This document shows positions 1 through 64,000 of a DNA stretch of 64,000 nucleotides, in pieces. The translations under genes and the position numbers were made by a program. Positions within the stretch are counted from its first letter, which is position 1. Each line of letters begins with the position of its first letter. The stretch comes from Eutreptiella sp. 'Long Island Sound 2002' (lineage: Eukaryota; Protista; Euglenida). The stretch is taken from assembly GCA_964036045.1 (NCBI GenBank), contig OZ038378.1, forward strand, positions 197,532,001-197,596,000. Direction: 5' to 3'. The notes beneath the pieces were generated by a model, which saw only the letters and a program-made list of their open reading frames with translations, was not told the origin of the DNA and did not search any database.

Positions 1-1955
1 TTAGTTCACGGCCCCCAATATGTATGCTAAAGCTCAATCCCCACCCCTACTCACAAAAATTCAGTCCTCATCTGCTAGCATATTGGATACCCCTCTTGAC
101 AACACTTTTCCTCTCCTTTGTCAAAGTGAAACAACAGTGCAACATAATTTCAAAACGGGATGCGGCGTCTTAGTAGTTCTTTTGCACATATTCACTCACG
201 CAGTGGAAATGTTGTTCTCTTCATGTGGCCAGGTATGCCAGGCTTTGAAGGAGGCTCTTATGATAGGCTGCTCCAGGACTTATGACAGTTTGATGAACAC
301 CATCAATGCGGACATTGGAGGAGCACCAATTTGCCAACTGCGGTCCCTTAGTGTGTGTGGCTGACATAAAGGTTGGGCACATTTTTCCTAGTTCCAAGAA
401 ATTAGGTGGGGGATTAGCTCATGAGCGAACTCTGTTGAAGATGTGTCGTAATTATTGACAACGCGTACTTGCTGCAATAATGATGGTCAACAACATCGCC
501 CACAGACAACACCAAATGAAAAGCAAGCTTGGATCCCCCCAAGCAAAACTCCATACTTGATGCAGCTTTTACACTGTTACATTTCGGCATAACGTTTCAT
601 TTCTCTTATGCCGACTCATATGTCGGCCTATAGGTCCTCATTCGAGATATTTGTGATTGATCTTTCTGAGCCCAATAGACGGAGTAGCTCGGCTAGCACT
701 GAAGAGCAGTGATTCATTTTTAGGGCCCTTTCACGGCTTGAGGATCAGAGATTTGTGGCACCGTGTGTCCTTTGGTGAAAGCATTCAACCCGCACACCAG
801 AGGCTTCGTATGCCTTCGCCCCCCCCCCCCCCCCAGTCAAGCCCCCTCGGGCGAGAGGGCAATGGCACAATGGCCATCACAAGCTGCTTTGTAGAACAGA
901 CATTGTACACCACAATGCCTCCAGAGAACGTTTCAAAGGTCCAAGGAGTGCAATGGTCCAAGACGTGCACATGAGCTTGGGCACGGATGTCTTGCAATTG
1001 CGCTATGGCGATCGTGTGAAATGTGACATTGATGCACCCCCCCACCCTGAAGCCTGAAGCCTGAAGCCGGCTCGCATCTCTACCGTTCCTGGGCAGCATG
1101 TGTGGCAGTTCAAGATTGTGTGGGACCCCAATAGGCAAATTTGCACTATCTTTGTTCAGCAATAGGGACAGGTAGCAGATTGATGATTCAGTGCTGTGCA
1201 TTGTGAGTATTTTCTTTTTTGCATCATGTGCATGACCCATCAGCATCTGCACATGTCGGTGTGTATCCTGAAGCCTTGTACAGCAAGCGACCGATAAGCC
1301 ACGGATTTTGCCTCGGAAGGGCTTGGTGTGTGTTGTGCAATTGTCCCCCCCCCCCCCCCCACTGGTGCATCACTTGACGCCTCCCCTCCCCCCCAAGGGT
1401 AGGCATGGCATTTGATGTACTAGTGTAGGCTCGCGGTGGTTTTTCTGGCACTGTGTGTTCAAAACAAATGAAGTCGTGTCACTGTGTCATGATCTTCATC
1501 GCTTTGTCGGTGTTGCATGCAATCCCCTTGTTGAGACAGCAGTTTGGTGCACTTGAACCCAAACACGCTAGCAGACTTGAAACTGATGCCATCGATGTAC
1601 ACTTGGAGTAGCTGCCCCCGAGTTTGTGGACCACATGAACCTCCATGTACAAGCAATTGCAATGTGCGCAAACACAACAGTGGATGTCATATTGTTGCCG
1701 AGCAAAGGAACTCACCATGGGACACAAAGTGTTGGAGGGGCCAAAGCGCCACCCCACTAAAACCCGTAGACTAAATAGATACATATTATCTAGGCACTGT
1801 GCATTCCACCCAAATGTTTTGGGGCCGGTGAAATTAACGCGTCATGTACGCCACTGCCTCCTTGTTAAGTTGAAGAGCCGTGAGTGCTCACTACGCTCAA
1901 ACCGCACACAACGTGTTTCACAATCTTAGAGTGTTTGTCATTGTTAGTAGTCACC

Positions 1956-4900
1956 ATGTCTAATGGCGTCGCCAACGAATTGACGGAGGCGGCGCTGCAG
2001 GCACAGGAGAAGTTGGAGCGCCTCTTGTTGAAAAAAAGGATTCGGAATGGGGAAACAAATCAGGTGTTGTGCCTTGTTGCTTGCAGCTTGCCTTGCTTAA
2101 TTGAACTCTTAGGACATGGATCTTTGCAAGTTGATAAATCTTTTCATGATTCCTGCAGACTGAATGCGAATGAAGGGACCTTGACGTTGCATAGGAAGCC
2201 GTTAGGGAACTATTAGAGTTCTTCTTTTGGAATGCACAAATTTACATGGCACCCTTTGTCCACGCATTAGCTATGTACCTGAATGCACGTATGTGGGACA
2301 CGTGGCGGGGTTTGGGGGGTTCCAATGTTTCAAAGCACTACCATTTTCATTTCAGACAGTACCGAGGGCCACGTCCACGACCAGTGCTGGTGTGTCCATC
2401 ACCGCGACCAACACAAGCAACATTGCCGCTGCTGCGCATCAACCGCTTTCACCATCCTCAGCATCTAAACCTAGCCCAAAACCTTGGCCCCATGAAATTG
2501 CGCATCCGGCGGAGTTGGTTCCAGCGCAGGGTACAAGGGATGATGCTCAAGTGCCAAAGGTATGTGTTGGTGTCCATATTGAATTTCATGGAATCAATTT
2601 TGAGTTCACGTGTGCAGTGATTTACCCATTTAGCACAAGTGACAAGGCTTTGCAGCAATCACCGGCATGCCCACGACGAATCCCGCTACAGCCGCGGCTA
2701 CCATGCTGATTCGTACTACCACCCAACCTGAAGTGCGGTCACTGCAACCAATGTTTAGCTCTGACGCTCATCTCGTGATGTTGCCCTTTCGGCAGAGATG
2801 GCTTTGGAGGAGATTAGGGAGCAGCATCAATGGCCAACGGTGTGTGCTTCATGTTTGCATCAAAATCATGTAGATGCCCTTTTTGAGTCTGGCAATGCTA
2901 TCACTTCGTGCTTGCACTCATAGAGGGCACCAACTCATAGCACTCTTTTGTTCTCTTAGTCCACGTCCAGTGCCGGCACTGACACTACGACCGTTGTGGC
3001 CACTCCCAACACACTCAACATCGGCGCTGCTAGCGTGGGCACCCCCGACACCACCACGCCTCAATTGCCATTGCCAAATTCACGTTCTAAAGCCAGCCCG
3101 ATGGACGTGGATATGGAGGAGGCTGCTGAGAATGGAGGGAACGATGTTTTTACCGAGGCTGATGACTTTGCGCTAGTAAGTGCGGCAGACCTTGACCGGT
3201 GTATCAATGTTGCGGGGTCTCATCGGGGATGGCTAAATGCCCAAGTCATCGACTACTATCTGTCTCACTTGAGCTCTGACATTGCTTTTCTTCCTTTGTC
3301 AGTGGCCACAATGCTGAAAAACGGGCCTGAGAAGGTTGCTACCGAGATATTTAGGAAGTCACAATTGCTGGGTAAAAAGATTTTTTTCCCAGTGCACACC
3401 GGAAATCATTTTTTTGGTGTTTTGGTGCTACCCGTTGGACTGGTCATTCATTTGTGTGTTTTCGACTCGGGCCGCGGTGGGGCAGCATTCATCTCTCGGC
3501 AAATGTGTGACAAAATCCAGATGTTTCTAATGGCAAGGAGATCCATTGAGCCGAATGCCCCAACGCTCCATTTTGGTGAAGTCAACATGGTCCCGGTTCG
3601 AAAGCAAGATAATAATAGGGACTGTGGGGTATTTGTATGCTGGTTTGGCAAGCTCCTTGCACATGAACGTTCAGGGATAGTGCCCAAACTGCAAGAATGT
3701 CTATTCTCCCATCTTCCCCTTCGATCAACCGAACTCTTCCCGGATTTCAACCCGACTGCTTTTCGGCAAGAGCTGCATGGGGCCATCTCACGATTTCTGG
3801 GACGAAGCTCCACCCGAGGTACATCCCACGAGAGAAGCCAGTGTAAGCAAGGTGAAGCGGTAGTTGGATATAATGATTTAGTTGAAGCCACACATGCAAC
3901 CCCACCTGAAGCCACGGCTTTTGTCCCTGTCCCAACCACAGCCGTAGTGATAGGCTCAGCCCAAGTACCAACGCCGGCCCCATCCCCGGCCCTAGCCCTA
4001 GCCACAGACCCAACCACAACCCCGGCCCAAGGCGTCCTTTCCGCCACAACCTCCGCCAACGCCCAGACCGCGGTCCCTATACCAGCCCAGGCCACAGCCC
4101 ATGCCAAATCTACCCGGCAAGCCACAATCCCAGCCCTTGCCGCAGCCGCATCCCCAGCCCAAGCATCAGCCGGAGCACCAACCGCAACCACAACCACAAC
4201 CCCAACGCCAACTCCATCTTTGGCCCCAACCCAAGGATCACCCGTCACCACAATTGTAGCCACACCCCAAGCCCTAACCCCAGCCCCATCCCCACAACCC
4301 CCCCGAGCCCTATCCTCCGAGTCAGCTTCAAGCCCAATTGCGGGAATAACCCTAGCCCCCAACCCAGCCCTGGCCTCAACGCTAGCCCCATGCACAATCA
4401 CAACGACAACCCCAACCCTAGCAACCGCCACTACCACAGCCCTAGCCCCATCCTTAGCCCCAACCACAACCGCGGTTCAAGTTCCAGTGCAAGCCCCAAC
4501 CACAACCCCAACCACAACTCCCGGCCCCACCCGAGCCCTGGCCCCGTCCACAATGCCAGCCGCCTCCTTTGCCCCAACCCCAAGTCCATCCGCCGCCATA
4601 GCTCCATCCTTAGCCCCAGCGACAACCATAGCCACAACCGTCAGCGCGGCTCCAGCCCCAGCCCTGGTTGCTATCCCAGCTTCAACCCGGGCCACAACCC
4701 TAGCTCTGGCCACACCCCAAGCCACAACCACAATGCTAGCCCCACCCATAATTCTGATTGCAGTCTCGAGTGATAGGGTTAGGGGACTCCAAGATGTGGA
4801 GAGTGAATTGGGAACACGAGCGGACAGTACGGGGAAGGGGACTCAAAATGGGATGGAGGAGGCCTCCCCTGTTGCAGCCCTTTGTGTCGCCGATCAAGTG

Positions 4901-6508
4901 GCAAGAGGTGTTCTGAAGGTAGGTGATAAGGTTCGGGTTCTTTGGGCTACACCATTAGGTCCCAACAAAGATGGCCCAACCGCTATGTATTTTTCCAAGG
5001 AGGAAAGGACAAGAAAATTTAGTTGGATCTTTGGAAGCGGCAGGCCTGGCGGGGACTTTGTTGAAGGTGTCCCCGTTGGACTCTCTACTATTCCGTGGCC
5101 ATGTTCAGGGGAATGCAAGTTGGACATGGTGTTGGTTCGGGGGCTTTTTTTTGTGAGTGCACTTCGACAAATGGAAGGACAACTTGGGCAAGCAAACTCC
5201 TCCGGAGAATGGGACACCACCATTCGACCTGTCAAGGAGTATTTCAACAACCCTGAGGACGTCATGGCTTTTGAGATGAATGTTCCGAGCGAACGGCTAC
5301 TGAAACTTGATCGACCCGACACTGACCCACTTATGGCGCAGCTTAACCTTGTTGCTTTGGTTGAATACCGGCAAGGTTTTTCCACTGACCTCCTAGCTCG
5401 CCATTGGCAAGGCAACCTCCCTGAGCCTTTGAGCCGCCATGTTGCGCTAACCTTCTTGCGCCGCATATGCATAAACCGCTTCTTGGAGCCGGAAGCACCC
5501 GATGCTTGCACTAAGCCTGCACCAAAGGGTCAGGCCAAGCGAACCGCGCAGGCAAAAGATATGCGAAGAGATGTCCGAGGTACAGGGGGTGCCTTTGATG
5601 GGGTGGGCCACTGCCTTGTTGTCATCGCCCAAGCAACAAGGAGTGAGGGTGGGTTGGAATGGGAGGTTGAGATTCTTGAGGCAGGAGCTGCCACTTCTTC
5701 AGTCATTGGACGAGTGTGCAAGCTCCTTGCCAGCATAGTGCGTAGGGCGGTGCCTGGCGCGAATGTGAAAGTTCAACGCTGGAGCCAGCCCGGCTTCCGA
5801 CGCCAGGTCCCCACGCCTTTGAATCCAACAAAAAAGGTCCGACGAGCAGCAGATGGGCAGCCACGTTGTGGCTTCACTGCAAGCAAAATTTTGGGAGCCC
5901 TAGCACGGGACGGTTTGCTGAATCTCAATGAAGTCACCCAGGAGCGGTACGATGTTTTCACTGTTGAGGAGTGCTATGCACTCCTCGAAAGTCTTCACAA
6001 ATGGATGGAAGGGCTCCTGCTACAGAGGGCTCAGCGGTCTGAGCACTTCTACAAGGTCATGGCAACGTTGTCGGCAGATCTAAAGGCAGCAGATGCGGAA
6101 ACCAGGATTGTTCAACCCTGCCCCGACATTGATATTGTGAGGATGTTAGCAGTGTGCCTAGGGGGGCGGGGGAGTGCCAAACCTCATTTCTTGTTTACAT
6201 CTCCCTCCCACGAGGAGGGAAGTTTCGACAGTTTTGTGAAGTGGTGGCAAGGCACTAGGGCGTATACAAATAAGGAAACATTTGTTCAGGGCATGGCATC
6301 GAATGAGGTGCGGCAGCAGGGTTGGTTGGTTTGGTTCCCCGTGGGTAGCCCCATTTCACCTCAAGGACTTCACCATGCGAAGGAAAATGGGCATGGTGGC
6401 AGCAGGATTGGGGCGGGGAGGCCTCAAAAACTTGCTTATAAACGAAAGCGAATCTTCTCCAAGCCAAGAAAGGGTCATGGAGGCAGCAACATGGTGAGCT
6501 CCAACTAA
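1956..6508 (+). CDS. Spliced Ulp1/C48 (SUMO/ubiquitin-like protease) family gene, about 1286 aa, probably transposon-borne. Exon model 1956-2063, 2356-2559, 2960-6508
   Basis: The 1170 aa ORF contains WLNAQVIDYY, FFPVHTGNHF (His 3407), VFDS (Asp 3464) and QDNNRDCGVFV (Gln 3605, Cys 3623), the CE-clan H-D-C triad plus oxyanion Gln. The start is CACCATG at 1956. Phase-0 GT-AG introns 2064-2355 (CAG|GTGTTG...TTTCAG) and 2560-2959 (AAG|GTATGT...TCTTAG) join all three exons in frame. Confidence 0.8.
3890..4745 (+). repeat. Ala/Pro/Thr-rich degenerate coding repeat (linker) within the Ulp1-like gene
   Basis: Recurrent APSLAPTTT / PTPAPSP peptides encoded by AGCCCC/ACCACA-rich DNA. Confidence 0.8.
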
Positions 6509-7825
6509 GTGTTGCGTAGATTACATTTTTTTTGGCCTTTAGTCAATGACCGCATACCCCTTTCTTGATTTGCATTGTGTGGAGCCGTTGCCCGTGATTA
6601 CACCTATTATGGTGAAAAACCCTCAATGTGATCAAGTGCACCAACCATGTTTCGACCTAAATGGCAAAGAAGGCGTTCGTGTGTTCTCCATTCGCTCCTT
6701 CCACTATTTGTTTTGCATGTTGGCCTCCATTGGCCGTTCGCATACAATTTGTTACATTCGCACAAGGATCAGGAGGTTGCAACATATGTATACTCGATGG
6801 TTGTCCATACTCCACTTTGCCGCAAATGGGATTTGGGTGGTCTTTGTATGATCTGGTGCTAACCCATTTGCCACTTGTCGTGTTGGACGATGGACATGTG
6901 TTACAAATTAAAAAAAGGGCGCCTCAAGTGTGACGTGATATGGTCGTTCCATGAAGAGTTAATAAATTTGCTTAGAATCTTTGCGCTGCACAACCGTGTC
7001 ATGAATTCATGGTTGAACATTGAGCAAAGTTTTGTGAATGGCCCAAATTTCTTTTGTGTATGTGCTTTTTAACCTTTGTAGTGTCATCATCATCTGATGC
7101 ATGTGTTTCCATGCACACCACTCAACAACTCTAAATAGCATCAACGTTCGAACTGTCTGTTTAACGGCTTTGGCTTTGCACTTTTAACGCTTGCAGTGAT
7201 ATCACCATTTGATGCATGGTATTCCATGGCTCACCACCTAGCAACTCTAAGGAGCACAACACCCCCTTGAGCAGGTTTATGGGTTTTGTTTTTTGGTCCG
7301 GTTGGTTAACCACAACGTTGTATTCTTTTCCTTAGATAGATGCATGGACAATGAATGTCATCACTCAGTGCAGTGTTCCTAAAGATTTTTCAATACAATC
7401 CTTGTACATGAGAGAAAATCCCAACCGGCACCATGCAATTGTCCCAAATGCACTTGCACACTTGAAAATTCCAAGCATAGTAACCAGCCATGGGAAATAG
7501 ATGTGAGCAAGTGAGTCACCGATCAGCGTAGCTCCCCCCCCCCCCCAATTTTGGATTTGTGGAGGAAATGCAATCTTACCAGACCTATGGGCGGCAGGGG
7601 CCATCGACTTTGGGGGTTTCCATACCCTCCGGTGGTGCGGGGTGACCCCACGGTTTTTCTATGTCCCCGAATTTGGTGAACATGATGATTGCAGTTCAAC
7701 CAAACCCCTGCTAGGATTAAGGTGGCACCTAGTCAAAGTGGTAAAACTTTGAGTGTTGGTTGTGTTTGTACACTTGTTGTCTTGCCCAAGGTATGTTGCT
7801 ATGACCACGGGCTAAAATTCTTCAT

Positions 7826-8187
7826 TTCCGATTGTTTGGCAGGTTTTGCCGCTCTGCCTGCAATTTTTTTGTACAATAAAGAACGCCTGCCCCTTTTTCC
7901 AAGCCCAAAATTGACGGGTCATTCTTGAAATAACACCCCCTCTTTTTTCTGATCCCCCAAAAGGAGAAAAAAACATCAGTGTGTCTGATTGCACTAGAAT
8001 GTTGCATTCCGATTGTTTGGCAGGTTTTGCCGCTCTGCCTGCAATTTTTTTGTACAATAAAGAACGCCTGCCCCTTTTTCCGAGCCCAAAATTGACGGGT
8101 CATTCTTGAAATAACACCCCCTCTTTTTTCTGATCCCCCAAAAGGAGAAAAAACATCAGTGTGTCTGATTGCACTAGAATGTTGCAT
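7826..8187. repeat. Direct tandem duplication, 2 x 181 bp
   Basis: TTCCGATTGTTTGGCAGG...GAATGTTGCAT occurs at 7826-8006 and 8007-8187, near identical. Confidence 0.9.
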
Positions 8188-8379
8188 GTTGATTGTGGCA
8201 TAGATGCATCCGCTACGCACGGTCTTCGTTACAACCCGGCAAAGGTTTCCGACAATTCAAGACCGTGGGTTTGTGTGATGTTATTCTATGATGATATTTG
8301 ACAAGGCAAGTTGGACGGGGTGGAGGTATGGGATGCACTGGTCCACCCCCCGATTGGGAATGGTCGTGAAGTGTGGGAA

Positions 8380-9800
8380 CGGTCGTTGGGAAATGATTTG
8401 TTGACGAGGTGAGGAATCACCAAGAGTAGCCGCCTCCGGACTTGTGGACCAAATGAACGCACCAAAATGGGGCACCATGTAAGCGACCCAAACACACTAG
8501 CGGACTTGAAATTGTTCGCAACTTCAGAAACTCGCGTTGGGAATGGAAGCGTTCATGGGTCAAGTGGCACACACACTAGCTGCCTCGCAAATGCTGGACG
8601 GAATGCACACCCCACATCTTCACGCTATGTAACCTACCCAAACACACCATCGGATTTGAAATTCTCGTCAAGTGTAGGATCGTACGTTGGGAAATGAATT
8701 GTTGACGTGGTGCGGTATCACCTGGAGTAGCTGCCCATACACTTCTGGATAAAATGGTCGCCGAATGCCCGAAATGCCCGACGGAATGGACACACCATAG
8801 CTTGGAGCCATGCAATCTACTCAAACACAGTGCCGAACTTGAAATTGTCATCAAATGTAGGATTTTGTTTTCGGAAATGAAGTGTTCATGGAGTCAAGTA
8901 TCACTCACAATATCTGCCCCTAGAATGCAGGACGGAATGGACACACCGTACCTTGGAGCCATGCAATCTATCCAAACACACCGCCGGAATCGAAACTGTC
9001 CACAAGTGTAGGAGCTTGCGTTGGGAAATGAAGTGTTGATGGGGTCCAGTAACACCCATAGTAGGTGCCCCGAGAATGGTGGACGGAATGGACACACCAT
9101 GCCTTAGCGCTACGCAATTTACCCAAATCAGCCGCCGGACTTAAAATGGTTGTCAAGTGTAGGAACTTGCGTTGGGAAATGAATTGTTGACGGGGTGAGG
9201 TATCACCCGCAGTAGACGCCCCCGGGCTTATGGACGAAATGGACGCTAGAATGCTTGACGCAATGGACATGTCATATCCAGGCGCTATGCAATCTACCCA
9301 AACACACCTCCGGACTTGACATTGTCGTCAAGTGTACGAACTTACTTTGGGAAACGAAGTGTTAATGGAGTTAAGTATTAATAGCCATAATAGCCATCTC
9401 TTGGCGCTATGAAATGCACCTAAACACGCCGCCGGACTTGAAATTATCGTCCAGTGTAGGAGCTTGCGTTGGGAAATGAAGTGTTCATCGGGTGAAGTAA
9501 CACTCATAGTAGCCGCCCCTAGAATGCCGCACGAAAGGGAGACACCATATCCGGGCAGTGTGGAATCCACCCAAACACGTGAGAGTGAGGCAACACGCAT
9601 AGTAGCTGCGCACAAACATCTAGGCTACATGCACCCGCCATATCCGGGCACTACGGAATCTACCCAAATGCAATGACTGCCTTCGCATTGTTTCTCAAGG
9701 TACAAACTGAATGTGCAGGGGATGAGGCAACACTCATAGTGGGTGCCCCCACCATTTTGGACTGCATGCACCCTTTTATGCGGGCAGTGTGCACTAGCAC
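8380..9800 (+). repeat. Diverged array of the ~150 bp satellite family, just upstream of the SET-RecQ-MULE gene
   Basis: Recurrent GGACTTGAAATTGT...GGGAAATGAA(G/T)TGTTGA...ATGCAATCTACCCAAACAC motifs, homologous to the 20280-25860 array. Confidence 0.75.
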
Positions 9801-9887
9801 TCAAACTTACGTGGTGACCCCATAGATGCGGGGCAAGCATTGGTTCCTATGTCTTTGTCCTCAGTTGTTTTTTTCCTGCAATTTACC

Positions 9888-12800
9888 ATGAACGGCCACC
9901 CTTTGCAAGCCCAATTTGATCTTCTGGTTCAAACCAAGTTGCTACCACAGTATGGTACTGTAGCCAAGCAGCTGGTGGTGAAACCCTCCTTGTTGAATGA
10001 TGCCGGCAATGGGTTGTTCACAAACTGCCTCATCAAGAAGAACGAGCTTGCTACCTTTATGGAGGGACGGCTAATAGCCCGTGATGAAGCAATGGAAACC
10101 ATTAACTCCAAAGGGGACTCATCCTACTACCGTACACTAATCAGGTCTCATGTGCCATTGACCCTATGTGCTTCCTCCACCAAGTTTTGTGGGATTTCAT
10201 CCAATGCTTTTTGCCAATGTGCTCTACATATTCTGCTGCATTTTGCAACACTCTCAAGTGCATTTGACCACCCAAAGCCGGAAGGCGCTTAAATTGGTAC
10301 TCCTGACAGTAGTGGGCAATTACGTTGTTGGCGCAATGGGAGATCTCGCCGGGGAAAACATCCATGCATGACGTGGAGGGCAATATTTTTATCCCGTCCT
10401 TGCATTCGTCCCACATCTTCCACAGTCAACAGTTGGGAATTGATGGTATTCGACAACCGCCTTTGGGCAGGAGTTTTGGCGCAGCATCTTTCGCCAATGA
10501 TGCCGGCAAATTTTGCAATGTGAAATTCATTATTAAGGAATTTCATGAAGGATGTCTACCCGTGTGCTTCTTGCAAGCATTGCGAGATATTAAGCCGGCA
10601 GAGGAGTTATTTGTCAGTTACGGCTCCACCTACTGGGATCGCTCCGAGCACATGGTTACTGTTACAGAGGATCCCAATGGCTTAGTACAATCACACATGG
10701 CCCCCAGCCCTCAACCAAAAGAGACGTCAGAAAATCAGTTGAACAGTCAGCTTGACAGCCACGCAATCAGCGAATCACACAACGAGCCAAGTGATAAGGC
10801 AGCCAGCAACATAGACACCCCTACGAACATACAGCCAGGGGACCACCAAGACGGCCACCCAATTAGCCAATTGGGCAACGCGTTAGGCAGCCGGTCAGCC
10901 AACGGACCTACCGACCAGCCAAACAATCAGGTGGACAGCCATTCACAAAGCCGGATAGATGTTTCGGCCGGTCAGTCCTTGGCGGGTCAAGCACACGGTG
11001 AGGACGATGATGACGAGGATGATCTTGATGCACAAATTGCAGAAGCTCAGCGGCACTTTGATGCTCTACTTGAGAGGCGCGTGCATCTCTACGATACAAA
11101 GATAAAGGTGGAACCTGATTGCTACGATTCGCAACACATCGACCAGGGACCGGATTGGGGCGCTGAAATTGCGGCGGCGGAGCATGCCCTTGGCAAAGTA
11201 CTTTATCCGCACCAAAAAAAGACCTTGCGTGCCCTACTCAACGGCCGTGACGTGCTTTGTGTTTCGGGAACTAACAGTGGCAAGTCACTCCCAGCCCAAA
11301 TGCTTGCGCACATCACTCGTAAACCGGTGATTGTTTTTGAGCCTTTGCGAGCAATTATTACCACACAGCTACAGGAATGTGAACGGTTAGGGATTGCGGC
11401 GTACAAGTTGGAGGCAAACACCCCGTTTCCGAACATCTCCCCGGGTGCAGCTATGGTGTACACCACTCCTGAGAAGGTGTCGTTGTCCAACGACGCCCTA
11501 GACAAGTTGGTGGATTTGGATCCTGTGGCCTTTGTTGCAGACGAGGCTCACAAGGTCGCCCGAAGTGACAAAACATTTGGGCAGCAATGGACGGAGCTTG
11601 GGATTTGCCGACAAAGACTGCCCACCGTGCCGTGGTACGCATGCACAGCAACGGCCACAACACCTGAGCAACAGGCCATTATCGACCGCCTACACCTTCA
11701 AAATGCAGTGAACGTCCGTGGCATTCTCTACCGAGAAGAAATATCAATGGATTTTCACCACTACGCTCAACCGGTGAAACCTCAAAGACGTCATGCTCCT
11801 GAACTTGGTCCTTCCCCTTGTAAGGGGCAAGACATTGATCTTTTTCACCAACGTCGAAAAGTGCACGAACATGGTCAATATGTTGAAGAAGAAGGGTTTT
11901 AAAGTGGCGAGCTTCACTGGTGCAACACCATCTTCTACCCGTGAGGCCGTCCTTAAGGACTTGGAGCAAGGGCTCATCGATATTGTGTGCTGCACTGCTG
12001 CTTTGGAAATGGGTTGGCATGTCCCCGGCTTGCGGACACTCATCTTCACCAGTGTGCCATCCTCCATAACGCAGCTGATTCAGCTATTGGGGCGCCTTGC
12101 CCGCGGTACGTCAGATTGCGGGGAGGTTCACATTCTATACCACCAGCACTCCCTGCGTACCCTTGCCAACTGGCACAAAGACAAGGTCAAGGCCCATGCA
12201 AATTACCACCTCACCTTGAACGACTACACATGTATGTATATGTTGATGCACACCCCAGGTTGCCGGTGGCAGAATTCGTTCCAGCATTCCGACCACGTGC
12301 TGTTGGAGCCTTGTGGCACTCGCTGTGATAACTGCGTGAAGAACAGGCCACCAACAGACGCGGGGTTTGTGCTTGGCCTCTTTCTTCCGGCTTTAGCCTT
12401 GTGCGACAAAAGCGACGGCATTTGCCTTGGGCACTGCTTAGACCTCATTCAAGGGGTGCGACCCAAAGACCATTACGAGCGATATGGGCAGGAGCTTTGT
12501 AATGCTCTCTTTGAGGTGGGCATTGCTAGCCAGCATGCTTGCGGGAGCAAGGGCTCGAAAGACCAATGGAGGGCTGTCATCATGAAAGGCATGGATTGGG
12601 AGTTGGTGAAAGCGATCCCGAACATCGACAGTGTGACTATGAATTTGAAGCTTGGGGAAGTGGAGTTCAATGACAAAGACTCGTACATCCTACATTTGGA
12701 AAAGGCGTTGCCGCAAGCGCCTCAAAATTTAAGTGAGCATGCTGCAGATGCGCTGGAGGATGCCTACCCGCTTCCTATGACGACTGCTGATGTGAAGCGG

Positions 12801-15428
12801 CTATTTCGTGGAACCCTTCTCACTGTAGATGAGGTGCACGCAGCCCAAATCGACCACTTCGCTTGGACTCCAAGGGAAACGCTTCGACTAAAGATTGAAG
12901 CTTGCGTGGTGATGCCATCAAATTCAGAAGTTTGCAACGTGAGCATTGCCGTGAATTCAAGGGGAAGATTGGAGCAAGCAGCGGGGACATGCGGTCTAGT
13001 GGCTGAGGACGGCTCTGCTGCTGGTGGCTACCGTTGCCAGCACTGCTATGCTGTTGCCATGTCCCTCGCACTTGAACAGTGCGAGAAGAAGGTGCCCGGA
13101 CAACGGCGCACGGTGTTAGAAGGCCCATCCACCCGAGCTCAGCGCCTACAAGCAAAGCCAAAGCTCCTTCAGCTTCTGGAGAAAAGGGAATATGTGAAGC
13201 TTGACAAGCCCATTGATTGTCCAAAGTGTGACACCTTGTACGTGGCAGAAGATGTGTACGACTTGCCTTATGGGACCGACGACATACTTCCAGCATCCCT
13301 TGAGCTAACACGGTCTAGCCACGTGAAGAAATATTTTGGATATGATGAAGGTTTTGGCTGCCACCTAGCCTCGCAGGCGTGGACTTGCGCTGGCGCGCTC
13401 GTTTGCAAAGCAAATTCCTGCCGGGCCAGGGACAACAACGCCCAAACCGTGATCTGCCAACATGGAGAAATGCAGAAAAAACGGTGTGACGTCCGCATTT
13501 TTCACCTCTACCCAGTTCTGTTCCAGGGGTCCGTGGAACCTGATGAATACAACCGCCTTCGACTTCTTGCATTAATCCGCAGAGACACGTTGGAGTTGGC
13601 TCCTGGCGATGACCCACCCAGTGTGAATGGTTGGGCTGGACACTCTCACCCAGTGCTAAAAGCCTTCAAGCCGCCTACACACTTGGATGATGAGATCTTA
13701 CAGTGGTTCATTGACGACCCCAATCTCACGCCCCGAGAGGCACTAATGAAGAAGCTGACAACCGGCAAGACACCGCCGGGCGAGAACACCATGTACACAA
13801 ACACCATGAGGATTGAGCAGCTCAAAGAACGGGCTTTAGTGTTGAAGAGGGATGATTATGAAGATGCCCATCGTTTGTTGAAGCGGTGGCTCAAAGACGA
13901 GGCATATTGGCTGCCAGACGACATGACAAATTATCTTCGGTCTGTCAAAACCAACACGCCTGAAAGGCCTGTCTTTGCTAGTGACGGCATGTTGAAGATT
14001 GCGGCAAAAGGCAAGGTTTTGGAGGTTGACATAACATTTTGGGACCATACGTTTATGAAGTACCTTCTCAACATTGTGGTGTTTGACGAGGACTTGACCA
14101 AATGGTGGACCACGTTCCGAATGGCTACCTCAAAGCAAGATGCTGGGTTTTATCATGAGGCATTTCTCAAGTTCCTCGACTTGACAAAGGAGACCGACCC
14201 GAATTTCAATCCTTTGCAGTGGCTAACAGTGGTCATGGATTTTTCGCAGGCCCAGCTCAAGGGACTGAAGTCCGCTCAGAAAGAGTACCTAAAGAAGCAA
14301 AACATTGAGTTGTCCGATGATGAGTTTGAAGCCTTTGTGGTCCGGGTGTTCCAAGGATGCCTACTTCACTTCCTGCGATGTGTGGAGGAGTGGTCCAACA
14401 AGATAGACAGCGAGATTGCCTCTGCAATGTTCAAAGAACGATGCAGGGCCATTCCTTCCATGTCAAAGGAGGCACGTGCGGAGATGTGGGATTGGCTGAC
14501 AAAGCATTACAAAGCCCTTGAGGGTTTCATAAAGTTCTGGCGTGCACCGGAGGTGGATGCGTTGCTTTGTCATTTGCATCAAGGGAAGACGTTTGCGGAC
14601 TGGGTAGCTAGCACGCGGGATAGCAATGCGGTGGAGAGCAGTCATCGACCAGTGAAGGCGAAGGGCAAAAGCTTGGTTGACAAGTACCGTATTGTCACGG
14701 AAACTGATGCCCTAGTTGGTTTGCAGAGGCAAAACGTGGAACGGTACTCTGACACAGTAGCGGATAGGTTTTGGGTATTGCGGACAAGACAGAAGGCTCC
14801 GGCCAAGGAACGACAACCAAGGGGCGACCGCTATGTCAACGATGGGAAACCTAAGAAAGGTACCAAGAGAAAGGGCACAAGTGCCGAGGCAAAACCTCGT
14901 TCCAAGAAGGTGCGGTTCAACGAGGAACCCGCAGAGTTGCATGAGTACTCGCAACCGTCACAAACTCAAAACACACCTGGAACTCAAAGCACAACCGACG
15001 TCATTCCTTCGGAAGATGATGATATGGCCTTGACGCAGAATCCATGTGGTGCTGCAGAGACTCGACAAGTCACATTGAAGCATGTAAAGGATTCACCTCC
15101 CGCCCTCAACAGCATTATGGCAACGTATACCACCGACAAGTCCAAAGTTTGGTTTGCCTTTGCACGGGAAGAGATGAAGAGCGGCTGGAAGGTTGATTGG
15201 GTGGAAAAAATTGAGGGACTTGACGTGCATTATCGGGTTGACAAGCTGGCACGTGACAAGCGTGACAAGGTGGAAATGGAGTGTATCGCTGTGACACAAG
15301 TCCCATTTTCCTGTGAGTGTGGTTTCCGGAACGTAACGGTGCAGACATGCCAGTGTAGAGTGGTGCAAATCACCAAGGACCACCTAAAGTCTTGCATCAG
15401 TTTGGCGAAGAAGCATAACAAGAAGTGA
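9888..15428 (+). CDS. SET - RecQ helicase - SWIM/GCM-like Zn fingers - MULE (Mutator-like) DDE transposase multidomain gene, about 1750 aa if the +1 frameshift at 11777-11779 is corrected. Exon 1 9888-10144, exon 2 10426-15428
   Basis: ACCATG at 9888. A phase-2 intron 10145-10425 (AG|GTCTCA...TTCCACAG|T) rebuilds YYRTLISQQLGIDG. The 525 aa ORF (to 11902) and 1211 aa ORF (from 11793) overlap with a +1 offset in the middle of the helicase. Domain motifs are given in the following features. Confidence 0.8.
9972..10639 (+). other. SET lysine methyltransferase domain (split by the intron)
   Basis: VKPSLLNDAGNGLFT (GxGLF), FANDAGKFCNVKF (NH-type motif with H replaced by D) and ALRDIKPAEELFVSYGSTYW (ELxxxYG..YW). 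Confidence 0.85.
11201..12335 (+). other. RecQ-family SF2 helicase core with RQC Zn-binding motif
   Basis: YPHQ (motif 0), SGTNSGKSL (I), FEPLRAII (Ia), YTTPEK (Ib), DEAH at 11540 (II), TATAT (III), TLIFF (IV), TAALEMG (V), QLLGRLAR (VI), then CRWQ...CGTRCDNC (RQC Zn). Confidence 0.92.
12984..13652 (+). other. Degenerate SWIM-like finger followed by GCM/WRKY-like Zn finger region
   Basis: GTCG...YRCQHCYAV (SWIM-like; the first Cys is missing), CPKC, TCAGALVCKANSC (CxGxxxC) and GHSHP, which is the pattern found N-terminal to MULE catalytic domains. Confidence 0.55.
14010..14660 (+). mobile_element. MULE/Mutator-type DDE transposase catalytic domain
   Basis: VDITF (D 14028), MDFSQAQLKG (D 14238), GCLLHF (CxxH 14358-14369), FIKFW, NAVESSH (E 14634). 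Followed by an NLS-like KPKKGTKRK and a C-terminal CECG...CQC cluster. Confidence 0.85.
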
Positions 15429-18400
15429 TTTCTGCAAGCGCGCTCAACAGTTGCATCGAGGGTTTCATGACCCTTGCCATGGGAGGCCCAAGTGGGCATG
15501 GCAGGTCAACATATAATATGCATCAAAGAATTGAACTCATGAGATTTCGCTCCGCTGTGTTCTTTCTTTTTTGTTGAAATCACAAGCTCGCAGCAGTGGA
15601 CAACCATGCTTGGCCTTGGTAGTAAAGTATAAATTGTGGATCTTCCGAGCACTCATGGGGTTCTCCCAAGCACCTTTGAATCACAAGTTTGCAACATATC
15701 TGCACTGCAAAGTCAAGTCATGCCGGTTGGCACATGATTTATGCATTAGAGGACCAAATCACATGTTTGGGATATTCCTCTCTTTTGTTTGAATGAGAAG
15801 GTTGCAACACCTACGACCGCACTTGCATTTGCTGGTCATTGATCACTCCCATGGTCATGGTCAAGGGAAGATAGGTTCCCTCGAACCGGTTCTTTTTCCA
15901 TTTTTCTTCTTCGCCGACTCCTTTGTCCACACATTCAACCTTATTTGTTTTGCCCACATGATTCAATCCACCCATCCCCCCACCAAGCAATTCATGGGGA
16001 GACGGGAGCTGGACTACAAGAGATGACAGAGGTGCATAGCCATAATGTGAGGACTCACAAGTGCTCACATGTTGTGGACCCCTCATCTATGACGTCTGGT
16101 CCTTGTCGAACCGTGATTGCCCGCTGTGAGCACTTTCGTCTTCTTTCTCCCCTTGTAGGCCATAGTTTTGCTCCCAACAAGTACCTCAATCTCCTCTTGG
16201 GGTGTATTTTGTGGCGGGGACTTCCCTGAGTCGTTCCTGACTGATGATAAGGCCACATAATACTCTTGACTGCGCCCACACTTGTTCCTTGAGCTTGTCT
16301 TTCGAGTAGTACCCCCCCCCCCTACATCCCACATCTCTCCCCGTTACCGTAGTCATCTATGCAGGCTTGAGTGAACGCTTTGGCAATCCCCCCCCCCTAT
16401 TTTCTCTAATTATCGGCCGGTTGGCCCACTCATAGTTCCCCCTTCTATCCCCCCCCCCCCCCCACAATGCGGGAAGCCACCCTTAAGCAGGTTGTTGGAT
16501 CACAATTTCCCTTCCTTCTACCTTCCCTCTTTTCCCATGTGTCTGGCAGCCCACACACTTGGCAACCCCGTAATTCTATTGCTAGCCCCAGGTTGCAGAG
16601 ATGAGGCAATTGAACGTGTGATGTAGCCAATGTAATTTTGTTTCTTGAACTGTGCATTTTCTGTCCCATACCTCCTTGCCGTCACCTCCCCATCCACCGT
16701 GACCCATGCTTTGGGATGTGGGTGAATCTTTGTATAATTGGGTCAGGGACAGTTTATAGTATGGTGTCGATTTATGTTGAGAAAAAACGGTTGCAAAATA
16801 TTTGCGCGAATGGTGGTGGTTTGGGTTCTACCCATTTCTTCACTCGTGACACAACATTTTTGCACTCTTTGGCCGCGCGCATATTCGTTCTTATCAAATT
16901 TCCACTTATCTTATTACAAGAGCATCTTCAAAGTTATAAACGCCCCCAAGACATATGAGCAATTACAATATTTGCGATGTACCTTGGAAATGGGGGATGC
17001 CCATTTTGTTTTTTCTCATCTTGTGATCTTTGAGTTTGCTCAAGCTTTCATGCTCACAGTATGTCTTCTCCTAGCAAAGGCTGTGAGTGCAACCTGATGC
17101 ATTGGCTGTTGTGGAAGTGTGAAAATAGCAAGTTGGCATCTATCCGTATGAGAGGATTCAGCCATATTTTTTAGTGGTGCCTTGTTTCTTTTGCAAATCA
17201 CAAGATTGCATATCCGCCCACAACCGTGTCATGAATTCTAGGTTGAACCCTTGAAAATGGCACAATTTTGTGACCAACCCAAGTTACGGAGAAGTTTTTT
17301 TGTGCATGTGTTTGTTGACATTTGCACTACTTTGTCATTTGATGCCATGGCATGCCACTTAACAACCCTAAACAGTGCAACATGTCTGCGAAACGGTTCT
17401 TCGGTCTCACTGTCCTCTTTAAATACCACCCCCACGCAGTTTATGGCCCACGCGATGCCGGTTCCTAAATTGCAAGAAACACATCACGTGGTGCTGCACT
17501 GCGGTTGGGAGGGCGACACATGGTCAGCAGACAGCATGCACTTCCGCATTTGAATTCGCGTATTCTCATCCTGCGCCGATGCAGAACGAAAGGGTGGGGG
17601 CAGAGGAATACAATTCAGCCACAAATTATAGCAAGCCTGAGGCGCCATGAATTGGCGCATGAGTGTGACAGAATAGCACGTCTGTGGTGACAGCGATAGG
17701 TTAACCAGCTACGGTTGCGATGGAACGTTGTGCATATCCCTCAAGTTTGTGGTGCCCCATACCATTGATGTCCTTGGGATTGGCTACGTGTCCTTCAGAC
17801 TGCAACAAATGCTTTGAGTTTTTGCTTTGTTTGTTTGTGGAGAGTTTGTGTCCCAGACCCGTACACACCCTAATACCCAACACATTGGTGGACTTCAATT
17901 TGTTGCCAAGCGCGCGAACCTGCCACGGGAAATGAAGTGTTGATGGGGTGCAGTAACACTCATCGTAGCTGACCCCACTCGTTATCTAATTCAATAGTTC
18001 ATTTGACCCTGAATTGCCACACTTGTCATTCCCCAAAATTTTGGGCTGAATGGACCCGCCATATCCGAGCACCATGCAAATTACCAAAGCACATTAGCAG
18101 ACTTCAAATTGTTGCCAAGCGTAGGAACCTACTATGGGAAATGAAGTATTGAGGGGGTAAGGTAGAATGAAAAGTGATGGCACGCGGCAGTGGTATGCAG
18201 CAATTGCACCTTGTGGATGCCACATGGACGGCACATCCCGGGGGCCATGCCACTTTTGCTTGCTAGGTTGGGCCATAGTGACGGGCCCTTCCCTAGTAGC
18301 GTTGGTGTGGCTGAAGCATGCCATGGTGCAAGGTGCATTACGAAGGCATGGCACCTATCTTGACAGCGCACGCTCACCGCGAATATGTGTTTCTTCATGG

Positions 18401-21400
18401 CAAGACATTACGGAACTGATCGGCATTGTTTGTTTCACATAGTTGCATGATTGGGGAGAGGGCGCCTTGGTGGATGCTTCTCTTTCACAGGTTTCAGCCC
18501 AACTCTGCGCTCGACCATGCTTAAAACGCCATGAACTTGAAATTAGCGAGCAGTGGACTCAATATGTGCCTATGGACGGTGCCCCAAAACTACGTCCGTT
18601 TTCAGTGCAGTTGCATTGGGAAAGGCCCTCCACACACTCAATGTGTGTGCACGAGCTGGCAACCATCTTCCACAGTTTTCAACCCACTGTAGCATGTTGT
18701 GGGTCACGTACTCCGCGTGCGGTGCTGCATACAAGTCCATTGGGCATTGCAAAGGGTGGTCTCCAAAGAAGCATGCTCCTTAGTGAAATGAGATCTTTCC
18801 CTTTTCTTTGAAAAACCTTTGCTACCCCTCCAATGCAGGAAAACGATGGTGCGCTGCAGCTGTTTCAGAGGAGTTTGCACCACTTTGTGTAGAGGTAACC
18901 CACAGTGTCACGAGAGGCAAAGCCGATATGCCAAATTTTTGTACGTACAGCAAGTACGCACGACTAAAGGACGTCTCGTCACTGCGGATGGAGCCCTGGA
19001 AGGCTCACCTTGATTGAGAGTGTTTTGACAGCGCTGCCCGCCATGAGCTTCTAGAGCTGACACACTCGATGGCACACAAGTGTGGGGAACATGTGCGCAA
19101 TGCATTCCACGCCGTGCATAGCGTGGTTCGTTGTTTCGGGGGGTTGTGTTAGACGTACCGCCTAGAGTAATTTCCTTGCACACCCATGAACAGTAAACCT
19201 TCATTGTGGTCAAAGCATCACTGCACATTTGGACTTGGTAGCTGGTCCGGATTTCTCCCGTCTACTATCCCTACTTTCACCGCTGCCCATTTCTTTTCTT
19301 TTGTGCAGTGGCAGTCTCCCAAATGAATGGCTTCGTCAAGGTTGGTATGGGCAATGCCTATGAGGAGAAGAGCAAAGTGATGGTAGAGTGGCCTGGAAAA
19401 GGCCTGCCGCCACAAAGACAAGCTGAATGCCGAGAGGATGCAGCACGAGGAGGCAAAGGAGGCCCATTGATGAGCTGCACAAAGCCCCAGGCCAAGGCCA
19501 AGAGGTGCTTGGTGTTGTCAGTGGGATCTTTGAACCACCCACTCCTGAACCCTCCTTTGCCTTGGATAATCTGGTGGTGGTGGACTTGAAATTGCTGCCA
19601 AGCCCAGGAACCCGCCATGGGATAAGAAGTATTGATAGGGTGAGGCTGGTCAGGCCGGTCATGAAGGTCCCCCCACGGGGGGGGGGGGGGGTAGCACCAC
19701 ATGATTGTAGCATGAAAACCGAACCAATTCCAATATAACCTATTTTCCTTCGGCGCCTTCAAGGACTGGGGGCCTTGTTGTTCTTGGCACGGGCAGAATG
19801 GGCACTTTTGGGACGGACAACCCACCAGTGTGGTACTGCTTCTATAGCAGAGAATGAGGCGTGGTGGGAAATAGCAGTCCTGTAGTTGAGGGACACCATT
19901 CCCTTACAACCTACTTTACAAATTACCAATCACAACAGCCCCTCATTTCCCCAAACCTTTAACCTAAAACCGCCTGGTACCTGATTAAGTACCTAATTAA
20001 AATAATACCATCGGAACGGAAGTGTTCGTTGGACCGAGAGGGGGGGGTTCCCGCTTTTTTGTCAAAGTGACAATCCCCCTATAGGGGGGATGATGACAAG
20101 GGTGGGGGGTAAGTGAGACGTGGGAGGGGCGGGGTGTACTGTGGCAGCAGAGGATGAGTGTAGAATGTCGATACCCGTGCTCATAGGTCCATCATTGCAG
20201 CCACCCCATTGCTGGCGCTTACACGTTCGGAGGGTGCTCTCCAATACATCTGATGTGCACACTAGGTGAGACGTGAAAGCATGCGGTAACACTCATAGTA
20301 GCTACGCGGAAAACTTTGGATTGAGTGAACCCGCTATATGCAGTCACCATTTAATCTACCTAGACACACCGGCGGACTTGAAATTGTTGCCAAGCGGATG
20401 AAGTTGCCATGGGGAGATGAAGTGTGCGGTAACACTCATAGTAGCTGCCCCGAAAACTCCAGGCTAAATGAACCCGCTATATAGGAGGGCTATGTAGGCT
20501 ACCTAGACGCACCGGCGGACTTGAAATTGTTGCCCAGCATAGGAACCCACCATGGGATAAGAAGTGTTGAGAGGGTGAGCTAATACTCATGTAGCTCCCC
20601 CCCCCAAAATTTTGGGCTGAACGGAGCCGCCATATCCATGCGTTATGCAATCTTCCTATGTACACACCTTGGCTCACTTGAAATTGTTACTAGAGAGGGT
20701 AAGGTAACACTCACAACAGCTTCCCGAAAAATATTTGGGCCGAATGGACCCATCATATCCAGGCACTTTGCAAACTACGTGGACGCACTGGAAGACTTGA
20801 AATTGGTACCCAGCATAGGAACCAACCATGGGAAACGAAGTGTTGAGGGGCTGAGGTAACACTCATAGTAGCCGCCCCACAACTTTGGGGTGAATGGATC
20901 CGCCATTTCCAAGCACTATGCAATCTACCTATGTACACACACTAGCAGACTTGAAATTGTTGCCAAGCATAAGAACCCGCCATGGGATAAGAAGTGTTGA
21001 GAAGGTGAGGTAACACTCATAGTGCTGCCCCCCCCCCGCCCCAAGAAAATTGTGGGCTGAATGGACCGCATCCGAGCACTATGCAATCTACCTATGAAAC
21101 TTCATTGGCGGACATATCCAGGCACTATGCAAACTACCTAGACGCACTAGCGGACTTGAAATTGTTCCCAGACATAGGAGCCCACCATGGGACAAGAAGT
21201 GTTGTGAGGGTGAGGTAACATTCATAGTGGTGGCCCAAAAAGAATTGAGGCGAGTGGACCCACCCAGACACACTAGCGGACTTGAAATTGTGGCCAAGCG
21301 TATGAACGCACCATGGGAAATGATGTTTTCAAAGGTTGAGGTAACACTCATAGTAGCTGCCCCCCCCCCCCCGCCCAGAAAATTGTGGGCTGAATGGACC

Positions 21401-24400
21401 GCATCCGAGCACTATGCAATCTACCTATGAAACTTCATTGGCGGACATATCCAGGCACTATGCAAACTACCTAGACGCGCTAGCGGACTTGAAATTGTTC
21501 CCAGACATAGGAGCCCACCATGGGACAAGAAGTGTTGTGAGGGTGAGGTAACATTCATAGTGGTAGCCCAAAAAGAATTGAGGCGAGTGGACCCACCTAG
21601 ACACACTAGCGGACTTGAAATTGTGGCCAAGCGTACGAACGCACCATGGGAAATGATGTTTTCAAAGGTTGAGGTAACACTCATAGTAGCTGCCCTCAAA
21701 AATTGGGGTTGAATGGACCCGCCATATCAAACTGCCAGTTAATCTAGACACAGCGGCACACTTGAAATTAATGCTAGGCCCGGTAGCCTCATGGAGGTTG
21801 AAGCATTGAGAGCGTGCTGTAACACTTACAATAACACTCATAGTAGCGACCCCAAAGATTTTGGGGCGTGCGCACCAAACCTCAAATTGACTGGGCTCTG
21901 TGCCTTCGTTCATTGGTCTCAAAGTGAAACGGACACTGCAACGCACACCACACCGGTCCCCCTCTCCTCCCCAACAAGCAAGCACCCCATGCATATCAGC
22001 ACTGCTGATGGGTCAACATCCTGCGCTGGGCCACATGTTCGTTGCCATGTCAGAACTCCTTTCTGATGTGTCTGGGCCATGTTAGGTCAATGCATTGCAT
22101 GGGGTTATTCGGGTGTGCACTTGCATGCCCCGTTGTTCAGCTTTCAAGTTAAATAATGAATTTGAAGTGCAATTCAGAAGTCAAGCTCAATTGAAGTTCA
22201 GAATTCAATGAGCATTAGTTGATTTTTTGCAGGTTGTGCCTGTTTTGTGCTTGTTCTTGTATCATAACGTTCTTTGTACTTTGACGTGTGGTTGCAACAG
22301 TGAACTCTGAATGGGTTTGTTCCATTTCGCTGCAATGCCTTGTTACATTTTAATTGATGTGTCGTTTTGAAAGTTGCTTTTGGTTCTGCCTTTTTTTGTG
22401 TTACAGGTTTCGAAGTTGATTTGTGCAAACAAAGGGCGAATATGCAGGTTGCTGCATGTCAGATGTTTGTCTTATAATTCATCAATGCGCGCTTTTACAG
22501 ATTTTGCAAATGTTCATTCTTTTGTGTTGCGCTTCCTCCACTGTGCAGTGTCCGTTTCACTTTGAGACCAATGAACGAAGGCACAGAGCCCTGTATCGGG
22601 GCCCTGTACGTGGGCACTGGGCACGTCCCTGGGAATCTGAAACATGGTTGCTTGTGCCCTTTCCCCTTCTCTTCTGCCTAATTGACGGCTGGGGCAATCA
22701 ACAACAATGCGTCTAGGGAGATTGAATGGTGGCTAGATATGGCAGGCCCATTGAGCCCACAAATTTTTGGTGCAGCTACTATGAGTGTGACCTCATCCTC
22801 TCAATACTTCATATCCCAGCATAGGAACCCACCATGAGACAAGAAGCGTTGAGATGGTAAGGTAACAGTCATAGTGGCCGCCCCAAAAATTTTGGGGCTC
22901 GTAGACCCGCCATATCCAAGCACTATGGAATCTACCTGGATGCACTGGCAGACTTGAAATTGTTGCCAAGCATAGGAACCCACCATGGGATAAGAAGTGT
23001 TTTGAGTGTGAGGTAACACCCATAGTGGCAGCCCTAAAAATTTGGGGCTGAATGGACCCACCATATCCAAGCACCATGCAATCTCCCTAGACGCACTAGT
23101 GGATTTGTTGATTGTTGCTCAGCGGAGGAACCTACCATGGGATAAGAAGTTTTCAGACCTTAGAGCTTGCGGCAACACCCATAGTAGGTGCCCCAAGAAT
23201 TTCTGGGCTGAATGAACCCGCTATATCAAGGCACTATGCAATGCACCTGGACGCGCTGGCGGACTTGAAATTGTTGCCAAGCATAGGAACCCGCCATGGG
23301 GTAAGAAGTGTTGAGATGGTGAGGTAACTATCATAATAGGCGCCCCAAAGATTTTTGGGTGAAAGGACCCGCCATATCCAGGCACCAATGCAGTGTACCT
23401 AGACATACTGGCGGTCTTGAAATTGTTGCCAAGCCAAGAAACCTGCCATGGGCAACGATTTCAAGTCCGCTAGTGCATCTAGGTAGATAGCAGAGTGCCT
23501 GGATATGGCAGGTTCATCGCCCCAAAATTTTTGGGGTCGCTACTATGAGTGTTATTGTAAGTGTTACAGCACGCTCTCAATGCTTCAACCTCCATGAGGC
23601 TACCGGGCCTAGCATTAATTTCAAGTGTGCCGCTGTGTCTAGATTAACTGGCAGTTTGATATGGCGGGTCCATTCAACCCCAATTTTTGAGGGCAGCTAC
23701 TATGAGTGTTACCTCAACCTTTGAAAACATCATTTCCCATGGTGCGTTCGTACGCTTGGCCACAATTTCAAGTCCGCTAGTGTGTCTAGGTGGGTCCACT
23801 CGCCTCAATTCTTTTTGGGCTACCACTATGAATGTTACCTCACCCTCACAACACTTCTTGTCCCATGGTGGGCTCCTATGTCTGGGAACAATTTCAAGTC
23901 CGCTAGGTAGTTTGCATAGTGCCTGGATATGGCAGGTCCATCGCCCCAAAATTTCTGGGGCGGCTAGTATGAGTGTTACCTTACCTCACCGTCTCAACAC
24001 TTCTTATCAGGGGGTCCATAAGGGACTATATGTTTCTTTTGTTAAGGACCGCCCTTGGGGACCACCCCAAGGGACCATCAGCCGCCCACCACAAACCGCT
24101 GCCGTCCGCCACTCGCCACCAACCGCCAACCGCCAACGGCGATCAACCGCCAACCACCAAACACCACCAAACACCATCAACCACCAATCTCCAACCACCA
24201 ACCGCCACCATCCGCTACCAATCGCCACGAACCGCCGGTCGCCCACTGCCAACACATGGTGTGCCTGCGCCCGCGGGCTTTTTTGGAAAAGCTGTGTAAT
24301 GCAGCACTTTTTTCCCCCCCATTAAGGACCACTCTGCTTTTTATCCCATGGTGGGTTCCTATGCTTGGCAACGATTTCAAGTATGCCCATGCGTTTTGGT

Positions 24401-25376
24401 AGATTGCACAGTGCCTGGATATGGCGGGACCATTCAGCCCAGAAGTTCCGGAGCAGCTACTATGGGTAATGCCCCGCGTTGTCAACCATTCGTTTCCCAT
24501 GCACTTGGCAACAATTTCAAGTCCGCCAATGAAGTTTCATAGGTAGATTGCATAGTGCTCGGATGCGGTCCATTCAGCCCACAATTTTCTGGGGGGGGGG
24601 GGGGGGGCAGCTACTATGAGTGTTACCTCACCTTCTCAACACTTCTTATCCCATGGCGGGTTCTTATGCTTGGCAACAATTTCAAGTCCGCTAGTGTGTG
24701 TACATAGGTAGATTGCATAGTGCTTGGAAATGGCGGATCCAGAGGGTAAGGTAACACTCACAGCAGCTGCCCGAAAAATATTTGGGCCGAATGGACCCAT
24801 CATATCCAGGCACTTTGCAAACTACGTGGGCGCACTGGCGGACTTGAAGTTGGTACCCAGCATAGGAACCAACCATGGGAAACGAAGTGTTGAAGGGCTG
24901 AGGTAACACTCATAGTAGCCGCCCCACAACTTTGGGGTGAACCTCTCTGGTAACGATTTCAAGTGAGCCAAGGTGTGTACATAGGAAGATTGCATAGTGC
25001 ATGGATATGGCGGCTCCGTTCAGCCCAAAATTTTTGGGGGGCAGCTACATGAGTATTAGCTCACCCTCTCAACACTTCTTATCCCATGGTGGGTTCCTAT
25101 GCTGGGCAACAATTTCAAGTCCGCTGGTGCGTCTAGGTAGTCTACATAGTCCTCCTATATAGCGGGTTCATTCAGCTTGGAGTTTTCGGGGCAGCTACTA
25201 TGAGTGTTACCGCACACTTCATCTCCCCATGGCAACTTCCCCCGCTTGGTAACAATTTCAAGTCCGCCGGTGTGTCTAGGTAGATTAAATGGTGACTGCA
25301 TATAGCGGGTTCACTCAGTCTAGAGTTTTTGGGGCAGCTACTCTAAGTGTTAGTGCATGCTTTCAACTTCAACATC
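14091..25376 (+). repeat. Segmental duplication, copy 1 (copy 2 = 36759-39778 plus 55412-64000)
   Basis: Identical or near-identical ORF translations at offsets 22668 (e.g. stop 15428 vs 38096), 38298 and 38622-38752. Window end 64000 corresponds to 25376. Confidence 0.95.
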
Positions 25377-25860
25377 CTGTGCTTGGCCACATTTTCAAGT
25401 CCGCTAGTGCGTCTAGGTGGGTCCATTCGCCTCAAAAATTTTGAGGCAGCTACTATGAGTGTTACCTCACCCTCTCAACACTTCCTTCCCCATGGTGGGT
25501 TCCTATGCTTGGCCGCAAGTGAATGTACATAGGTAGATTGCATGGTGCTTGGATATGGTGGGTCCATTCAGCCCCAAATTTTTGGGGCTGCCACTATGAG
25601 TGTTACCTCACACTCAAAACACTTCTTATCCCATGGTGGGTTCCTATGCTTGACAACAATTTCAAGTCTGCCAGTGCATCCAGGTAGATTCCATAGTGCT
25701 TGGATATGGCGGGTCTACGAGCCCCAAAATTTTTGGGGCGGCCACTATGACTGTTACTTTACCATCTCAACACTTCTTGTCTCATGGTGGGTTCCTATGC
25801 TGGGCAACGATTTCAAGTCCGCTAGTGCATCTAGGTAGATAGCAGAGTGCCTTGATATGG
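20280..25860. repeat. ~150 bp satellite array: forward about 20280-23445, inverted about 23450-25860, with a unique island at about 21860-22760
   Basis: Consensus GGACTTGAAATTGTTGCCAAGCATAGGAACCCACCATGGGATAAGAAGTGTTGAGAGGGTGAGGTAACACTCATAGTAGCTGCCCC...CACTATGCAATCTACCTAGAC with spacing of about 143-157 bp. Reverse-complement units follow 23450. Confidence 0.9.
24075..24260. repeat. ACCGCCA/ACCACCA-type low-complexity microsatellite (copy at about 62700-62880)
   Basis: Direct inspection. Confidence 0.8.
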
Positions 25861-26570
25861 CAGGTCCATCGCCATGCCAATTTTGCTGTGTTTGGATGAG
25901 TCGCTTTTGTTGTTTCGCTCTGGTGTTGCATTGATTAGTTTCGCTTTTGTAGCGCTTTTGTTTTTCAACTTCATTCACGGATGTGATGCGATGCAAGCTG
26001 TTCCTCCACCTGCAAAACAAACGTATTCAAAAGCGAAAAACAAAAGCGAGATGACTGTCGAAATATCAACAAAACAAAAGGGGCGTTTTCCACCTGTGAC
26101 ACGAACAAACAGATTCGAAAGCGAAAAGCGAGACTCAAATGACTTCACAAAAACGACACAGAATGCACGTGTCTTTGCAACAAAACACAACAAAAGACCT
26201 TACATTCAAGTGCGACGCAAGTGGATTGTTGAGTGGTGATTGCAAGCGTGCAGGTTCATGTTTCCAATGCTGTGTTTGCATTGTTTTCGAATGCTTGTAG
26301 ACTGTCCTTTTTGTTTTCGAGTTCTGTTTTTGTATATTGCAGGTGCTTGTGCGTTCAGTTCACTTGCCGCTGGTTCCACTGCCGGTTCGGCAAACAACAA
26401 TTCCACCGAGGAGTTTTCCAGAGAGCAGCGTGTCTTTCTGCGGGTGTGTGGTCAGTACATGGAAGAAGAATGACAGTGATCCCCACTGTTTGCCTGTCCA
26501 CACAAGCAGTGTGTCGTGGTTGCTGAGTGGGGACCTCTTTTCAGACGCAGAGTGATCCAGCCAGGTTTTT

Positions 26571-26976
26571 CTGCTCATTTCTTCTGCAATGCAAAGTGCC
26601 ACCCACCTTCCTGTACATTGCTGCAGTGTCTGACAGCCATAGTCATCAACTCCTGGGACATTTGCATCCCATCACATCCGTTCCTGCATTGCATGCTCAT
26701 TTTCTGGAGATTTGGCAGTCTGCCCAGTCAGTCCCAAGTTCCAGATTCCTTGCTCAGATTTTGTTCACAGGGAGGTTTTTTCACGGTTTTTCCTGCTCAT
26801 TTCTTCTGCAGTGCATTGTGCCACCCACGTGCCTGTGCTGCAGTGTCTGCCAGCCATAGTGATCAACTCCTGAGAACCCTGCATTCAACACATCCGTTCC
26901 TGCATTATATGCTCATTTTTTGCAGCTTTTGCTGTCTGCCCAGTCAGTCCCAACGTTCAGATTCTTTGCTCAGACT
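26571..26976. repeat. Imperfect tandem duplication, 2 x about 190 bp at 222 bp offset
   Basis: CTGCTCATTTCTTCTGCA...CAGATTC(C/T)TTGCTCAGA at 26571 and 26793. Confidence 0.8.
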
Positions 26977-28649
26977 TTGGTTAGAGGCATTATTCGGCGC
27001 ACAAAGCCGAGTGGTATTGCCTCGTAGAGGTTGTTTTCAAGCACTACTCAGTGGGTGCACAATTTTGCCCATAATTTCATGCTCTAGTTTTGCTCTTTCC
27101 AAATATCTTCAGATGGCGGTCAACATGGATGGACCAAGGTGCGCACAGGGAGGGATGCTGGTTCGGTATTTGTTTGGCATGTCCAAAAATGGCATCAAAA
27201 AAAAGATTACCCCCTGCAGCCCCCCCTCATGCATGTGTCATGCATTGCATGCATCCCCCCCCCCCTCCCACCGTTTCTGCCATTTTTGCCTCCAGGCCCT
27301 ATCAAGGAAAGCTGAATGAATCAACACCGAGAATGAAGGCCCGCTAAGGGTGAGGGTCCAATAAGGACCAAAGAAGCAGGCATGAAGCTTTGGGTGTACA
27401 TTATTAGCACCCAAGGGGTTCACATATGATTTTTGTAGTTTGTGGCTTGTTGTTTTTGCATGCTTTGTTTTTTTTTTTTATAAGATATTGTATGTACAAC
27501 CTTGAATCGTCGTACAAACACCCATATGCCAAATTTTCACACTGTACAATGCACCACTTGCGAGGTAGATGCTATTCACTATTTTCACCTTGTACAATGC
27601 ACCACGTGCGAGATAGATGCTATTCACTAACCATTGCATGACAAGAAAATTTTTGTTGACAGGTTTCAGCTAGACCTGGGCACTCCATCCGTGGGAGCAT
27701 TATACAAGCCACGTGCCAAGTGGCATTGACGATGGCTGGTAGAGGCAGAGCCGGTACTGACGTCAGCTTTCGGGGATCTCGTTTGTGTTGTTATTAGGTT
27801 TTCTTTGCAAGTAGTATGTGGTCACTTTCCGCGCCATTGCATATTCCAGCAAGTACATGTAACATTTGGAGGCATGTAGATTTATTTTTTAAAATTTTCT
27901 TTATGTTCTGTTGATTTTTTTGCAATTCTTTTCCCAAAAATGTGTTGGTAGCAAGGCAAGTCAAGGGAAGCAAAGAAACATCACACAAGCATAAGGTCAT
28001 GGAAGGTTCATGGTAATCAAGGTTGTTCATGGTTGAAGTTAACAGCACGGTTTCATGGTATAAGGAGTATGGGTGTTGTTTTTGGCCCCGTTAGATGCAA
28101 TGTACTTTGCATACAACCATGCATAGGGAATGTTATGATGCATCTGCCCCCCTATTTTCCACCTAAGTAGATGTCACGTAAGTGGCCGTCACGAACCGGG
28201 TGCACACATGCACCCCCCATAGATGAGTGTGTTGGCCAATTGGGCAGTTGCGTTGGGTAAGTGTGGTGGCCACTTGGGGACCCAAAGTGGAAATCAGGGT
28301 AGATGCATAGGACACAGGGTGTCGTGTGTCAAAGCGGGGTCCTCCCCATATATGGATGAAAGGCCATGGGCTAAGACGAAACATAGCCATCCAGCCAGCC
28401 CTAAGTGGTACAATCAAGTTATCATTTCAATTTTTGCTGTCATAAAAGTGCGATGGGGTTGTTCATGCTATTTGACATTGAGCTTTTTCGTTTTGGATGT
28501 TTGGCACTCCAGCCACACAAACATACAATCTATGCATCACAACGTCACAAAATGTGCCCATTGCCACACCTATGTATGTGGAACCTTTGTGATCCTTAAC
28601 CCTGCTGCTATTTGATGGCTGGACTCATTAGATTTTCATTGAGCGCACC

Positions 28650-28930
28650 GTACAATGGTACATCATACTAGGTAGGACAAAAAGTTGAAAAAGTGGTATA
28701 TCATGCTAGGACAGCAAGCTGGCCGTGAAGATTGTGGTGGATCATGCTAGGGCAACAAGTTGAGATAGCGGTGTATCATGCTAGGAGAACAAGTTGCCCC
28801 GCACCATCATGGTGAATCACGCTAGGACAATAAGTTGTCTTGCACCATCATGGTACATCATGCTAGGGCACGCTAGGACAATAAGTTGTCTTGCACCATC
28901 ATGGTACATCATGCTAGGGCAACAAGTTCA
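28650..28930. repeat. Minisatellite, about 35-41 bp unit (CATCATGGTACATCATGCTAGG...AAGTT)
   Basis: CATGCTAGG/CACGCTAGG recurs about 7 times. Confidence 0.75.
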
Positions 28931-29514
28931 CCCCCAAGACTAATTGCCCATGTCATGAGCTAGACTAATTGAACTATAAGAAACATGACCACCCCCCGTC
29001 AACTTTGCTTGTCATCTAGTCCAATAATTCTTTTGACCCTTAGTCCACGCATACGTCAAAGCACAATATACAGTGCACGGCAATCAAGTGACCGTAATCA
29101 CCGTATATGGAGAACTCGGACATCACCAGCTCCACTCCAGACACCAAAGACAGTCGGATCACAGGAGAATGAATCAATCGCGAACGAATCAATGGTGAAC
29201 ATATCTATGGTGGCCAAATCACGAGTGAACGGATCAACCGTGAACAAATCAATAGAGATTGAATCAATGGTGAACAAATCACTCAAACCCACAACACTAC
29301 CTCCTCTCAAAAACCCTCAAAAGAAGGCAAAAGCGGCGGGCAAGCCACCCCGAGGCTACCAAAAGGAGCCATGCCGAGGTAATGGGGCCGGCGGTGGGTA
29401 TGTGTAGTCCTAATAAGGGCATGACACACACATAGAGTCATGCCGCCAACATGAGGTGACTGCTATACTCCCTAGGGAAACACCCCCCCGAATATACACT
29501 GCCCGGCCAATACC

Positions 29515-29614
29515 AATACCAATACACACACGCGCGCGCGCGCAGACATATGCACAGACACAGACACAGACATAGACACAGACGCAGACACACACACACA
29601 CACACACACACACT
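29515..29614. repeat. Interrupted (CA)n microsatellite
   Basis: Direct inspection. Confidence 0.9.
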
Positions 29615-30819
29615 ACGTGAAGGAGACCAAGAAACTTGAACCCACTGTGGATAGCGGGCAAACAGGGCACTTGTCAAAAGAGCTCGTCAGGCCAAAAAAG
29701 AAAAAAGTGTCATCGAGGCTAGGCGCCTTTCTGAGGGACAGCAAGAACGGGGATGGCAGTGTTCTTCCACCTCTGCAGAGTCATATCAGCCCCCTTGTAG
29801 TCTTGTTGCCCCTAGCTCTAAGGAGAGGAGGAAGTTGTATACCTTGCAGCATTGCTTACATGCTCCTAGTCCAGTCATCAAGTGCAACTTCAACCACGGC
29901 AGGACCTCAACCCCAAACTGACACCATTCCAAGGCAAACCAGTTCCATGGGCCCATACCCACACCCTTCAGCCGGACTGCATGCAACCACAGCTGCACAC
30001 AATGTGCAACACACGGGTAAACGCAATGCAGAGATCGATTGGTGGCATATCCCAAACACAAAGCACGTCGGTGACAGCTGACCAATCGGTAACATTTGCC
30101 CATGTCCACAGCACCAATCCAATATCTCATGCCATACAATCACCACACAACACATCAGTGATGGCAAATGAATTAGTACCACCATTAACAAATCCGCGGA
30201 ATACGGAACCACAGAGAATCCCGAACACAGCGCAGCATGGTGAATTCCCTCTGCACCGTATTGCTGGTATCCCTGTTGCGCGCAACTGTGGTGCATAGTT
30301 TTCGGCACTTGTATTTCTGTTTTGTTGTGTCAGACATATCCTGTCTGGGGCGATGTGTGGGGCGTGATTGTCTCTCACCAGACTGAATATCTCTTTCAAC
30401 AACTGCAACGGAGATTTTGTTTGAGTTGGTGCCCCCATCATTGGCGCCGAAGACAGGCTAGTCACTAGGACTACGATGTGCACATGCCGGCATGCAAAGG
30501 CGATGTCAACCATATCCACAGGAGCACGGTGCAGCAAGAGCCTGAACACAGGCACTGAGGTCAGGCACGCCGCATGTCCCAGCGGCCGTACGAGCGGGTA
30601 CCTGCACCTGCATAGTAGAGCGCACCCCTGCAGTAGGTACGTACCTGCGCTCGCCTGCATACGCGTGCCAGCGCACCATTTACAGCTTCAGATCCGCCAG
30701 AAGGTCCGCCAGATGCAGAATTCATTCCAAAACCTGCAATTCCTTCCGTTCCATGGTGATGATGTTGAAGTGAAAATGGATATCCAGATTACTCCATTCA
30801 TTCGTCTGGTACAGGTGCC

Positions 30820-33215
30820 CTTGAGTTTTTTGGCTTCAGCCAAGCAGTTGAAGATGTCCCCCCTATTTTGAGGGTGCTGGATGCGAAAAGGCATGTTGTA
30901 GGCAGACCCAGATCACGAAAAGACAATTTACAGCATCCGTATGCACCAAAAGTTGCCATTTTTCACTAAAAAAAACGGCCAAAAATGGCCGTTTTTTTGG
31001 TCAAAAATTGATTTTTTTGGCTTCAGCCAAGCAGTTGAAGACCCCCCCCCCCTATTGTGAGGGTGCTGGATGCAAAGAAGCATGTTGTAGGCAGACACAG
31101 GTCACGAAAACACAATATACAGCATCCGTATGCACCAAAATTTGCCATGTTTCATGCAAAAACGGCCAAACATGGCCCTTTTTTGGTCAATATTTGAGTT
31201 TTTTCGCTTCAGACAAGCAGTTGAAGACCCCTCCCCCTATTTTGAGGGTGCTGGATGCGAAAAAACTGGTGGTAGAGGCATATAGATCACGAAAACACAA
31301 TTTAAAGCATCCGTATGCACCAAAATTTGCCATTTTTCATGAAATAACGGCCAAAAATGGCCGTTTTTTGGTCAAAAACTGAGTTTTTTGGCTTCAGATA
31401 AGCAGTTGAAGAACCCGCCCCGATTTTGACGGTGTTGGATGCGAGAAAGCAGGTTGTAGAGGCAGACAGATCACGAAAAATCCATTTAAAGCATGCGTAT
31501 GCACCAAAATTTGCCATTTTTCATGAAAAAACGGCCAAAAATGGCCGGGTTTTTTGGTCAAAAATTGAGTTTTTTGGCCTCAGACAAGCAGTTGAAGAAC
31601 CCCCCCCTATTTTGAGGGTGCTGGATGCGAAGAAGCAGGTTGTAGAGGCACACAGATCATGAAAACTCCATCTACAGCATCCGTATGTACCAAAATTTGC
31701 CATTTTTCCATGAAAAAATGGCCAAAAATGGCCGCTTTTTGGTCCAAAATGGAGTTTTTTTGGCCTCAGACAAGCAGTTGTAGACTACCCCCCCCTGTTT
31801 TGAGGGTGGTGGACTCAACAAAACGTGCTCTGCAACGTTTTGGAGCAAGTTATCGAGTGTTTCGGAGCCGCCTTAACCAAATAACCGCATGTTTTGCCCA
31901 AAAATGGCCAAAAAAGCCATTTTTTTTGGCCTGAAACAGTGTTTTTGGGGCCTGAGTGGTCAGTAGTAGGGCCCCATATCCTATTTTGAGGGTGCCGGAC
32001 TCAAAAAAACGTGTTTTGCAAGGTTTTGGAGCATTTTATCGATTGTTTTTGAGCCACCATCACCAAAAAACCGCTTTTTTTGGCCTAAAACAGTGTTTTT
32101 GGGGCCTGAGTGGTCAGTTGTAGGGCCCCATACACTATTTTGAGGGTGCTGGACCCAAAAGAAAGTGTTTCGGAAGGTTTTGGAGGATATGCTCGAGGGT
32201 TTCAGGGACGCCATAACCAGAAAACCACTTTTTTGGCCAAAAGTGGCCAAAAAATGCCATTTTTTGGCCTAAAACAGTGTTTTTGGGGCCTGAGTGGTCA
32301 GATATAGGGCCCCATACCCTATTTTCAGGGTGCTGGACTCAAAAAAGCGTTTTTTTCAGGGGTTTTAGGCAGATGATCAACGATTTGGGAGCCACCATCA
32401 CCAACAACCCACATTTTTTTGTCCAAAAATGCCAATTTTTTTTTGCCTAAAACAGCATTTTTGGGGCATGAGTGGTCAGTTGTAGGGTCAAAAAAATGAG
32501 TAAATGAGGGTTTCGAAAATGTTTTCATGAGGACCCCCCCTATTTTGGGGGCGCTGAATCCAAACAACATGCCGTTAGAGTCCAAGGATTTGCTTTTTGG
32601 GTACTTTTTGAGTAAAGGTGTATGCAGGTAGTTAGTGCCACGTCTGGTGAAATCTGGTAACCCCCCCCCCCCCCGGGGGCCATTTTTGGGGAAAATGGGT
32701 AAATCAGGGTTTTGAAAATGTTTTCATGAGGACCCCTCCTATTTTGGGGGCGTTGAATCCAAAAAACATGCCGTTAGAGTCCAAAGATTTGCTCTTTGGG
32801 TACTTTTTGAGTAAAGGTGTATGCAGGTAGTTAGTGCCACGTCTTGTGAAATCTGGTAACCCCCCCCCCCCCGGGGGGCCATTTTTGGGGAAAATGGGTA
32901 AGTGAGGGTTTTGGAAATGTTTTAATGAGGACCCCCCCTATTTTGGGGGCGCTGAGTCGAAAAAACATGCCGTTAGAGTCCAAAGATTTGCTCTTTGGGT
33001 ACTTTTTGAGTAAAGGTGTATGCAGGTAGTTAGTGCCACATCTGGTGAAATCTGGTAACCCCCCCCCCTGGGGGGGCTTTTTTTGAAAAAAATGGGTAAA
33101 TGAGGGTTTTGGAAATGTTTTCATGAGGAACCCCCCTATTTTGGGGGCGCTGAATCCAAAAAACATGCCGTTGGAGTCCAAGTAATAGGTTTTTGGGTAC
33201 TTTTTGAGTAAAGTG
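30820..33215. repeat. Composite tandem array: about 5 x 186 bp, then 4 x 155-185 bp, then about 3.5 x 199 bp units, all sharing a CCCTATTTTG(A/G)GGG core
   Basis: Unit anchors at 30834/31021/31207/31392/31578/31764; 31934/32088/32272/32449; 32568/32767/32966/33164. Confidence 0.85.
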
Positions 33216-33239
33216 AGGTTTTGGCCCGTAAAATCATAG

Positions 33240-36200
33240 GTGCAGGGAAGCGGCGCCGTACCTGAACAAGGTGCGGGCCACGTACCCGGTTGGAGTCACC
33301 GAACTGGACGCGGCACTCCACCTTCTACATCCATCCCACGAGGACTTGAAAGTGGGTGAAGTCACGGTATTCGTTGAAGGCGTGGGGGAGACGCCCACCC
33401 GCCCCCGCCCAACCAACCCGGTGTACGACGGCACCAGGCCGATCCCCCAATAAGCCGTCGTGTGCGAGGGATTCCCCAGAGAGCCCACCTGGTGTCCCAC
33501 CCTCCCGCCGGCCACACACGCGCCCCGCGGCTGGACCAGCCCGCACATGTCCCCCCCCATCTCGAGGACCAGGGGTGCCTACCACAGAGGGCATGTCCTC
33601 TGGCAAGAGGGCCCGGGCATCCGCCTGCTCCTCCCCCTCGTCACGACCCGCGGGGACCCGGAGCGGGTCCTGGGGGTCGACCCCTCCCACCTCTACGGGG
33701 CAGCGCCGGTGCCCGGCCCCCCCCTCCCGGCGCCAGAGGCGCGGGACGGGGTGCACGCTTTCCTGCGAACACAGGGGGTCAGCGCCGTTATGGGGGTCCA
33801 CCTTGTGCTGCTCCCCCCGGCATCGCTCGATGGCCCCCGGGGGCCCAGGGCCCTGAGCCCCACAACAGACTAGGAGCTGTGGCGCGACGTGTCGGCCGCG
33901 TGGCTCGCCGGCCTCCCGCCCCAGTGCCGGTGGATGACCACCAACCCCTGCTGAAACAGAACCAGCACAACCGCCAGCCCCCCCCTTTCATCCCCCCCTC
34001 CCCCCCGCGCAGCACTACACGGCACTGCCCACGGCACGCCACTGATAGGAGGTAGCGGTGCGGACACGCCTGCGACCACGCATGCCTACCAGGATCACAG
34101 GGATGTCGGACTCCGATGGCTCCCCCCAGCGGGACGACAGCCACCACTGCCGGTCCCGCTCCCGTTCCCCTGTTTCCGCGGGATACGTGGGGGAGACCGT
34201 CGCGGAGCGCGAGGAGCGGCGGCTGGCGGGGGCCGCAGTGCCGGTCAGGCCGCCGGTTCAGCAGCCCCGGGCGGCCCCCGCCGACCCCGAGCCGCCGGCC
34301 CAGGAGCCCGTGCCGGCCGAGGAGGCCGCCCCTGCCGCTCAGGCCGCGGCCCCTGCCGCCCCGCCCCCGGAGGAGGCCCCAGGTGCACAAGGAGCTGAGA
34401 CTGCGGCGCCGGCACGTCGCCGGCGCGGGTGACAGGGCGCGCGCGGGCCCCGAGCGCCTCGCCGAGAGCCGCCGCAGCCGCAGCGGAGCGAAGGGAGGGC
34501 GCCACAGTACCGTGCCCACACCAAGCCCAGCCACACCAACACCAGCCCCCCCAAGCCGTACCCGCCCAAGGCCGCCTTCCCCAAGGGGAGGCCGCGGCCC
34601 GTTGGCCCCCCGGCGCCTACGCGTACGCCGCCGGGCATCACACTGCCGCAGCTGCAGCGGCAGCAAGACGCCCGGCGCGTGATCCAGGAGGGGGGCCACG
34701 GCGCCGGGCGGGGCAGGGTACCAGCCACGGGAGCGCAGAGCGAGGGGCGGGAGGCGACAGGGGGAGCACCCAGGGACGGACGCAGGGGACGGGGCAGGGC
34801 GCACACGGCAAGGAGAGAGGGCAAGGGCACGGACACGGCACCAAGGCCAGCGGCAGCGGGGGAGAACAGGCACACAGGGCAGGCCAGAGTGCGAGCAGCG
34901 GACGACGGGACGCAGGACACAGCGGGGAAAGGGCAAGGGGACGGGAAGGATGCGGGCGCGAGCAGCAGCGCCACGGGACGGGCGCAATGACATGTGCAGG
35001 GCGCCACGGCTGGCGGCGTCAGGGCGCACGGGGCTGGCCAGGGCGCGGTCAGCGGACGAGGATACAGCCAGGGACACGGGCAAGGACGCGGGAAGGGCAG
35101 GGGCGTCAGCGGAATGGGCAAGGGCATGGGTGACAGAGGTCGGGACCGGCGGCACATGCCAGAAGGCAAAGCTGAGGGAGTGCGCCCGAGCCAGGGGCTA
35201 GGGGCCGGGACGGGACCCAGGGGCAAGGTGGGGAAGGGTGACATAGGCCCCCGGGGACAGGCAGGGCGGGGCGTGGGGGCAAGGGGGGACGGGCAGGGCG
35301 TAGGGCGAGGGACCGGGAGCGGGGCGCCCCCGCAACCGGACGTCCAGCCGGTGCGGTGCATACCCCCCGGTATCCAACAGATGCCGGCGCACCCCATCCA
35401 CTACCACCACCACCACCACGCCCACCTCTACAACATCGACCCCGACGCGGGGGACCTAGTCCTCCCCCAACCCCCCCGACCCCCCTACCAGCCGGCCCTC
35501 CAGCCGCACTGCGGCGCCCCGCGCGGCCCCTCTCCCGCGGCACGAAGGCCGAGGGCGGAGCCGGCGCGGATGGCTGCTGCCCTGGCGGCGCGGGGGTTTG
35601 GCACGGCGCAGGCGCCACAGGCGCAGGAGCCGCAGGAAGAGCCGGCACGGGGGGCAGAGGGGACCCGGGGCCATTGGGCCCGGGACTGGGACGCGATCCG
35701 GGACCCCCTGGTCGTTGAGGTGTATGAGTGGCTGAGCTGGGCCACCTCGGGGACCACCAGGGGGTTGAGGAACTGGCAGTTCGATTCCGTGCTCCTCCGG
35801 AGGGACTGGGGGAACCGGAAGGTGCCCCCCAGGGGGTGGATGGCCCAGGAGGACCACGAAAGGGTCCTCTGAGCTGTGATTCGGGTGGGGAGCCGACCCG
35901 ACCGGCTTTCTTGGAGGGGGGTGCGGTGCTCCGCGTCACAGATGCAGAGGCCAACAACTGGCCCCTCCGGGCCCTGCACACCGCCCTCACCCAGTGGTGC
36001 TACCGCCGGAGGAACCCGCCGCCGCCGGAGCCCCAGCCCCCACACAAGCAGCGGCTATGGTCCCGGGCGGCGGGCATAGGGGGGGGGGGAGAGGACAAGC
36101 GGCGCGGGACACCCCACCGGCAGACCCGGGCCCCTTGACCCAGAGCTCTCCCCCACCCCCCCCTGCGGTTCGCACAGCGGGAGGTTGTGCGCCGCCCCCG

Positions 36201-36555
36201 GTAGGGGAGAGGATGGGAGACACAAACACGCCGACGCGCGCAACGCGGGGATCCCACTGACCCGCAGACCGGTAACCAAGAACTGTGCATATCATCTGGG
36301 CGAAGGCAGCCAGGGGTGTCTGGGGCTTGGTACATGTCTTCACCCACAAGCTGTTTTTCACAAGGGACATCATGGATGATGATGCAGTCCCCAAGCATTT
36401 TAGCGTCCCAGAACCCAAGCCTAAGCCTAAGCCGAAGCCAGCTCCAAAGGCAACCGCAACACCGAAGCCTGGCCCCAAGGGGCAGCACAGACAGGAATAC
36501 AGGATGGTGCATCACAGGAAGAAGGGTTTCGCACCTCAGCCAGTTGAACAGTAGA
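33240..36555 (+). pseudogene. Decayed GC-rich ORF (gag/ORF1-like), with a frameshifted CCCH zinc finger near the end
   Basis: Frame 33271 continues through TAA 33451 and TAG 33871 with protein-like text. Pro/Ala and GKG-rich segments occur in shifting frames. The C-terminal segment reads CAYHLGEGSQGCLGLGTC-(frameshift)-FTH. No catalytic domain recognised. Confidence 0.45.
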
Positions 36556-36758
36556 TCATCCCATGGACGTTGGAAGGCACGCTACAGCCCAGTCAGCTGA
36601 GATTCACTCCTTTGGTGTTCATTTGTCAACGTGGTTAACTGTTGCAAAGGAGCCTTTGCTTGGTAGCTCTGGTTTTTGATTTGGTTTGCTACATTCGATG
36701 CTTGGTAGTGTAAGTGCTGTGTGGCTTGGGTGCATTCGTATTTGGTGTCTTGGTGGTT

Positions 36759-38096
36759 GACTTGACCAAATGGTGGACCACGTTCCGAATGGCTACCTCA
36801 AAGCAAGATGCTGGGTTTTATCATGAGGCATTTCTCAAGTTCCTCGACTTGACAAAGGAGACCGACCCGAATTTCAATCCTTTGCAGTGGCTAACAGTGG
36901 TCATGGATTTTTCGCAGGCCCAGCTCAAGGGACTGAAGTCCGCTCAGAAAGAGTACCTAAAGAAGCAAAACATTGAGTTGTCCGATGATGAGTTTGAAGC
37001 CTTTGTGGTCCGGGTGTTCCAAGGATGCCTACTTCACTTCCTGCGATGTGTGGAGGAGTGGTCCAACAAGATAGACAGCGAGATTGCCTCTGCAATGTTC
37101 AAAGAACGATGCAGGGCCATTCCTTCCATGTCAAAGGAGGCACGTGCGGAGATGTGGGATTGGCTGACAAAGCATTACAAAGCCCTTGAGGGTTTCATAA
37201 AGTTCTGGCGTGCACCGGAGGTGGATGTGTTGCTTTGTCATTTGCATCAAGGGAAGACGTTTGCGGACTGGGTAGCTAGCACGCGGGATAGCAATGCGGT
37301 GGAGAGCAGTCATCGACCAGTGAAGGCGAAGGGCAAAAGCTTGGTTGACAAGTACCGTATTGTCACGGAAACTGATGCCCTAGTTGGTTTGCAGAGGCAA
37401 AACGTGGAACGGTACTCTGACACAGTAGCGGATAGGTTTTGGGTATTGCGGACAAGACAGAAGGCTCCGGCCAAGGAACGACAACCAAGGGGCGACCGCT
37501 ATGTCAACGATGGGAAACCTAAGAAAGGTACCAAGAGAAAGGGCACAAGTGCCGAGGCAAAACCTCGTTCCAAGAAGGTGCGGTTCAACGAGGAACCCGC
37601 AGAGTTGCATGAGTACTCGCAACCGTCACAAACTCAAAACACACCTGGAACTCAAAGCACACCCGACGTCATTCCTTCGGAAGATGATGATATGGCCTTG
37701 ACGCAGAATCCATGTGGTGCTGCAGAGACTCGACAAGTCACATTGAAGCATGTAAAGGATTCACCTCCCGCCCTCAACAGCATTATGGCAACGTATACCA
37801 CCGACAAGTCCAAAGTTTGGTTTGCCTTTGCACGCGAAGAGATGAAGAGCGGCTGGAAGGTTGATTGGGTGGAAAAAATTGAGGGACTTGACGTGCATTA
37901 TCGGGTTGACAAGCTGGCACGTGACAAGCGTGACAAGGTGGAAATGGAGTGTATCGCTGTGACACAAGTCCCATTTTCCTGTGAGTGTGGTTTCCGGAAC
38001 GTAACGGTGCAGACATGCCAGTGTAGAGTGGTGCAAATCACCAAGGACCACCTAAAGTCTTGCATCAGTTTGGCGAAGAAGCATAACAAGAAGTGA
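36759..38096 (+). pseudogene. 5'-truncated copy of the MULE transposase (lacks the first catalytic Asp and all upstream domains)
   Basis: Matches 14091-15428 except for a few substitutions (DALL to DVLL, TTDV to TPDV, one synonymous change seen). No ATG-initiated homologous N-terminus. Confidence 0.9.
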
Positions 38097-39778
38097 TTTC
38101 TGCAAGCGCGCTCAACAGTTGCATCGAGGGTTTCATGACCCTTGCCATGGGAGGCCCAAGTGGGCATGGCAGGTCAACATATAATATGCATCAAAGAATT
38201 GAACTCATGAGATTTCGCTCCGCTGTGTTCTTTCTTTTTTGTTGAAATCACAAGCTCGCAGCAGTGGACAACCATGCTTGGCCTTGGTAGTAAAGTATAA
38301 ATTGTGGATCTTCCGAGCACTCATGGGGTTCTCCCAAGCACCTTTGAATCACAAGTTTGCAACATATCTGCACTGCAAAGTCAAGTCATGCCGGTTGGCA
38401 CATGATTTATGCATTAGAGGACCAAATCACATGTTTGGGATATTCCTCTCTTTTGTTTGAATGAGAAGGTTGCAACACCTACGACCGCACTTGCATTTGC
38501 TGGTCATTGATCACTCCCATGGTCATGGTCAAGGGAAGATAGGTTCCCTCGAACCGGTTCCTCTTCCATTTTTCTTCTTCGCCGACTCCTTTGTCCACAC
38601 ATTCAACCTTATTTGTTTTGCCCACATGATTCAATCCACCCATCCCCCCACCAAGCAATTCATGGGGAGACGGGAGCTGGACTACAAGAGATGACAGAGG
38701 TGCATAGCCATAATGTGAGGACTCACAAGTGCTCACATGTTGTGGACCCCTCATCTATGACGTCTGGTCCTTGTCGAACCGTGATTGCCCGCTGTGAGCA
38801 CTTTCGTCTTCTTTCTCCCCTTGTAGGCCATAGTTTTGCTCCCAACAAGTACCTCAATCTCCTCTTGGGGTGTATTTTGTGGCGGGGACTTCCCTGAGTC
38901 GTTCCTGACTGATGATAAGGCCACATAATACTCTTGACTGCGCCCACACTTGTTCCTTGAGCTTGTCTTTCGAGTAGTACCCCCCCCCCTACATCCCACA
39001 TCTCTCCCCGTTACCGTAGTCATCTATGCAGGCTTGAGTGAACGCTTTGGCAATCCCCCCCCCTATTTTCTCTAATTATCGGCCGGTTGGCCCACTCATA
39101 GTTCCCCCTTCTATCCCCCCCCCCCCCCACAATGCGGGAAGCCACCCTTAAGCAGGTTGTTGGATCACAATTTCCCTTCCTTCTACCTTCCCTCTTTTCC
39201 CATGTGTCTGGCAGCCCACACACTTGGCAACCCCGTAATTCTATTGCTAGCCCCAGGTTGCAGAGATGAGGCAATTGAACGTGTGATGTAGCCAATGTAA
39301 TTTTGTTTCTTGAACTGTGCATTTTCTGTCCCATACCTCCTTGCCGTCACCTCCCCATCCACCGTGACCCATGCTTTGGGATGTGGGTGAATCTTTGTAT
39401 AATTGGGTCAGGGACAGTTTATAGTATGGTGTCGATTTATGTTGAGAAAAAACGGTTGCAAAATATTTGCGCGAATGGTGGTGGTTTGGGTTCTACCCAT
39501 TTCTTCACTCGTGACACAACATTTTTGCACTCTTTGGCCGCGCGCATATTCGTTCTTATCAAATTTCCACTTATCTTATTACAAGAGCATCTTCAAAGTT
39601 ATAAACGCCCCCAAGACATATGAGCAATTACAATATTTGCGATGTACCTTGGAAATGGGGGATGCCCATTTTGTTTTTTCTCATCTTGTGATCTTTGAGT
39701 TTGCTCAAGCTTTCATGCTCACAGTATGTCTTCTCCTAGCAAAGGCTGTGAGTGCAACCTGATGCATTGGCTGTTGTG

Positions 39779-40310
39779 TGAAAGTGCTGCCCTGGGTCGT
39801 TGTGGGTGCCGGAGGGCTCGGGGCCGGCAAGACCAGTGGGGCAGGCACGCGAGGAGTCTCCCTGGATGTTGTTATTGGGGGTAGAACCGGATACTCGGAC
39901 ACCAACAGAGGCGAGAGCAGCGACAACAGAAGCAAGGTCCATGCTGATTGTTATCCGGCAGAAAATCCCAGTCTATGAAGAAAATTGAGGGGAATTATTC
40001 TAAATACATCTGAGTGTCCAAAACTGTCTGAAAAGATTTAAATAATCCAATTATGTAAAAATGTTTGGCCGATCTGGCCCGCGAGCGCGCGTCAGCGGCA
40101 AATGGCGATTCCAGCTAAAATAGCGGAACGCGGCGGATTTACGGGAAATGGACCGCGGAATCAAATCCGGCATATCAGAAATATATAGGAAATATCCTGA
40201 GACTGAGCTGCGAGGCGGCAATTCCGCCGAAGCAAAGAAAGTGACCAAAATGTAGCCAATCTGGACAGAATGTCTGAAAATCTGAGCAGATGGGGCTAGC
40301 CGCACTTACA
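39779..40310 (-). repeat. 3' LTR (532 bp)
   Basis: TGAAAGTGCTG...GCCGCACTTACA. Three substitutions seen versus 54875-55406. Confidence 0.97.
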
Positions 40311-40320
40311 CTCTCCCTCC
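40311..40320 (-). promoter_or_regulatory. Polypurine tract (GGAGGGAGAG on the minus strand)
   Basis: Abuts the 3' LTR start on the minus strand. Confidence 0.85.
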
Positions 40321-41955
40321 AAAAACACACTGGGGTGTGTCGCTACGTCAACGAAGAAAGTAGTGCGGGTAAGTCCCAGAAAAACATAGAAATGTAGCCT
40401 TGATGGGGCGAAATCTGCTTGATCTGACCTGATTTGAGCTGAATTGGCACTGAATCAGGCTGGATGAACCTGAAATGAGACAAAATGAGAAGTGACAAAC
40501 AGTCCTCCGTGCAGTAAAACATTAGGTCAAGGGCTAAAAAGCATGTAAACGTATCGAGAATCGATACCAAACCATGCATTGGTTGAGAATGAGGTAGATT
40601 ATTGATGGAATGAGTGGGGGGATCAAGAATTGGAGTGACATCTCAGCACTCTGGCACAGTTTCGCTGTCGCGGGCACGCTACGGTGTCCTCGCCGAACTC
40701 TACATCGTGTTATCCCGCTTTTGTCGTTCTGAAAAGTACAGCATGTGGCTCAGAATTAGCGCATCTGGTGGATGATCACAAAATTGAGCAAGATTGAGAG
40801 TCAAATTGAGCAGAGATTAAGGGGATGAGACAATCACAGTGAGGAAAAACAAATACAGATGTAGTCTGTAGACCCTAAGTGAACCACGGAAGGTAAAGAT
40901 GTTTTTCTGTTCACTTAGATCTAAACAGATCTTCGAGGAATGATGGGAGATGACAAGGCAATCAACCTAAATTGTCCTACAATGAGTAAATTCCCTGAGA
41001 TGGAGGTGAAATGCAGCGGAATGTCTACAACTGAAACTACTAACACTTTCGTTTAGACTAAAGTTAATATATATTGTCGTTCATTCAGCTCAATTGTGCT
41101 TTCCGGCACGTTGGTTCGCGAGCATCCAACAGATTCCATCAAAATGTGGATCATGTGATGATGCATCATGATGAGACATGATAGCCCTGGATCCTTGGCA
41201 TGTAACGCGCCGAAGGTTCTCTGAAGGCGCTTTACTGACAGTATATAACTGAGAGACACCGAATTTACAGTGGCGGTGGTGTCAATCGACTTGGACAAGG
41301 CCAATCTTTCAATGAAGTCCCACAAGACACTTGGATTCACCATTCTCAACAGTTTCAGGTCGGATTGAGCTCACATTGGCGTGTGCCAAAAATACAACGA
41401 AGCTTACGGACTTCAGAGGTTGCTTTTAGAAGTCCCTAGAGCTCCTATCTGAAGGTTGTCTGAACAATTGACGTCTGGGTTTCGTACAACAGTGGCAGAA
41501 TGATGGACAAACCTGAAAAATTCAAGGCAAATTTGAGGATCCTGGATCTGAATCTGGACTTTGGCGTCAGCATCACAGCAAATGAAGGTGAGATCTGAGT
41601 CCCTGGCGTCGCATCTGGTGCAGCCAGTACTACAGGGGGTGCCTGTAGGGGTGAATGTCGCCGGCCGGCGTTGACACTATGTACATTTGCTTCCATCTGC
41701 ACGAGTAGCCAAATTCCAAAGATGCACAGACCAACAGAGACAAGATTACCCCGAATCTGCCTGAATTAAGCCTGAGTTTGGTTTTTTCTGAACACGGCAG
41801 CACACTCCGTCAGCGTATCTACGCCTTGTCTGCCGAACGGAGACCAAAGAAAAGTTGATTGATGTCAAATTATCAAACATTCGCAATTCTCCACATCATG
41901 ACATAAACAGAAAGAATGAACAGTGGATTGAGCAGAATGTGGTAGGATGGCTTCC

Positions 41956-43389
41956 TCAATTCGGCCAAGCACGAATACATGTGACCACCAACCTGTCTGG
42001 CCTGGCCCTCGTACGGCTTGGGCGCTGCAAATCAGCGGCCGAACTTGAAGCTTGGTCCTCATTTGGCTCCTGGGCTGGCCTGACCGCAGGAGGGGGGATC
42101 GACGGATCAGCCCTGGAATGTGGCTGCTGAGGGACGTAAAAGGCTGGATCTCGATTCACCACAGGTCGTTTTCCGTCGCTCTCCACTTGTCTGTCTGGTT
42201 TCGACAAACAGTCTGTCAGGAGTACACCAATTTCGGGGTGCTTCTTGAGGAAGTCGATGAACCCCTTAGTGTACCCATGGACAAAAGATTGGGCTGGTTC
42301 CCAGTTGTTGTGACTGGAATCAAAGCCCCTCCACTCACACAGAAATTCCCATTCGCCCTTGGCGTCACGTCTTGCTTCAACAATCCTCCTGAGTTCGTAC
42401 TTCCCCCCTTCGATGACCCGATCAGACAAGTGTTTCGCAGTCCAAAAAAGGGGTTTAACTCGATCTTTGGGGGAGGGGATCTCTCTCTTGAGGCGATCGC
42501 CCGAAACGTCAATTTCCCTGCTGACATCCACACGAATCCTCCACCTGTTCTCACCAAGACGCGCTGTAACAGCAAATGGCCCCTCCCACAAGGGAAGAAG
42601 CTTGTCATCTCCGTCCAGGGTGGTTTCGGATTTTCGAAGCCAAACTCGATCATCGACTTCAAAATTGTGGGGGTTTTTTCGGCCTTGATTTTGAACCCAA
42701 AGCCAGTCAGCTTGATGCTTCTCGATCATTTTCGACACAGATTTATCTGCTCGTTGGACTTCGTCCAAAAACAGCGAAGCATCCTTACAGGGGCGAGGAT
42801 TATTCAACGGCATGTTCCACCAACACTTCTTTCGTCCAAAGACAATTTCATTTGGAGAAAGGCCATGATACAAAGGCGTGTTGTGGTAACGGCGAAGCAA
42901 TGCGAAGAGAACTTCCATCCAATGGAAATCCTTTTCACTCGCGAGCTCCTTACGAAGCATATTAATAATTGAGCGGCCGGCTCTTTCGCCAGGCAACGCT
43001 CGATGCGAGTGGATTTCACATCGGAGGTGGTGGATTCCAAGGCGAGCACACAATTCTCTCCACCATTCGGAGGTGTACTCTTTGCCTGAATCCGTGACCA
43101 CCTCGGATGGGACGTCCCAGCCTCCCATCCAGGTCTGCGCGCACCACTTGGCGGCAGCCTTGCCAGTCATCGACTGAATGTTGCAAGGCAACACTTGAAT
43201 GTAGCCGGAATGACGGCACTGAATAAGGAGCACACCATTGACTTTTTTATTAGTCCAATGGCACTCTTCGTCATCGAGCTCACCGAGATAGAAAAAATCA
43301 CTCGTGACTCTGTTAAAGAGGCGCTCCGGAATAGGATGTGGCCTCAGATGGCCGTGCTTCTTCGCGCTGGGGGGCGTCGAGACAGCACA
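41956..43389 (-). CDS. C-terminal part of Pol: integrase core, GPF motif and chromodomain (separated from the rest of pol by the TIR insertion)
   Basis: In frame from TGT at 43389: CAVSTPP...VTSDFFY (D)...VTDSG (D)...PGERAGR (E, 34 residues after the second D), WEGPF, then YELRRIVEARR...FLCEWRGFDSSHNNWEP. Confidence 0.93.
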   Translation of the reverse strand, partial: CAVSTPPSAKKHGHLRPHPIPERLFNRVTSDFFYLGELDDEECHWTNKKVNGVLLIQCRHSGYIQVLPCNIQSMTGKAAAKWCAQTWMGGWDVPSEVVTDSGKEYTSEWWRELCARLGIHHLRCEIHSHRALPGERAGRSIINMLRKELASEKDFHWMEVLFALLRRYHNTPLYHGLSPNEIVFGRKKCWWNMPLNNPRPCKDASLFLDEVQRADKSVSKMIEKHQADWLWVQNQGRKNPHNFEVDDRVWLRKSETTLDGDDKLLPLWEGPFAVTARLGENRWRIRVDVSREIDVSGDRLKREIPSPKDRVKPLFWTAKHLSDRVIEGGKYELRRIVEARRDAKGEWEFLCEWRGFDSSHNNWEPAQSFVHGYTKGFIDFLKKHPEIGVLLTDCLSKPDRQVESDGKRPVVNRDPAFYVPQQPHSRADPSIPPPAVRPAQEPNEDQASSSAADLQRPSRTRARPDRLVVTCIRAWPN

Positions 43390-43409
43390 TTAGATTCGGG
43401 CCACCTCGC

Positions 43410-44280
43410 CCTCCTGTCGCCATCCTGTCGCCTCCCTGTCGCCTCCCTGTCGCTTTTTTGGCACTTTCAGCCCCCTGTCGCTCCCCTGTCGCTTGCCTGT
43501 CGCTTCCCTGTCGCTGTCCTGTCGCTCCCCTGTCGCTCCCCTGTCGCTTCCCTGTCGCTGGCCTGCCGCCCTCCTGTCGCTATCCTGTCGCTTCCTGTTG
43601 CTTCCTGTCGTTTCCTGTCGCCATGCTACTTTTTGCCTGGCGCCTTCTTGTCGCTCTCTTGTCGCTCTCCTGTCGTTCCCTCCTGTTGCTCTCCTGTCGC
43701 TATTTCCTGTTGCCTCCCTGTCGCCCTCCTGTCGCTTGCATGTCGTCTTACTGCCGCCTCCCTGTCGCCTCCCTGTCGCCTCCCTGTCGCCTCCCTGTCG
43801 CCCAACTTGGTAACCTGTCGCTCTCCTGTCGCTTGCCTGTCGCTTGCCTGTCGCTTGCCTGTCGTCTTCCTGCCGCCTCCCTTTTGCCTCCCTGTCGCCT
43901 CCCTGTCGCCTCCCTGTCGCCCAACGTGGTAACCCGACGCTCTCCTGTCGCTCGCCTGTCGCTTGCCTGTCGCTTGCCTGTCGCGTTCCTGTCGCCTCCT
44001 TGTCGCCTCCCGTTCGCCTCCCTGTCGCCTCCCTGTCGCCCAATGTGGTAACCTGTCGCTGTCCTGTCGCTTGCCTATCGCTTGCCTGTCGTTTGCCTAT
44101 CGCCTTTTTGATGCCTCCCTTTTGCCTCCCTGTCGCCTCCCTGTCGCCTCCCTGTCACCCAATGTGTTACCCTGTCGCTCCCCTATTGCACTGTTGTGGC
44201 TTGCCTGTCGCTTTCCTCTCGGCAGCCTGTTGCCTACCTGTCGCTTCCCTTTCGCTTTCCTCTCGCCGGCTTGTCGCCTT
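43410..44280 (+). repeat. Left subterminal (C)CTGTCGC repeat array
   Basis: Dozens of CTGTCGC units. The ORFs predicted over it are repeat artefacts. Confidence 0.92.
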
Positions 44281-46590
44281 TTTGGCGCTTTTTGGTGCGA
44301 GGAAAAAAGAAACCTTGTCCCTGTTGAGATGTTTCCCTTTTGCCTTGTGATTCACCATCTTGTGGGTCTCAAGCATATCCATTATTGTTGTCTCACTCTT
44401 TGATCTCCCATTTATCTATGCAAATGGCATGATTTGGTTGTGAAAAGCAATTCGACGCGGAAAGCCACAAACACCTCAAACGGGGAGTTCCATAGTAACA
44501 AAAGTGTTCTTTGTTCAGGCCAAAATGTCGCATTGCGCCTTAGCAAACCTCCCCAAGGGTGTGCAAAGCAATGATGCAAATCGCACTTCAATGCTCCAAT
44601 CATTTGCATTGTTTGACAATCCTAAATTCCCAACACCCTTGTTGATCTACTATGCACATTTGCATGGCCGCTCAGCTATAGGCTCGCAACCTTTTTGTAA
44701 AATCAAACTGAATCTCACAATTATGTAGTACACACGCCGCCAAGAAGAAATAGGTCAGCTTGTTATCTTCGCTCCTAAGGTGTAATGATGAAAAAGCAAC
44801 CTACTATACAAATCAAACACACATCTATTTAGCTATTTAGCATCCTCACTACATCCTCACGCACCGAAGTCTACCATGTTTCTTTTTTCAGCCCGTGCTT
44901 TTGCTAATGCAAAATAGGCTTCAATTTATATTCCATACGCTGCCATTTTATCCTTTGTTTTTGGCGCCCCCAGATTTTACCAATGCAAAAACATCTTGAA
45001 CATACAATCTACCTCTGCTCCTGCCCAGCCAAAAATGGCCCATTATACGTTCCATACCCGTTCCGCTTTCAAAGGCTTTCAAACATGTTGTTCTTGCAGG
45101 TCATGCTTTTGCCCGTGCAAAATAGGTTTAAACTTACCTTCCATGCCTAGTATATTTATCTTTGTATTTGCCAATCCGCGATTTACCGCTGCAAAATGGT
45201 TCAAAAACCCATGCTATTTCTGAACCCTTACAAACATGTTGTTTTTTGCAACCCAGGCTTTTGACAATGCACTGCTAGATTCAACTTACATTCCATGCCA
45301 CATCTACTTATGGTTTTTTTGCCTTCTACTAAAGTTTGCAAACCGGTCGTAGTGAACAATCAGAAAAACCGTTCCTTGGCCATGCCCATCCTGATTTCCT
45401 GCTGGCCGTCGCCTGCAGCCCATGCCCAGGTCACAAAGTTTGACACATCACATCCTTAAAATTAAAAAAAATATTTGGTACCAAGTAGGGCTTCCAAATT
45501 TGTCCACATCAATTTTGTCAACCCCTGAAATATATCCCCCCCGGGATGCATTTCAGTAGCCATAATCTCCACCATAACATCCAGGTATGAGCCTGGGTCA
45601 TTGACCATTTTGGACCAAGGGTTCCAAGGTGTTTGGCACTGATTCAAACAACTTCAGCATATTTCTTCCTGCAGCATTTTTTTCTCCTGAGAAACTCCTC
45701 GCAACCCTAAAAAAAAAATTACAACATATGCAAGCAAGCTACTACAGCAAATGCCGCCCCCCAGCCTCCCCCTCACCTTGCCCACTGAAAAAGGCATTTT
45801 TCTTCAGAATTGCCAATCCCATGAAAACAGGACAACTCACACATCCCTCTGTCACATTCTCAGTCTGCTCAGTGCCCCAGGGCGATTGGCATGCAGAAGC
45901 AGGGGGAACCACATCTGTGCCTTGCAAGATGAGTCAATTGAATCTGGAAAAATGTTGGCACCAACATTGACAGTAATGATCTCTCCGACAATAACTGAGG
46001 GAGAGCCCCAATGTGTACAGACCAAGACCCATGTGGATCAAACAACCAAACAACCCCGAGTGGGGAGAAGGCAGGTTTGAATAAGAATCATAACTTCTTC
46101 ACACCATGGCCTTCACACGACACAGTGGTGTGTGTGGACAGTAGGAGGCAATTGTGTTGTGAGCATATGGGAGGGGCTGGGGCAGGGGTTCACAGGTGTT
46201 GCAGAGTCACCCAATGCGTGCAGGCACATCGAACAGAGGGTCAAGGAGGACAAATATGAACAACTGCAAGCCCAGTGAGGAACGACACAGGATTGCGGTC
46301 GGTGGTCGGTGGTCGGTGTCGCACATCGAGTGGTTGCGAGGCGACGGCACTTTCATTGGATTCCAGGGGACCTTGGTCCTCTGCATACAGTCACCAGAAG
46401 CAATGATCCCAGCTGCATCACATCATAAGCGCAGAGTGCGACCACACTGGTATCCGCTGTAGCGACTGAAAATCCTGTGGACGCATCAAGGTAAGATAAG
46501 ACAAGATAAGAGCTGCGCCCCTCTTGGCTGAGCACCTGAGTTTTTCAACCGCAATCACATTCGCCCAATCACAGCACACGCCGACACTCA

Positions 46591-46990
46591 GACACTGAAA
46601 GGACACAGCACGCGCCCACACTCAACTGACACTGACAGCACGCGCCGACACTTAAATGACACTCACAGCACGCGCCGACACTCAACTGACACTCACAGCA
46701 CGCGCCGACACTCAAATAACACTCACAGCACGCGCCGACACTCAAATGACACTCACAGCACGCGCCGACACTCAAATGACACTCACAGCACGCGCCGACA
46801 CTCAAACGACACTCACAGCACGCGCCGACACTCAAACGACACTGACAGCACGCGCCCACACTCAAATGACACTCACAGCACGCGCGAACACTCAAACGAC
46901 ACTCACAGCACGCGCCGACACGCAAACGACACTCACAGCACGCGCGAACACTCAAATGACACTCACAGCACGCGGGAACACTCAAATAAC
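46591..46990. repeat. 30 bp minisatellite, about 13 copies (CTCAAATGACACTCACAGCACGCGCCGACA)
   Basis: Exact 30 bp periodicity across 46621-46980, with partial units on both sides. Confidence 0.95.
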
Positions 46991-46994
46991 AGTC

Positions 46995-47370
46995 AGAGCA
47001 AGCAGCAGCAGCAGCAGCAGCAAGCTGTAGCACCACCACCAGCAAGCAGCAGCAGCACCATGAGCATGCAGCAGCAGCACCAGCCGCAGCAGCAAGCTGC
47101 AGCAGCACCACCACCAGCAAGCAGCAGCAGCGCTAGCAGCAAGCAGCCGCAGCTCCAACACACACGGCGGCAGCGGCAGCTTCAGCAGCAGCAGCGGCAA
47201 GCAGACCGTGGACCTCGGCCCCGTCTTCTTTTCTTTTTCTTTTCCTTCTTCTCTTCTCTGCTCCTTCCTCTTGTGCTCCTTCTTCGTCTTCTTCGTCACC
47301 TTCTTTGTGTCTTCATATTCTTCCCTCCTGTTCTTCTTCTCCTTCTTCTTCACTTGCTTCCTGTGTCGCC
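46995..47370. repeat. (CAG)n-rich tract followed by a (CTT)n pyrimidine tract
   Basis: Direct inspection. Confidence 0.85.
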
Positions 47371-47779
47371 CTGCACACACAGAACAGACAGAAAAATTCA
47401 ACCACTAATCTTAGTCAAACGGAACAGACACAAAACGAAATTGAACAGTTGTAAATTGCATACCTGTACGCCATTTTCTGCATATCGGGATTGCCGGTGG
47501 GGTTAGGAATTCCCGGACAGGTTGCTCGCTGCTAGCTATTCACTTAAACCATCATGTCACAAAGCAAAGATATTTTTCTGTTGAAAAACAATGGAGTGTA
47601 GTGATTCCAAAAAAGATTAAAATTCACCAAACGCTAAAAATCTGTCCCTGAAACAATGAAATGACATCTTAACAAGAATCCCAATAAATCTAAAACATTG
47701 GTTCTCATTTTCTTTACATATATCGACCTATATAAAAAACCATGTACTATTTTGTCTCACTTGTTGTCCTCCACAAGCC

Positions 47780-48230
47780 TGTCGCTCTCCTGTCGCATCC
47801 CTGTCGCCTTCCTGTCGCCTTCCTGTCGCCTTCCTGTCGCAAAAAAACACCCTGTCGCTCTCCTGTCGCTCTCCTGTCGCTCTCCTGTCGCTTTCTCCTG
47901 TCGCTTCCCTGTCGCTTCCCTGTCGCCGCTAGCCCTGTTGCCCTCCTGTCGTCTTCCTTTCGCTTTCCTGTCGCTTATCCTGTCGCTATGTCTTGTTTCC
48001 TGTCGCTTCCCTGTCGCCACCCTGTCGCCACCCTGTCGCCGCCCTGTCGCCCTCCTGTCGCCCTCCTGTCGCAGCTCTCCTGTCGCCTTCCTGTCGCCTG
48101 CCTGTCGCTTCCTGTCGCTTTCCTGCCGCTTTCCTGCCGCTTTCCTGTCGTCTTCCTGTCGCCACCCTGTCGTCTTCCTGTCGCCACCCTGTCGCCTTCC
48201 TGTCGCTCCCTGCCGCATTTTGCCATCGCC
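47780..48230 (+). repeat. Right subterminal (C)CTGTCGC repeat array, in the same orientation as the left array
   Basis: CTGTCGC units on the + strand at both ends of the TIR element. Confidence 0.92.
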
Positions 48231-48252
48231 CCCCTCGCGTGGCCCGAATCTA

Positions 48253-51200
48253 TTGGGCGCATCCGGCGGCTACTTTCATGCAATGAGTATATAGCCGTGA
48301 GCCAAACAACCTATGTTTAATCATCGACCACAGTCGACGGCCATGTGCGTGGGAGGACTCCCATTTGTGCCACCAGTTTAACACTCGGGGGGCTAGGGCG
48401 TCTGGCACACACAATTTACCCTCCATCCACAGCTTCCCCCCATCCAACGAGTACTCAGCAAAAATCCCATCCTTGTGAGCATCTTTGGATTGGAGATTTC
48501 CAAAGACCTCTTTAAACATGGGATCCTGCAGATAATCGGACGTCCAGTCATGGATGATCAGGGAATCTTTAGGCAGGGGTGGAGTTTTGGCCGGATCTCG
48601 ACGCTTAATGCCCTGGATCAACCGAAATCGACTTACTTGTCGGGTATAGTCAAACCGTTTCACACTCCCTGAGGAGGGATCGGTGACTTTTTCCACGACT
48701 TTCAGTGTTTTGGTGCAGATCTCATGAGCATGCGCCGGATCTGTGATGGCCGTGATGTCATGGCACGGTAATGCGTGCTGTTTAACAGCGCATTGCATGC
48801 ATGCACGTCGAATGAGTTTCTTTTCTTCCTGATCCCATTCGATGATTACATGGCGGTCCTGCTCCGTACCATGGATGTTGGTACTTTGCAGCCCCTCTGA
48901 GGCGGGGTAAGCCCATCGGCTCAGAGCATCCGCTACCGTGTTGTGTTTTCCAGGCAAATACGACACATGGAGGTCAAACAGACTGAGAAATTCGTGCCAT
49001 CTGGCCCGTCGGCCAGCTGGGCTCGCGACAGTATCAATGTGTTCAGTGGCCCAATACTCCAGAGATCGATGATCCGTCAGGACCTCGACTCGATTGGTGC
49101 CAACCCACGATTGGTACTTTTTTAAAGCACAGATGATGGCGTAGGTTTCTTGCTCACGCGGCGACCATTGCATTTGGCGTGGGGCTAGCTTCCGAGACCA
49201 AAATGCAAGAGGGTAATGATCGCCGGTGGCTTCATCAACCTGTTCAAGAACAGCTCCGATCGCGTACCTAGAAGCGTCGGTTCTAATGTAGAAGGGTCTG
49301 TCAAATTGGGGCACATGCAACGTGGCGACTTCGCAGAGGGCTGCCTTCAAGTGATGGAAGGCCTCCTCGCACTCGTCAGTCCACTTGACACGAACCTTTG
49401 AACCTGCCTTGCCCGCATCTCTCCCTACCTTCAATAATTCAGTCAGGGGGGCAGCAAATTTGGCATAATTCGGCACAAAAGTGTGGTAAAAATTGCAACA
49501 ACCCAGGAATCCTCTCAACTCCGTGATCGTCTCAGGGCGCTTCCACTTCTGAATAGCGACGAGCTTCCCTGGACTGGGTCGTCGAGTGCCATTCTCTAGG
49601 AGAGAACCACAAAATTCGACTGATTTTAAAAATAATTTTCCCTTCTTCCGCCCACAAATCAGCTGATTGGCGTCAAGAATGTCCAAAACTTGGTTCAGCT
49701 GCTTCTCATGTAGGGCCACCAGCTCGGCTTCGGTCAGTCCCTCCCCTTCCGTCGCGATGATTATGTCATCTATGTACACACTCACGAAGGCACGAAGCTC
49801 AGGATGGGTTGTGAACAGCACATCCTCCATCATTCTTTGAAAAAATGAGGGGGCGTTCTTCAGCCCCATGGGCATTACGGTCCATTGGACTGGGCCACAT
49901 GGCGTGCACATACAGGTGAGAGGTCGGCTGTCCTTCCTCAACGGCATTTGGTGAAAGCCGTGACGGAGATCCAGCACAGAGAACAAACGACCTCTTGCCC
50001 TCTTAGCGATTTCCTCCTCAATGAGGGGCAGGGGGTGCGAATCCGCCTTGGTTTCGGCGTTGAGATTGCGAAAATCAACAACCATTCGCCAACCATCAAT
50101 GGTGTTTTGGTCTGCAGGCGGTGGCTTCGGGACTGTGAAGGGTGAACAGCACCATTCGCTGGTCATACAACCCTCAAGCCAACCAAATTCCCTGAGATTT
50201 CTCTCGATGATTTTTCTGAGGATCTCATGTTTATGTCCATGATTTTCATAAGGGCGCTGTTTTTTTGCCTTGTACCCTTCACGAAGCTCGATGAAGGCTT
50301 CACCGAACTGTCCACGGACAGGGGGATCTTTGATCAACTTTCCTGAAAGGGTTGTGTCCTTCCGTTCCCCAAAAATCTTTTCTCTTGACTTGGAACACAA
50401 TTCAGTGTCCACCTGATCGCCAGGAATTACTGTCGAAAAAACTTTGGCGACTTCTTCGGCTTTGGCAGGAAGAATCTTCTTACGGATGTCCCTAAACAGG
50501 TCCGTATCAACTGCCTCTTGAAGATAGGTGGGTCGTGTGTCGAAATCCCAGAGATTCTCTTCGTGATCCAGCTCCTCGAAAGGATCCATGAAAGCTTCCA
50601 CAGGGGGTTTTTCATAAAAAACTCTGAATTTGCGGCGCGATTGGAGATTTTTCCTCGCCCGTGCACTGAAGATTCTTTTCGATGTCGACCGTATTGGGGA
50701 AGAGGGAGACGAGGCGGATCCATTGGACGTTGAATCACCTTGGGTATCTGATGGACAAAAATCAGAAAAAATAGATTCATCATCAGTACCACGCTCAACC
50801 TCAGATTCAGACCCAACACAGGAATCAGTACCAGAATCAGCAGAATTAGAGTCAGAAAGCTTTCCATCCACCAGGAATGCAAGCGAACTCCAGGACCGCT
50901 GTGGCAGGGGACCTGTGTCGTCCCTGGCATACAGCTTAATCTTCCTGGGAAGTTCGATGTAATCTACACAAATGTCTTGTAATTCCTGAAACCAAGGCTT
51001 GTCGTCCCACAAGGGCACAACTAAAATTGCCTGGGTTTTATCTTGCTTGATTTTGTGGATGACCTGCTGGATTAAGTGAAACGGAGGATTAATCCACAAC
51101 TTCTTGTCCCATTTGTGGGTCCAAGCGTCGCTGAAGTGCTTGTCAAAGCGCTTGTTCTCACGGTTAGCAAAGGCATCATACTGGGGCCAAAAGGAATGGT

Positions 51201-52002
51201 GTTCATGAAAATATTCACAAATTGCATCGCGCCATTTGTCGACAACTCTGTAGGATGAAGAGTGCCAGCGCGAAGGGCGTCGTGGCTGGGAGTCCCTACG
51301 AAGACATTCTAACTCTTGAGAGTAATCGGCACTCCCATTCACCTCTGCAATGGTGACATCTTCACCAAATTTTGGTGTCACCTTTTGCTTCACAAATTCT
51401 TCTGCACTTTTAAACCCTGCGTGCAAAAAACGAAATTCAGGACGCTCCAAGGGACCTGACTCCAGCAAAAAACAACGACGATGACCTACGGGCGCTACCC
51501 TGTTCTTGCGAAGCCAAGGATGGCCCAAATAAAGGTCATACTTTATGTCAGCACGATAGAAGTAGTCATCCTTAAGGACAACTTCTTCCACATTTTGCTC
51601 TTCCCAAAGGTCTTGAGCGACCAAATGAGTTGATATATAACAACCGCGTTGCCCACCTGCGAGAGAATGTCCAGAAACTCCCTCGAGGGTAACAGGATGA
51701 GGCGATTCAAACACGCAGTCGTCGGGTAAGAATGAATTGGATTGGAGATTTACCTCTGATCCATTGTCACACAAACAAGTGGCGAGATGGAAATTTCCCT
51801 TGCAATCAGAGACCCACAGCTTTGTGACAAACTGACGAGCCCTGTGCTTGGACTGTACACCAACCTCGTCCACTACAACAGAAGGATCCGCTGCCGGATC
51901 CAGGGGAGAGGAGACAAGCGACCCTACATCAAGTAATGGTCGATCAGGAATTTGGGGATCATGCCTGAAATCGCCTGGGGAGGGGCGATTTTCGTGGCTC
52001 CC
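48253..52002 (-). CDS. pol: Pol (N-terminal part): aspartic protease, amino (N6-adenine-type) DNA methyltransferase-like domain, reverse transcriptase, RNase H and integrase HHC(C) start
   Basis: CLCDNGSEVNL (PR); DAFA...WINPPF (MTase); WRMVVDFRNLN, LDLRHGFHQ, MPMGLKNAP, YIDD at 49765-49776 (RT); TDASRYAIGAVL, ETYAI, TDHRSL, ADALSR (RH); WH...SH...CAQ. Open and in frame with gag directly after the gag UAG. Confidence 0.95.
50865..51270 (-). other. Dam-like amino-methyltransferase domain inside Pol
   Basis: DAFANRENKRF (51166-51177, SAM-binding motif I-like), DAW...W, WINPPF (51079-51090, motif IV), ILVVPLW...WFQEL. The layout matches the methyltransferase domain known from DIRS1 elements. 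Confidence 0.85.
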
Positions 52003-55000
52003 CTAGGCGTTCTGACCTCCAGCGGCTGCGTTAACATTGTGAACACAGCCTGATTCGTCGATCCACTCATCTTGGAACGGATCATCCGCTGGATTCAGGG
52101 CATTTTCGACATAATCTCGATCCGCATCGGACACCTGATCTGCACCTGAGACCTGATCCACACGATGATTGCCCTTTCCACGTCCACGGCCACGGCCGCC
52201 GGATGATGGACCACCACCGTCGCCACGCCCTCTGCCCTTACCAGAGAAAGGGGTTCCTGAAGGATTTCCCTTACCTTTACCCTGTGATCCTGGAGCATTT
52301 CCTTTATTTGTACCGGATTGAGGGGTTTGGCCTGGATTTCGATTTCCGCCTCCGGCGTTGCCATTGGGACTTGTCTGACCGTTTGGCTGCCCACCGGAAC
52401 CGGATGGAGTCCGATTTCCTTTGCCTTGGGACCCGCCAGGGCCTCCGGTATTTTTGTTTCCACCGGAGGGGGTCGGATTACCCTTTCCCCCCTTGGCACC
52501 ATGCACCTGTCTGTCATTCCTGTCTGAATTCTGCGAATTACTGACATTTTCACCAATCACCTTGTGATCGTAAGCAGACCATCGGTGATTAGCAGTAGAA
52601 TGCGTCTTAGCTCGGTTCGTAGAACCTAAAAGAAGGCAGATGCTACAATGATCCTGAACATTCCGGGTGTCATTCACCTTTTTGTTGCCCTTTTGGGCCC
52701 CATTTTGGGTGTTTTGCTGGGTATTCTTGTTTCCCCCAAGACCCTCATGGAAATTTTGATTGGCGGCATCAGCGAGCCGCTCAACCTCTTCCCACAGTTC
52801 CTGCGGGGTGAACGAAAACACCCAGTTCCTGGCCTTCAGGCGATTGCCATGGAAGCTTACTCCCCTGTTGAGGACTTGGACAAACAAGTCCCGATCCTCG
52901 TGTTCATTAAACTTGATTTTCCACGTGTTTTCAGTGAATTTCACCTTGGTAAACGACGTGGGGGAGCACTTTTGAAGTGCCTCCCTGACCGTAAACCTGT
53001 TGGCCGAGGCGTCAAAGCCATCGACTTCCGCCCACCAGGTCTTGACCTTTTCTTCGGACTGTCTATTCCGAAGGGTGGCGGCGGTTTCTGAGGGGATCTT
53101 GTCAAAAATCAGATTTTTCAGCTCGGCACTAGAAAATTTTTCGCCTGAATGTTCAGATTCTTCTACGAGATTCCAGAAGCGCTGTCTCTTGTCCTGCACT
53201 TCGTGCAAGATTAGTCGCGAGAACGAAGGAAAATTCTTCAACATCTGGTGGTAATGGTCCTCAGGCAGCCGGGATCCACGTACCTCCAACTGTTCCCACA
53301 CCTCATCAAAGGTAAGGGGGGAACTTGAATCCTCACGATCACTCCAGGTCCTGAGCCAAGTGTTGGCCGGCGCTCCCTCAAGGCAGTCCAAGAGGGCCAT
53401 CAGGAACTGATCATCCTGGAGCTTTTGAGTCTTAACCCACAATTTAAATTCCCGTTGGAACTGAGGCCAACGTCTGGGGTTCCCATTATACTTCGGTTGC
53501 TTGGCAACCTGACGAAGTCGCAATGAAGTGGGATTTAGAAGTGAATCCAGCCCAACACCGGCCGTAATGGCAGACACCTTGGCGGCATCATTAGCCACAC
53601 CAGCTCCGGCGAGGGTCTGGGCGAGCAACATCTGGGCTATTGCATTGGAATCAACAGCAGGAAGGGTAGTACGGGAGGCAGTTCGTTTGGCATTCTGAGC
53701 CTCATTCCTAGCCTTCGCCGATCTACTCTGAGATCGAGAGATTGTAACCCTTTCCTTTAGCTTAGTCCTGCTGATCCTTGCGTCGGTGGTCTTAGAGTCC
53801 ACCGAAGGAGCAATCGAAAAAATTTCTGTCGCCTCCTCCGACGGTTCTGTTGTTTGTTCCACCGATGATGCACCCTCAGACCTCATGTGGGTCTTGAAAA
53901 GATCTTTAATTCCCAGCGTCTGAATGATGAGTTGCATTTGATCTTTGAGCAATTGGAGCTCAGTATCTCGCTGTAATCTGCAAGAGCAGTCGGCAGGACA
54001 GTACATACCGTGTCCTGTAGGGCCTGAGCAGGCTGTCGGACCGCTAATCTCAGTGGTTCGCAGCCAGGAGTCCACTTGGGGAGCTCCTTCAGTCCTAATT
54101 TCCAGGCTTGCCTGCCTAGCTGCCTCTAAAATTCCTTCCTCAACCGCGGCGGCTAGATCGTCGCGGATGGAAACAGAGGGATGAGGGGCGGAGGGCCCGG
54201 CAACCGGTGCCTTGGTCTTCTCCTTCGGGAAGGGACTTGCCTCCCAGATCTGCAAAAAAATGGCAAAAGATTCATCTTCTTGAGAACACCACCACATCCT
54301 GGTATTAATTTCTTCCTGAAGAGAGAAAAAATATTCAAATAAAAAATCAGAGGCGATTCTTTCTTGTCCTATCAGCTTAGACGTTGCTAATAGACAAAGG
54401 GCCTCAAGCGCCTCAAGGTTACGGGTCACTTCGGAAGACAAATGGTTGTCCCATTGTGCCCATGAGGCTGGTCGATTATAGGTAGGTACCTCACCTGGAC
54501 CACCCATCTCAATGTCGTCAATGTCGGCGTCGATGGTCTCAAAATGTGGACACTGGTAGGGAGTATTGGTACCTGCCAGGTCCGTAAGCTCCACCGGAGC
54601 GTTGCCATTAGCGTAGGCTGGGAGATTCCAGCTGCTTGATGGCCAATTTCGACTGGGATCTTGATTGTAATCTGGGCCTCCACAGCTGCTGATTTGTGCC
54701 CTTCTTTGGCAATTTGGGCTTGCGCAAGGCATTCCTCTCAAGGCCTCGTTCGCACAGCACCACGGCAGCGTAATCGTTACGTCTCCGGAGGTGGCGGAGT
54801 CTACGGGGCCGTACTGGGGAGCTAGCTGTGGTTGGGACACCAAAGGAACAACATTCAGGTAGCCTCTGCTACCATGAAAGTGCTGCCCTGGGTCGTTGTG
54901 GGTGCCGGAGGGCTCGGGGCCGGCAAGACCAGTGGGGCAGGCACGCGAGGAGTCTCCCTGGATGTTGTTATTGGGGGTAGAACCGGATACTCGGACACCA

Positions 55001-55038
55001 ACAGAGGCGAGAGCAGCGACAACAGAAGCAAGGTCCAT
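52003..55038 (-). CDS. gag: Gag-like protein, 1011 aa, initiating inside the 5' LTR
   Basis: Uninterrupted ORF upstream of pol, with a capsid-like PKYNGNPRRWPQFQREF segment, a CSIC...H...H Zn motif and a G/K/R-rich tail. Confidence 0.88.
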   Translation of the reverse strand: MDLASVVAALASVGVRVSGSTPNNNIQGDSSRACPTGLAGPEPSGTHNDPGQHFHGSRGYLNVVPLVSQPQLAPQYGPVDSATSGDVTITLPWCCANEALRGMPCASPNCQRRAQISSCGGPDYNQDPSRNWPSSSWNLPAYANGNAPVELTDLAGTNTPYQCPHFETIDADIDDIEMGGPGEVPTYNRPASWAQWDNHLSSEVTRNLEALEALCLLATSKLIGQERIASDFLFEYFFSLQEEINTRMWWCSQEDESFAIFLQIWEASPFPKEKTKAPVAGPSAPHPSVSIRDDLAAAVEEGILEAARQASLEIRTEGAPQVDSWLRTTEISGPTACSGPTGHGMYCPADCSCRLQRDTELQLLKDQMQLIIQTLGIKDLFKTHMRSEGASSVEQTTEPSEEATEIFSIAPSVDSKTTDARISRTKLKERVTISRSQSRSAKARNEAQNAKRTASRTTLPAVDSNAIAQMLLAQTLAGAGVANDAAKVSAITAGVGLDSLLNPTSLRLRQVAKQPKYNGNPRRWPQFQREFKLWVKTQKLQDDQFLMALLDCLEGAPANTWLRTWSDREDSSSPLTFDEVWEQLEVRGSRLPEDHYHQMLKNFPSFSRLILHEVQDKRQRFWNLVEESEHSGEKFSSAELKNLIFDKIPSETAATLRNRQSEEKVKTWWAEVDGFDASANRFTVREALQKCSPTSFTKVKFTENTWKIKFNEHEDRDLFVQVLNRGVSFHGNRLKARNWVFSFTPQELWEEVERLADAANQNFHEGLGGNKNTQQNTQNGAQKGNKKVNDTRNVQDHCSICLLLGSTNRAKTHSTANHRWSAYDHKVIGENVSNSQNSDRNDRQVHGAKGGKGNPTPSGGNKNTGGPGGSQGKGNRTPSGSGGQPNGQTSPNGNAGGGNRNPGQTPQSGTNKGNAPGSQGKGKGNPSGTPFSGKGRGRGDGGGPSSGGRGRGRGKGNHRVDQVSGADQVSDADRDYVENALNPADDPFQDEWIDESGCVHNVNAAAGGQNA
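54863..54874 (-). promoter_or_regulatory. Primer-binding site TGGTAGCAGAGG, complementary to the initiator tRNA-Met 3' end
   Basis: Immediately follows the 5' LTR end (CA) on the minus strand and complements CCUCUGCUACCA. Confidence 0.9.
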
Positions 55039-55406
55039 GCTGATTGTTATCCGACAGAAAATCCCAGTCTATGAAGAAAATTGAGGGGAATTATTCTAAA
55101 TACATCTGAGTGTCGAAAACTGTCTGAAAAGATTTAAATAATCCAATTATGTAAAAATGTTTGGCCGATCTGGCCCGCGAGCGCGCGTCAGCGGCAAATG
55201 GCGATTCCAGCTAAAATAGCGGAACGCGGCGGATTTACGGGAAATGGACCGCGGAATCAAATCCGGCATATCAGAAATATATAGGAAATATCCTGAGACT
55301 GAGCTGCGAGGCGGCAATTCCGCCGAAGCAAAGAAAATGACCAAAATGTAGCCAATCTGGACAGAATGTCTGAAAATCTGAGCAGATGGGGCTAGCCGCA
55401 CTTACA
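54875..55406 (-). repeat. 5' LTR (532 bp) with a TATATA-like box at about 55277-55283
   Basis: Direct repeat of 39779-40310 with TG...CA ends. Confidence 0.97.
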
Positions 55407-55411
55407 TTGTG

Positions 55412-58400
55412 GAAGTGTGAAAATAGCAAGTTGGCATCTATCCGTATGAGAGGATTCAGCCATATTTTTTAGTGGTGCCTTGTTTCTTTTGCAAATCACA
55501 AGATTGCATATCCGCCCACAACCGTGTCATGAATTCTAGGTTGAACCCTTGAAAATGGCACAATTTTGTGACCAACCCAAGTTACGGAGAAGTTTTTTTG
55601 TGCATGTGTTTGTTGACATTTGCACTACTTTGTCATTTGATGCCATGGCATGCCACTTAACAACCCTAAACAGTGCAACATGTCTGCGAAACGGTTCTTC
55701 GGTCTCACTGTCCTCTTTAAATACCACCCCCACGCAGTTTATGGCCCACGCGATGCCGGTTCATAAATTGCAAGAAACACATCACGTGGTGCTGCACTGC
55801 GGTTGGGAGGGCGACACATGGTCAGCAGACAGCATGCACTTCCGCATTTGAATTCGCGTATTCTCATCCTGCGCCGATGCAGAACGAAAGGGTGGGGGCA
55901 GAGGAATACAATTCAGCCACAAATTATAGCAAGCCTGAGGCGCCATGAATTGGCGCATGAGTGTGACAGAATAGCACGTCTGTGGTGACAGCGATAGGTT
56001 AACCAGCTACGGTTGCGATGGAACGTTGTGCATATCCCTCAAGTTTGTGGTGCCCCATACCATTGATGTCCTTGGGATTGGCTACGTGTCCTTCAGACTG
56101 CAACAAATGCTTTGAGTTTTTGCTTTGTTTGTTTGTGGAGAGTTTGTGTCCCAGACCCGTACACACCCTAATACCCAACACATTGGTGGACTTCAATTTG
56201 TTGCCAAGCGCGCGAACCTGCCACGGGAAATGAAGTGTTGATGGGGTGCAGTAACACTCATCGTAGCTGACCCCACTCGTTATCTAATTCAATAGTTCAT
56301 TTGACCCTGAATTGCCACACTTGTCATTCCCCAAAATTTTGGGCTGAATGGGGCCGCCATATCCGAGCACCATGCAAATTACCAAAGCACATTAGCAGAC
56401 TTCAAATTGTTGCCAAGCGTAGGAACCTACTATGGGAAATGAAGTATTGAGGGGGTAAGGTAGAATGAAAAGTGATGGCACGCGGCAGTGGTATGCAGCA
56501 ATTGCACCTTGTGGATGCCACATGGACGGCACATCCCGGGGGCCATGCCACTTTTGCTTGCTAGGTTGGGCCATAGTGACGGGCCCTTCCCTAGTAGCGT
56601 TGGTGTGGCTGAAGCATGCCATGGTGCAAGGTGCATTACGAAGGCATGGCACCTATCTTGACAGCGCACGCTCACCGCGAATATGTGTTTCTTCATGGCA
56701 AAACATTACGGAACTGATCGGCATTGTTTGTTTCACATAGTTGCATGATTGGGGAGAGGGCGCCTTGGTGGATGCTTCTCTTTCACAGGTTTCAGCCCAA
56801 CTCTGCGCTCGACCATGCTTAAAACGCCATGAACTTGAAATTAGCGAGCAGTGGACTCAATATGTGCCTATGGACGGTGCCCCAAAACTACGTCCGTTTT
56901 CAGTGCAGTTGCATTGGGAAAGGCCCTCCACACACTCAATGTGTGTGCACAAGCTGGCAACCATCTTCCACAGTTTTCAACCCACTGTAGCATGTTGTGG
57001 GTCACGTACTCCGCGTGCGGTGCTGCATACAAGTCCATTGGGCATTGCAAAGGGTGGTCTCCAAAGAAGCATGCTCCTTAGTGAAATGAGATCTTTCCCT
57101 TTTCTTTGAAAAACCTTTGCTACCCCTCCAATGCAGGAAAACGATGGTGCGCTGCAGCTGTTTCAGAGGAGTTTGCACCACTTTGTGTAGAGGTAACCCA
57201 CAGTGTCACGAGAGGCAAAGCCGATATGCCAAATTTTTGTACGTACAGCAAGTACGCACGACTAAAGGACGTCTCGTCACTGCGGATGGAGCCCTGGAGG
57301 GCTCACCTTGATTGAGAGTGTTTTGACAGCGCTGCCCGCCATGAGCTTCTAGAGCTGACACACTCGATGGCACACAAGTGTGGGGAACATGTGCGCAATG
57401 CATTCCACGCCGTGCATTGCGTGGTTCGTTGTTTCGGGGGGTTGTGTTAGACGTACCGCCTAGAGTAATTTCCTTGCACACCCATGAACAGTAAACCTTC
57501 ATTGTGGTCAAAGCATCACTGCACATTTGGACTTGGTAGCTGGTCCGGATTTCTCCCGTCTACTATCCCTACTTTCACCGCTGCCCATTTCTTTTCTTTT
57601 GTGCAGTGGCAGTCTCCCAAATGAATGGCTTCGTCAAGGTTGGTATGGGCAATGCCTATGAGGAGAAGAGCAAAGTGATGGTAGAGTGGCCTGGAAAAGG
57701 CCTGCCGCCACAAAGACAAGCTGAATGCCGAGAGGATGCAGCACGAGGAGGCAAAGGAGGCCCATTGATGAGCTGCACAAAGCCCCAGGCCAAGGCCAAG
57801 AGGTGCTTGGTGTTGTCGGTGGGATCTTTGAACCACCCACTCCTGAACCCTCCTTTGCCTTGGATAATCTGGTGGTGGTGGACTTGAAATTGCTGCCAAG
57901 CCCAGGAACCCGCCATGGGATAAGAAGTATTGATAGGGTGAGGCTGGTCAGGCCGGTCATGAAGGTCCCCCCAAGGGGGGGGGGGGGGGTAGCACCACAT
58001 GATTGTAGCATGAAAACCGAACCAATTCCAATATAACCTATTTTCCTTCGGCGCCTTCAAGGACTGGGGGCCTTGTTGTTCTTGGCACGGGCAGAATGGG
58101 CACTTTTGGGACGGACAACCCACCAGTGTGGTACTGCTTCTATAGCAGAGAATGAGGCGTGGTGGGAAATAGCAGTCCTGTAGTTGAGGGACACCATTCC
58201 CTTACAACCTACTTTACAAATTACCAATCACAACAGCCCCTCATTTCCCCAAACCTTTAACCTAAAACCGCCTGGTACCTAATTAAGTACCTAATTAAAA
58301 TAATACCATCGGAACGGAAGTGTTCGTTGGACCGAGAGGGGGGGGTTCCCGCTTTTTTGTCAAAGTGACAATCCCCCTATAGGGGGGATGATGACAAGGG

Positions 58401-61400
58401 TGGGGGGTAAGTGAGACGTGGGAGGGGCGGGGTGTACTGTGGCAGCAGAGGATGAGTGTAGAATGTCGATACCCGTGCTCATAGGTCCATCATTGCAGCC
58501 ACCCCATTGCTGGCGCTTACACGTTCGGAGGGTGCTCTCCAATACATCTGATGTGCACACTAGGTGGGACGTGAAAGCATGCGGTAACACTCATAGTAGC
58601 TACGCGGAAAACTTTGGATTGAGTGAACCCGCTATATGCAGTCACCATTTAATCTACCTAGACACACCGGCGGACTTGAAATTGTTGCCAAGCGGATGAA
58701 GTTGCCATGGGGAGATGAAGTGTGCGGCAACACTCATAGTAGCTGCCCCGAAAACTCCAGGCTAAATGAACCCGCTATATAGGAGGGCTATGTAGGCTAC
58801 CTAGAGGCACCGGTGGACTTGAAATTGTTGCCCAGCATAGGAACCCATCATGGGATAAGAAGTGTTGAGAGTGTCAGGTAATACTCATAGTAGCTGCCCC
58901 CCCTCAAAAAAATTTCGGGCCGAATGGACCCAACATATCCAAGCACTATGCAACCTACCTATGTACACAAACTAGCGGACTTGAAATTGTTGCCAAGCAT
59001 AGGAACCCACCATGGGATAAGCAGTGTTTGGAGTGTGAGGTAACACTCATAGTGCCAGCCCCAAAAATTTGGGACTGAATGGTGCCGCTATATTCGAGCA
59101 TTATGCAATCTACCTGTGTGCATTCATTGGCGGCCAAGCATAGGAACCCACCATGGGGAAGGAAGTGTTGAGAGGGTGAGGTAACACTCATAGTAGCTGC
59201 CCCGAGAACTCTAGGCTGAATGAACCCGCTATATAGGAGGACTATGTAGACTACCTAGACGCACCGGCGGACTTGAAATTGTTGCCCAGCATAGGAACCC
59301 ACCATGGGATAAGAAGTGTTGAGAGGGTGAGCTAATACTCATGTAGCCCCCCCCCCAAAAATTTTGGGCTGAACGGAGCCGCCATATCCATGCGTTATGC
59401 AATCTTCCTATGTACACACCTTGGCTCACTTGAAATTGTTACTAGAGAGGGTAAGGTAACACTCACAACAGCTTCCCGAAAAATATTTGGGCCGAATGGA
59501 CCCATCATATCCAGGCACTTTGCAAACTACGTGGACGCACTGGAAGACTTGAAATTGGTACCCAGCATAGGAACCAACCATGGGAAACGAAGTGTTGCCA
59601 AGCATAAGAACCCGCCATGGGATAAGAAGTGTTGAGAAGGTGAGGTAACACTCATAGTGCTGCCCCCCCCCCCCCAAGAAAATTGTGGGCTGAATGGACC
59701 GCATCCGAGCACTATGCAATCTACCTATGAAACTTCATTGGCGGACATATCCAGGCACTATGCAAACTACCTAGACGCACTAGCGGACTTGAAATTGTTC
59801 CCAGACATAGGAGCCCACCATGGGACAAGAAGTGTTGTGAGGGTGAGGTAACATTCATAGTGGTGGCCCAAAAAGAATTGAGGCGAGTGGACCCACCCAG
59901 ACACACTAGCGGACTTGAAATTGTGGCCAAGCGTATGAACGCACCATGGGAAATGATGTTTTCAAAGGTTGAGGTAACACTCATAGTAGCTGCCCCCCCC
60001 CCCGCCCAGAAAATTGTGGGCTGAATGGACCGCATCCGAGCACTATGCAATCTACCTATGAAACTTCATTGGCGGACATATCCAGGCACTATGCAAACTA
60101 CCTAGCGGACTTGAAATTGTTCCCAGACATAGGAGCCCACCATGGGACAAGAAGTGTTGTGAGGGTGAGGTAACATTCATAGTGGTAGCCCAAAAAGAAT
60201 TGAGGCGAGTGGACCCACCTAGACACACTAGCGGACTTGGAATTGTGGCCAAGCGTACGAACGCACCATGGGAAATGATGTTTTCAAAGGTTGAGGTAAC
60301 ACTCATAGTAGCTGCCCTCAAAAATTGGGGTTGAATGGACCCGCCATATCAAACTGCCAGTTAATCTAGACACAGCGGCACAGTTGAAATTAATGCTAGG
60401 CCCGGTAGCCTCATGGAGGTTGAAGCATTGAGAGCGTGCTGTAACACTTAAAATAACACTCATAGTAGCGACCCCAAAGATTTTGGGGCGTGCACACCAA
60501 ACCTCAAATTGACTGGGCTCTGTGCCTCCGTTCATTGGTCTCAAAGTGAAACGGACACTGCAACGCACACCACACCGGTCCCCCTCTCCTCCCCAACAAG
60601 CAAGCACCCCATGCATATCAGCACTGCTGATGGGTCAACATCCTGCGCTGGGCCACATGTTCGTTGCCATGTCAGAACTCCTTTCTGATGTGTCTGGGCC
60701 ATGTTAGGTCAATGCATTGCATGGGGTTATTCGGGTGTGCACTTGCATGCCCCGTTGTTCAGCTTTCAAGTTAAATAATGAATTTGAAGTGCAATTCAGA
60801 AGTCAAGCTCAATTGAAGTTCAGAATTCAATGAGCATTAGTTGATTTTTTGCAGGTTGTGCCTGTTTTGTGCTTGTTCTTGTATCATAACGTTCTTTGTA
60901 CTTTGACGTGTGGTTGCAACAGTGAACTCTGAATGGGTTTGTTCCATTTCGCTGCAATGCCTTGTTACATTTTAATTGATGTGTCGTTTTGAAAGTTGCT
61001 TTTGGTTCTGCCTTTTTTTGTGTTACAGGTTTCGAAGTTGATTTGTGCAAACAAAGGGCGAATATGCAGGTTGCTGCATGTCAGATGTTTGTCTTATAAT
61101 TCATCAATGCGCGCTTTTACAGATTTTGCAAATGTTCATTCTTTTGTGTTGCGCTTCCTCCACTGTGCAGTGTCCGTTTCACTTTGAGACCAATGAACGA
61201 AGGCACAGAGCCCTGTATCGGGGCCCTGTACGTGGGCACTGGGCACGTCCCTGGGAATCTGAAACATGGTTGCTTGTGCCCTTTCCCCTTCTCTTCTGCC
61301 TAATTGACGGCTGGGGCAATCAACAACAATGCGTCTAGGGAGATTGAATGGTGGCTAGATATGGCAGGCCCATTGAGCCCACAAATTTTTGGTGCAGCTA

Positions 61401-64000
61401 CTATGAGTGTGACCTCATCCTCTCAATACTTCATATCCCAGCATAGGAACCCACCATGAGACAAGAAGTGTTGAGATGGTAAGGTAACAGTCATAGTGGC
61501 CGCCCCAAAAATTTTGGGGCTCGTAGACCCGCCATATCCAAGCACTATGGAATCTACCTGGATGCACTGGCAGACTTGAAATTGTTGCCAAGCATAGGAA
61601 CCCACCATGGGATAAGAAGTGTTTTGAGTGTGAGGTAACACCCATAGTGGCAGCCCTAAAAATTTGGGGCTGAATGGACCCACCATATCCAAGCACCATG
61701 CAATCTCCCTAGACGCACTAGTGGATTTGTTGATTGTTGCTCAGCGGAGGAACCTACCATGGGATAAGAAGTTTTCAGACCTTAGAGCTTGCGGCAACAC
61801 CCATAGTAGGTGCCCCAAGAATTTCTGGGCTGAATGAACCCGCTATATCAAGGCACTATGCAATGCACCTGGACGCGCTGGCGGACTTGAAATTGTTGCC
61901 AAGCATAGGAACCCGCCATGGGGTAAGAAGTGTTGAGATGGTGAGGTAACTATCATAATAGGCGCCCCAAAGATTTTTGGGTGAAAGGACCCGCCATATC
62001 CAGGCACCAATGCAGTGTACCTAGACATACTGGCGGTCTTGAAATTGTTGCCAAGCCAAGAAACCTGCCATGGGCAACGATTTCAAGTCCGCTAGTGCAT
62101 CTAGGTAGATAGCAGAGTGCCTGGATATGGCAGGTTCATCGCCCCAAAATTTTTGGGGTCGCTACTATGAGTGTTATTGTAAGTGTTACAGCACGCTCTC
62201 AATGCTTCAACCTCCATGAGGCTACCGGGCCTAGCATTAATTTCAAGTGTGCCGCTGTGTCTAGATTAACTGGCAGTTTGATATGGCGGGTCCATTCAAC
62301 CCCAATTTTTGAGGGCAGCTACTATGAGTGTTACCTCAACCTTTGAAAACATCATTTCCCATGGTGCGTTCGTACGCTTGGCCACAATTTCAAGTCCGCT
62401 AGTGTGTCTAGGTGGGTCCACTCGCCTCAATTCTTTTTGGGCTACCACTATGAATGGTACCTCACCCTCACAACACTTCTTGTCCCATGGTGGGCTCCTA
62501 TGTCTGGGAACAATCTCAAGTCCGCTAGGTAGTTTGCATAGTGCCTGGATATGGCAGGTCCATCGCCCCAAAATTTCTGGGGCGGCTAGTATGAGTGTTA
62601 CCTTACCTCACCGTCTCAACACTTCTTATCAGGGGGTCCATAAGGGACTATATGTTTCTTTTGTTAAGGACCGCCCTTGGGGACCACCCCAAGGGACCAT
62701 CAGCCGCCCACCACAAACCGCTGCCGTCCGCCACTCGCCACCAACCGTCAACCGCCAACGGCGATCAACCGCCAACCACCAAACACCACCAAACACCATC
62801 AACCACCAATCTCCAACCACCAACCGCCACCATCCGCTACCAATCGCCACGAACCGCCGGTCGCCCACTGCCAACACATGGTGTGCCTGCGCCCGCGGGT
62901 TTTTTTGGAAAAGCTGTGTAATGCAGCACTTTTTTCCCCCCCATTAAGGACCACTCTGCTTTTTATCCCATGGTGGGTTCCTATGCTTGGCAACGATTTC
63001 AAGTATGCCCATGCGTTTTGGTAGATTGCACAGTGCCTGGATATGGCGGGACCATTCAGCCCAGAAGTTCCGGAGCAGCTACTATGGGTAATGCCCCGCG
63101 TTGTCAACCACTCGTTTCCCATGCACTTGGCAACAATTTCAAGTCCGCCAATGAAGTTTCATAGGTAGATTGCATAGTGCTCGGATGCGGTCCATTCAGC
63201 CCACAATTTTCTGGGGGGGGGGGGGGGGGGGCAGCTACTATGAGTGTTACCTCACCTTCTCAACACTTCTTATCCCATGGCGGGTTCTTATGCTTGGCAA
63301 CAATTTCAAGTTCGCTAGTGTGTGTACATAGGTAGATTGCATAGTGCTTGGAAATGGCGGATCCAGAGGGTAAGGTAACACTCACAGCAGCTGCCCGAAA
63401 AATATTTGGGCCGAATGGACCCATCATATCCAGGCACTTTGCAAACTACGTGGGCGCACTGGCGGACTTGAAGTTGGTACCCAGCATAGGAACCAACCAT
63501 GGGAAACGAAGTGTTGAAGGGCTGAGGTAACACTCATAGTAGCCGCCCCACAAATTTGGGGTGAACCTCTCTGGTAACGATTTCAAGTGAGCCAAGGTGT
63601 GTACATAGGAAGATTGCATAGTGCATGGATATGGCGGCTCCGTTCAGCCCAAAACTTTTGGGGGGCAGCTACATGAGTATTAGCTCACCCTCTCAACACT
63701 TCTTATCCCATGGTGGGTTCCTATGCTGGGCAACAATTTCAAGTCCGCTGGTGCGTCTAGGTAGTCTACATAGTCCTCCTATATAGCGGGTTCATTCAGC
63801 TTGGAGTTTTCGGGGCAGCTACTATGAGTGTTACCGCACACTTCATCTCCCCATGGCAACTTCCCCCGCTTGGTAACAATTTCAAGTCCGCCGGTGTGTC
63901 TAGGTAGATTAAATGGTGACTGCATATAGCGGGTTCACTCAGTCTAGAGTTTTTGGGGCAGCTACTCTAAGTGTTAGTGCATGCTTTCAACTTCAACATC
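55412..64000 (+). repeat. Segmental duplication, copy 2 continued (equivalent to 17114-25376), including the satellite array from about 58580
   Basis: Sequence resumes exactly at GAAGTGTGAAAATAGC after the TSD, and ORF translations match copy 1. Confidence 0.95.

Follow-up and report, generated by a model that had tools for sequence, protein, structure and literature searches.

Few natural cut-and-paste transposons are longer than about 10-20 kb, and the efficiency of their transposition is reported to drop as the cargo grows (PMC6431247). Among Mutator-like elements (MULEs), lengths of up to 14.4 kb have been described in grapevine (PMC2528002), and a range of 1.4-10 kb is given for arthropod MULEs (PMC13359780). 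In some plant Mutator-type families a Ulp1/C48 protease region shares its orientation with the transposase, and the capture of Ulp1 sequences by plant MULEs was reported to be frequent and independent (PMC2528002). A search of the literature found no paper on a RecQ-Mutator fusion, on giant MULEs or on MULEs of Euglena. The bacterial insertion sequence ISCth4, of the IS256 family, measures about 1.5 kb.

In this study, we analysed a 64,000-nucleotide stretch of DNA (referred to as the window) from the 2.28-Gb genome of the protist Eutreptiella sp. 'Long Island Sound 2002' (GCA_964036045.1, contig OZ038378.1, positions 197,532,001 to 197,596,000, forward strand). A preliminary description had proposed that two genes between positions 1956 and 15428, one encoding an Ulp1 protease and the other a SET-RecQ-MULE protein, belong to one transposon of at least 13.5 kb and possibly over 20 kb. 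We conclude, with a probability of roughly 0.85, that the window holds the middle part, with the genes, of a single copy of a giant DNA transposon that moves by cut-and-paste, was active recently and belongs to the Mutator (MULE/IS256) superfamily. New in this study are the ends of the element, its size, its target site duplications (TSDs) and the linkage of the Ulp1 gene. The element ranks among the largest Mutator-type elements known. The features of the window copy and their order in the full element are collected in Table 1.

Table 1. Features of the window copy (window coordinates) and their order in the full-length element
Feature	Window position	Strand	Order in element	Remarks
Left inverted repeat			1	begins GAGTGTATGGCGTTTGGACTAAGGG
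181-bp satellite			2	7 to ~50 kb
Unique DNA			3	~4.5 kb
Internal left-arm sequence	1-1955	+		5 fetched copies align from base 1
Gene 1, Ulp1-like (C48) protease	1956-6508	+	4	1,170-residue protein; proposed ATG 1956 in ACCATG (1953-1958)
Predicted Peptidase_C48 (Ulp1/SENP) core	3377-3670	+		PF02902, 33 bits vs gathering score 20.7, E 7e-8
Gene 1 C-terminal domain	5573-6445	+		no assigned family; no Pfam match
Tandem duplication, 2 x 181 bp	7826-8187			number of repeats varies among element copies
151-bp element-specific repeat array	8359-9578	+	5	~8 units, upstream of gene 2
Gene 2, fusion gene			6	>1,705 residues: SET-like, RecQ-like helicase, Cys/His region, DDE transposase
Gene 2 exon 1	9888-10144	+		ACCATG (9885-9890); SET-like N-terminal half
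Candidate GT-AG intron	10145-10425	+		read from sequence; joins SET-like halves in frame
Gene 2 main exon	10426-15428	+		SET-like C-terminal half, RecQ-like helicase, Cys/His-rich region, DDE transposase, Cys-rich tail
RecQ-like helicase core	11204-12335	+		Pfam DEAD 11204-11665, Helicase_C 11820-12104; Cys4 zinc motif ending CDNC 12258-12335
2-bp (AG) deletion	11785-11786	+		window copy only; from alignment with copies G, H, D, M
DDE catalytic core	14019-14648	+		Asp 14028-14030, Asp 14238-14240, C-x2-H 14358-14369, Glu 14634-14636
Right arm	15429-28701		7	no long open frame; conserved in all fetched copies; in full element, non-coding, 13.6 kb, with further 150-bp arrays
150-bp-family arrays, right arm	17890-18164 and 20347-23461	+
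150-bp-family array, right arm	23661-25784	-
Subterminal repeats CATGCTAGG x5	28702-28918	+	8
Right end with its terminal inverted repeat	28900-29057	+	9	window copy ends GCATACGTC; full element ends CCCTTAGTCCACGCATATGTCATCC
Second, 5'-truncated copy, start	36759-39786	+		= element positions 14091-17117
Second copy, continuation	55407-64000	+		= element 17107 to about 25700

Results

Both genes are linked in a repeated unit with defined ends. When the Ulp1 gene was used as the probe, 13 near-identical copies (93-100% identity) were recovered from the genome; the transposase probe recovered about 12. In at least 10 of the 13, the helicase-transposase gene lay on the same strand as the Ulp1 gene, at a spacing of 10.3-12.2 kb. 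Thus, the Ulp1 gene was neither single-copy nor unlinked to the transposase gene, and the proposal that both belong to one mobile element was borne out. To see whether the Ulp1 gene might sit in a separate nested element, inverted repeats were sought on either side of this gene by itself; the search yielded chance-level matches only. Comparison of the copies revealed common ends with terminal inverted repeats (TIRs) and, in some members, 9-bp TSDs. The alignment of the five fetched copies extended over window positions 1-28870 and beyond at 95-99.5% identity. The right end, at position 29057, was base-sharp in the window and in four fetched copies, with unrelated flanks, and the same was seen at 25 further ends. 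The window copy lacks the last 4 bp (ATCC) that are present at the right end of most other copies. When the genome was searched for the left-end motif, 32 sites were found, compared with 0 for the control. The left end of the window copy, placed by the 32-base motif match alone, lies at about position -21684 (C1:197510316, + strand), some 21.7 kb upstream of the window; together with the right end at 29057, this gives a window copy of about 50.7 kb. Element lengths derived from paired ends ranged from 165 bp to 96 kb, and full-size elements measured about 40-96 kb, with most of the variation in length arising from the left-arm 181-bp satellite. Both the originally proposed size and the originally proposed extent were therefore too small, the latter covering only the middle of the element.

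The ends of the element are imperfect TIRs of about 125-160 bp, the left and right being approximately 85-89% alike except over the outermost ~15 bp, where they differ. In short family members, the subterminal motif CATGCTAGG recurs four times next to the left end, mirrored on the other strand; within window positions 1-30000, it did not occur outside the right-hand cluster listed in Table 1. These subterminal repeats are likely transposase-binding sites. The family also includes internal-deletion derivatives that retain only the ends, down to 165 bp. One candidate left end (L044) proved instead to be an inverted right-type end, which gives way to an unrelated high-copy repeat after 167 bp.

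Flanking sequences were then compared; on the left side, the 12 bases that adjoin each end were taken from the pattern search. Exact 9-bp TSDs were present in seven end pairs, belonging to members of 165 bp to 40.5 kb, and an eighth pair agreed at 7 of 9 bases; the chance of one exact 9-bp match is about 4e-6. The 40.5-kb member (C1:84276795-84317252) contains both genes between its exact 9-bp duplications. Hence, both genes are parts of one mobile unit that has moved as one piece. Three further 9-mers were swapped between neighbouring elements. In seven other end pairs tested, including those of the window copy and of copies G, D, K and L, no matching 9-bp flanks were found. We attribute these unmatched flanks to later rearrangement; the swapped flanks (on C15) and the local duplications show that such events occur.

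These data also bear on whether the copies might reflect segmental duplication of a two-gene chromosome region, with no transposon involved. Around the window, the right part of the element plus its flank is tandemly duplicated at least five times with identical flanks, and several copies are without matching target duplications, as segmental duplication would have it. The second copy within the window belongs to this local tandem duplication and is interrupted by 15.6 kb of inserted DNA (39787-55406). However, element copies are present on at least six chromosomes, with unrelated flanks past a base-exact end; they have inverted terminal repeats, seven exact 9-bp TSDs and ends-only deletion derivatives; and the element encodes a DDE transposase. 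The target duplications refute segmental duplication for the family as a whole, for which we consider it highly improbable; it holds only for the local cluster at C1:197.5-197.73 Mb.

The preliminary description placed repeats of about 150 bp before both genes. Upstream of gene 2, such an array was indeed present (Table 1), whereas at 1555-1830 only weak, fragmentary likeness to the family was detected (fragments within 1557-1740, 70-86% over 30-100 bp). All but one of the genome matches to the 151-bp repeat lay inside copies of the element family. The repeats are internal, element-specific arrays and mark neither the borders of the element nor the starts of its genes. In the left arm, a 21-bp minisatellite and the 181-bp satellite array lie upstream of about position -1890, and copies G, H, D and L run upstream into satellite for more than 7.4 kb. 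The tandem duplication between the two genes was considered as part of this satellite but is unrelated to it, despite the equal 181-bp period.

Gene 1 encodes a predicted C48 (Ulp1/SENP) peptidase, its match exceeding the curated Pfam threshold and spanning profile positions 85-187 of 217. The earlier reading of this gene as an Ulp1 protease was upheld, as were the ACCATG context at the start of each gene and the co-orientation of the two long frames on the + strand. An uninterrupted frame of 1,170 codons occupies positions 2996-6508, and it was open over 1,182 codons in the window copy, C11, C554, C598 and both copies at C1:84 Mb. All of the predicted catalytic residues are present (His 3407-3409, Asp 3464-3466, Gln 3605-3607 and Cys 3623-3625). 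At E <= 1e-3, no host paralog of the C48 domain was found outside the element family, with the exception of one marginal match (E 8e-4).

The C-terminal domain of gene 1 has at least 266 candidate paralogs in the genome, at about 28% identity. Its motif order, His..Glu..Gln-x3-Cys, resembles that of a CE-clan protease, and the domain may be a second protease of this clan; a YopJ lead from the atlas scored just 0.78, and word and atlas searches with this domain returned one near-identical protein and weak leads. A single-sequence structure model of the domain reached a pLDDT of 40 and was unusable.

A serious, though less likely, possibility is that the Ulp1 gene is inert cargo, picked up a single time from the host or a foreign source by a young lineage (as in Pack-MULEs and KI-MULEs), with no role in transposition or anti-silencing. 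No Ulp1 gene was found near the diverged transposase paralogs of this genome (33-35% identity), and no C48 domain was found in a distant RecQ-transposase relative of 1,666 residues; linkage is therefore demonstrated only within the young family. Moreover, dN/dS between copies was 0.6-0.9 for the Ulp1 gene, versus 0.4-0.5 for the transposase gene in the most diverged comparison, and the independent captures in plants fit the same explanation. Across both genes, however, dN/dS among element copies was 0.4-1.0, which says little about selection for either. Against inert cargo, the frame of 1,170-1,182 codons has stayed open in at least six assembled copies with the four catalytic residues intact, the near absence of host paralogs means that no donor gene is visible, and the Ulp1 gene is not a fragment but is full-length and co-oriented, with its own ACCATG start.

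Gene 2 had been described as spliced. The donor and acceptor of the candidate intron in Table 1 were kept in five of five other copies, and no stops were found in exon 1 in copies G, H, D and L. In contrast, the junction that had been placed near 11786 is not an intron; the change of frame there is a 2-bp deletion peculiar to the window copy. This deletion splits a 1,705-codon frame into 525 and 1,211 codons and so breaks the transposase gene of the window copy, whereas the main frame is uninterrupted over 1,704-1,705 codons in copies G, H, D, C554 and C598. Given the deletion, the shortened right end and the lack of a matching TSD, the 50.7-kb window copy is non-autonomous. At least one genomic locus has both long frames intact.

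The helicase named in the preliminary description was confirmed by the DEAD and Helicase_C matches (11204-12104), and it is RecQ-like by sequence. When the intact copy L006:4575-9689:- was searched, the best NCBIfam family was TIGR00614 recQ_fam (E 2.1e-44, profile positions 14-403 of 470), scoring 152 bits where the curated cut-off is 219.8. No match to an RQC or HRDC domain, modules that many RecQ helicases possess, was found in the element helicase. The proposed SET domain is only suggestive: PF00856 scored 14-17 bits, short of its gathering score (22.4), and covered only the last 25 profile positions, and the usual N-H of the NH-x-C motif is N-D here. When exon 1 was compared with PDB sequences, the best matches were all SETD7 (E ~0.4), and each SET-like exon searched singly had only SET proteins at the top, at weak E values of ~0.4-1. 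Mutator transposases characteristically have a zinc-finger DNA-binding domain, either N-terminal of WRKY/GCM1 type or C-terminal of SWIM type. Cys/His-rich stretches are present in gene 2 at 13350-13652 and 15306-15383, neither with a Pfam match.

The transposase was assigned to a superfamily by several approaches. Searches of the transposase region against Pfam at E <= 10 gave no match to any transposase family, MULE included, and a word-index protein search with the domain was blank. A full HMMER search, however, recovered 57 relatives. Among these, PF10551 (MULE) matched 5 of 39 (best E 2.5e-4, below threshold) and PF00872 (Transposase_mut) matched two, and these were the sole transposase Pfam families matched. 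A profile built from the relatives retrieved nothing relevant from PDB sequences. In an AlphaFold model of the DDE core (pLDDT >90), Asp746 is placed on strand 1, Asp816 on strand 4 and Glu948 on a helix, with C-L-L-H after the second Asp. The best match of this model in the PDB was the ISCth4 transposase of the IS256 family (Foldseek E 2.8e-4; Z 13.2, 12.3 and 11.5), against Z 10.6 for Hermes (hAT), 9.6 for RAG1 and 9.5 for the P element, so that the lead of IS256 is a modest 2-3 Z units. The catalytic Glu sits in an N-x-V-E-S-S-H motif, and N-x-V-E-S-x-H at this position is of IS256/Mutator type.

It might be argued from the missing Pfam MULE match, and from the fact that hAT, RAG and P-element transposases also align (Z 9.5-10.6), that the enzyme belongs to another DDE superfamily, such as Zisupton/KDZ, CACTA or hAT, in which Ulp1 domains or large sizes are known. 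Zisupton transposases, moreover, can carry Ulp1 domains. Yet hAT and Zisupton elements have 8-bp TSDs and CACTA elements 3-bp TSDs, against 9 bp for this element. A 9-bp TSD, the typical length for Mutator elements, falls within their range of 8-11 bp (PMC6446971). Together with the IS256-type top structural match, the motif at the catalytic Glu and the Pfam families of the relatives, this makes another superfamily improbable. Long TIRs, a TSD of 9 bp, the catalytic motifs and the IS256-family structural match all speak for Mutator, even though Pfam is blind to the transposase domain.

Discussion

The insertion of a Mutator-type unit of 40 kb with a clean target duplication tests the size limit of cut-and-paste transposition, and recent copies reach 96 kb. 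How might such a length be moved? The transposase part would bind the inverted and subterminal repeats and perform DDE cleavage followed by 9-bp staggered integration; the fused RecQ-like helicase could help where the termini of so long an element have to be processed or repaired, and the Ulp1-like protease could act on host SUMO or ubiquitin-like conjugates to the benefit of the element. We put forward as a conjecture, and an unlikely one, that the helicase, perhaps in concert with the protease and the SET-like region, may enable the DDE enzyme to mobilise at least 40 kb, a process that could be called helicase-assisted Mutator transposition. If so, helicase assistance would lift the natural size limit of about 10-20 kb, with the accessory enzymes working on chromatin or repair proteins of the host where the element leaves and where it lands. 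With its pair of ends, the repeats just inside them and at least one locus where both frames are intact, the element offers a defined system for asking what the helicase, protease and SET-like domains do. It also accounts for some of the satellite DNA of this large protist genome, and for some of its local segmental duplications and probable inversions.

When compared with known MULEs (such as MuDR, Jittery, Hop and TvMULE), the element shares the D, D, C-x2-H and E motifs, long TIRs, a 9-bp TSD, numerous internal-deletion derivatives and the presence of extra genes between the ends. However, described MULEs measure from a few kb to about 15 kb, as opposed to 40-96 kb; the transposase here forms one fusion protein with a SET-like domain and a RecQ-like helicase and is too diverged for the Pfam MULE model; and the element holds tens of kb of internal satellite arrays. 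Like the ULP1-carrying MULEs and CACTAs of plants (KAONASHI/KI-MULE; melon, rice and grapevine), it contains an Ulp1/C48 coding region. In plants, what has been captured is in most cases a domain of about 200 residues, which follows the transposase, and KI-MULEs are without TIRs, whereas here a separate 1,170-codon protease gene lies upstream of the transposase gene in a protist element with TIRs.

With ISCth4 (PDB 6XGX, 6XG8 and 6XGW), the modelled core shares the RNase-H-like fold, interrupted after the second Asp and before the Glu by an all-helical insertion, although sequence identity is 9-13% and ISCth4 has no helicase, SET or protease partner. The distant relative with the RecQ-transposase order is P0004, the 1,666-residue protein from ENA/Logan assemblies, in which no SET or Ulp1 (C48) domain was detected and a SWIM finger matched weakly (E 0.0075). 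It is collinear with the element protein, its DEAD, Helicase_C and RecQ zinc-binding domains preceding a transposase of the same family, and the two are 26-28% identical. Because this distant relative shares the RecQ-transposase fusion, the fusion is not a one-off.

Finally, the element resembles other giant transposons (Teratorn, Polinton/Maverick, the enlarged CACTA of Chondrus, and Helitrons; PMC6431247) in being very large and having several genes, and Helitron RepHel likewise joins a helicase to a mobility enzyme. The mobility enzymes of the giant transposons are nonetheless different (piggyBac with a herpesvirus, protein-primed polymerase with integrase, or rolling-circle Rep). The helicase of RepHel is Pif1-like, whereas that of the element is RecQ-like (superfamily 2), and the element contains no viral genes but owes much of its length to satellite DNA.

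Linkage of the two genes

The window covers C1:197532001-197596000 of the genome (G000; 2.28 Gb, 2,317 contigs), which was searched with a 401-bp probe from the Ulp1-like protease gene (gene 1) and an 801-bp probe from the transposase part of the SET-like/RecQ-like helicase/transposase gene (gene 2). The Ulp1 probe identified 13 copies at 96-100% identity, and the transposase probe about 12. As the preliminary description had proposed, both genes were found to belong to one element: they are separated by 10.3-12.2 kb and share a strand in at least 10 of the 13 copies found with the Ulp1 probe, so that the Ulp1 gene is neither single-copy nor unlinked to the transposase gene. Both long frames of the window are likewise co-oriented on the + strand. 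Two exceptions to linkage were seen, one a fragment (C2:112.99 Mb) and the other a local copy that has been rearranged. No Ulp1 match was found near the diverged transposase paralogs (33-35% identity) on contigs C13, C4, C17, C9, C6 and C7; linkage is thus firm within the young family rather than demonstrably old. The copies differ by 0.5-4%, with dN/dS among them of 0.4-1.0, as expected if most changes postdate insertion. At the C11 locus and in the two small contigs C554 and C598, neither long frame is interrupted. Because these contigs have the spacing of the C11 locus, and C598 in addition a flank of the element neighbouring it, each probably represents an alternative haplotype of C11.

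Ends, size and insertion

For each of five copies, 40 kb was fetched, and all five match the window from base 1 up to about 28870-29057 (95-99.5%). The right end is base-exact in the window and four fetched copies, with unrelated sequence beyond. Another 25 right ends read ...GCATATGTCATCC and diverge thereafter; the window's copy ends ...GCATACGTC, with the last 4 bp absent. The left-end sequence, GAGTGTATGG[C/T]GTTTGGACTAAGGGTC..., was obtained from short two-ended members (L029, L043 and L050). Inverted, it matches the right end imperfectly, at about 85-89% over about 125-160 bp, and the outermost ~15 bp differ. A 32-base left-end motif occurred at 32 genome sites and at none in the control. 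One of them, on the + strand, is 21,684 bp upstream of the window; from this position we infer a length of about 50.7 kb for the window's copy. Copy lengths (see table) were obtained by pairing left and right ends by position. Members without the genes measured 165 bp, 577 bp, 1.5-4.6 kb, 11.6 kb, 15.8 kb, 21.7 kb and 28.2 kb, and several of these are plain internal deletions, in which the satellite runs straight into the final 218 or 977 bp.

The 12 bases flanking each left end, taken from a pattern search, were compared with those outside the paired right end. The anticipated 9-bp target-site duplications were present as exact direct repeats in seven end pairs (see table); in an eighth, 7 of 9 flank bases match. 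In seven further pairs, including the window's copy, the flanks did not match, which we take as later rearrangement. Mutator-like elements are characterised by nine-base duplications and long inverted repeats (PMC6446971). Taken together, these data show that a unit of at least 40 kb, bounded by terminal inverted repeats (TIRs) and carrying both genes, inserted with 9-bp duplications and gave rise to deletion derivatives.

Positions of element copies, target-site duplications and repeats (plain numbers are window positions)
Feature	Position	Length or composition
Gene-bearing copy	C1:84.22 Mb	39.5 kb
Gene-bearing copy	C1:84.28 Mb	40.5 kb
Gene-bearing copy	C554	about 58 kb
Gene-bearing copy	C1:161.5 Mb	72 kb
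Gene-bearing copy	C23	84 kb
Gene-bearing copy	C2:55.3 Mb	96 kb
9-bp repeat CTGTGGCTT	C1:84.28-84.32 Mb (both genes carried)	40.5 kb
9-bp repeat GGGTGCTGG	C4:141.16 Mb	21.7 kb
9-bp repeat CAAAATAGG	C3:117.33 Mb	11.6 kb
9-bp repeat CAGCAGAAC	C5:112.10 Mb	11.6 kb
9-bp repeat CGCCATGAG	C2:95.2 Mb	4.6 kb
9-bp repeat GCGGCCATG	C19:26.8 Mb	2.5 kb
9-bp repeat CCTGATGTG	C23:19.6 Mb	165 bp
Right end + flank recurrence	29058-36758, 36759-39786; C1:197622549, 197678257, 197706919, 197730231	
21-bp minisatellite	L004:1890-2553 (copy G left arm, ~1.9-2.6 kb upstream of window base 1)	G+C-rich, ~32 units

Repeats inside the element

Units of one ~150-bp repeat family had been described upstream of both genes. 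A 151-bp array was indeed found before gene 2 (8359-9578), while the stretch before gene 1 (1555-1830) holds only weak fragments of that family. The 151-bp family is element-specific, with 61 of 62 genome matches inside element copies. Within 350 bp of the right end there are five copies of the motif CATGCTAGG, mirrored on the other strand by four within 320 bp of the left end; no further copy is present in 30 kb. Four element copies share a common structure upstream of window base 1: unique DNA (1.9 kb), a 21-bp minisatellite and a 181-bp satellite, the last continuing for more than 7.4 kb. In copy G, the minisatellite sits between the satellite and the unique left-arm DNA.

Gene 1 encodes a Ulp1-like protease

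The ACCATG starts described for gene 1 (1953-1958) and gene 2 (9885-9890) are both present. In gene 1, the ORF at 2996-6508 (1,170 codons, + strand) contains a Peptidase_C48 domain that passes the Pfam gathering score (33 versus 20.7 bits), with His138, Asp157, Gln204 and Cys210 all in position. Outside the element family, no genome relative of this catalytic domain was detected at E <= 1e-3, except one marginal match. The product continues with a long Pro/Thr/Ala-rich stretch and a separate domain formed by the last ~290 residues (5573-6445), to which no family could be assigned by Pfam, word search, atlas search or single-sequence structure prediction. At least 266 candidate paralogs (~28% identity) of the C-terminal domain were found in the genome; it is multi-copy and probably transposon-borne. 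Many of these paralogs have frames of ~861 codons with one in-frame TAG. The order of motifs in the domain's sequence recalls that of a CE-clan protease.

Gene 2 encodes a helicase-transposase fusion

In the window, ORFs 10325-11902 and 11793-15428 contain DEAD and Helicase_C. In other copies of the element (G, H, D, C554 and C598), a single frame of 1,703-1,705 codons extends from the SET-like region through the rest of gene 2; the window's copy is without two bases (AG) between 11785 and 11786, and its frame is split into 525 + 1,211 codons. Gene 2 had been described as spliced. The supposed splice at 11785/11786 is therefore a frameshift caused by a 2-bp deletion, and the transposase gene of the window's copy is broken. 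What stands of the splicing is a GT-AG intron candidate at 10145-10425, which would join exon 1 (9888-10144) to the main exon in frame and is conserved in all five other copies.

When an intact copy (L006:4575-9689, minus strand) was searched, recQ_fam was the top NCBIfam family (E 2.1e-44, profile positions 14-403 of 470), scoring under the curated cut-off. A Cys4 motif ending in CDNC follows the helicase. The SET-like domain reached a Pfam score of 14-17 bits versus a threshold of 22.4, with only the last 25 profile positions matched. When each exon was searched separately against PDB, only SET-domain methyltransferases came out on top, with fitting domain halves (E 0.4-1). From sequence, the putative SET assignment is thus weaker than the RecQ one.

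For the C-terminal half of gene 2, nothing was found in Pfam and a word search was blank. A full HMMER search yielded 57 relatives. One distant relative, P0004 (1,666 residues), has DEAD, Helicase_C and RecQ zinc-binding domains followed by the same transposase, collinear at 26-28% identity; the fusion is thus conserved beyond this genome. In a Pfam scan of 39 members, made up of the query plus 38 relatives, MULE (5 members; best E 2.5e-4, under threshold) and Transposase_mut (2) were the sole transposase families matched. Conserved in the family consensus are the motifs D..T, V-x-D-F-S-x-A-Q, G-C-x-V-H and T-N-A-x-E-x-x-N. From the family alignment, AlphaFold produced a model with pLDDT > 90 in the catalytic core; in it Asp746 is on strand 1, Asp816 comes after strand 4 and Glu948 falls within a helix, and a helical insertion sits in between. 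The closest solved structure was the IS256-family ISCth4 (Foldseek E 2.8e-4; Z 13.2, 12.3 and 11.5), against Z of 10.6 for Hermes, 9.6 for RAG1 and 9.5 for the P element. Within the Mutator superfamily, IS256 forms the bacterial branch.

We infer that the DDE domain would bind the terminal and subterminal repeats, excise the element and integrate it. More speculatively, the RecQ-like helicase might assist in DNA handling or repair at the termini of so long an element, and the Ulp1-like protease and SET-like domain might act on host proteins.

Rearrangements around the element

The right part of the element, together with its flank, is tandemly duplicated at least five times around the window. 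The right end and flank (...ACGTC|AAAGCACAAT...) occur five times within 170 kb, and the junction between the flank and element position 14091 recurs at least twice, which points to a local tandem segmental duplication over the transposon, with a unit of ~23 kb. At 39787-55406, a second, truncated element copy is interrupted by 15.6 kb of foreign DNA. Tandem arrays (periods 154-199 bp, 86-92% matches) occupy 30821-33213 in the flank just past the right end, and as far as compared they bear no relation to the element's own repeats. A 2-kb block of 74% G+C with strong AT skew (34001-36000) lies between two element copies.

Two small members on C15 in opposite orientation, L043 (C15:56891348-56891924) and L031 (C15:57504675-57506645), have swapped flanks, each carrying the other's 9-mer (TGCCCAAAT and GGACGTCTG). 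Such a pattern marks an inversion of ~0.6 Mb, produced by recombination between the two, unless it is an assembly error. Another swap of this kind (TGCTTGGGC) was seen at C15:19.315/19.320 Mb. Two element copies near C1:84.2-84.3 Mb, whose flanks differ, have an identical ~3.2 kb insertion within the transposase gene (C1:84291660-84295643 and C1:84235645-84239642); a copy whose own transposase gene was broken may thus have been mobilised in trans.

Comparison with known systems

In literature searches, no description of a RecQ-Mutator fusion or of Euglena MULEs came up. New for this family are its ends, size range, target duplications, deletion derivatives and Ulp1 linkage, and the frameshift of the window's copy. 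Ulp1 domains are well known from plant MULEs and CACTAs (PMC2528002). No MULE as large as this element is named in a review of giant eukaryotic transposons, which describes large cargo as seldom carried by natural cut-and-paste elements (PMC6431247).

What the first reader, a model, noticed from the sequence alone, without database searches (positions are those of the whole stretch)
9888..15428. SET methyltransferase + RecQ helicase + Zn fingers + MULE transposase in one gene
Seen: one spliced reading unit carries SET motifs (GNGLF, FANDA, ELFVSYG..YW), all RecQ motifs 0-VI plus the RQC Zn site, SWIM- and GCM-like Cys/His clusters, and an intact MULE D-D-CxxH-E set. RecQ and transposase lie in one uninterrupted 1211 aa frame. 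Established: RecQ helicases occur in AcademH transposons, and MULE transposases normally carry only Zn fingers. Inference: a transposase fused to both a helicase and a lysine methyltransferase is an architecture I do not recognise. It could unwind or repair its own excision/insertion sites while writing histone marks, and may define a new giant MULE lineage.
Basis: partly seen in the sequence, partly recalled or inferred. Interest (0 to 1): 0.92.

Follow-up and report, generated by a model that had tools for sequence, protein, structure and literature searches.

The report
SET–RecQ–Mutator-like transposase gene in a euglenid
This is a real gene of a euglenid alga that joins a SET-type methyltransferase domain, a RecQ DNA helicase and a Mutator-like DDE transposase; helicase–transposase fusions of this kind occur in other eukaryotes, the SET part is the new feature, and this copy carries a 2-bp frameshift.

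Summary
One two-exon gene on the + strand (9888-10144, then 10426-15428) encodes four parts:
- a SET domain split by a 281-nt GT-AG intron;
- a RecQ helicase with a DEAH box and the CGxCDNC zinc site;
- a conserved Cys/His cluster;
- a DDE core with D, D, CxxH and E intact.

The window copy is broken. A 2-bp deletion at 11785/11786 separates the helicase N-lobe from the 1211-aa frame. Sister-strain reads carry the missing AG, which gives one 1753-codon ORF.

The transposase matches no Pfam family. Its AlphaFold model matches only Mutator/IS256-superfamily proteins: ISCth4, FAR1, ZSWIM and IS256. Distant homologues have the same RecQ-then-transposase order, and one has a kinase in place of SET. 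The helicase–transposase fusion is therefore a conserved family, probably the described AcademH or a sister of it; I could not test that. SET is a lineage-specific addition, also present in a second genome.

The one cDNA found is spliced-leader-primed and from Eutreptiella. It confirms exon 1 and the start codon, but it splices exon 1 to 26343 and skips RecQ-transposase.

I found no TIRs or TSDs, so "giant MULE" is unsupported.

The scan's first readers noted similar fusions at two other loci of this genome.

The parts
8337..9773 (+). Array of about 151-bp satellite repeats directly upstream of the gene. The same repeat precedes the homologous gene in L003.
9863..9864 (+). AG acceptor used for spliced-leader trans-splicing. 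The mRNA body starts at 9865, giving a 23-nt 5'UTR.
   Evidence: The X14 cDNA contig covers 9864-10146. Its 5' loose end is the modified Eut-SL primer.
9888..10144 (+). Exon 1: start codon and the N-terminal half of the SET domain (GNGLF at 10005-10019).
10145..10425 (+). 281-nt GT-AG intron, phase 2, inside the SET domain. This splice is predicted and was not seen in RNA.
   Evidence: Sequence. An intron remnant is conserved in L003.
10426..10640 (+). Start of the large exon: C-terminal half of SET (SFANDAGKFCNV at 10487-10522, EELFVSYGSTYW at 10601-10636). The NH motif reads ND.
10641..11200 (+). Low-complexity, acidic linker between SET and the helicase.
   Evidence: translation
11201..11774 (+). 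RecQ helicase N-lobe: motif 0 at 11201, motif I SGTNSGKS at 11264, DEAH at 11534-11557, motif III at 11642.
11783..11788 (+). Frameshift site: 2-bp deletion in a short AG repeat. Sister-strain contigs carry AG behind 11785.
11787..12335 (+). RecQ helicase C-lobe (motifs IV-VI, 11832-12104) and the RecQ zinc-binding cysteines (12258-12335, PCGTRCDNC).
13380..13487 (+). Conserved Cys/His cluster (C-x5-C-x4-C ... C-x-H ... C) upstream of the transposase core. It is a candidate WRKY/GCM-type DNA-binding zinc module.
   Evidence: The fold was not tested.
13890..14900 (+). Mutator-like DDE transposase core: D 14028-30, D 14238-40, CxxH 14358-69, E 14634-36.
15090..15428 (+). Conserved C-terminal domain with a CxC...CxC cluster, then the stop codon at 15426-15428.
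26343..26450 (+). Downstream exon joined to exon 1 in the only cDNA seen (junction 10144|26343, GT..AG, a 16.2-kb intron). Its 3' end is not determined.
36735..38096 (+). Second, 5'-truncated copy of the transposase 3' part. It starts just after the first catalytic D and lies inside a large duplicated block.

Best explanation
This is a low-copy DNA-transposon gene, or a very recent derivative of one, in a euglenid (Eutreptiella) genome.

The intact form is a 1753-aa protein made from two exons. In order it contains a SET-type methyltransferase domain (with ND in place of the NH motif), an acidic linker, a RecQ-family SF2 helicase with its zinc module, a Cys/His DNA-binding candidate, a Mutator/IS256-type DDE transposase core and a small Cys-rich C-terminal domain.

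Shown here:
- the domain content;
- the catalytic residues;
- the Mutator-like fold;
- homology to other RecQ-transposase fusion proteins;
- purifying selection on all parts;
- the 2-bp frameshift in this copy;
- SL trans-splicing at exon 1.

Inferred:
- The DDE core cuts and pastes the element.
- The fused RecQ helicase processes transposition or repair intermediates, for example by steering repair of the excision break towards non-crossover copying from the sister.
- The SET module methylates a chromatin or repair protein at the site, as the SET half of SETMAR is thought to do.

The helicase-transposase core is an old, widespread module that most likely corresponds to the AcademH kind. N-terminal enzymes (SET here, a protein kinase in P0068) are lineage-specific add-ons.
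For: - Gene model and motifs.
- RecQ identity.
- SET halves. The ND variant and ELFVSYG are conserved in L003.
- Intact 1753-codon ORF with the AG of the sister strain.
- Transposase family: 55 homologues by exhaustive phmmer, with the D-D-CxxH-E columns conserved.
- Structure: AF2 model with core pLDDT above 90. The best solved match is ISCth4, an IS256-family transposase. The top AFDB clusters are MULE or GCM-domain proteins at E 1e-12. All 30 top Swiss-Prot models are Mutator-derived or IS256-family proteins. ESM Atlas matches reach TM 0.65.
- Pfam MULE matches 8 of 37 family members below threshold, and no other transposase family apart from the Mutator-family model Transposase_mut (2/37) matches.
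- Same architecture elsewhere: P0008, P0066 and P0068.
- Selection: dN/dS 0.31-0.43 at dS about 0.8 against L003.
- TE-like decay: a frameshift here, a truncated copy at 36735, a rearranged copy in L003, and 90-95% identical fragments in reads.
- Two unchecked scan notes report further loci.
Against: - No terminal inverted repeats or target-site duplications were found in the window or in L001, L004 and L005, so mobility is not shown.
- The two copies in the window share more than 10 kb of downstream DNA. That points to segmental duplication, not transposition.
- The only cDNA skips the RecQ-transposase exon.
- The protein itself matches no transposase Pfam model.
- The SET NH motif is altered, so activity is uncertain.
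- The helicase N-lobe scores higher to E. coli RecQ (66 bits) than to the helicases of P0008 or P0066 (13-33 bits). A single origin of the fusion is therefore not shown.
Confidence: 0.55

Rival explanations
1. It is a domesticated host gene of the SETMAR type. In this reading a SET gene captured a RecQ-transposase element, the fusion is now a cellular chromatin or repair factor, and the copies arose by local segmental duplication and decay.
For: - No TIRs or TSDs were found.
- The in-window duplication carries more than 10 kb of flank.
- A further copy lies only 94 kb away according to an unchecked note.
- Word depth in reads is flat and low.
- The mRNA is SL trans-spliced.
- dN/dS is about 0.3.
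Against: - The catalytic D, D, CxxH and E are all intact.
- The copies found are frameshifted, truncated or rearranged, and 90-95% identical fragments occur in reads.
- L003 shares no flanking DNA with the window apart from a satellite.
- Substitutions between the two strains are 8 nonsynonymous to 4 synonymous, which does not look like a constrained host gene.
- Relatives elsewhere are mostly short broken ORFs.
Confidence: 0.25
2. The SET exon and the RecQ-transposase exon are separate transcription units. Exon 1 would belong to a gene whose next exon is at 26343, and the RecQ-transposase element would sit inside that 16-kb intron.
For: The single SL-primed cDNA contig joins 10144 to 26343 at canonical GT..AG sites. 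No RNA shows the 10144|10426 junction, and a junction search of metagenome contigs found nothing.
Against: - Exon 1 holds only the N half of a SET domain. The C half lies at the start of the large exon, in the right phase and spacing.
- SET-C is contiguous with RecQ in L003 and is conserved at protein level, with the motifs identical and dN/dS 0.43. There is no in-frame ATG before its end, so it can only be translated through exon 1.
- The exon 1 to 26343 reading gives 85 aa of half-SET plus about 60 residues of Cys/Arg-rich sequence and then a stop.
- The library is tiny and the contig has depth 2.
Confidence: 0.12
3. The frameshift is an assembly error, and the window copy is in fact intact.
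For: The site is a short AG repeat. Sister-strain contigs carry the extra AG at 376 of 520 and 407 of 630 depth.
Against: The run of the window's own organism label (X1) shows no contig with the insertion (0 of 9.9 depth). That run may, however, be the data the assembly was made from.
Confidence: 0.15

Closest known systems
AcademH DNA transposons (Kojima 2020, Mob DNA 11:15; cited in PMC10045372 and PMC10799480)
   Same: - It is a DDE transposon lineage that also encodes a RecQ-like SF2 helicase.
- It is low-copy.
- One sublineage carries a chromatin-type add-on, a PHD finger (from my memory of the abstract).
- The structurally nearest uncharacterised clusters to this transposase are from Basidiomycota and Cnidaria, the groups where AcademH was reported.
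   Different: - AcademH is reported only from animals and fungi; this gene is in a euglenid.
- No SET domain is described for AcademH.
- The 9-10 bp TSDs were not found here.
- PMC9587614 does not list Academ among the superfamilies that share the C/DxxH motif, which this family has.
- Membership could not be tested: the paper and the Repbase sequences are not held.
Mutator/MULE superfamily and bacterial IS256 (MuDR, FAR1/FHY3, ZSWIM, ISCth4)
   Same: - RNase H-like DDE core with D, D, CxxH and E and an all-alpha insertion domain.
- All the best structural matches belong to this superfamily.
- Relatives give weak Pfam MULE and Transposase_mut hits.
- A Cys/His cluster lies N-terminal to the core, where MULEs carry WRKY/GCM/FLYWCH fingers.
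   Different: - This protein has no Pfam MULE hit.
- No SWIM finger is recognisable here.
- No long TIRs were found.
- I do not know of any described MULE with a RecQ helicase and a SET domain fused N-terminally.
KolobokH (PMC9587614)
   Same: The transposase and a RecQ helicase are in one protein.
   Different: - In KolobokH the helicase lies downstream of the transposase, and the lineage is known only from fungi.
- Here the helicase lies upstream.
- Fold matches here are to Mutator/IS256, then hAT and P. Whether Kolobok models were among the libraries is unknown.
SETMAR / Metnase (primates; my own knowledge)
   Same: A SET lysine methyltransferase domain lies upstream of a DDE transposase and is joined to it by splicing.
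   Different: - SETMAR is a single-copy domesticated host gene built on a mariner transposase, with no helicase.
- Here the transposase is Mutator-like, the catalytic set is intact, and the copies are multiple and decaying.

Membership tests
RecQ helicase family | SF2 core with motifs 0-VI and a DEAH box | tested here: met
   Pfam DEAD 2e-13 and Helicase_C 1e-16. Best PDB hits are E. coli RecQ, BLM, RECQ5 and WRN. In this copy the two lobes lie in different frames.
RecQ helicase family | RecQ C-terminal zinc-binding subdomain with four cysteines | tested here: met
   GCRW...PCGTRCDNC at 12258-12335. The alignment to E. coli RecQ runs through residues 234-452. Pfam RecQ_Zn_bind is not hit in this protein, but it is hit weakly (below threshold) in the homologues P0008, P0066 and P0068.
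SET-domain lysine methyltransferases | GxG AdoMet motif, NHxC motif and ELxxxY motif in order, with a Pfam SET hit at threshold | tested here: inconclusive
   GNGLF and ELFVSYG are present. The NH motif reads ND, and this is conserved in L003. The Pfam score is 16.3 bits against a cutoff of 22.4, on the C half only. Both halves top-hit SET proteins in the PDB at E 0.3-0.5. The spliced domain could not be submitted as one sequence.
Mutator/MULE-IS256 transposases | RNase H-like DDE core with a C/DxxH motif and an alpha-helical insertion domain | tested here: met
   Conserved columns. Secondary-structure order in the AF2 model. Fold matches.
Mutator/MULE-IS256 transposases | Match to Pfam MULE (PF10551) or Transposase_mut at the gathering score | tested here: not met
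   This protein has no hit. Eight of 37 relatives hit MULE below threshold, the best at 1.2e-4.
Mutator/MULE-IS256 transposases | Terminal inverted repeats and 8-10 bp target-site duplications | tested here: not met
   No flanking inverted repeats were found in the window, L001, L004 or L005. The true ends are unknown, so absence is not proven.
Mutator/MULE-IS256 transposases | WRKY/GCM/FLYWCH-type zinc finger N-terminal to the core | tested here: inconclusive
   A conserved Cys/His cluster is present. Language-model leads point to GCM, FAR1 and FLYWCH at scores below 0.8. The AF2 model was too poor to search, at pLDDT 46.
AcademH | Transposase groups with Academ reference transposases in a phylogeny | not testable with these tools
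   No Academ or Repbase sequences are available, and the defining paper is not held.
AcademH | Encodes a RecQ-like helicase with the transposase, and makes 9-10 bp TSDs | tested here: inconclusive
   The helicase is present. TSDs were not found because the termini are undefined.
KolobokH | RecQ helicase downstream of a Kolobok transposase | tested here: not met
   The helicase is upstream of the transposase here and in P0008, P0066 and P0068.

The most novel reading that the evidence does not exclude
The RecQ-then-transposase proteins found here form a Mutator-superfamily lineage of helicase-bearing transposons that has not been catalogued and is distinct from Academ and Kolobok. The group comprises the Eutreptiella gene, P0008, P0066 and P0068. 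It repeatedly recruits N-terminal enzymes that act on chromatin or signalling: a SET methyltransferase with a conserved ND variant in euglenids and a protein kinase in another host. The element also makes a short isoform by splicing its first exon past the whole helicase-transposase exon.
Probability: 0.3. Interest if true: 0.75.

Novelty: new variant of a known kind. Interest (0 to 1): 0.55.

Why it matters
- **More than one route to the same partnership.** Transposases that carry their own RecQ helicase are known from Academ and Kolobok. A structurally Mutator-like version in a euglenid would show that the partnership is older, or has arisen more often, than thought. That points to a general need for helicase help in repairing or resolving transposition intermediates.
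- **A natural analogue of SETMAR.** A SET domain kept under selection on such a protein would be a mobile-element counterpart of SETMAR. It offers a tractable case for asking whether a transposon marks chromatin or repair proteins at its own break sites.
- **Reference point for euglenid genomes.** Euglenid mobile elements are almost undescribed. A gene with defined SL-acceptor, start-codon and splice coordinates is useful for annotating these large genomes.

Tried and rejected
- **Word-index protein searches.** Searches with the transposase part and with the whole 1211-aa ORF found no transposase homologue; only one weak helicase hit came up.
- **Metagenome scans.** The protein scan of JGI metagenome contigs found no relative. 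An exact search for the predicted exon 1/exon 2 junction found nothing. Neither result is informative.
- **Profile search against PDB sequences.** The A1 profile gave only chance hits to ALKBH1.
- **Zinc-cluster structure.** The model of aa 350-620 had pLDDT 46 and was not searched.
- **Termini.** Searches for TIRs or conserved termini around the gene in the window and in L001, L003, L004 and L005 found nothing.
- **Exon 1 in L003.** It was not found by tblastn or by local alignment.
- **C-terminal cluster versus the SWIM of P0008.** No alignment was found.
- **Papers not held.** The AcademH paper and Yuan & Wessler 2011 are not available, so the Academ comparison rests on secondary citations and on memory.
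- **Giant transposon including the Ulp1 gene.** I considered this and rejected it as unsupported, because L003 has no homology to window 1-8300.
- **A failed script.** My first codon-by-codon comparison of the two window copies was thrown off by a 3-nt indel. I used only its translation.

Full report
**Anatomy of the gene**

The + strand between 9.8 and 15.5 kb holds three long frames.
- A short frame ends inside 10145-10292. It carries ATG 9888 and GNGLF.
- A 525-aa frame runs 10325-11902.
- A 1211-aa frame runs 11793-15428.

Reading the DNA gives a clean GT donor at 10145 and a polypyrimidine-CAG acceptor at 10425. Joining 10144 to 10426 keeps the phase (AG|T). This places '...SSYYRTLI' directly before '...GIDG...SFANDAGKFCNV...EELFVSYGSTYW', which is the order and spacing of a SET domain.

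**SET domain**

Pfam sees only the last block of SET (E 0.014, below threshold). Each half was then searched alone against all PDB sequences.
- The N half returns SETD7 in 16 of 17 hits.
- The C half returns SUV420H2, KMT5B and SETD7 in 11 of 11 hits.

Each E-value is only 0.3-0.5. Two independent halves finding the same fold family in the right order is far beyond chance. The NH motif reads ND.

**RecQ helicase**

The second frame continues through an acidic linker into a helicase N-lobe. Its best solved relatives are E. coli RecQ (3e-17), BLM, RECQ5, WRN and RECQ1. The 1211-aa frame opens with the helicase C-lobe (Helicase_C 1e-16; BLM and RecQ first). It is followed by the RecQ zinc motif PCGTRCDNC.

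**Frameshift in the window copy**

The two helicase lobes are in different frames, and the switch must lie between 11775 and 11792. That gap is too short for an intron.

Laying Logan contigs of four runs on the gene explained it.
- Both runs of a sister organism label carry 'AG' inserted behind 11785, at 376 of 520 and 407 of 630 word depth.
- The run with the window's own label does not.
- With that AG, the spliced reading is 1753 codons with no stop.

The window copy therefore has a 2-bp deletion in a short AG repeat.

**Transposase**

Residues 330-1211 of the long frame match nothing in Pfam and nothing by word-index search. An exhaustive phmmer run over 1.8 billion representatives gave 55 hits.

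Aligning 37 of them (A1) shows four conserved blocks: D-x-T, V-x-DFS-x-AQ-x-x-G, GC-x-VH-x-x-R and NA-x-E. The window residues are D 14028, D 14238, C 14358 / H 14367 and E 14634. They are conserved in 21/23, 32/32, 30/32 and 28/28 sequences.

An AlphaFold model built on this alignment has pLDDT above 90 through the core. It shows the strand-strand-strand-helix-strand order of an RNase H fold, followed by an all-helical insertion. The fold searches agree with one another.
- The best solved match is the IS256-family transposase ISCth4, then Hermes and the P element transposase.
- The best AFDB clusters are 'MULE transposase' and 'GCM domain-containing' proteins at E 1e-12.
- All 30 top Swiss-Prot models are Mutator-derived (ZSWIM1/3/9, NOF-FB, FAR1/FRS/FHY3, K. 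lactis alpha3) or IS256-family transposases.
- The ESM Atlas gives TM 0.65 to an unannotated Basidiomycota cluster, 0.58 to a cnidarian SWIM cluster, and about 0.5-0.57 to MULE clusters.

Scanned singly, 8 of the 37 family members hit Pfam MULE and 2 hit Transposase_mut, all below threshold. No other transposase family appears. The core is therefore Mutator-like by fold and motifs, but it lies outside the curated MULE model.

**The architecture occurs elsewhere**

- P0008 (1666 aa, a single ORF on metagenome contigs L001 and L002) reads DEAD, Helicase_C, RecQ_Zn_bind, the homologous transposase, then a weak SWIM.
- P0066 (1290 aa, identical in two NCBI assemblies) reads DEAD, Helicase_C, RecQ_Zn_bind, then a sub-threshold MULE hit.
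- P0068 (2127 aa) adds a full protein-kinase domain in front of the same helicase-transposase pair.

RecQ-then-transposase is thus a conserved module with variable N-terminal enzymes.

Published work already describes RecQ-bearing DDE transposons. AcademH occurs in animals and fungi and makes 9-10 bp TSDs (PMC10045372). KolobokH has the helicase downstream of the transposase and is known only from fungi (PMC9587614). [quoted passage not shown] That argues mildly against Academ membership. I could not obtain Academ sequences or the defining paper, so this stays open.

**SET in a second genome**

L003 is a 411-kb contig of another assembly, and its fragments are 60-73% identical in protein. It carries the following, in order:
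- the same upstream satellite;
- a remnant of the intron;
- the SET-C half contiguous with RecQ;
- the transposase.

Pieces of the L003 copy are inverted or displaced, it contains stops, and it has no recognisable exon 1. GAASFAND and EELFVSYG are identical in both copies.

Nei-Gojobori estimates against L003 give dN/dS 0.32 for the helicase, 0.31 for the transposase and 0.43 for SET-C, at dS about 0.8. SET-C has no in-frame ATG before its end. Its conservation as protein therefore requires translation from exon 1.

**RNA evidence and the host organism**

One small 2013 run holds a 327-nt contig that covers 9864-10146 exactly, with loose ends on both sides.
- The 5' end, GAGTGTCTATTTCTTTTC, is the modified spliced-leader primer used for SL-primed 454 cDNA of Eutreptiella sp. 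(PMC3621762). The host is therefore a euglenid. The mRNA is trans-spliced at AG 9863-64, and ATG 9888 follows a 23-nt 5'UTR.
- The 3' end matches 26345-26370 exactly. It lies behind a CAG acceptor, giving a 10144|26343 junction that skips the whole helicase-transposase exon.

That isoform would encode half a SET domain plus about 60 unrelated residues. I read it as an alternative or non-productive splice form. It is nonetheless the only transcript evidence, and it does not show the fusion.

**Is it mobile?**

- The window holds a second copy that begins just after the first catalytic D (36735-38096).
- That copy lies in a duplicated block running more than 10 kb past the gene. In the second block it is interrupted by an LTR element with 532-bp LTRs. 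This is segmental duplication.
- No TIRs flank the gene in any locus.
- L003 shares only the satellite and the gene with the window, not the Ulp1 gene upstream and not the unique downstream DNA.
- Diverged fragments in reads, the broken copies, and two unchecked scan notes of further loci fit a low-copy decaying transposon family better than a host gene. Transposition itself is not demonstrated.

**Verdict**

I rate this a new variant (SET-bearing, euglenid, helicase upstream) of a known kind of helicase-carrying DDE transposon.

Noticed in passing
window 14091-25376 vs 36759-39786 + 55407-64000: Large duplicated block at 98.9-99.7% identity. It starts inside the transposase core and runs to the end of the window. 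The second copy is split by an insertion of about 15.6 kb.
   Followed up: partly
window 39779-55406: LTR retrotransposon inserted in the second copy. Its 532-bp LTRs (39779-40310 and 54875-55406) are 99.4% identical. Long ORFs lie on the - strand at 48250-55038, and another repeat-rich element is nested at about 43.4-48.3 kb.
   Followed up: no
window 8337-9773, 17876-18184, 20257-25900, 58572-64000; L003 5210-5999: A satellite of about 151 bp occurs in both orientations. It forms long inverted arrays downstream of the gene and a direct array just upstream of the gene in both genomes. It could be subterminal repeats or simply a common genomic satellite.
   Followed up: partly
window 26343-26450: An exon used by the SL-primed cDNA, 16.2 kb downstream of exon 1. 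What it encodes and which further exons follow it are unknown.
   Followed up: partly
window 2996-6508 (+): A 1170-aa ORF. It has a Ulp1/C48 protease domain (Pfam 1.5e-6), a very long Ala/Thr/Pro-rich tract and an unassigned C-terminal part of about 550 aa. No counterpart lies next to the L003 copy.
   Followed up: partly
window 34000-36000: A 74% G+C stretch with overlapping ORFs on both strands lies directly upstream of the truncated second copy. Its nature is unknown.
   Followed up: no
P0068 (2127 aa; ENA contig of 249 kb): In another organism, one ORF carries a protein kinase domain (33-309) fused in front of a RecQ helicase and the homologous transposase.
   Followed up: partly
window 15090-15425: A C-terminal domain of about 110 aa is conserved in several relatives (WFA.A.EE...V.W, then CxC...CxC...C). 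It matches no Pfam family and does not align with the SWIM finger of P0008.
   Followed up: partly
window 6989-7018 and 17219-17248: A 30-nt direct repeat (93% identical) containing a GAATTC-centred near-palindrome. One copy lies upstream of the satellite array and the other lies about 100 bp past the point where the LTR element interrupts the second copy. Its significance is unknown.
   Followed up: no
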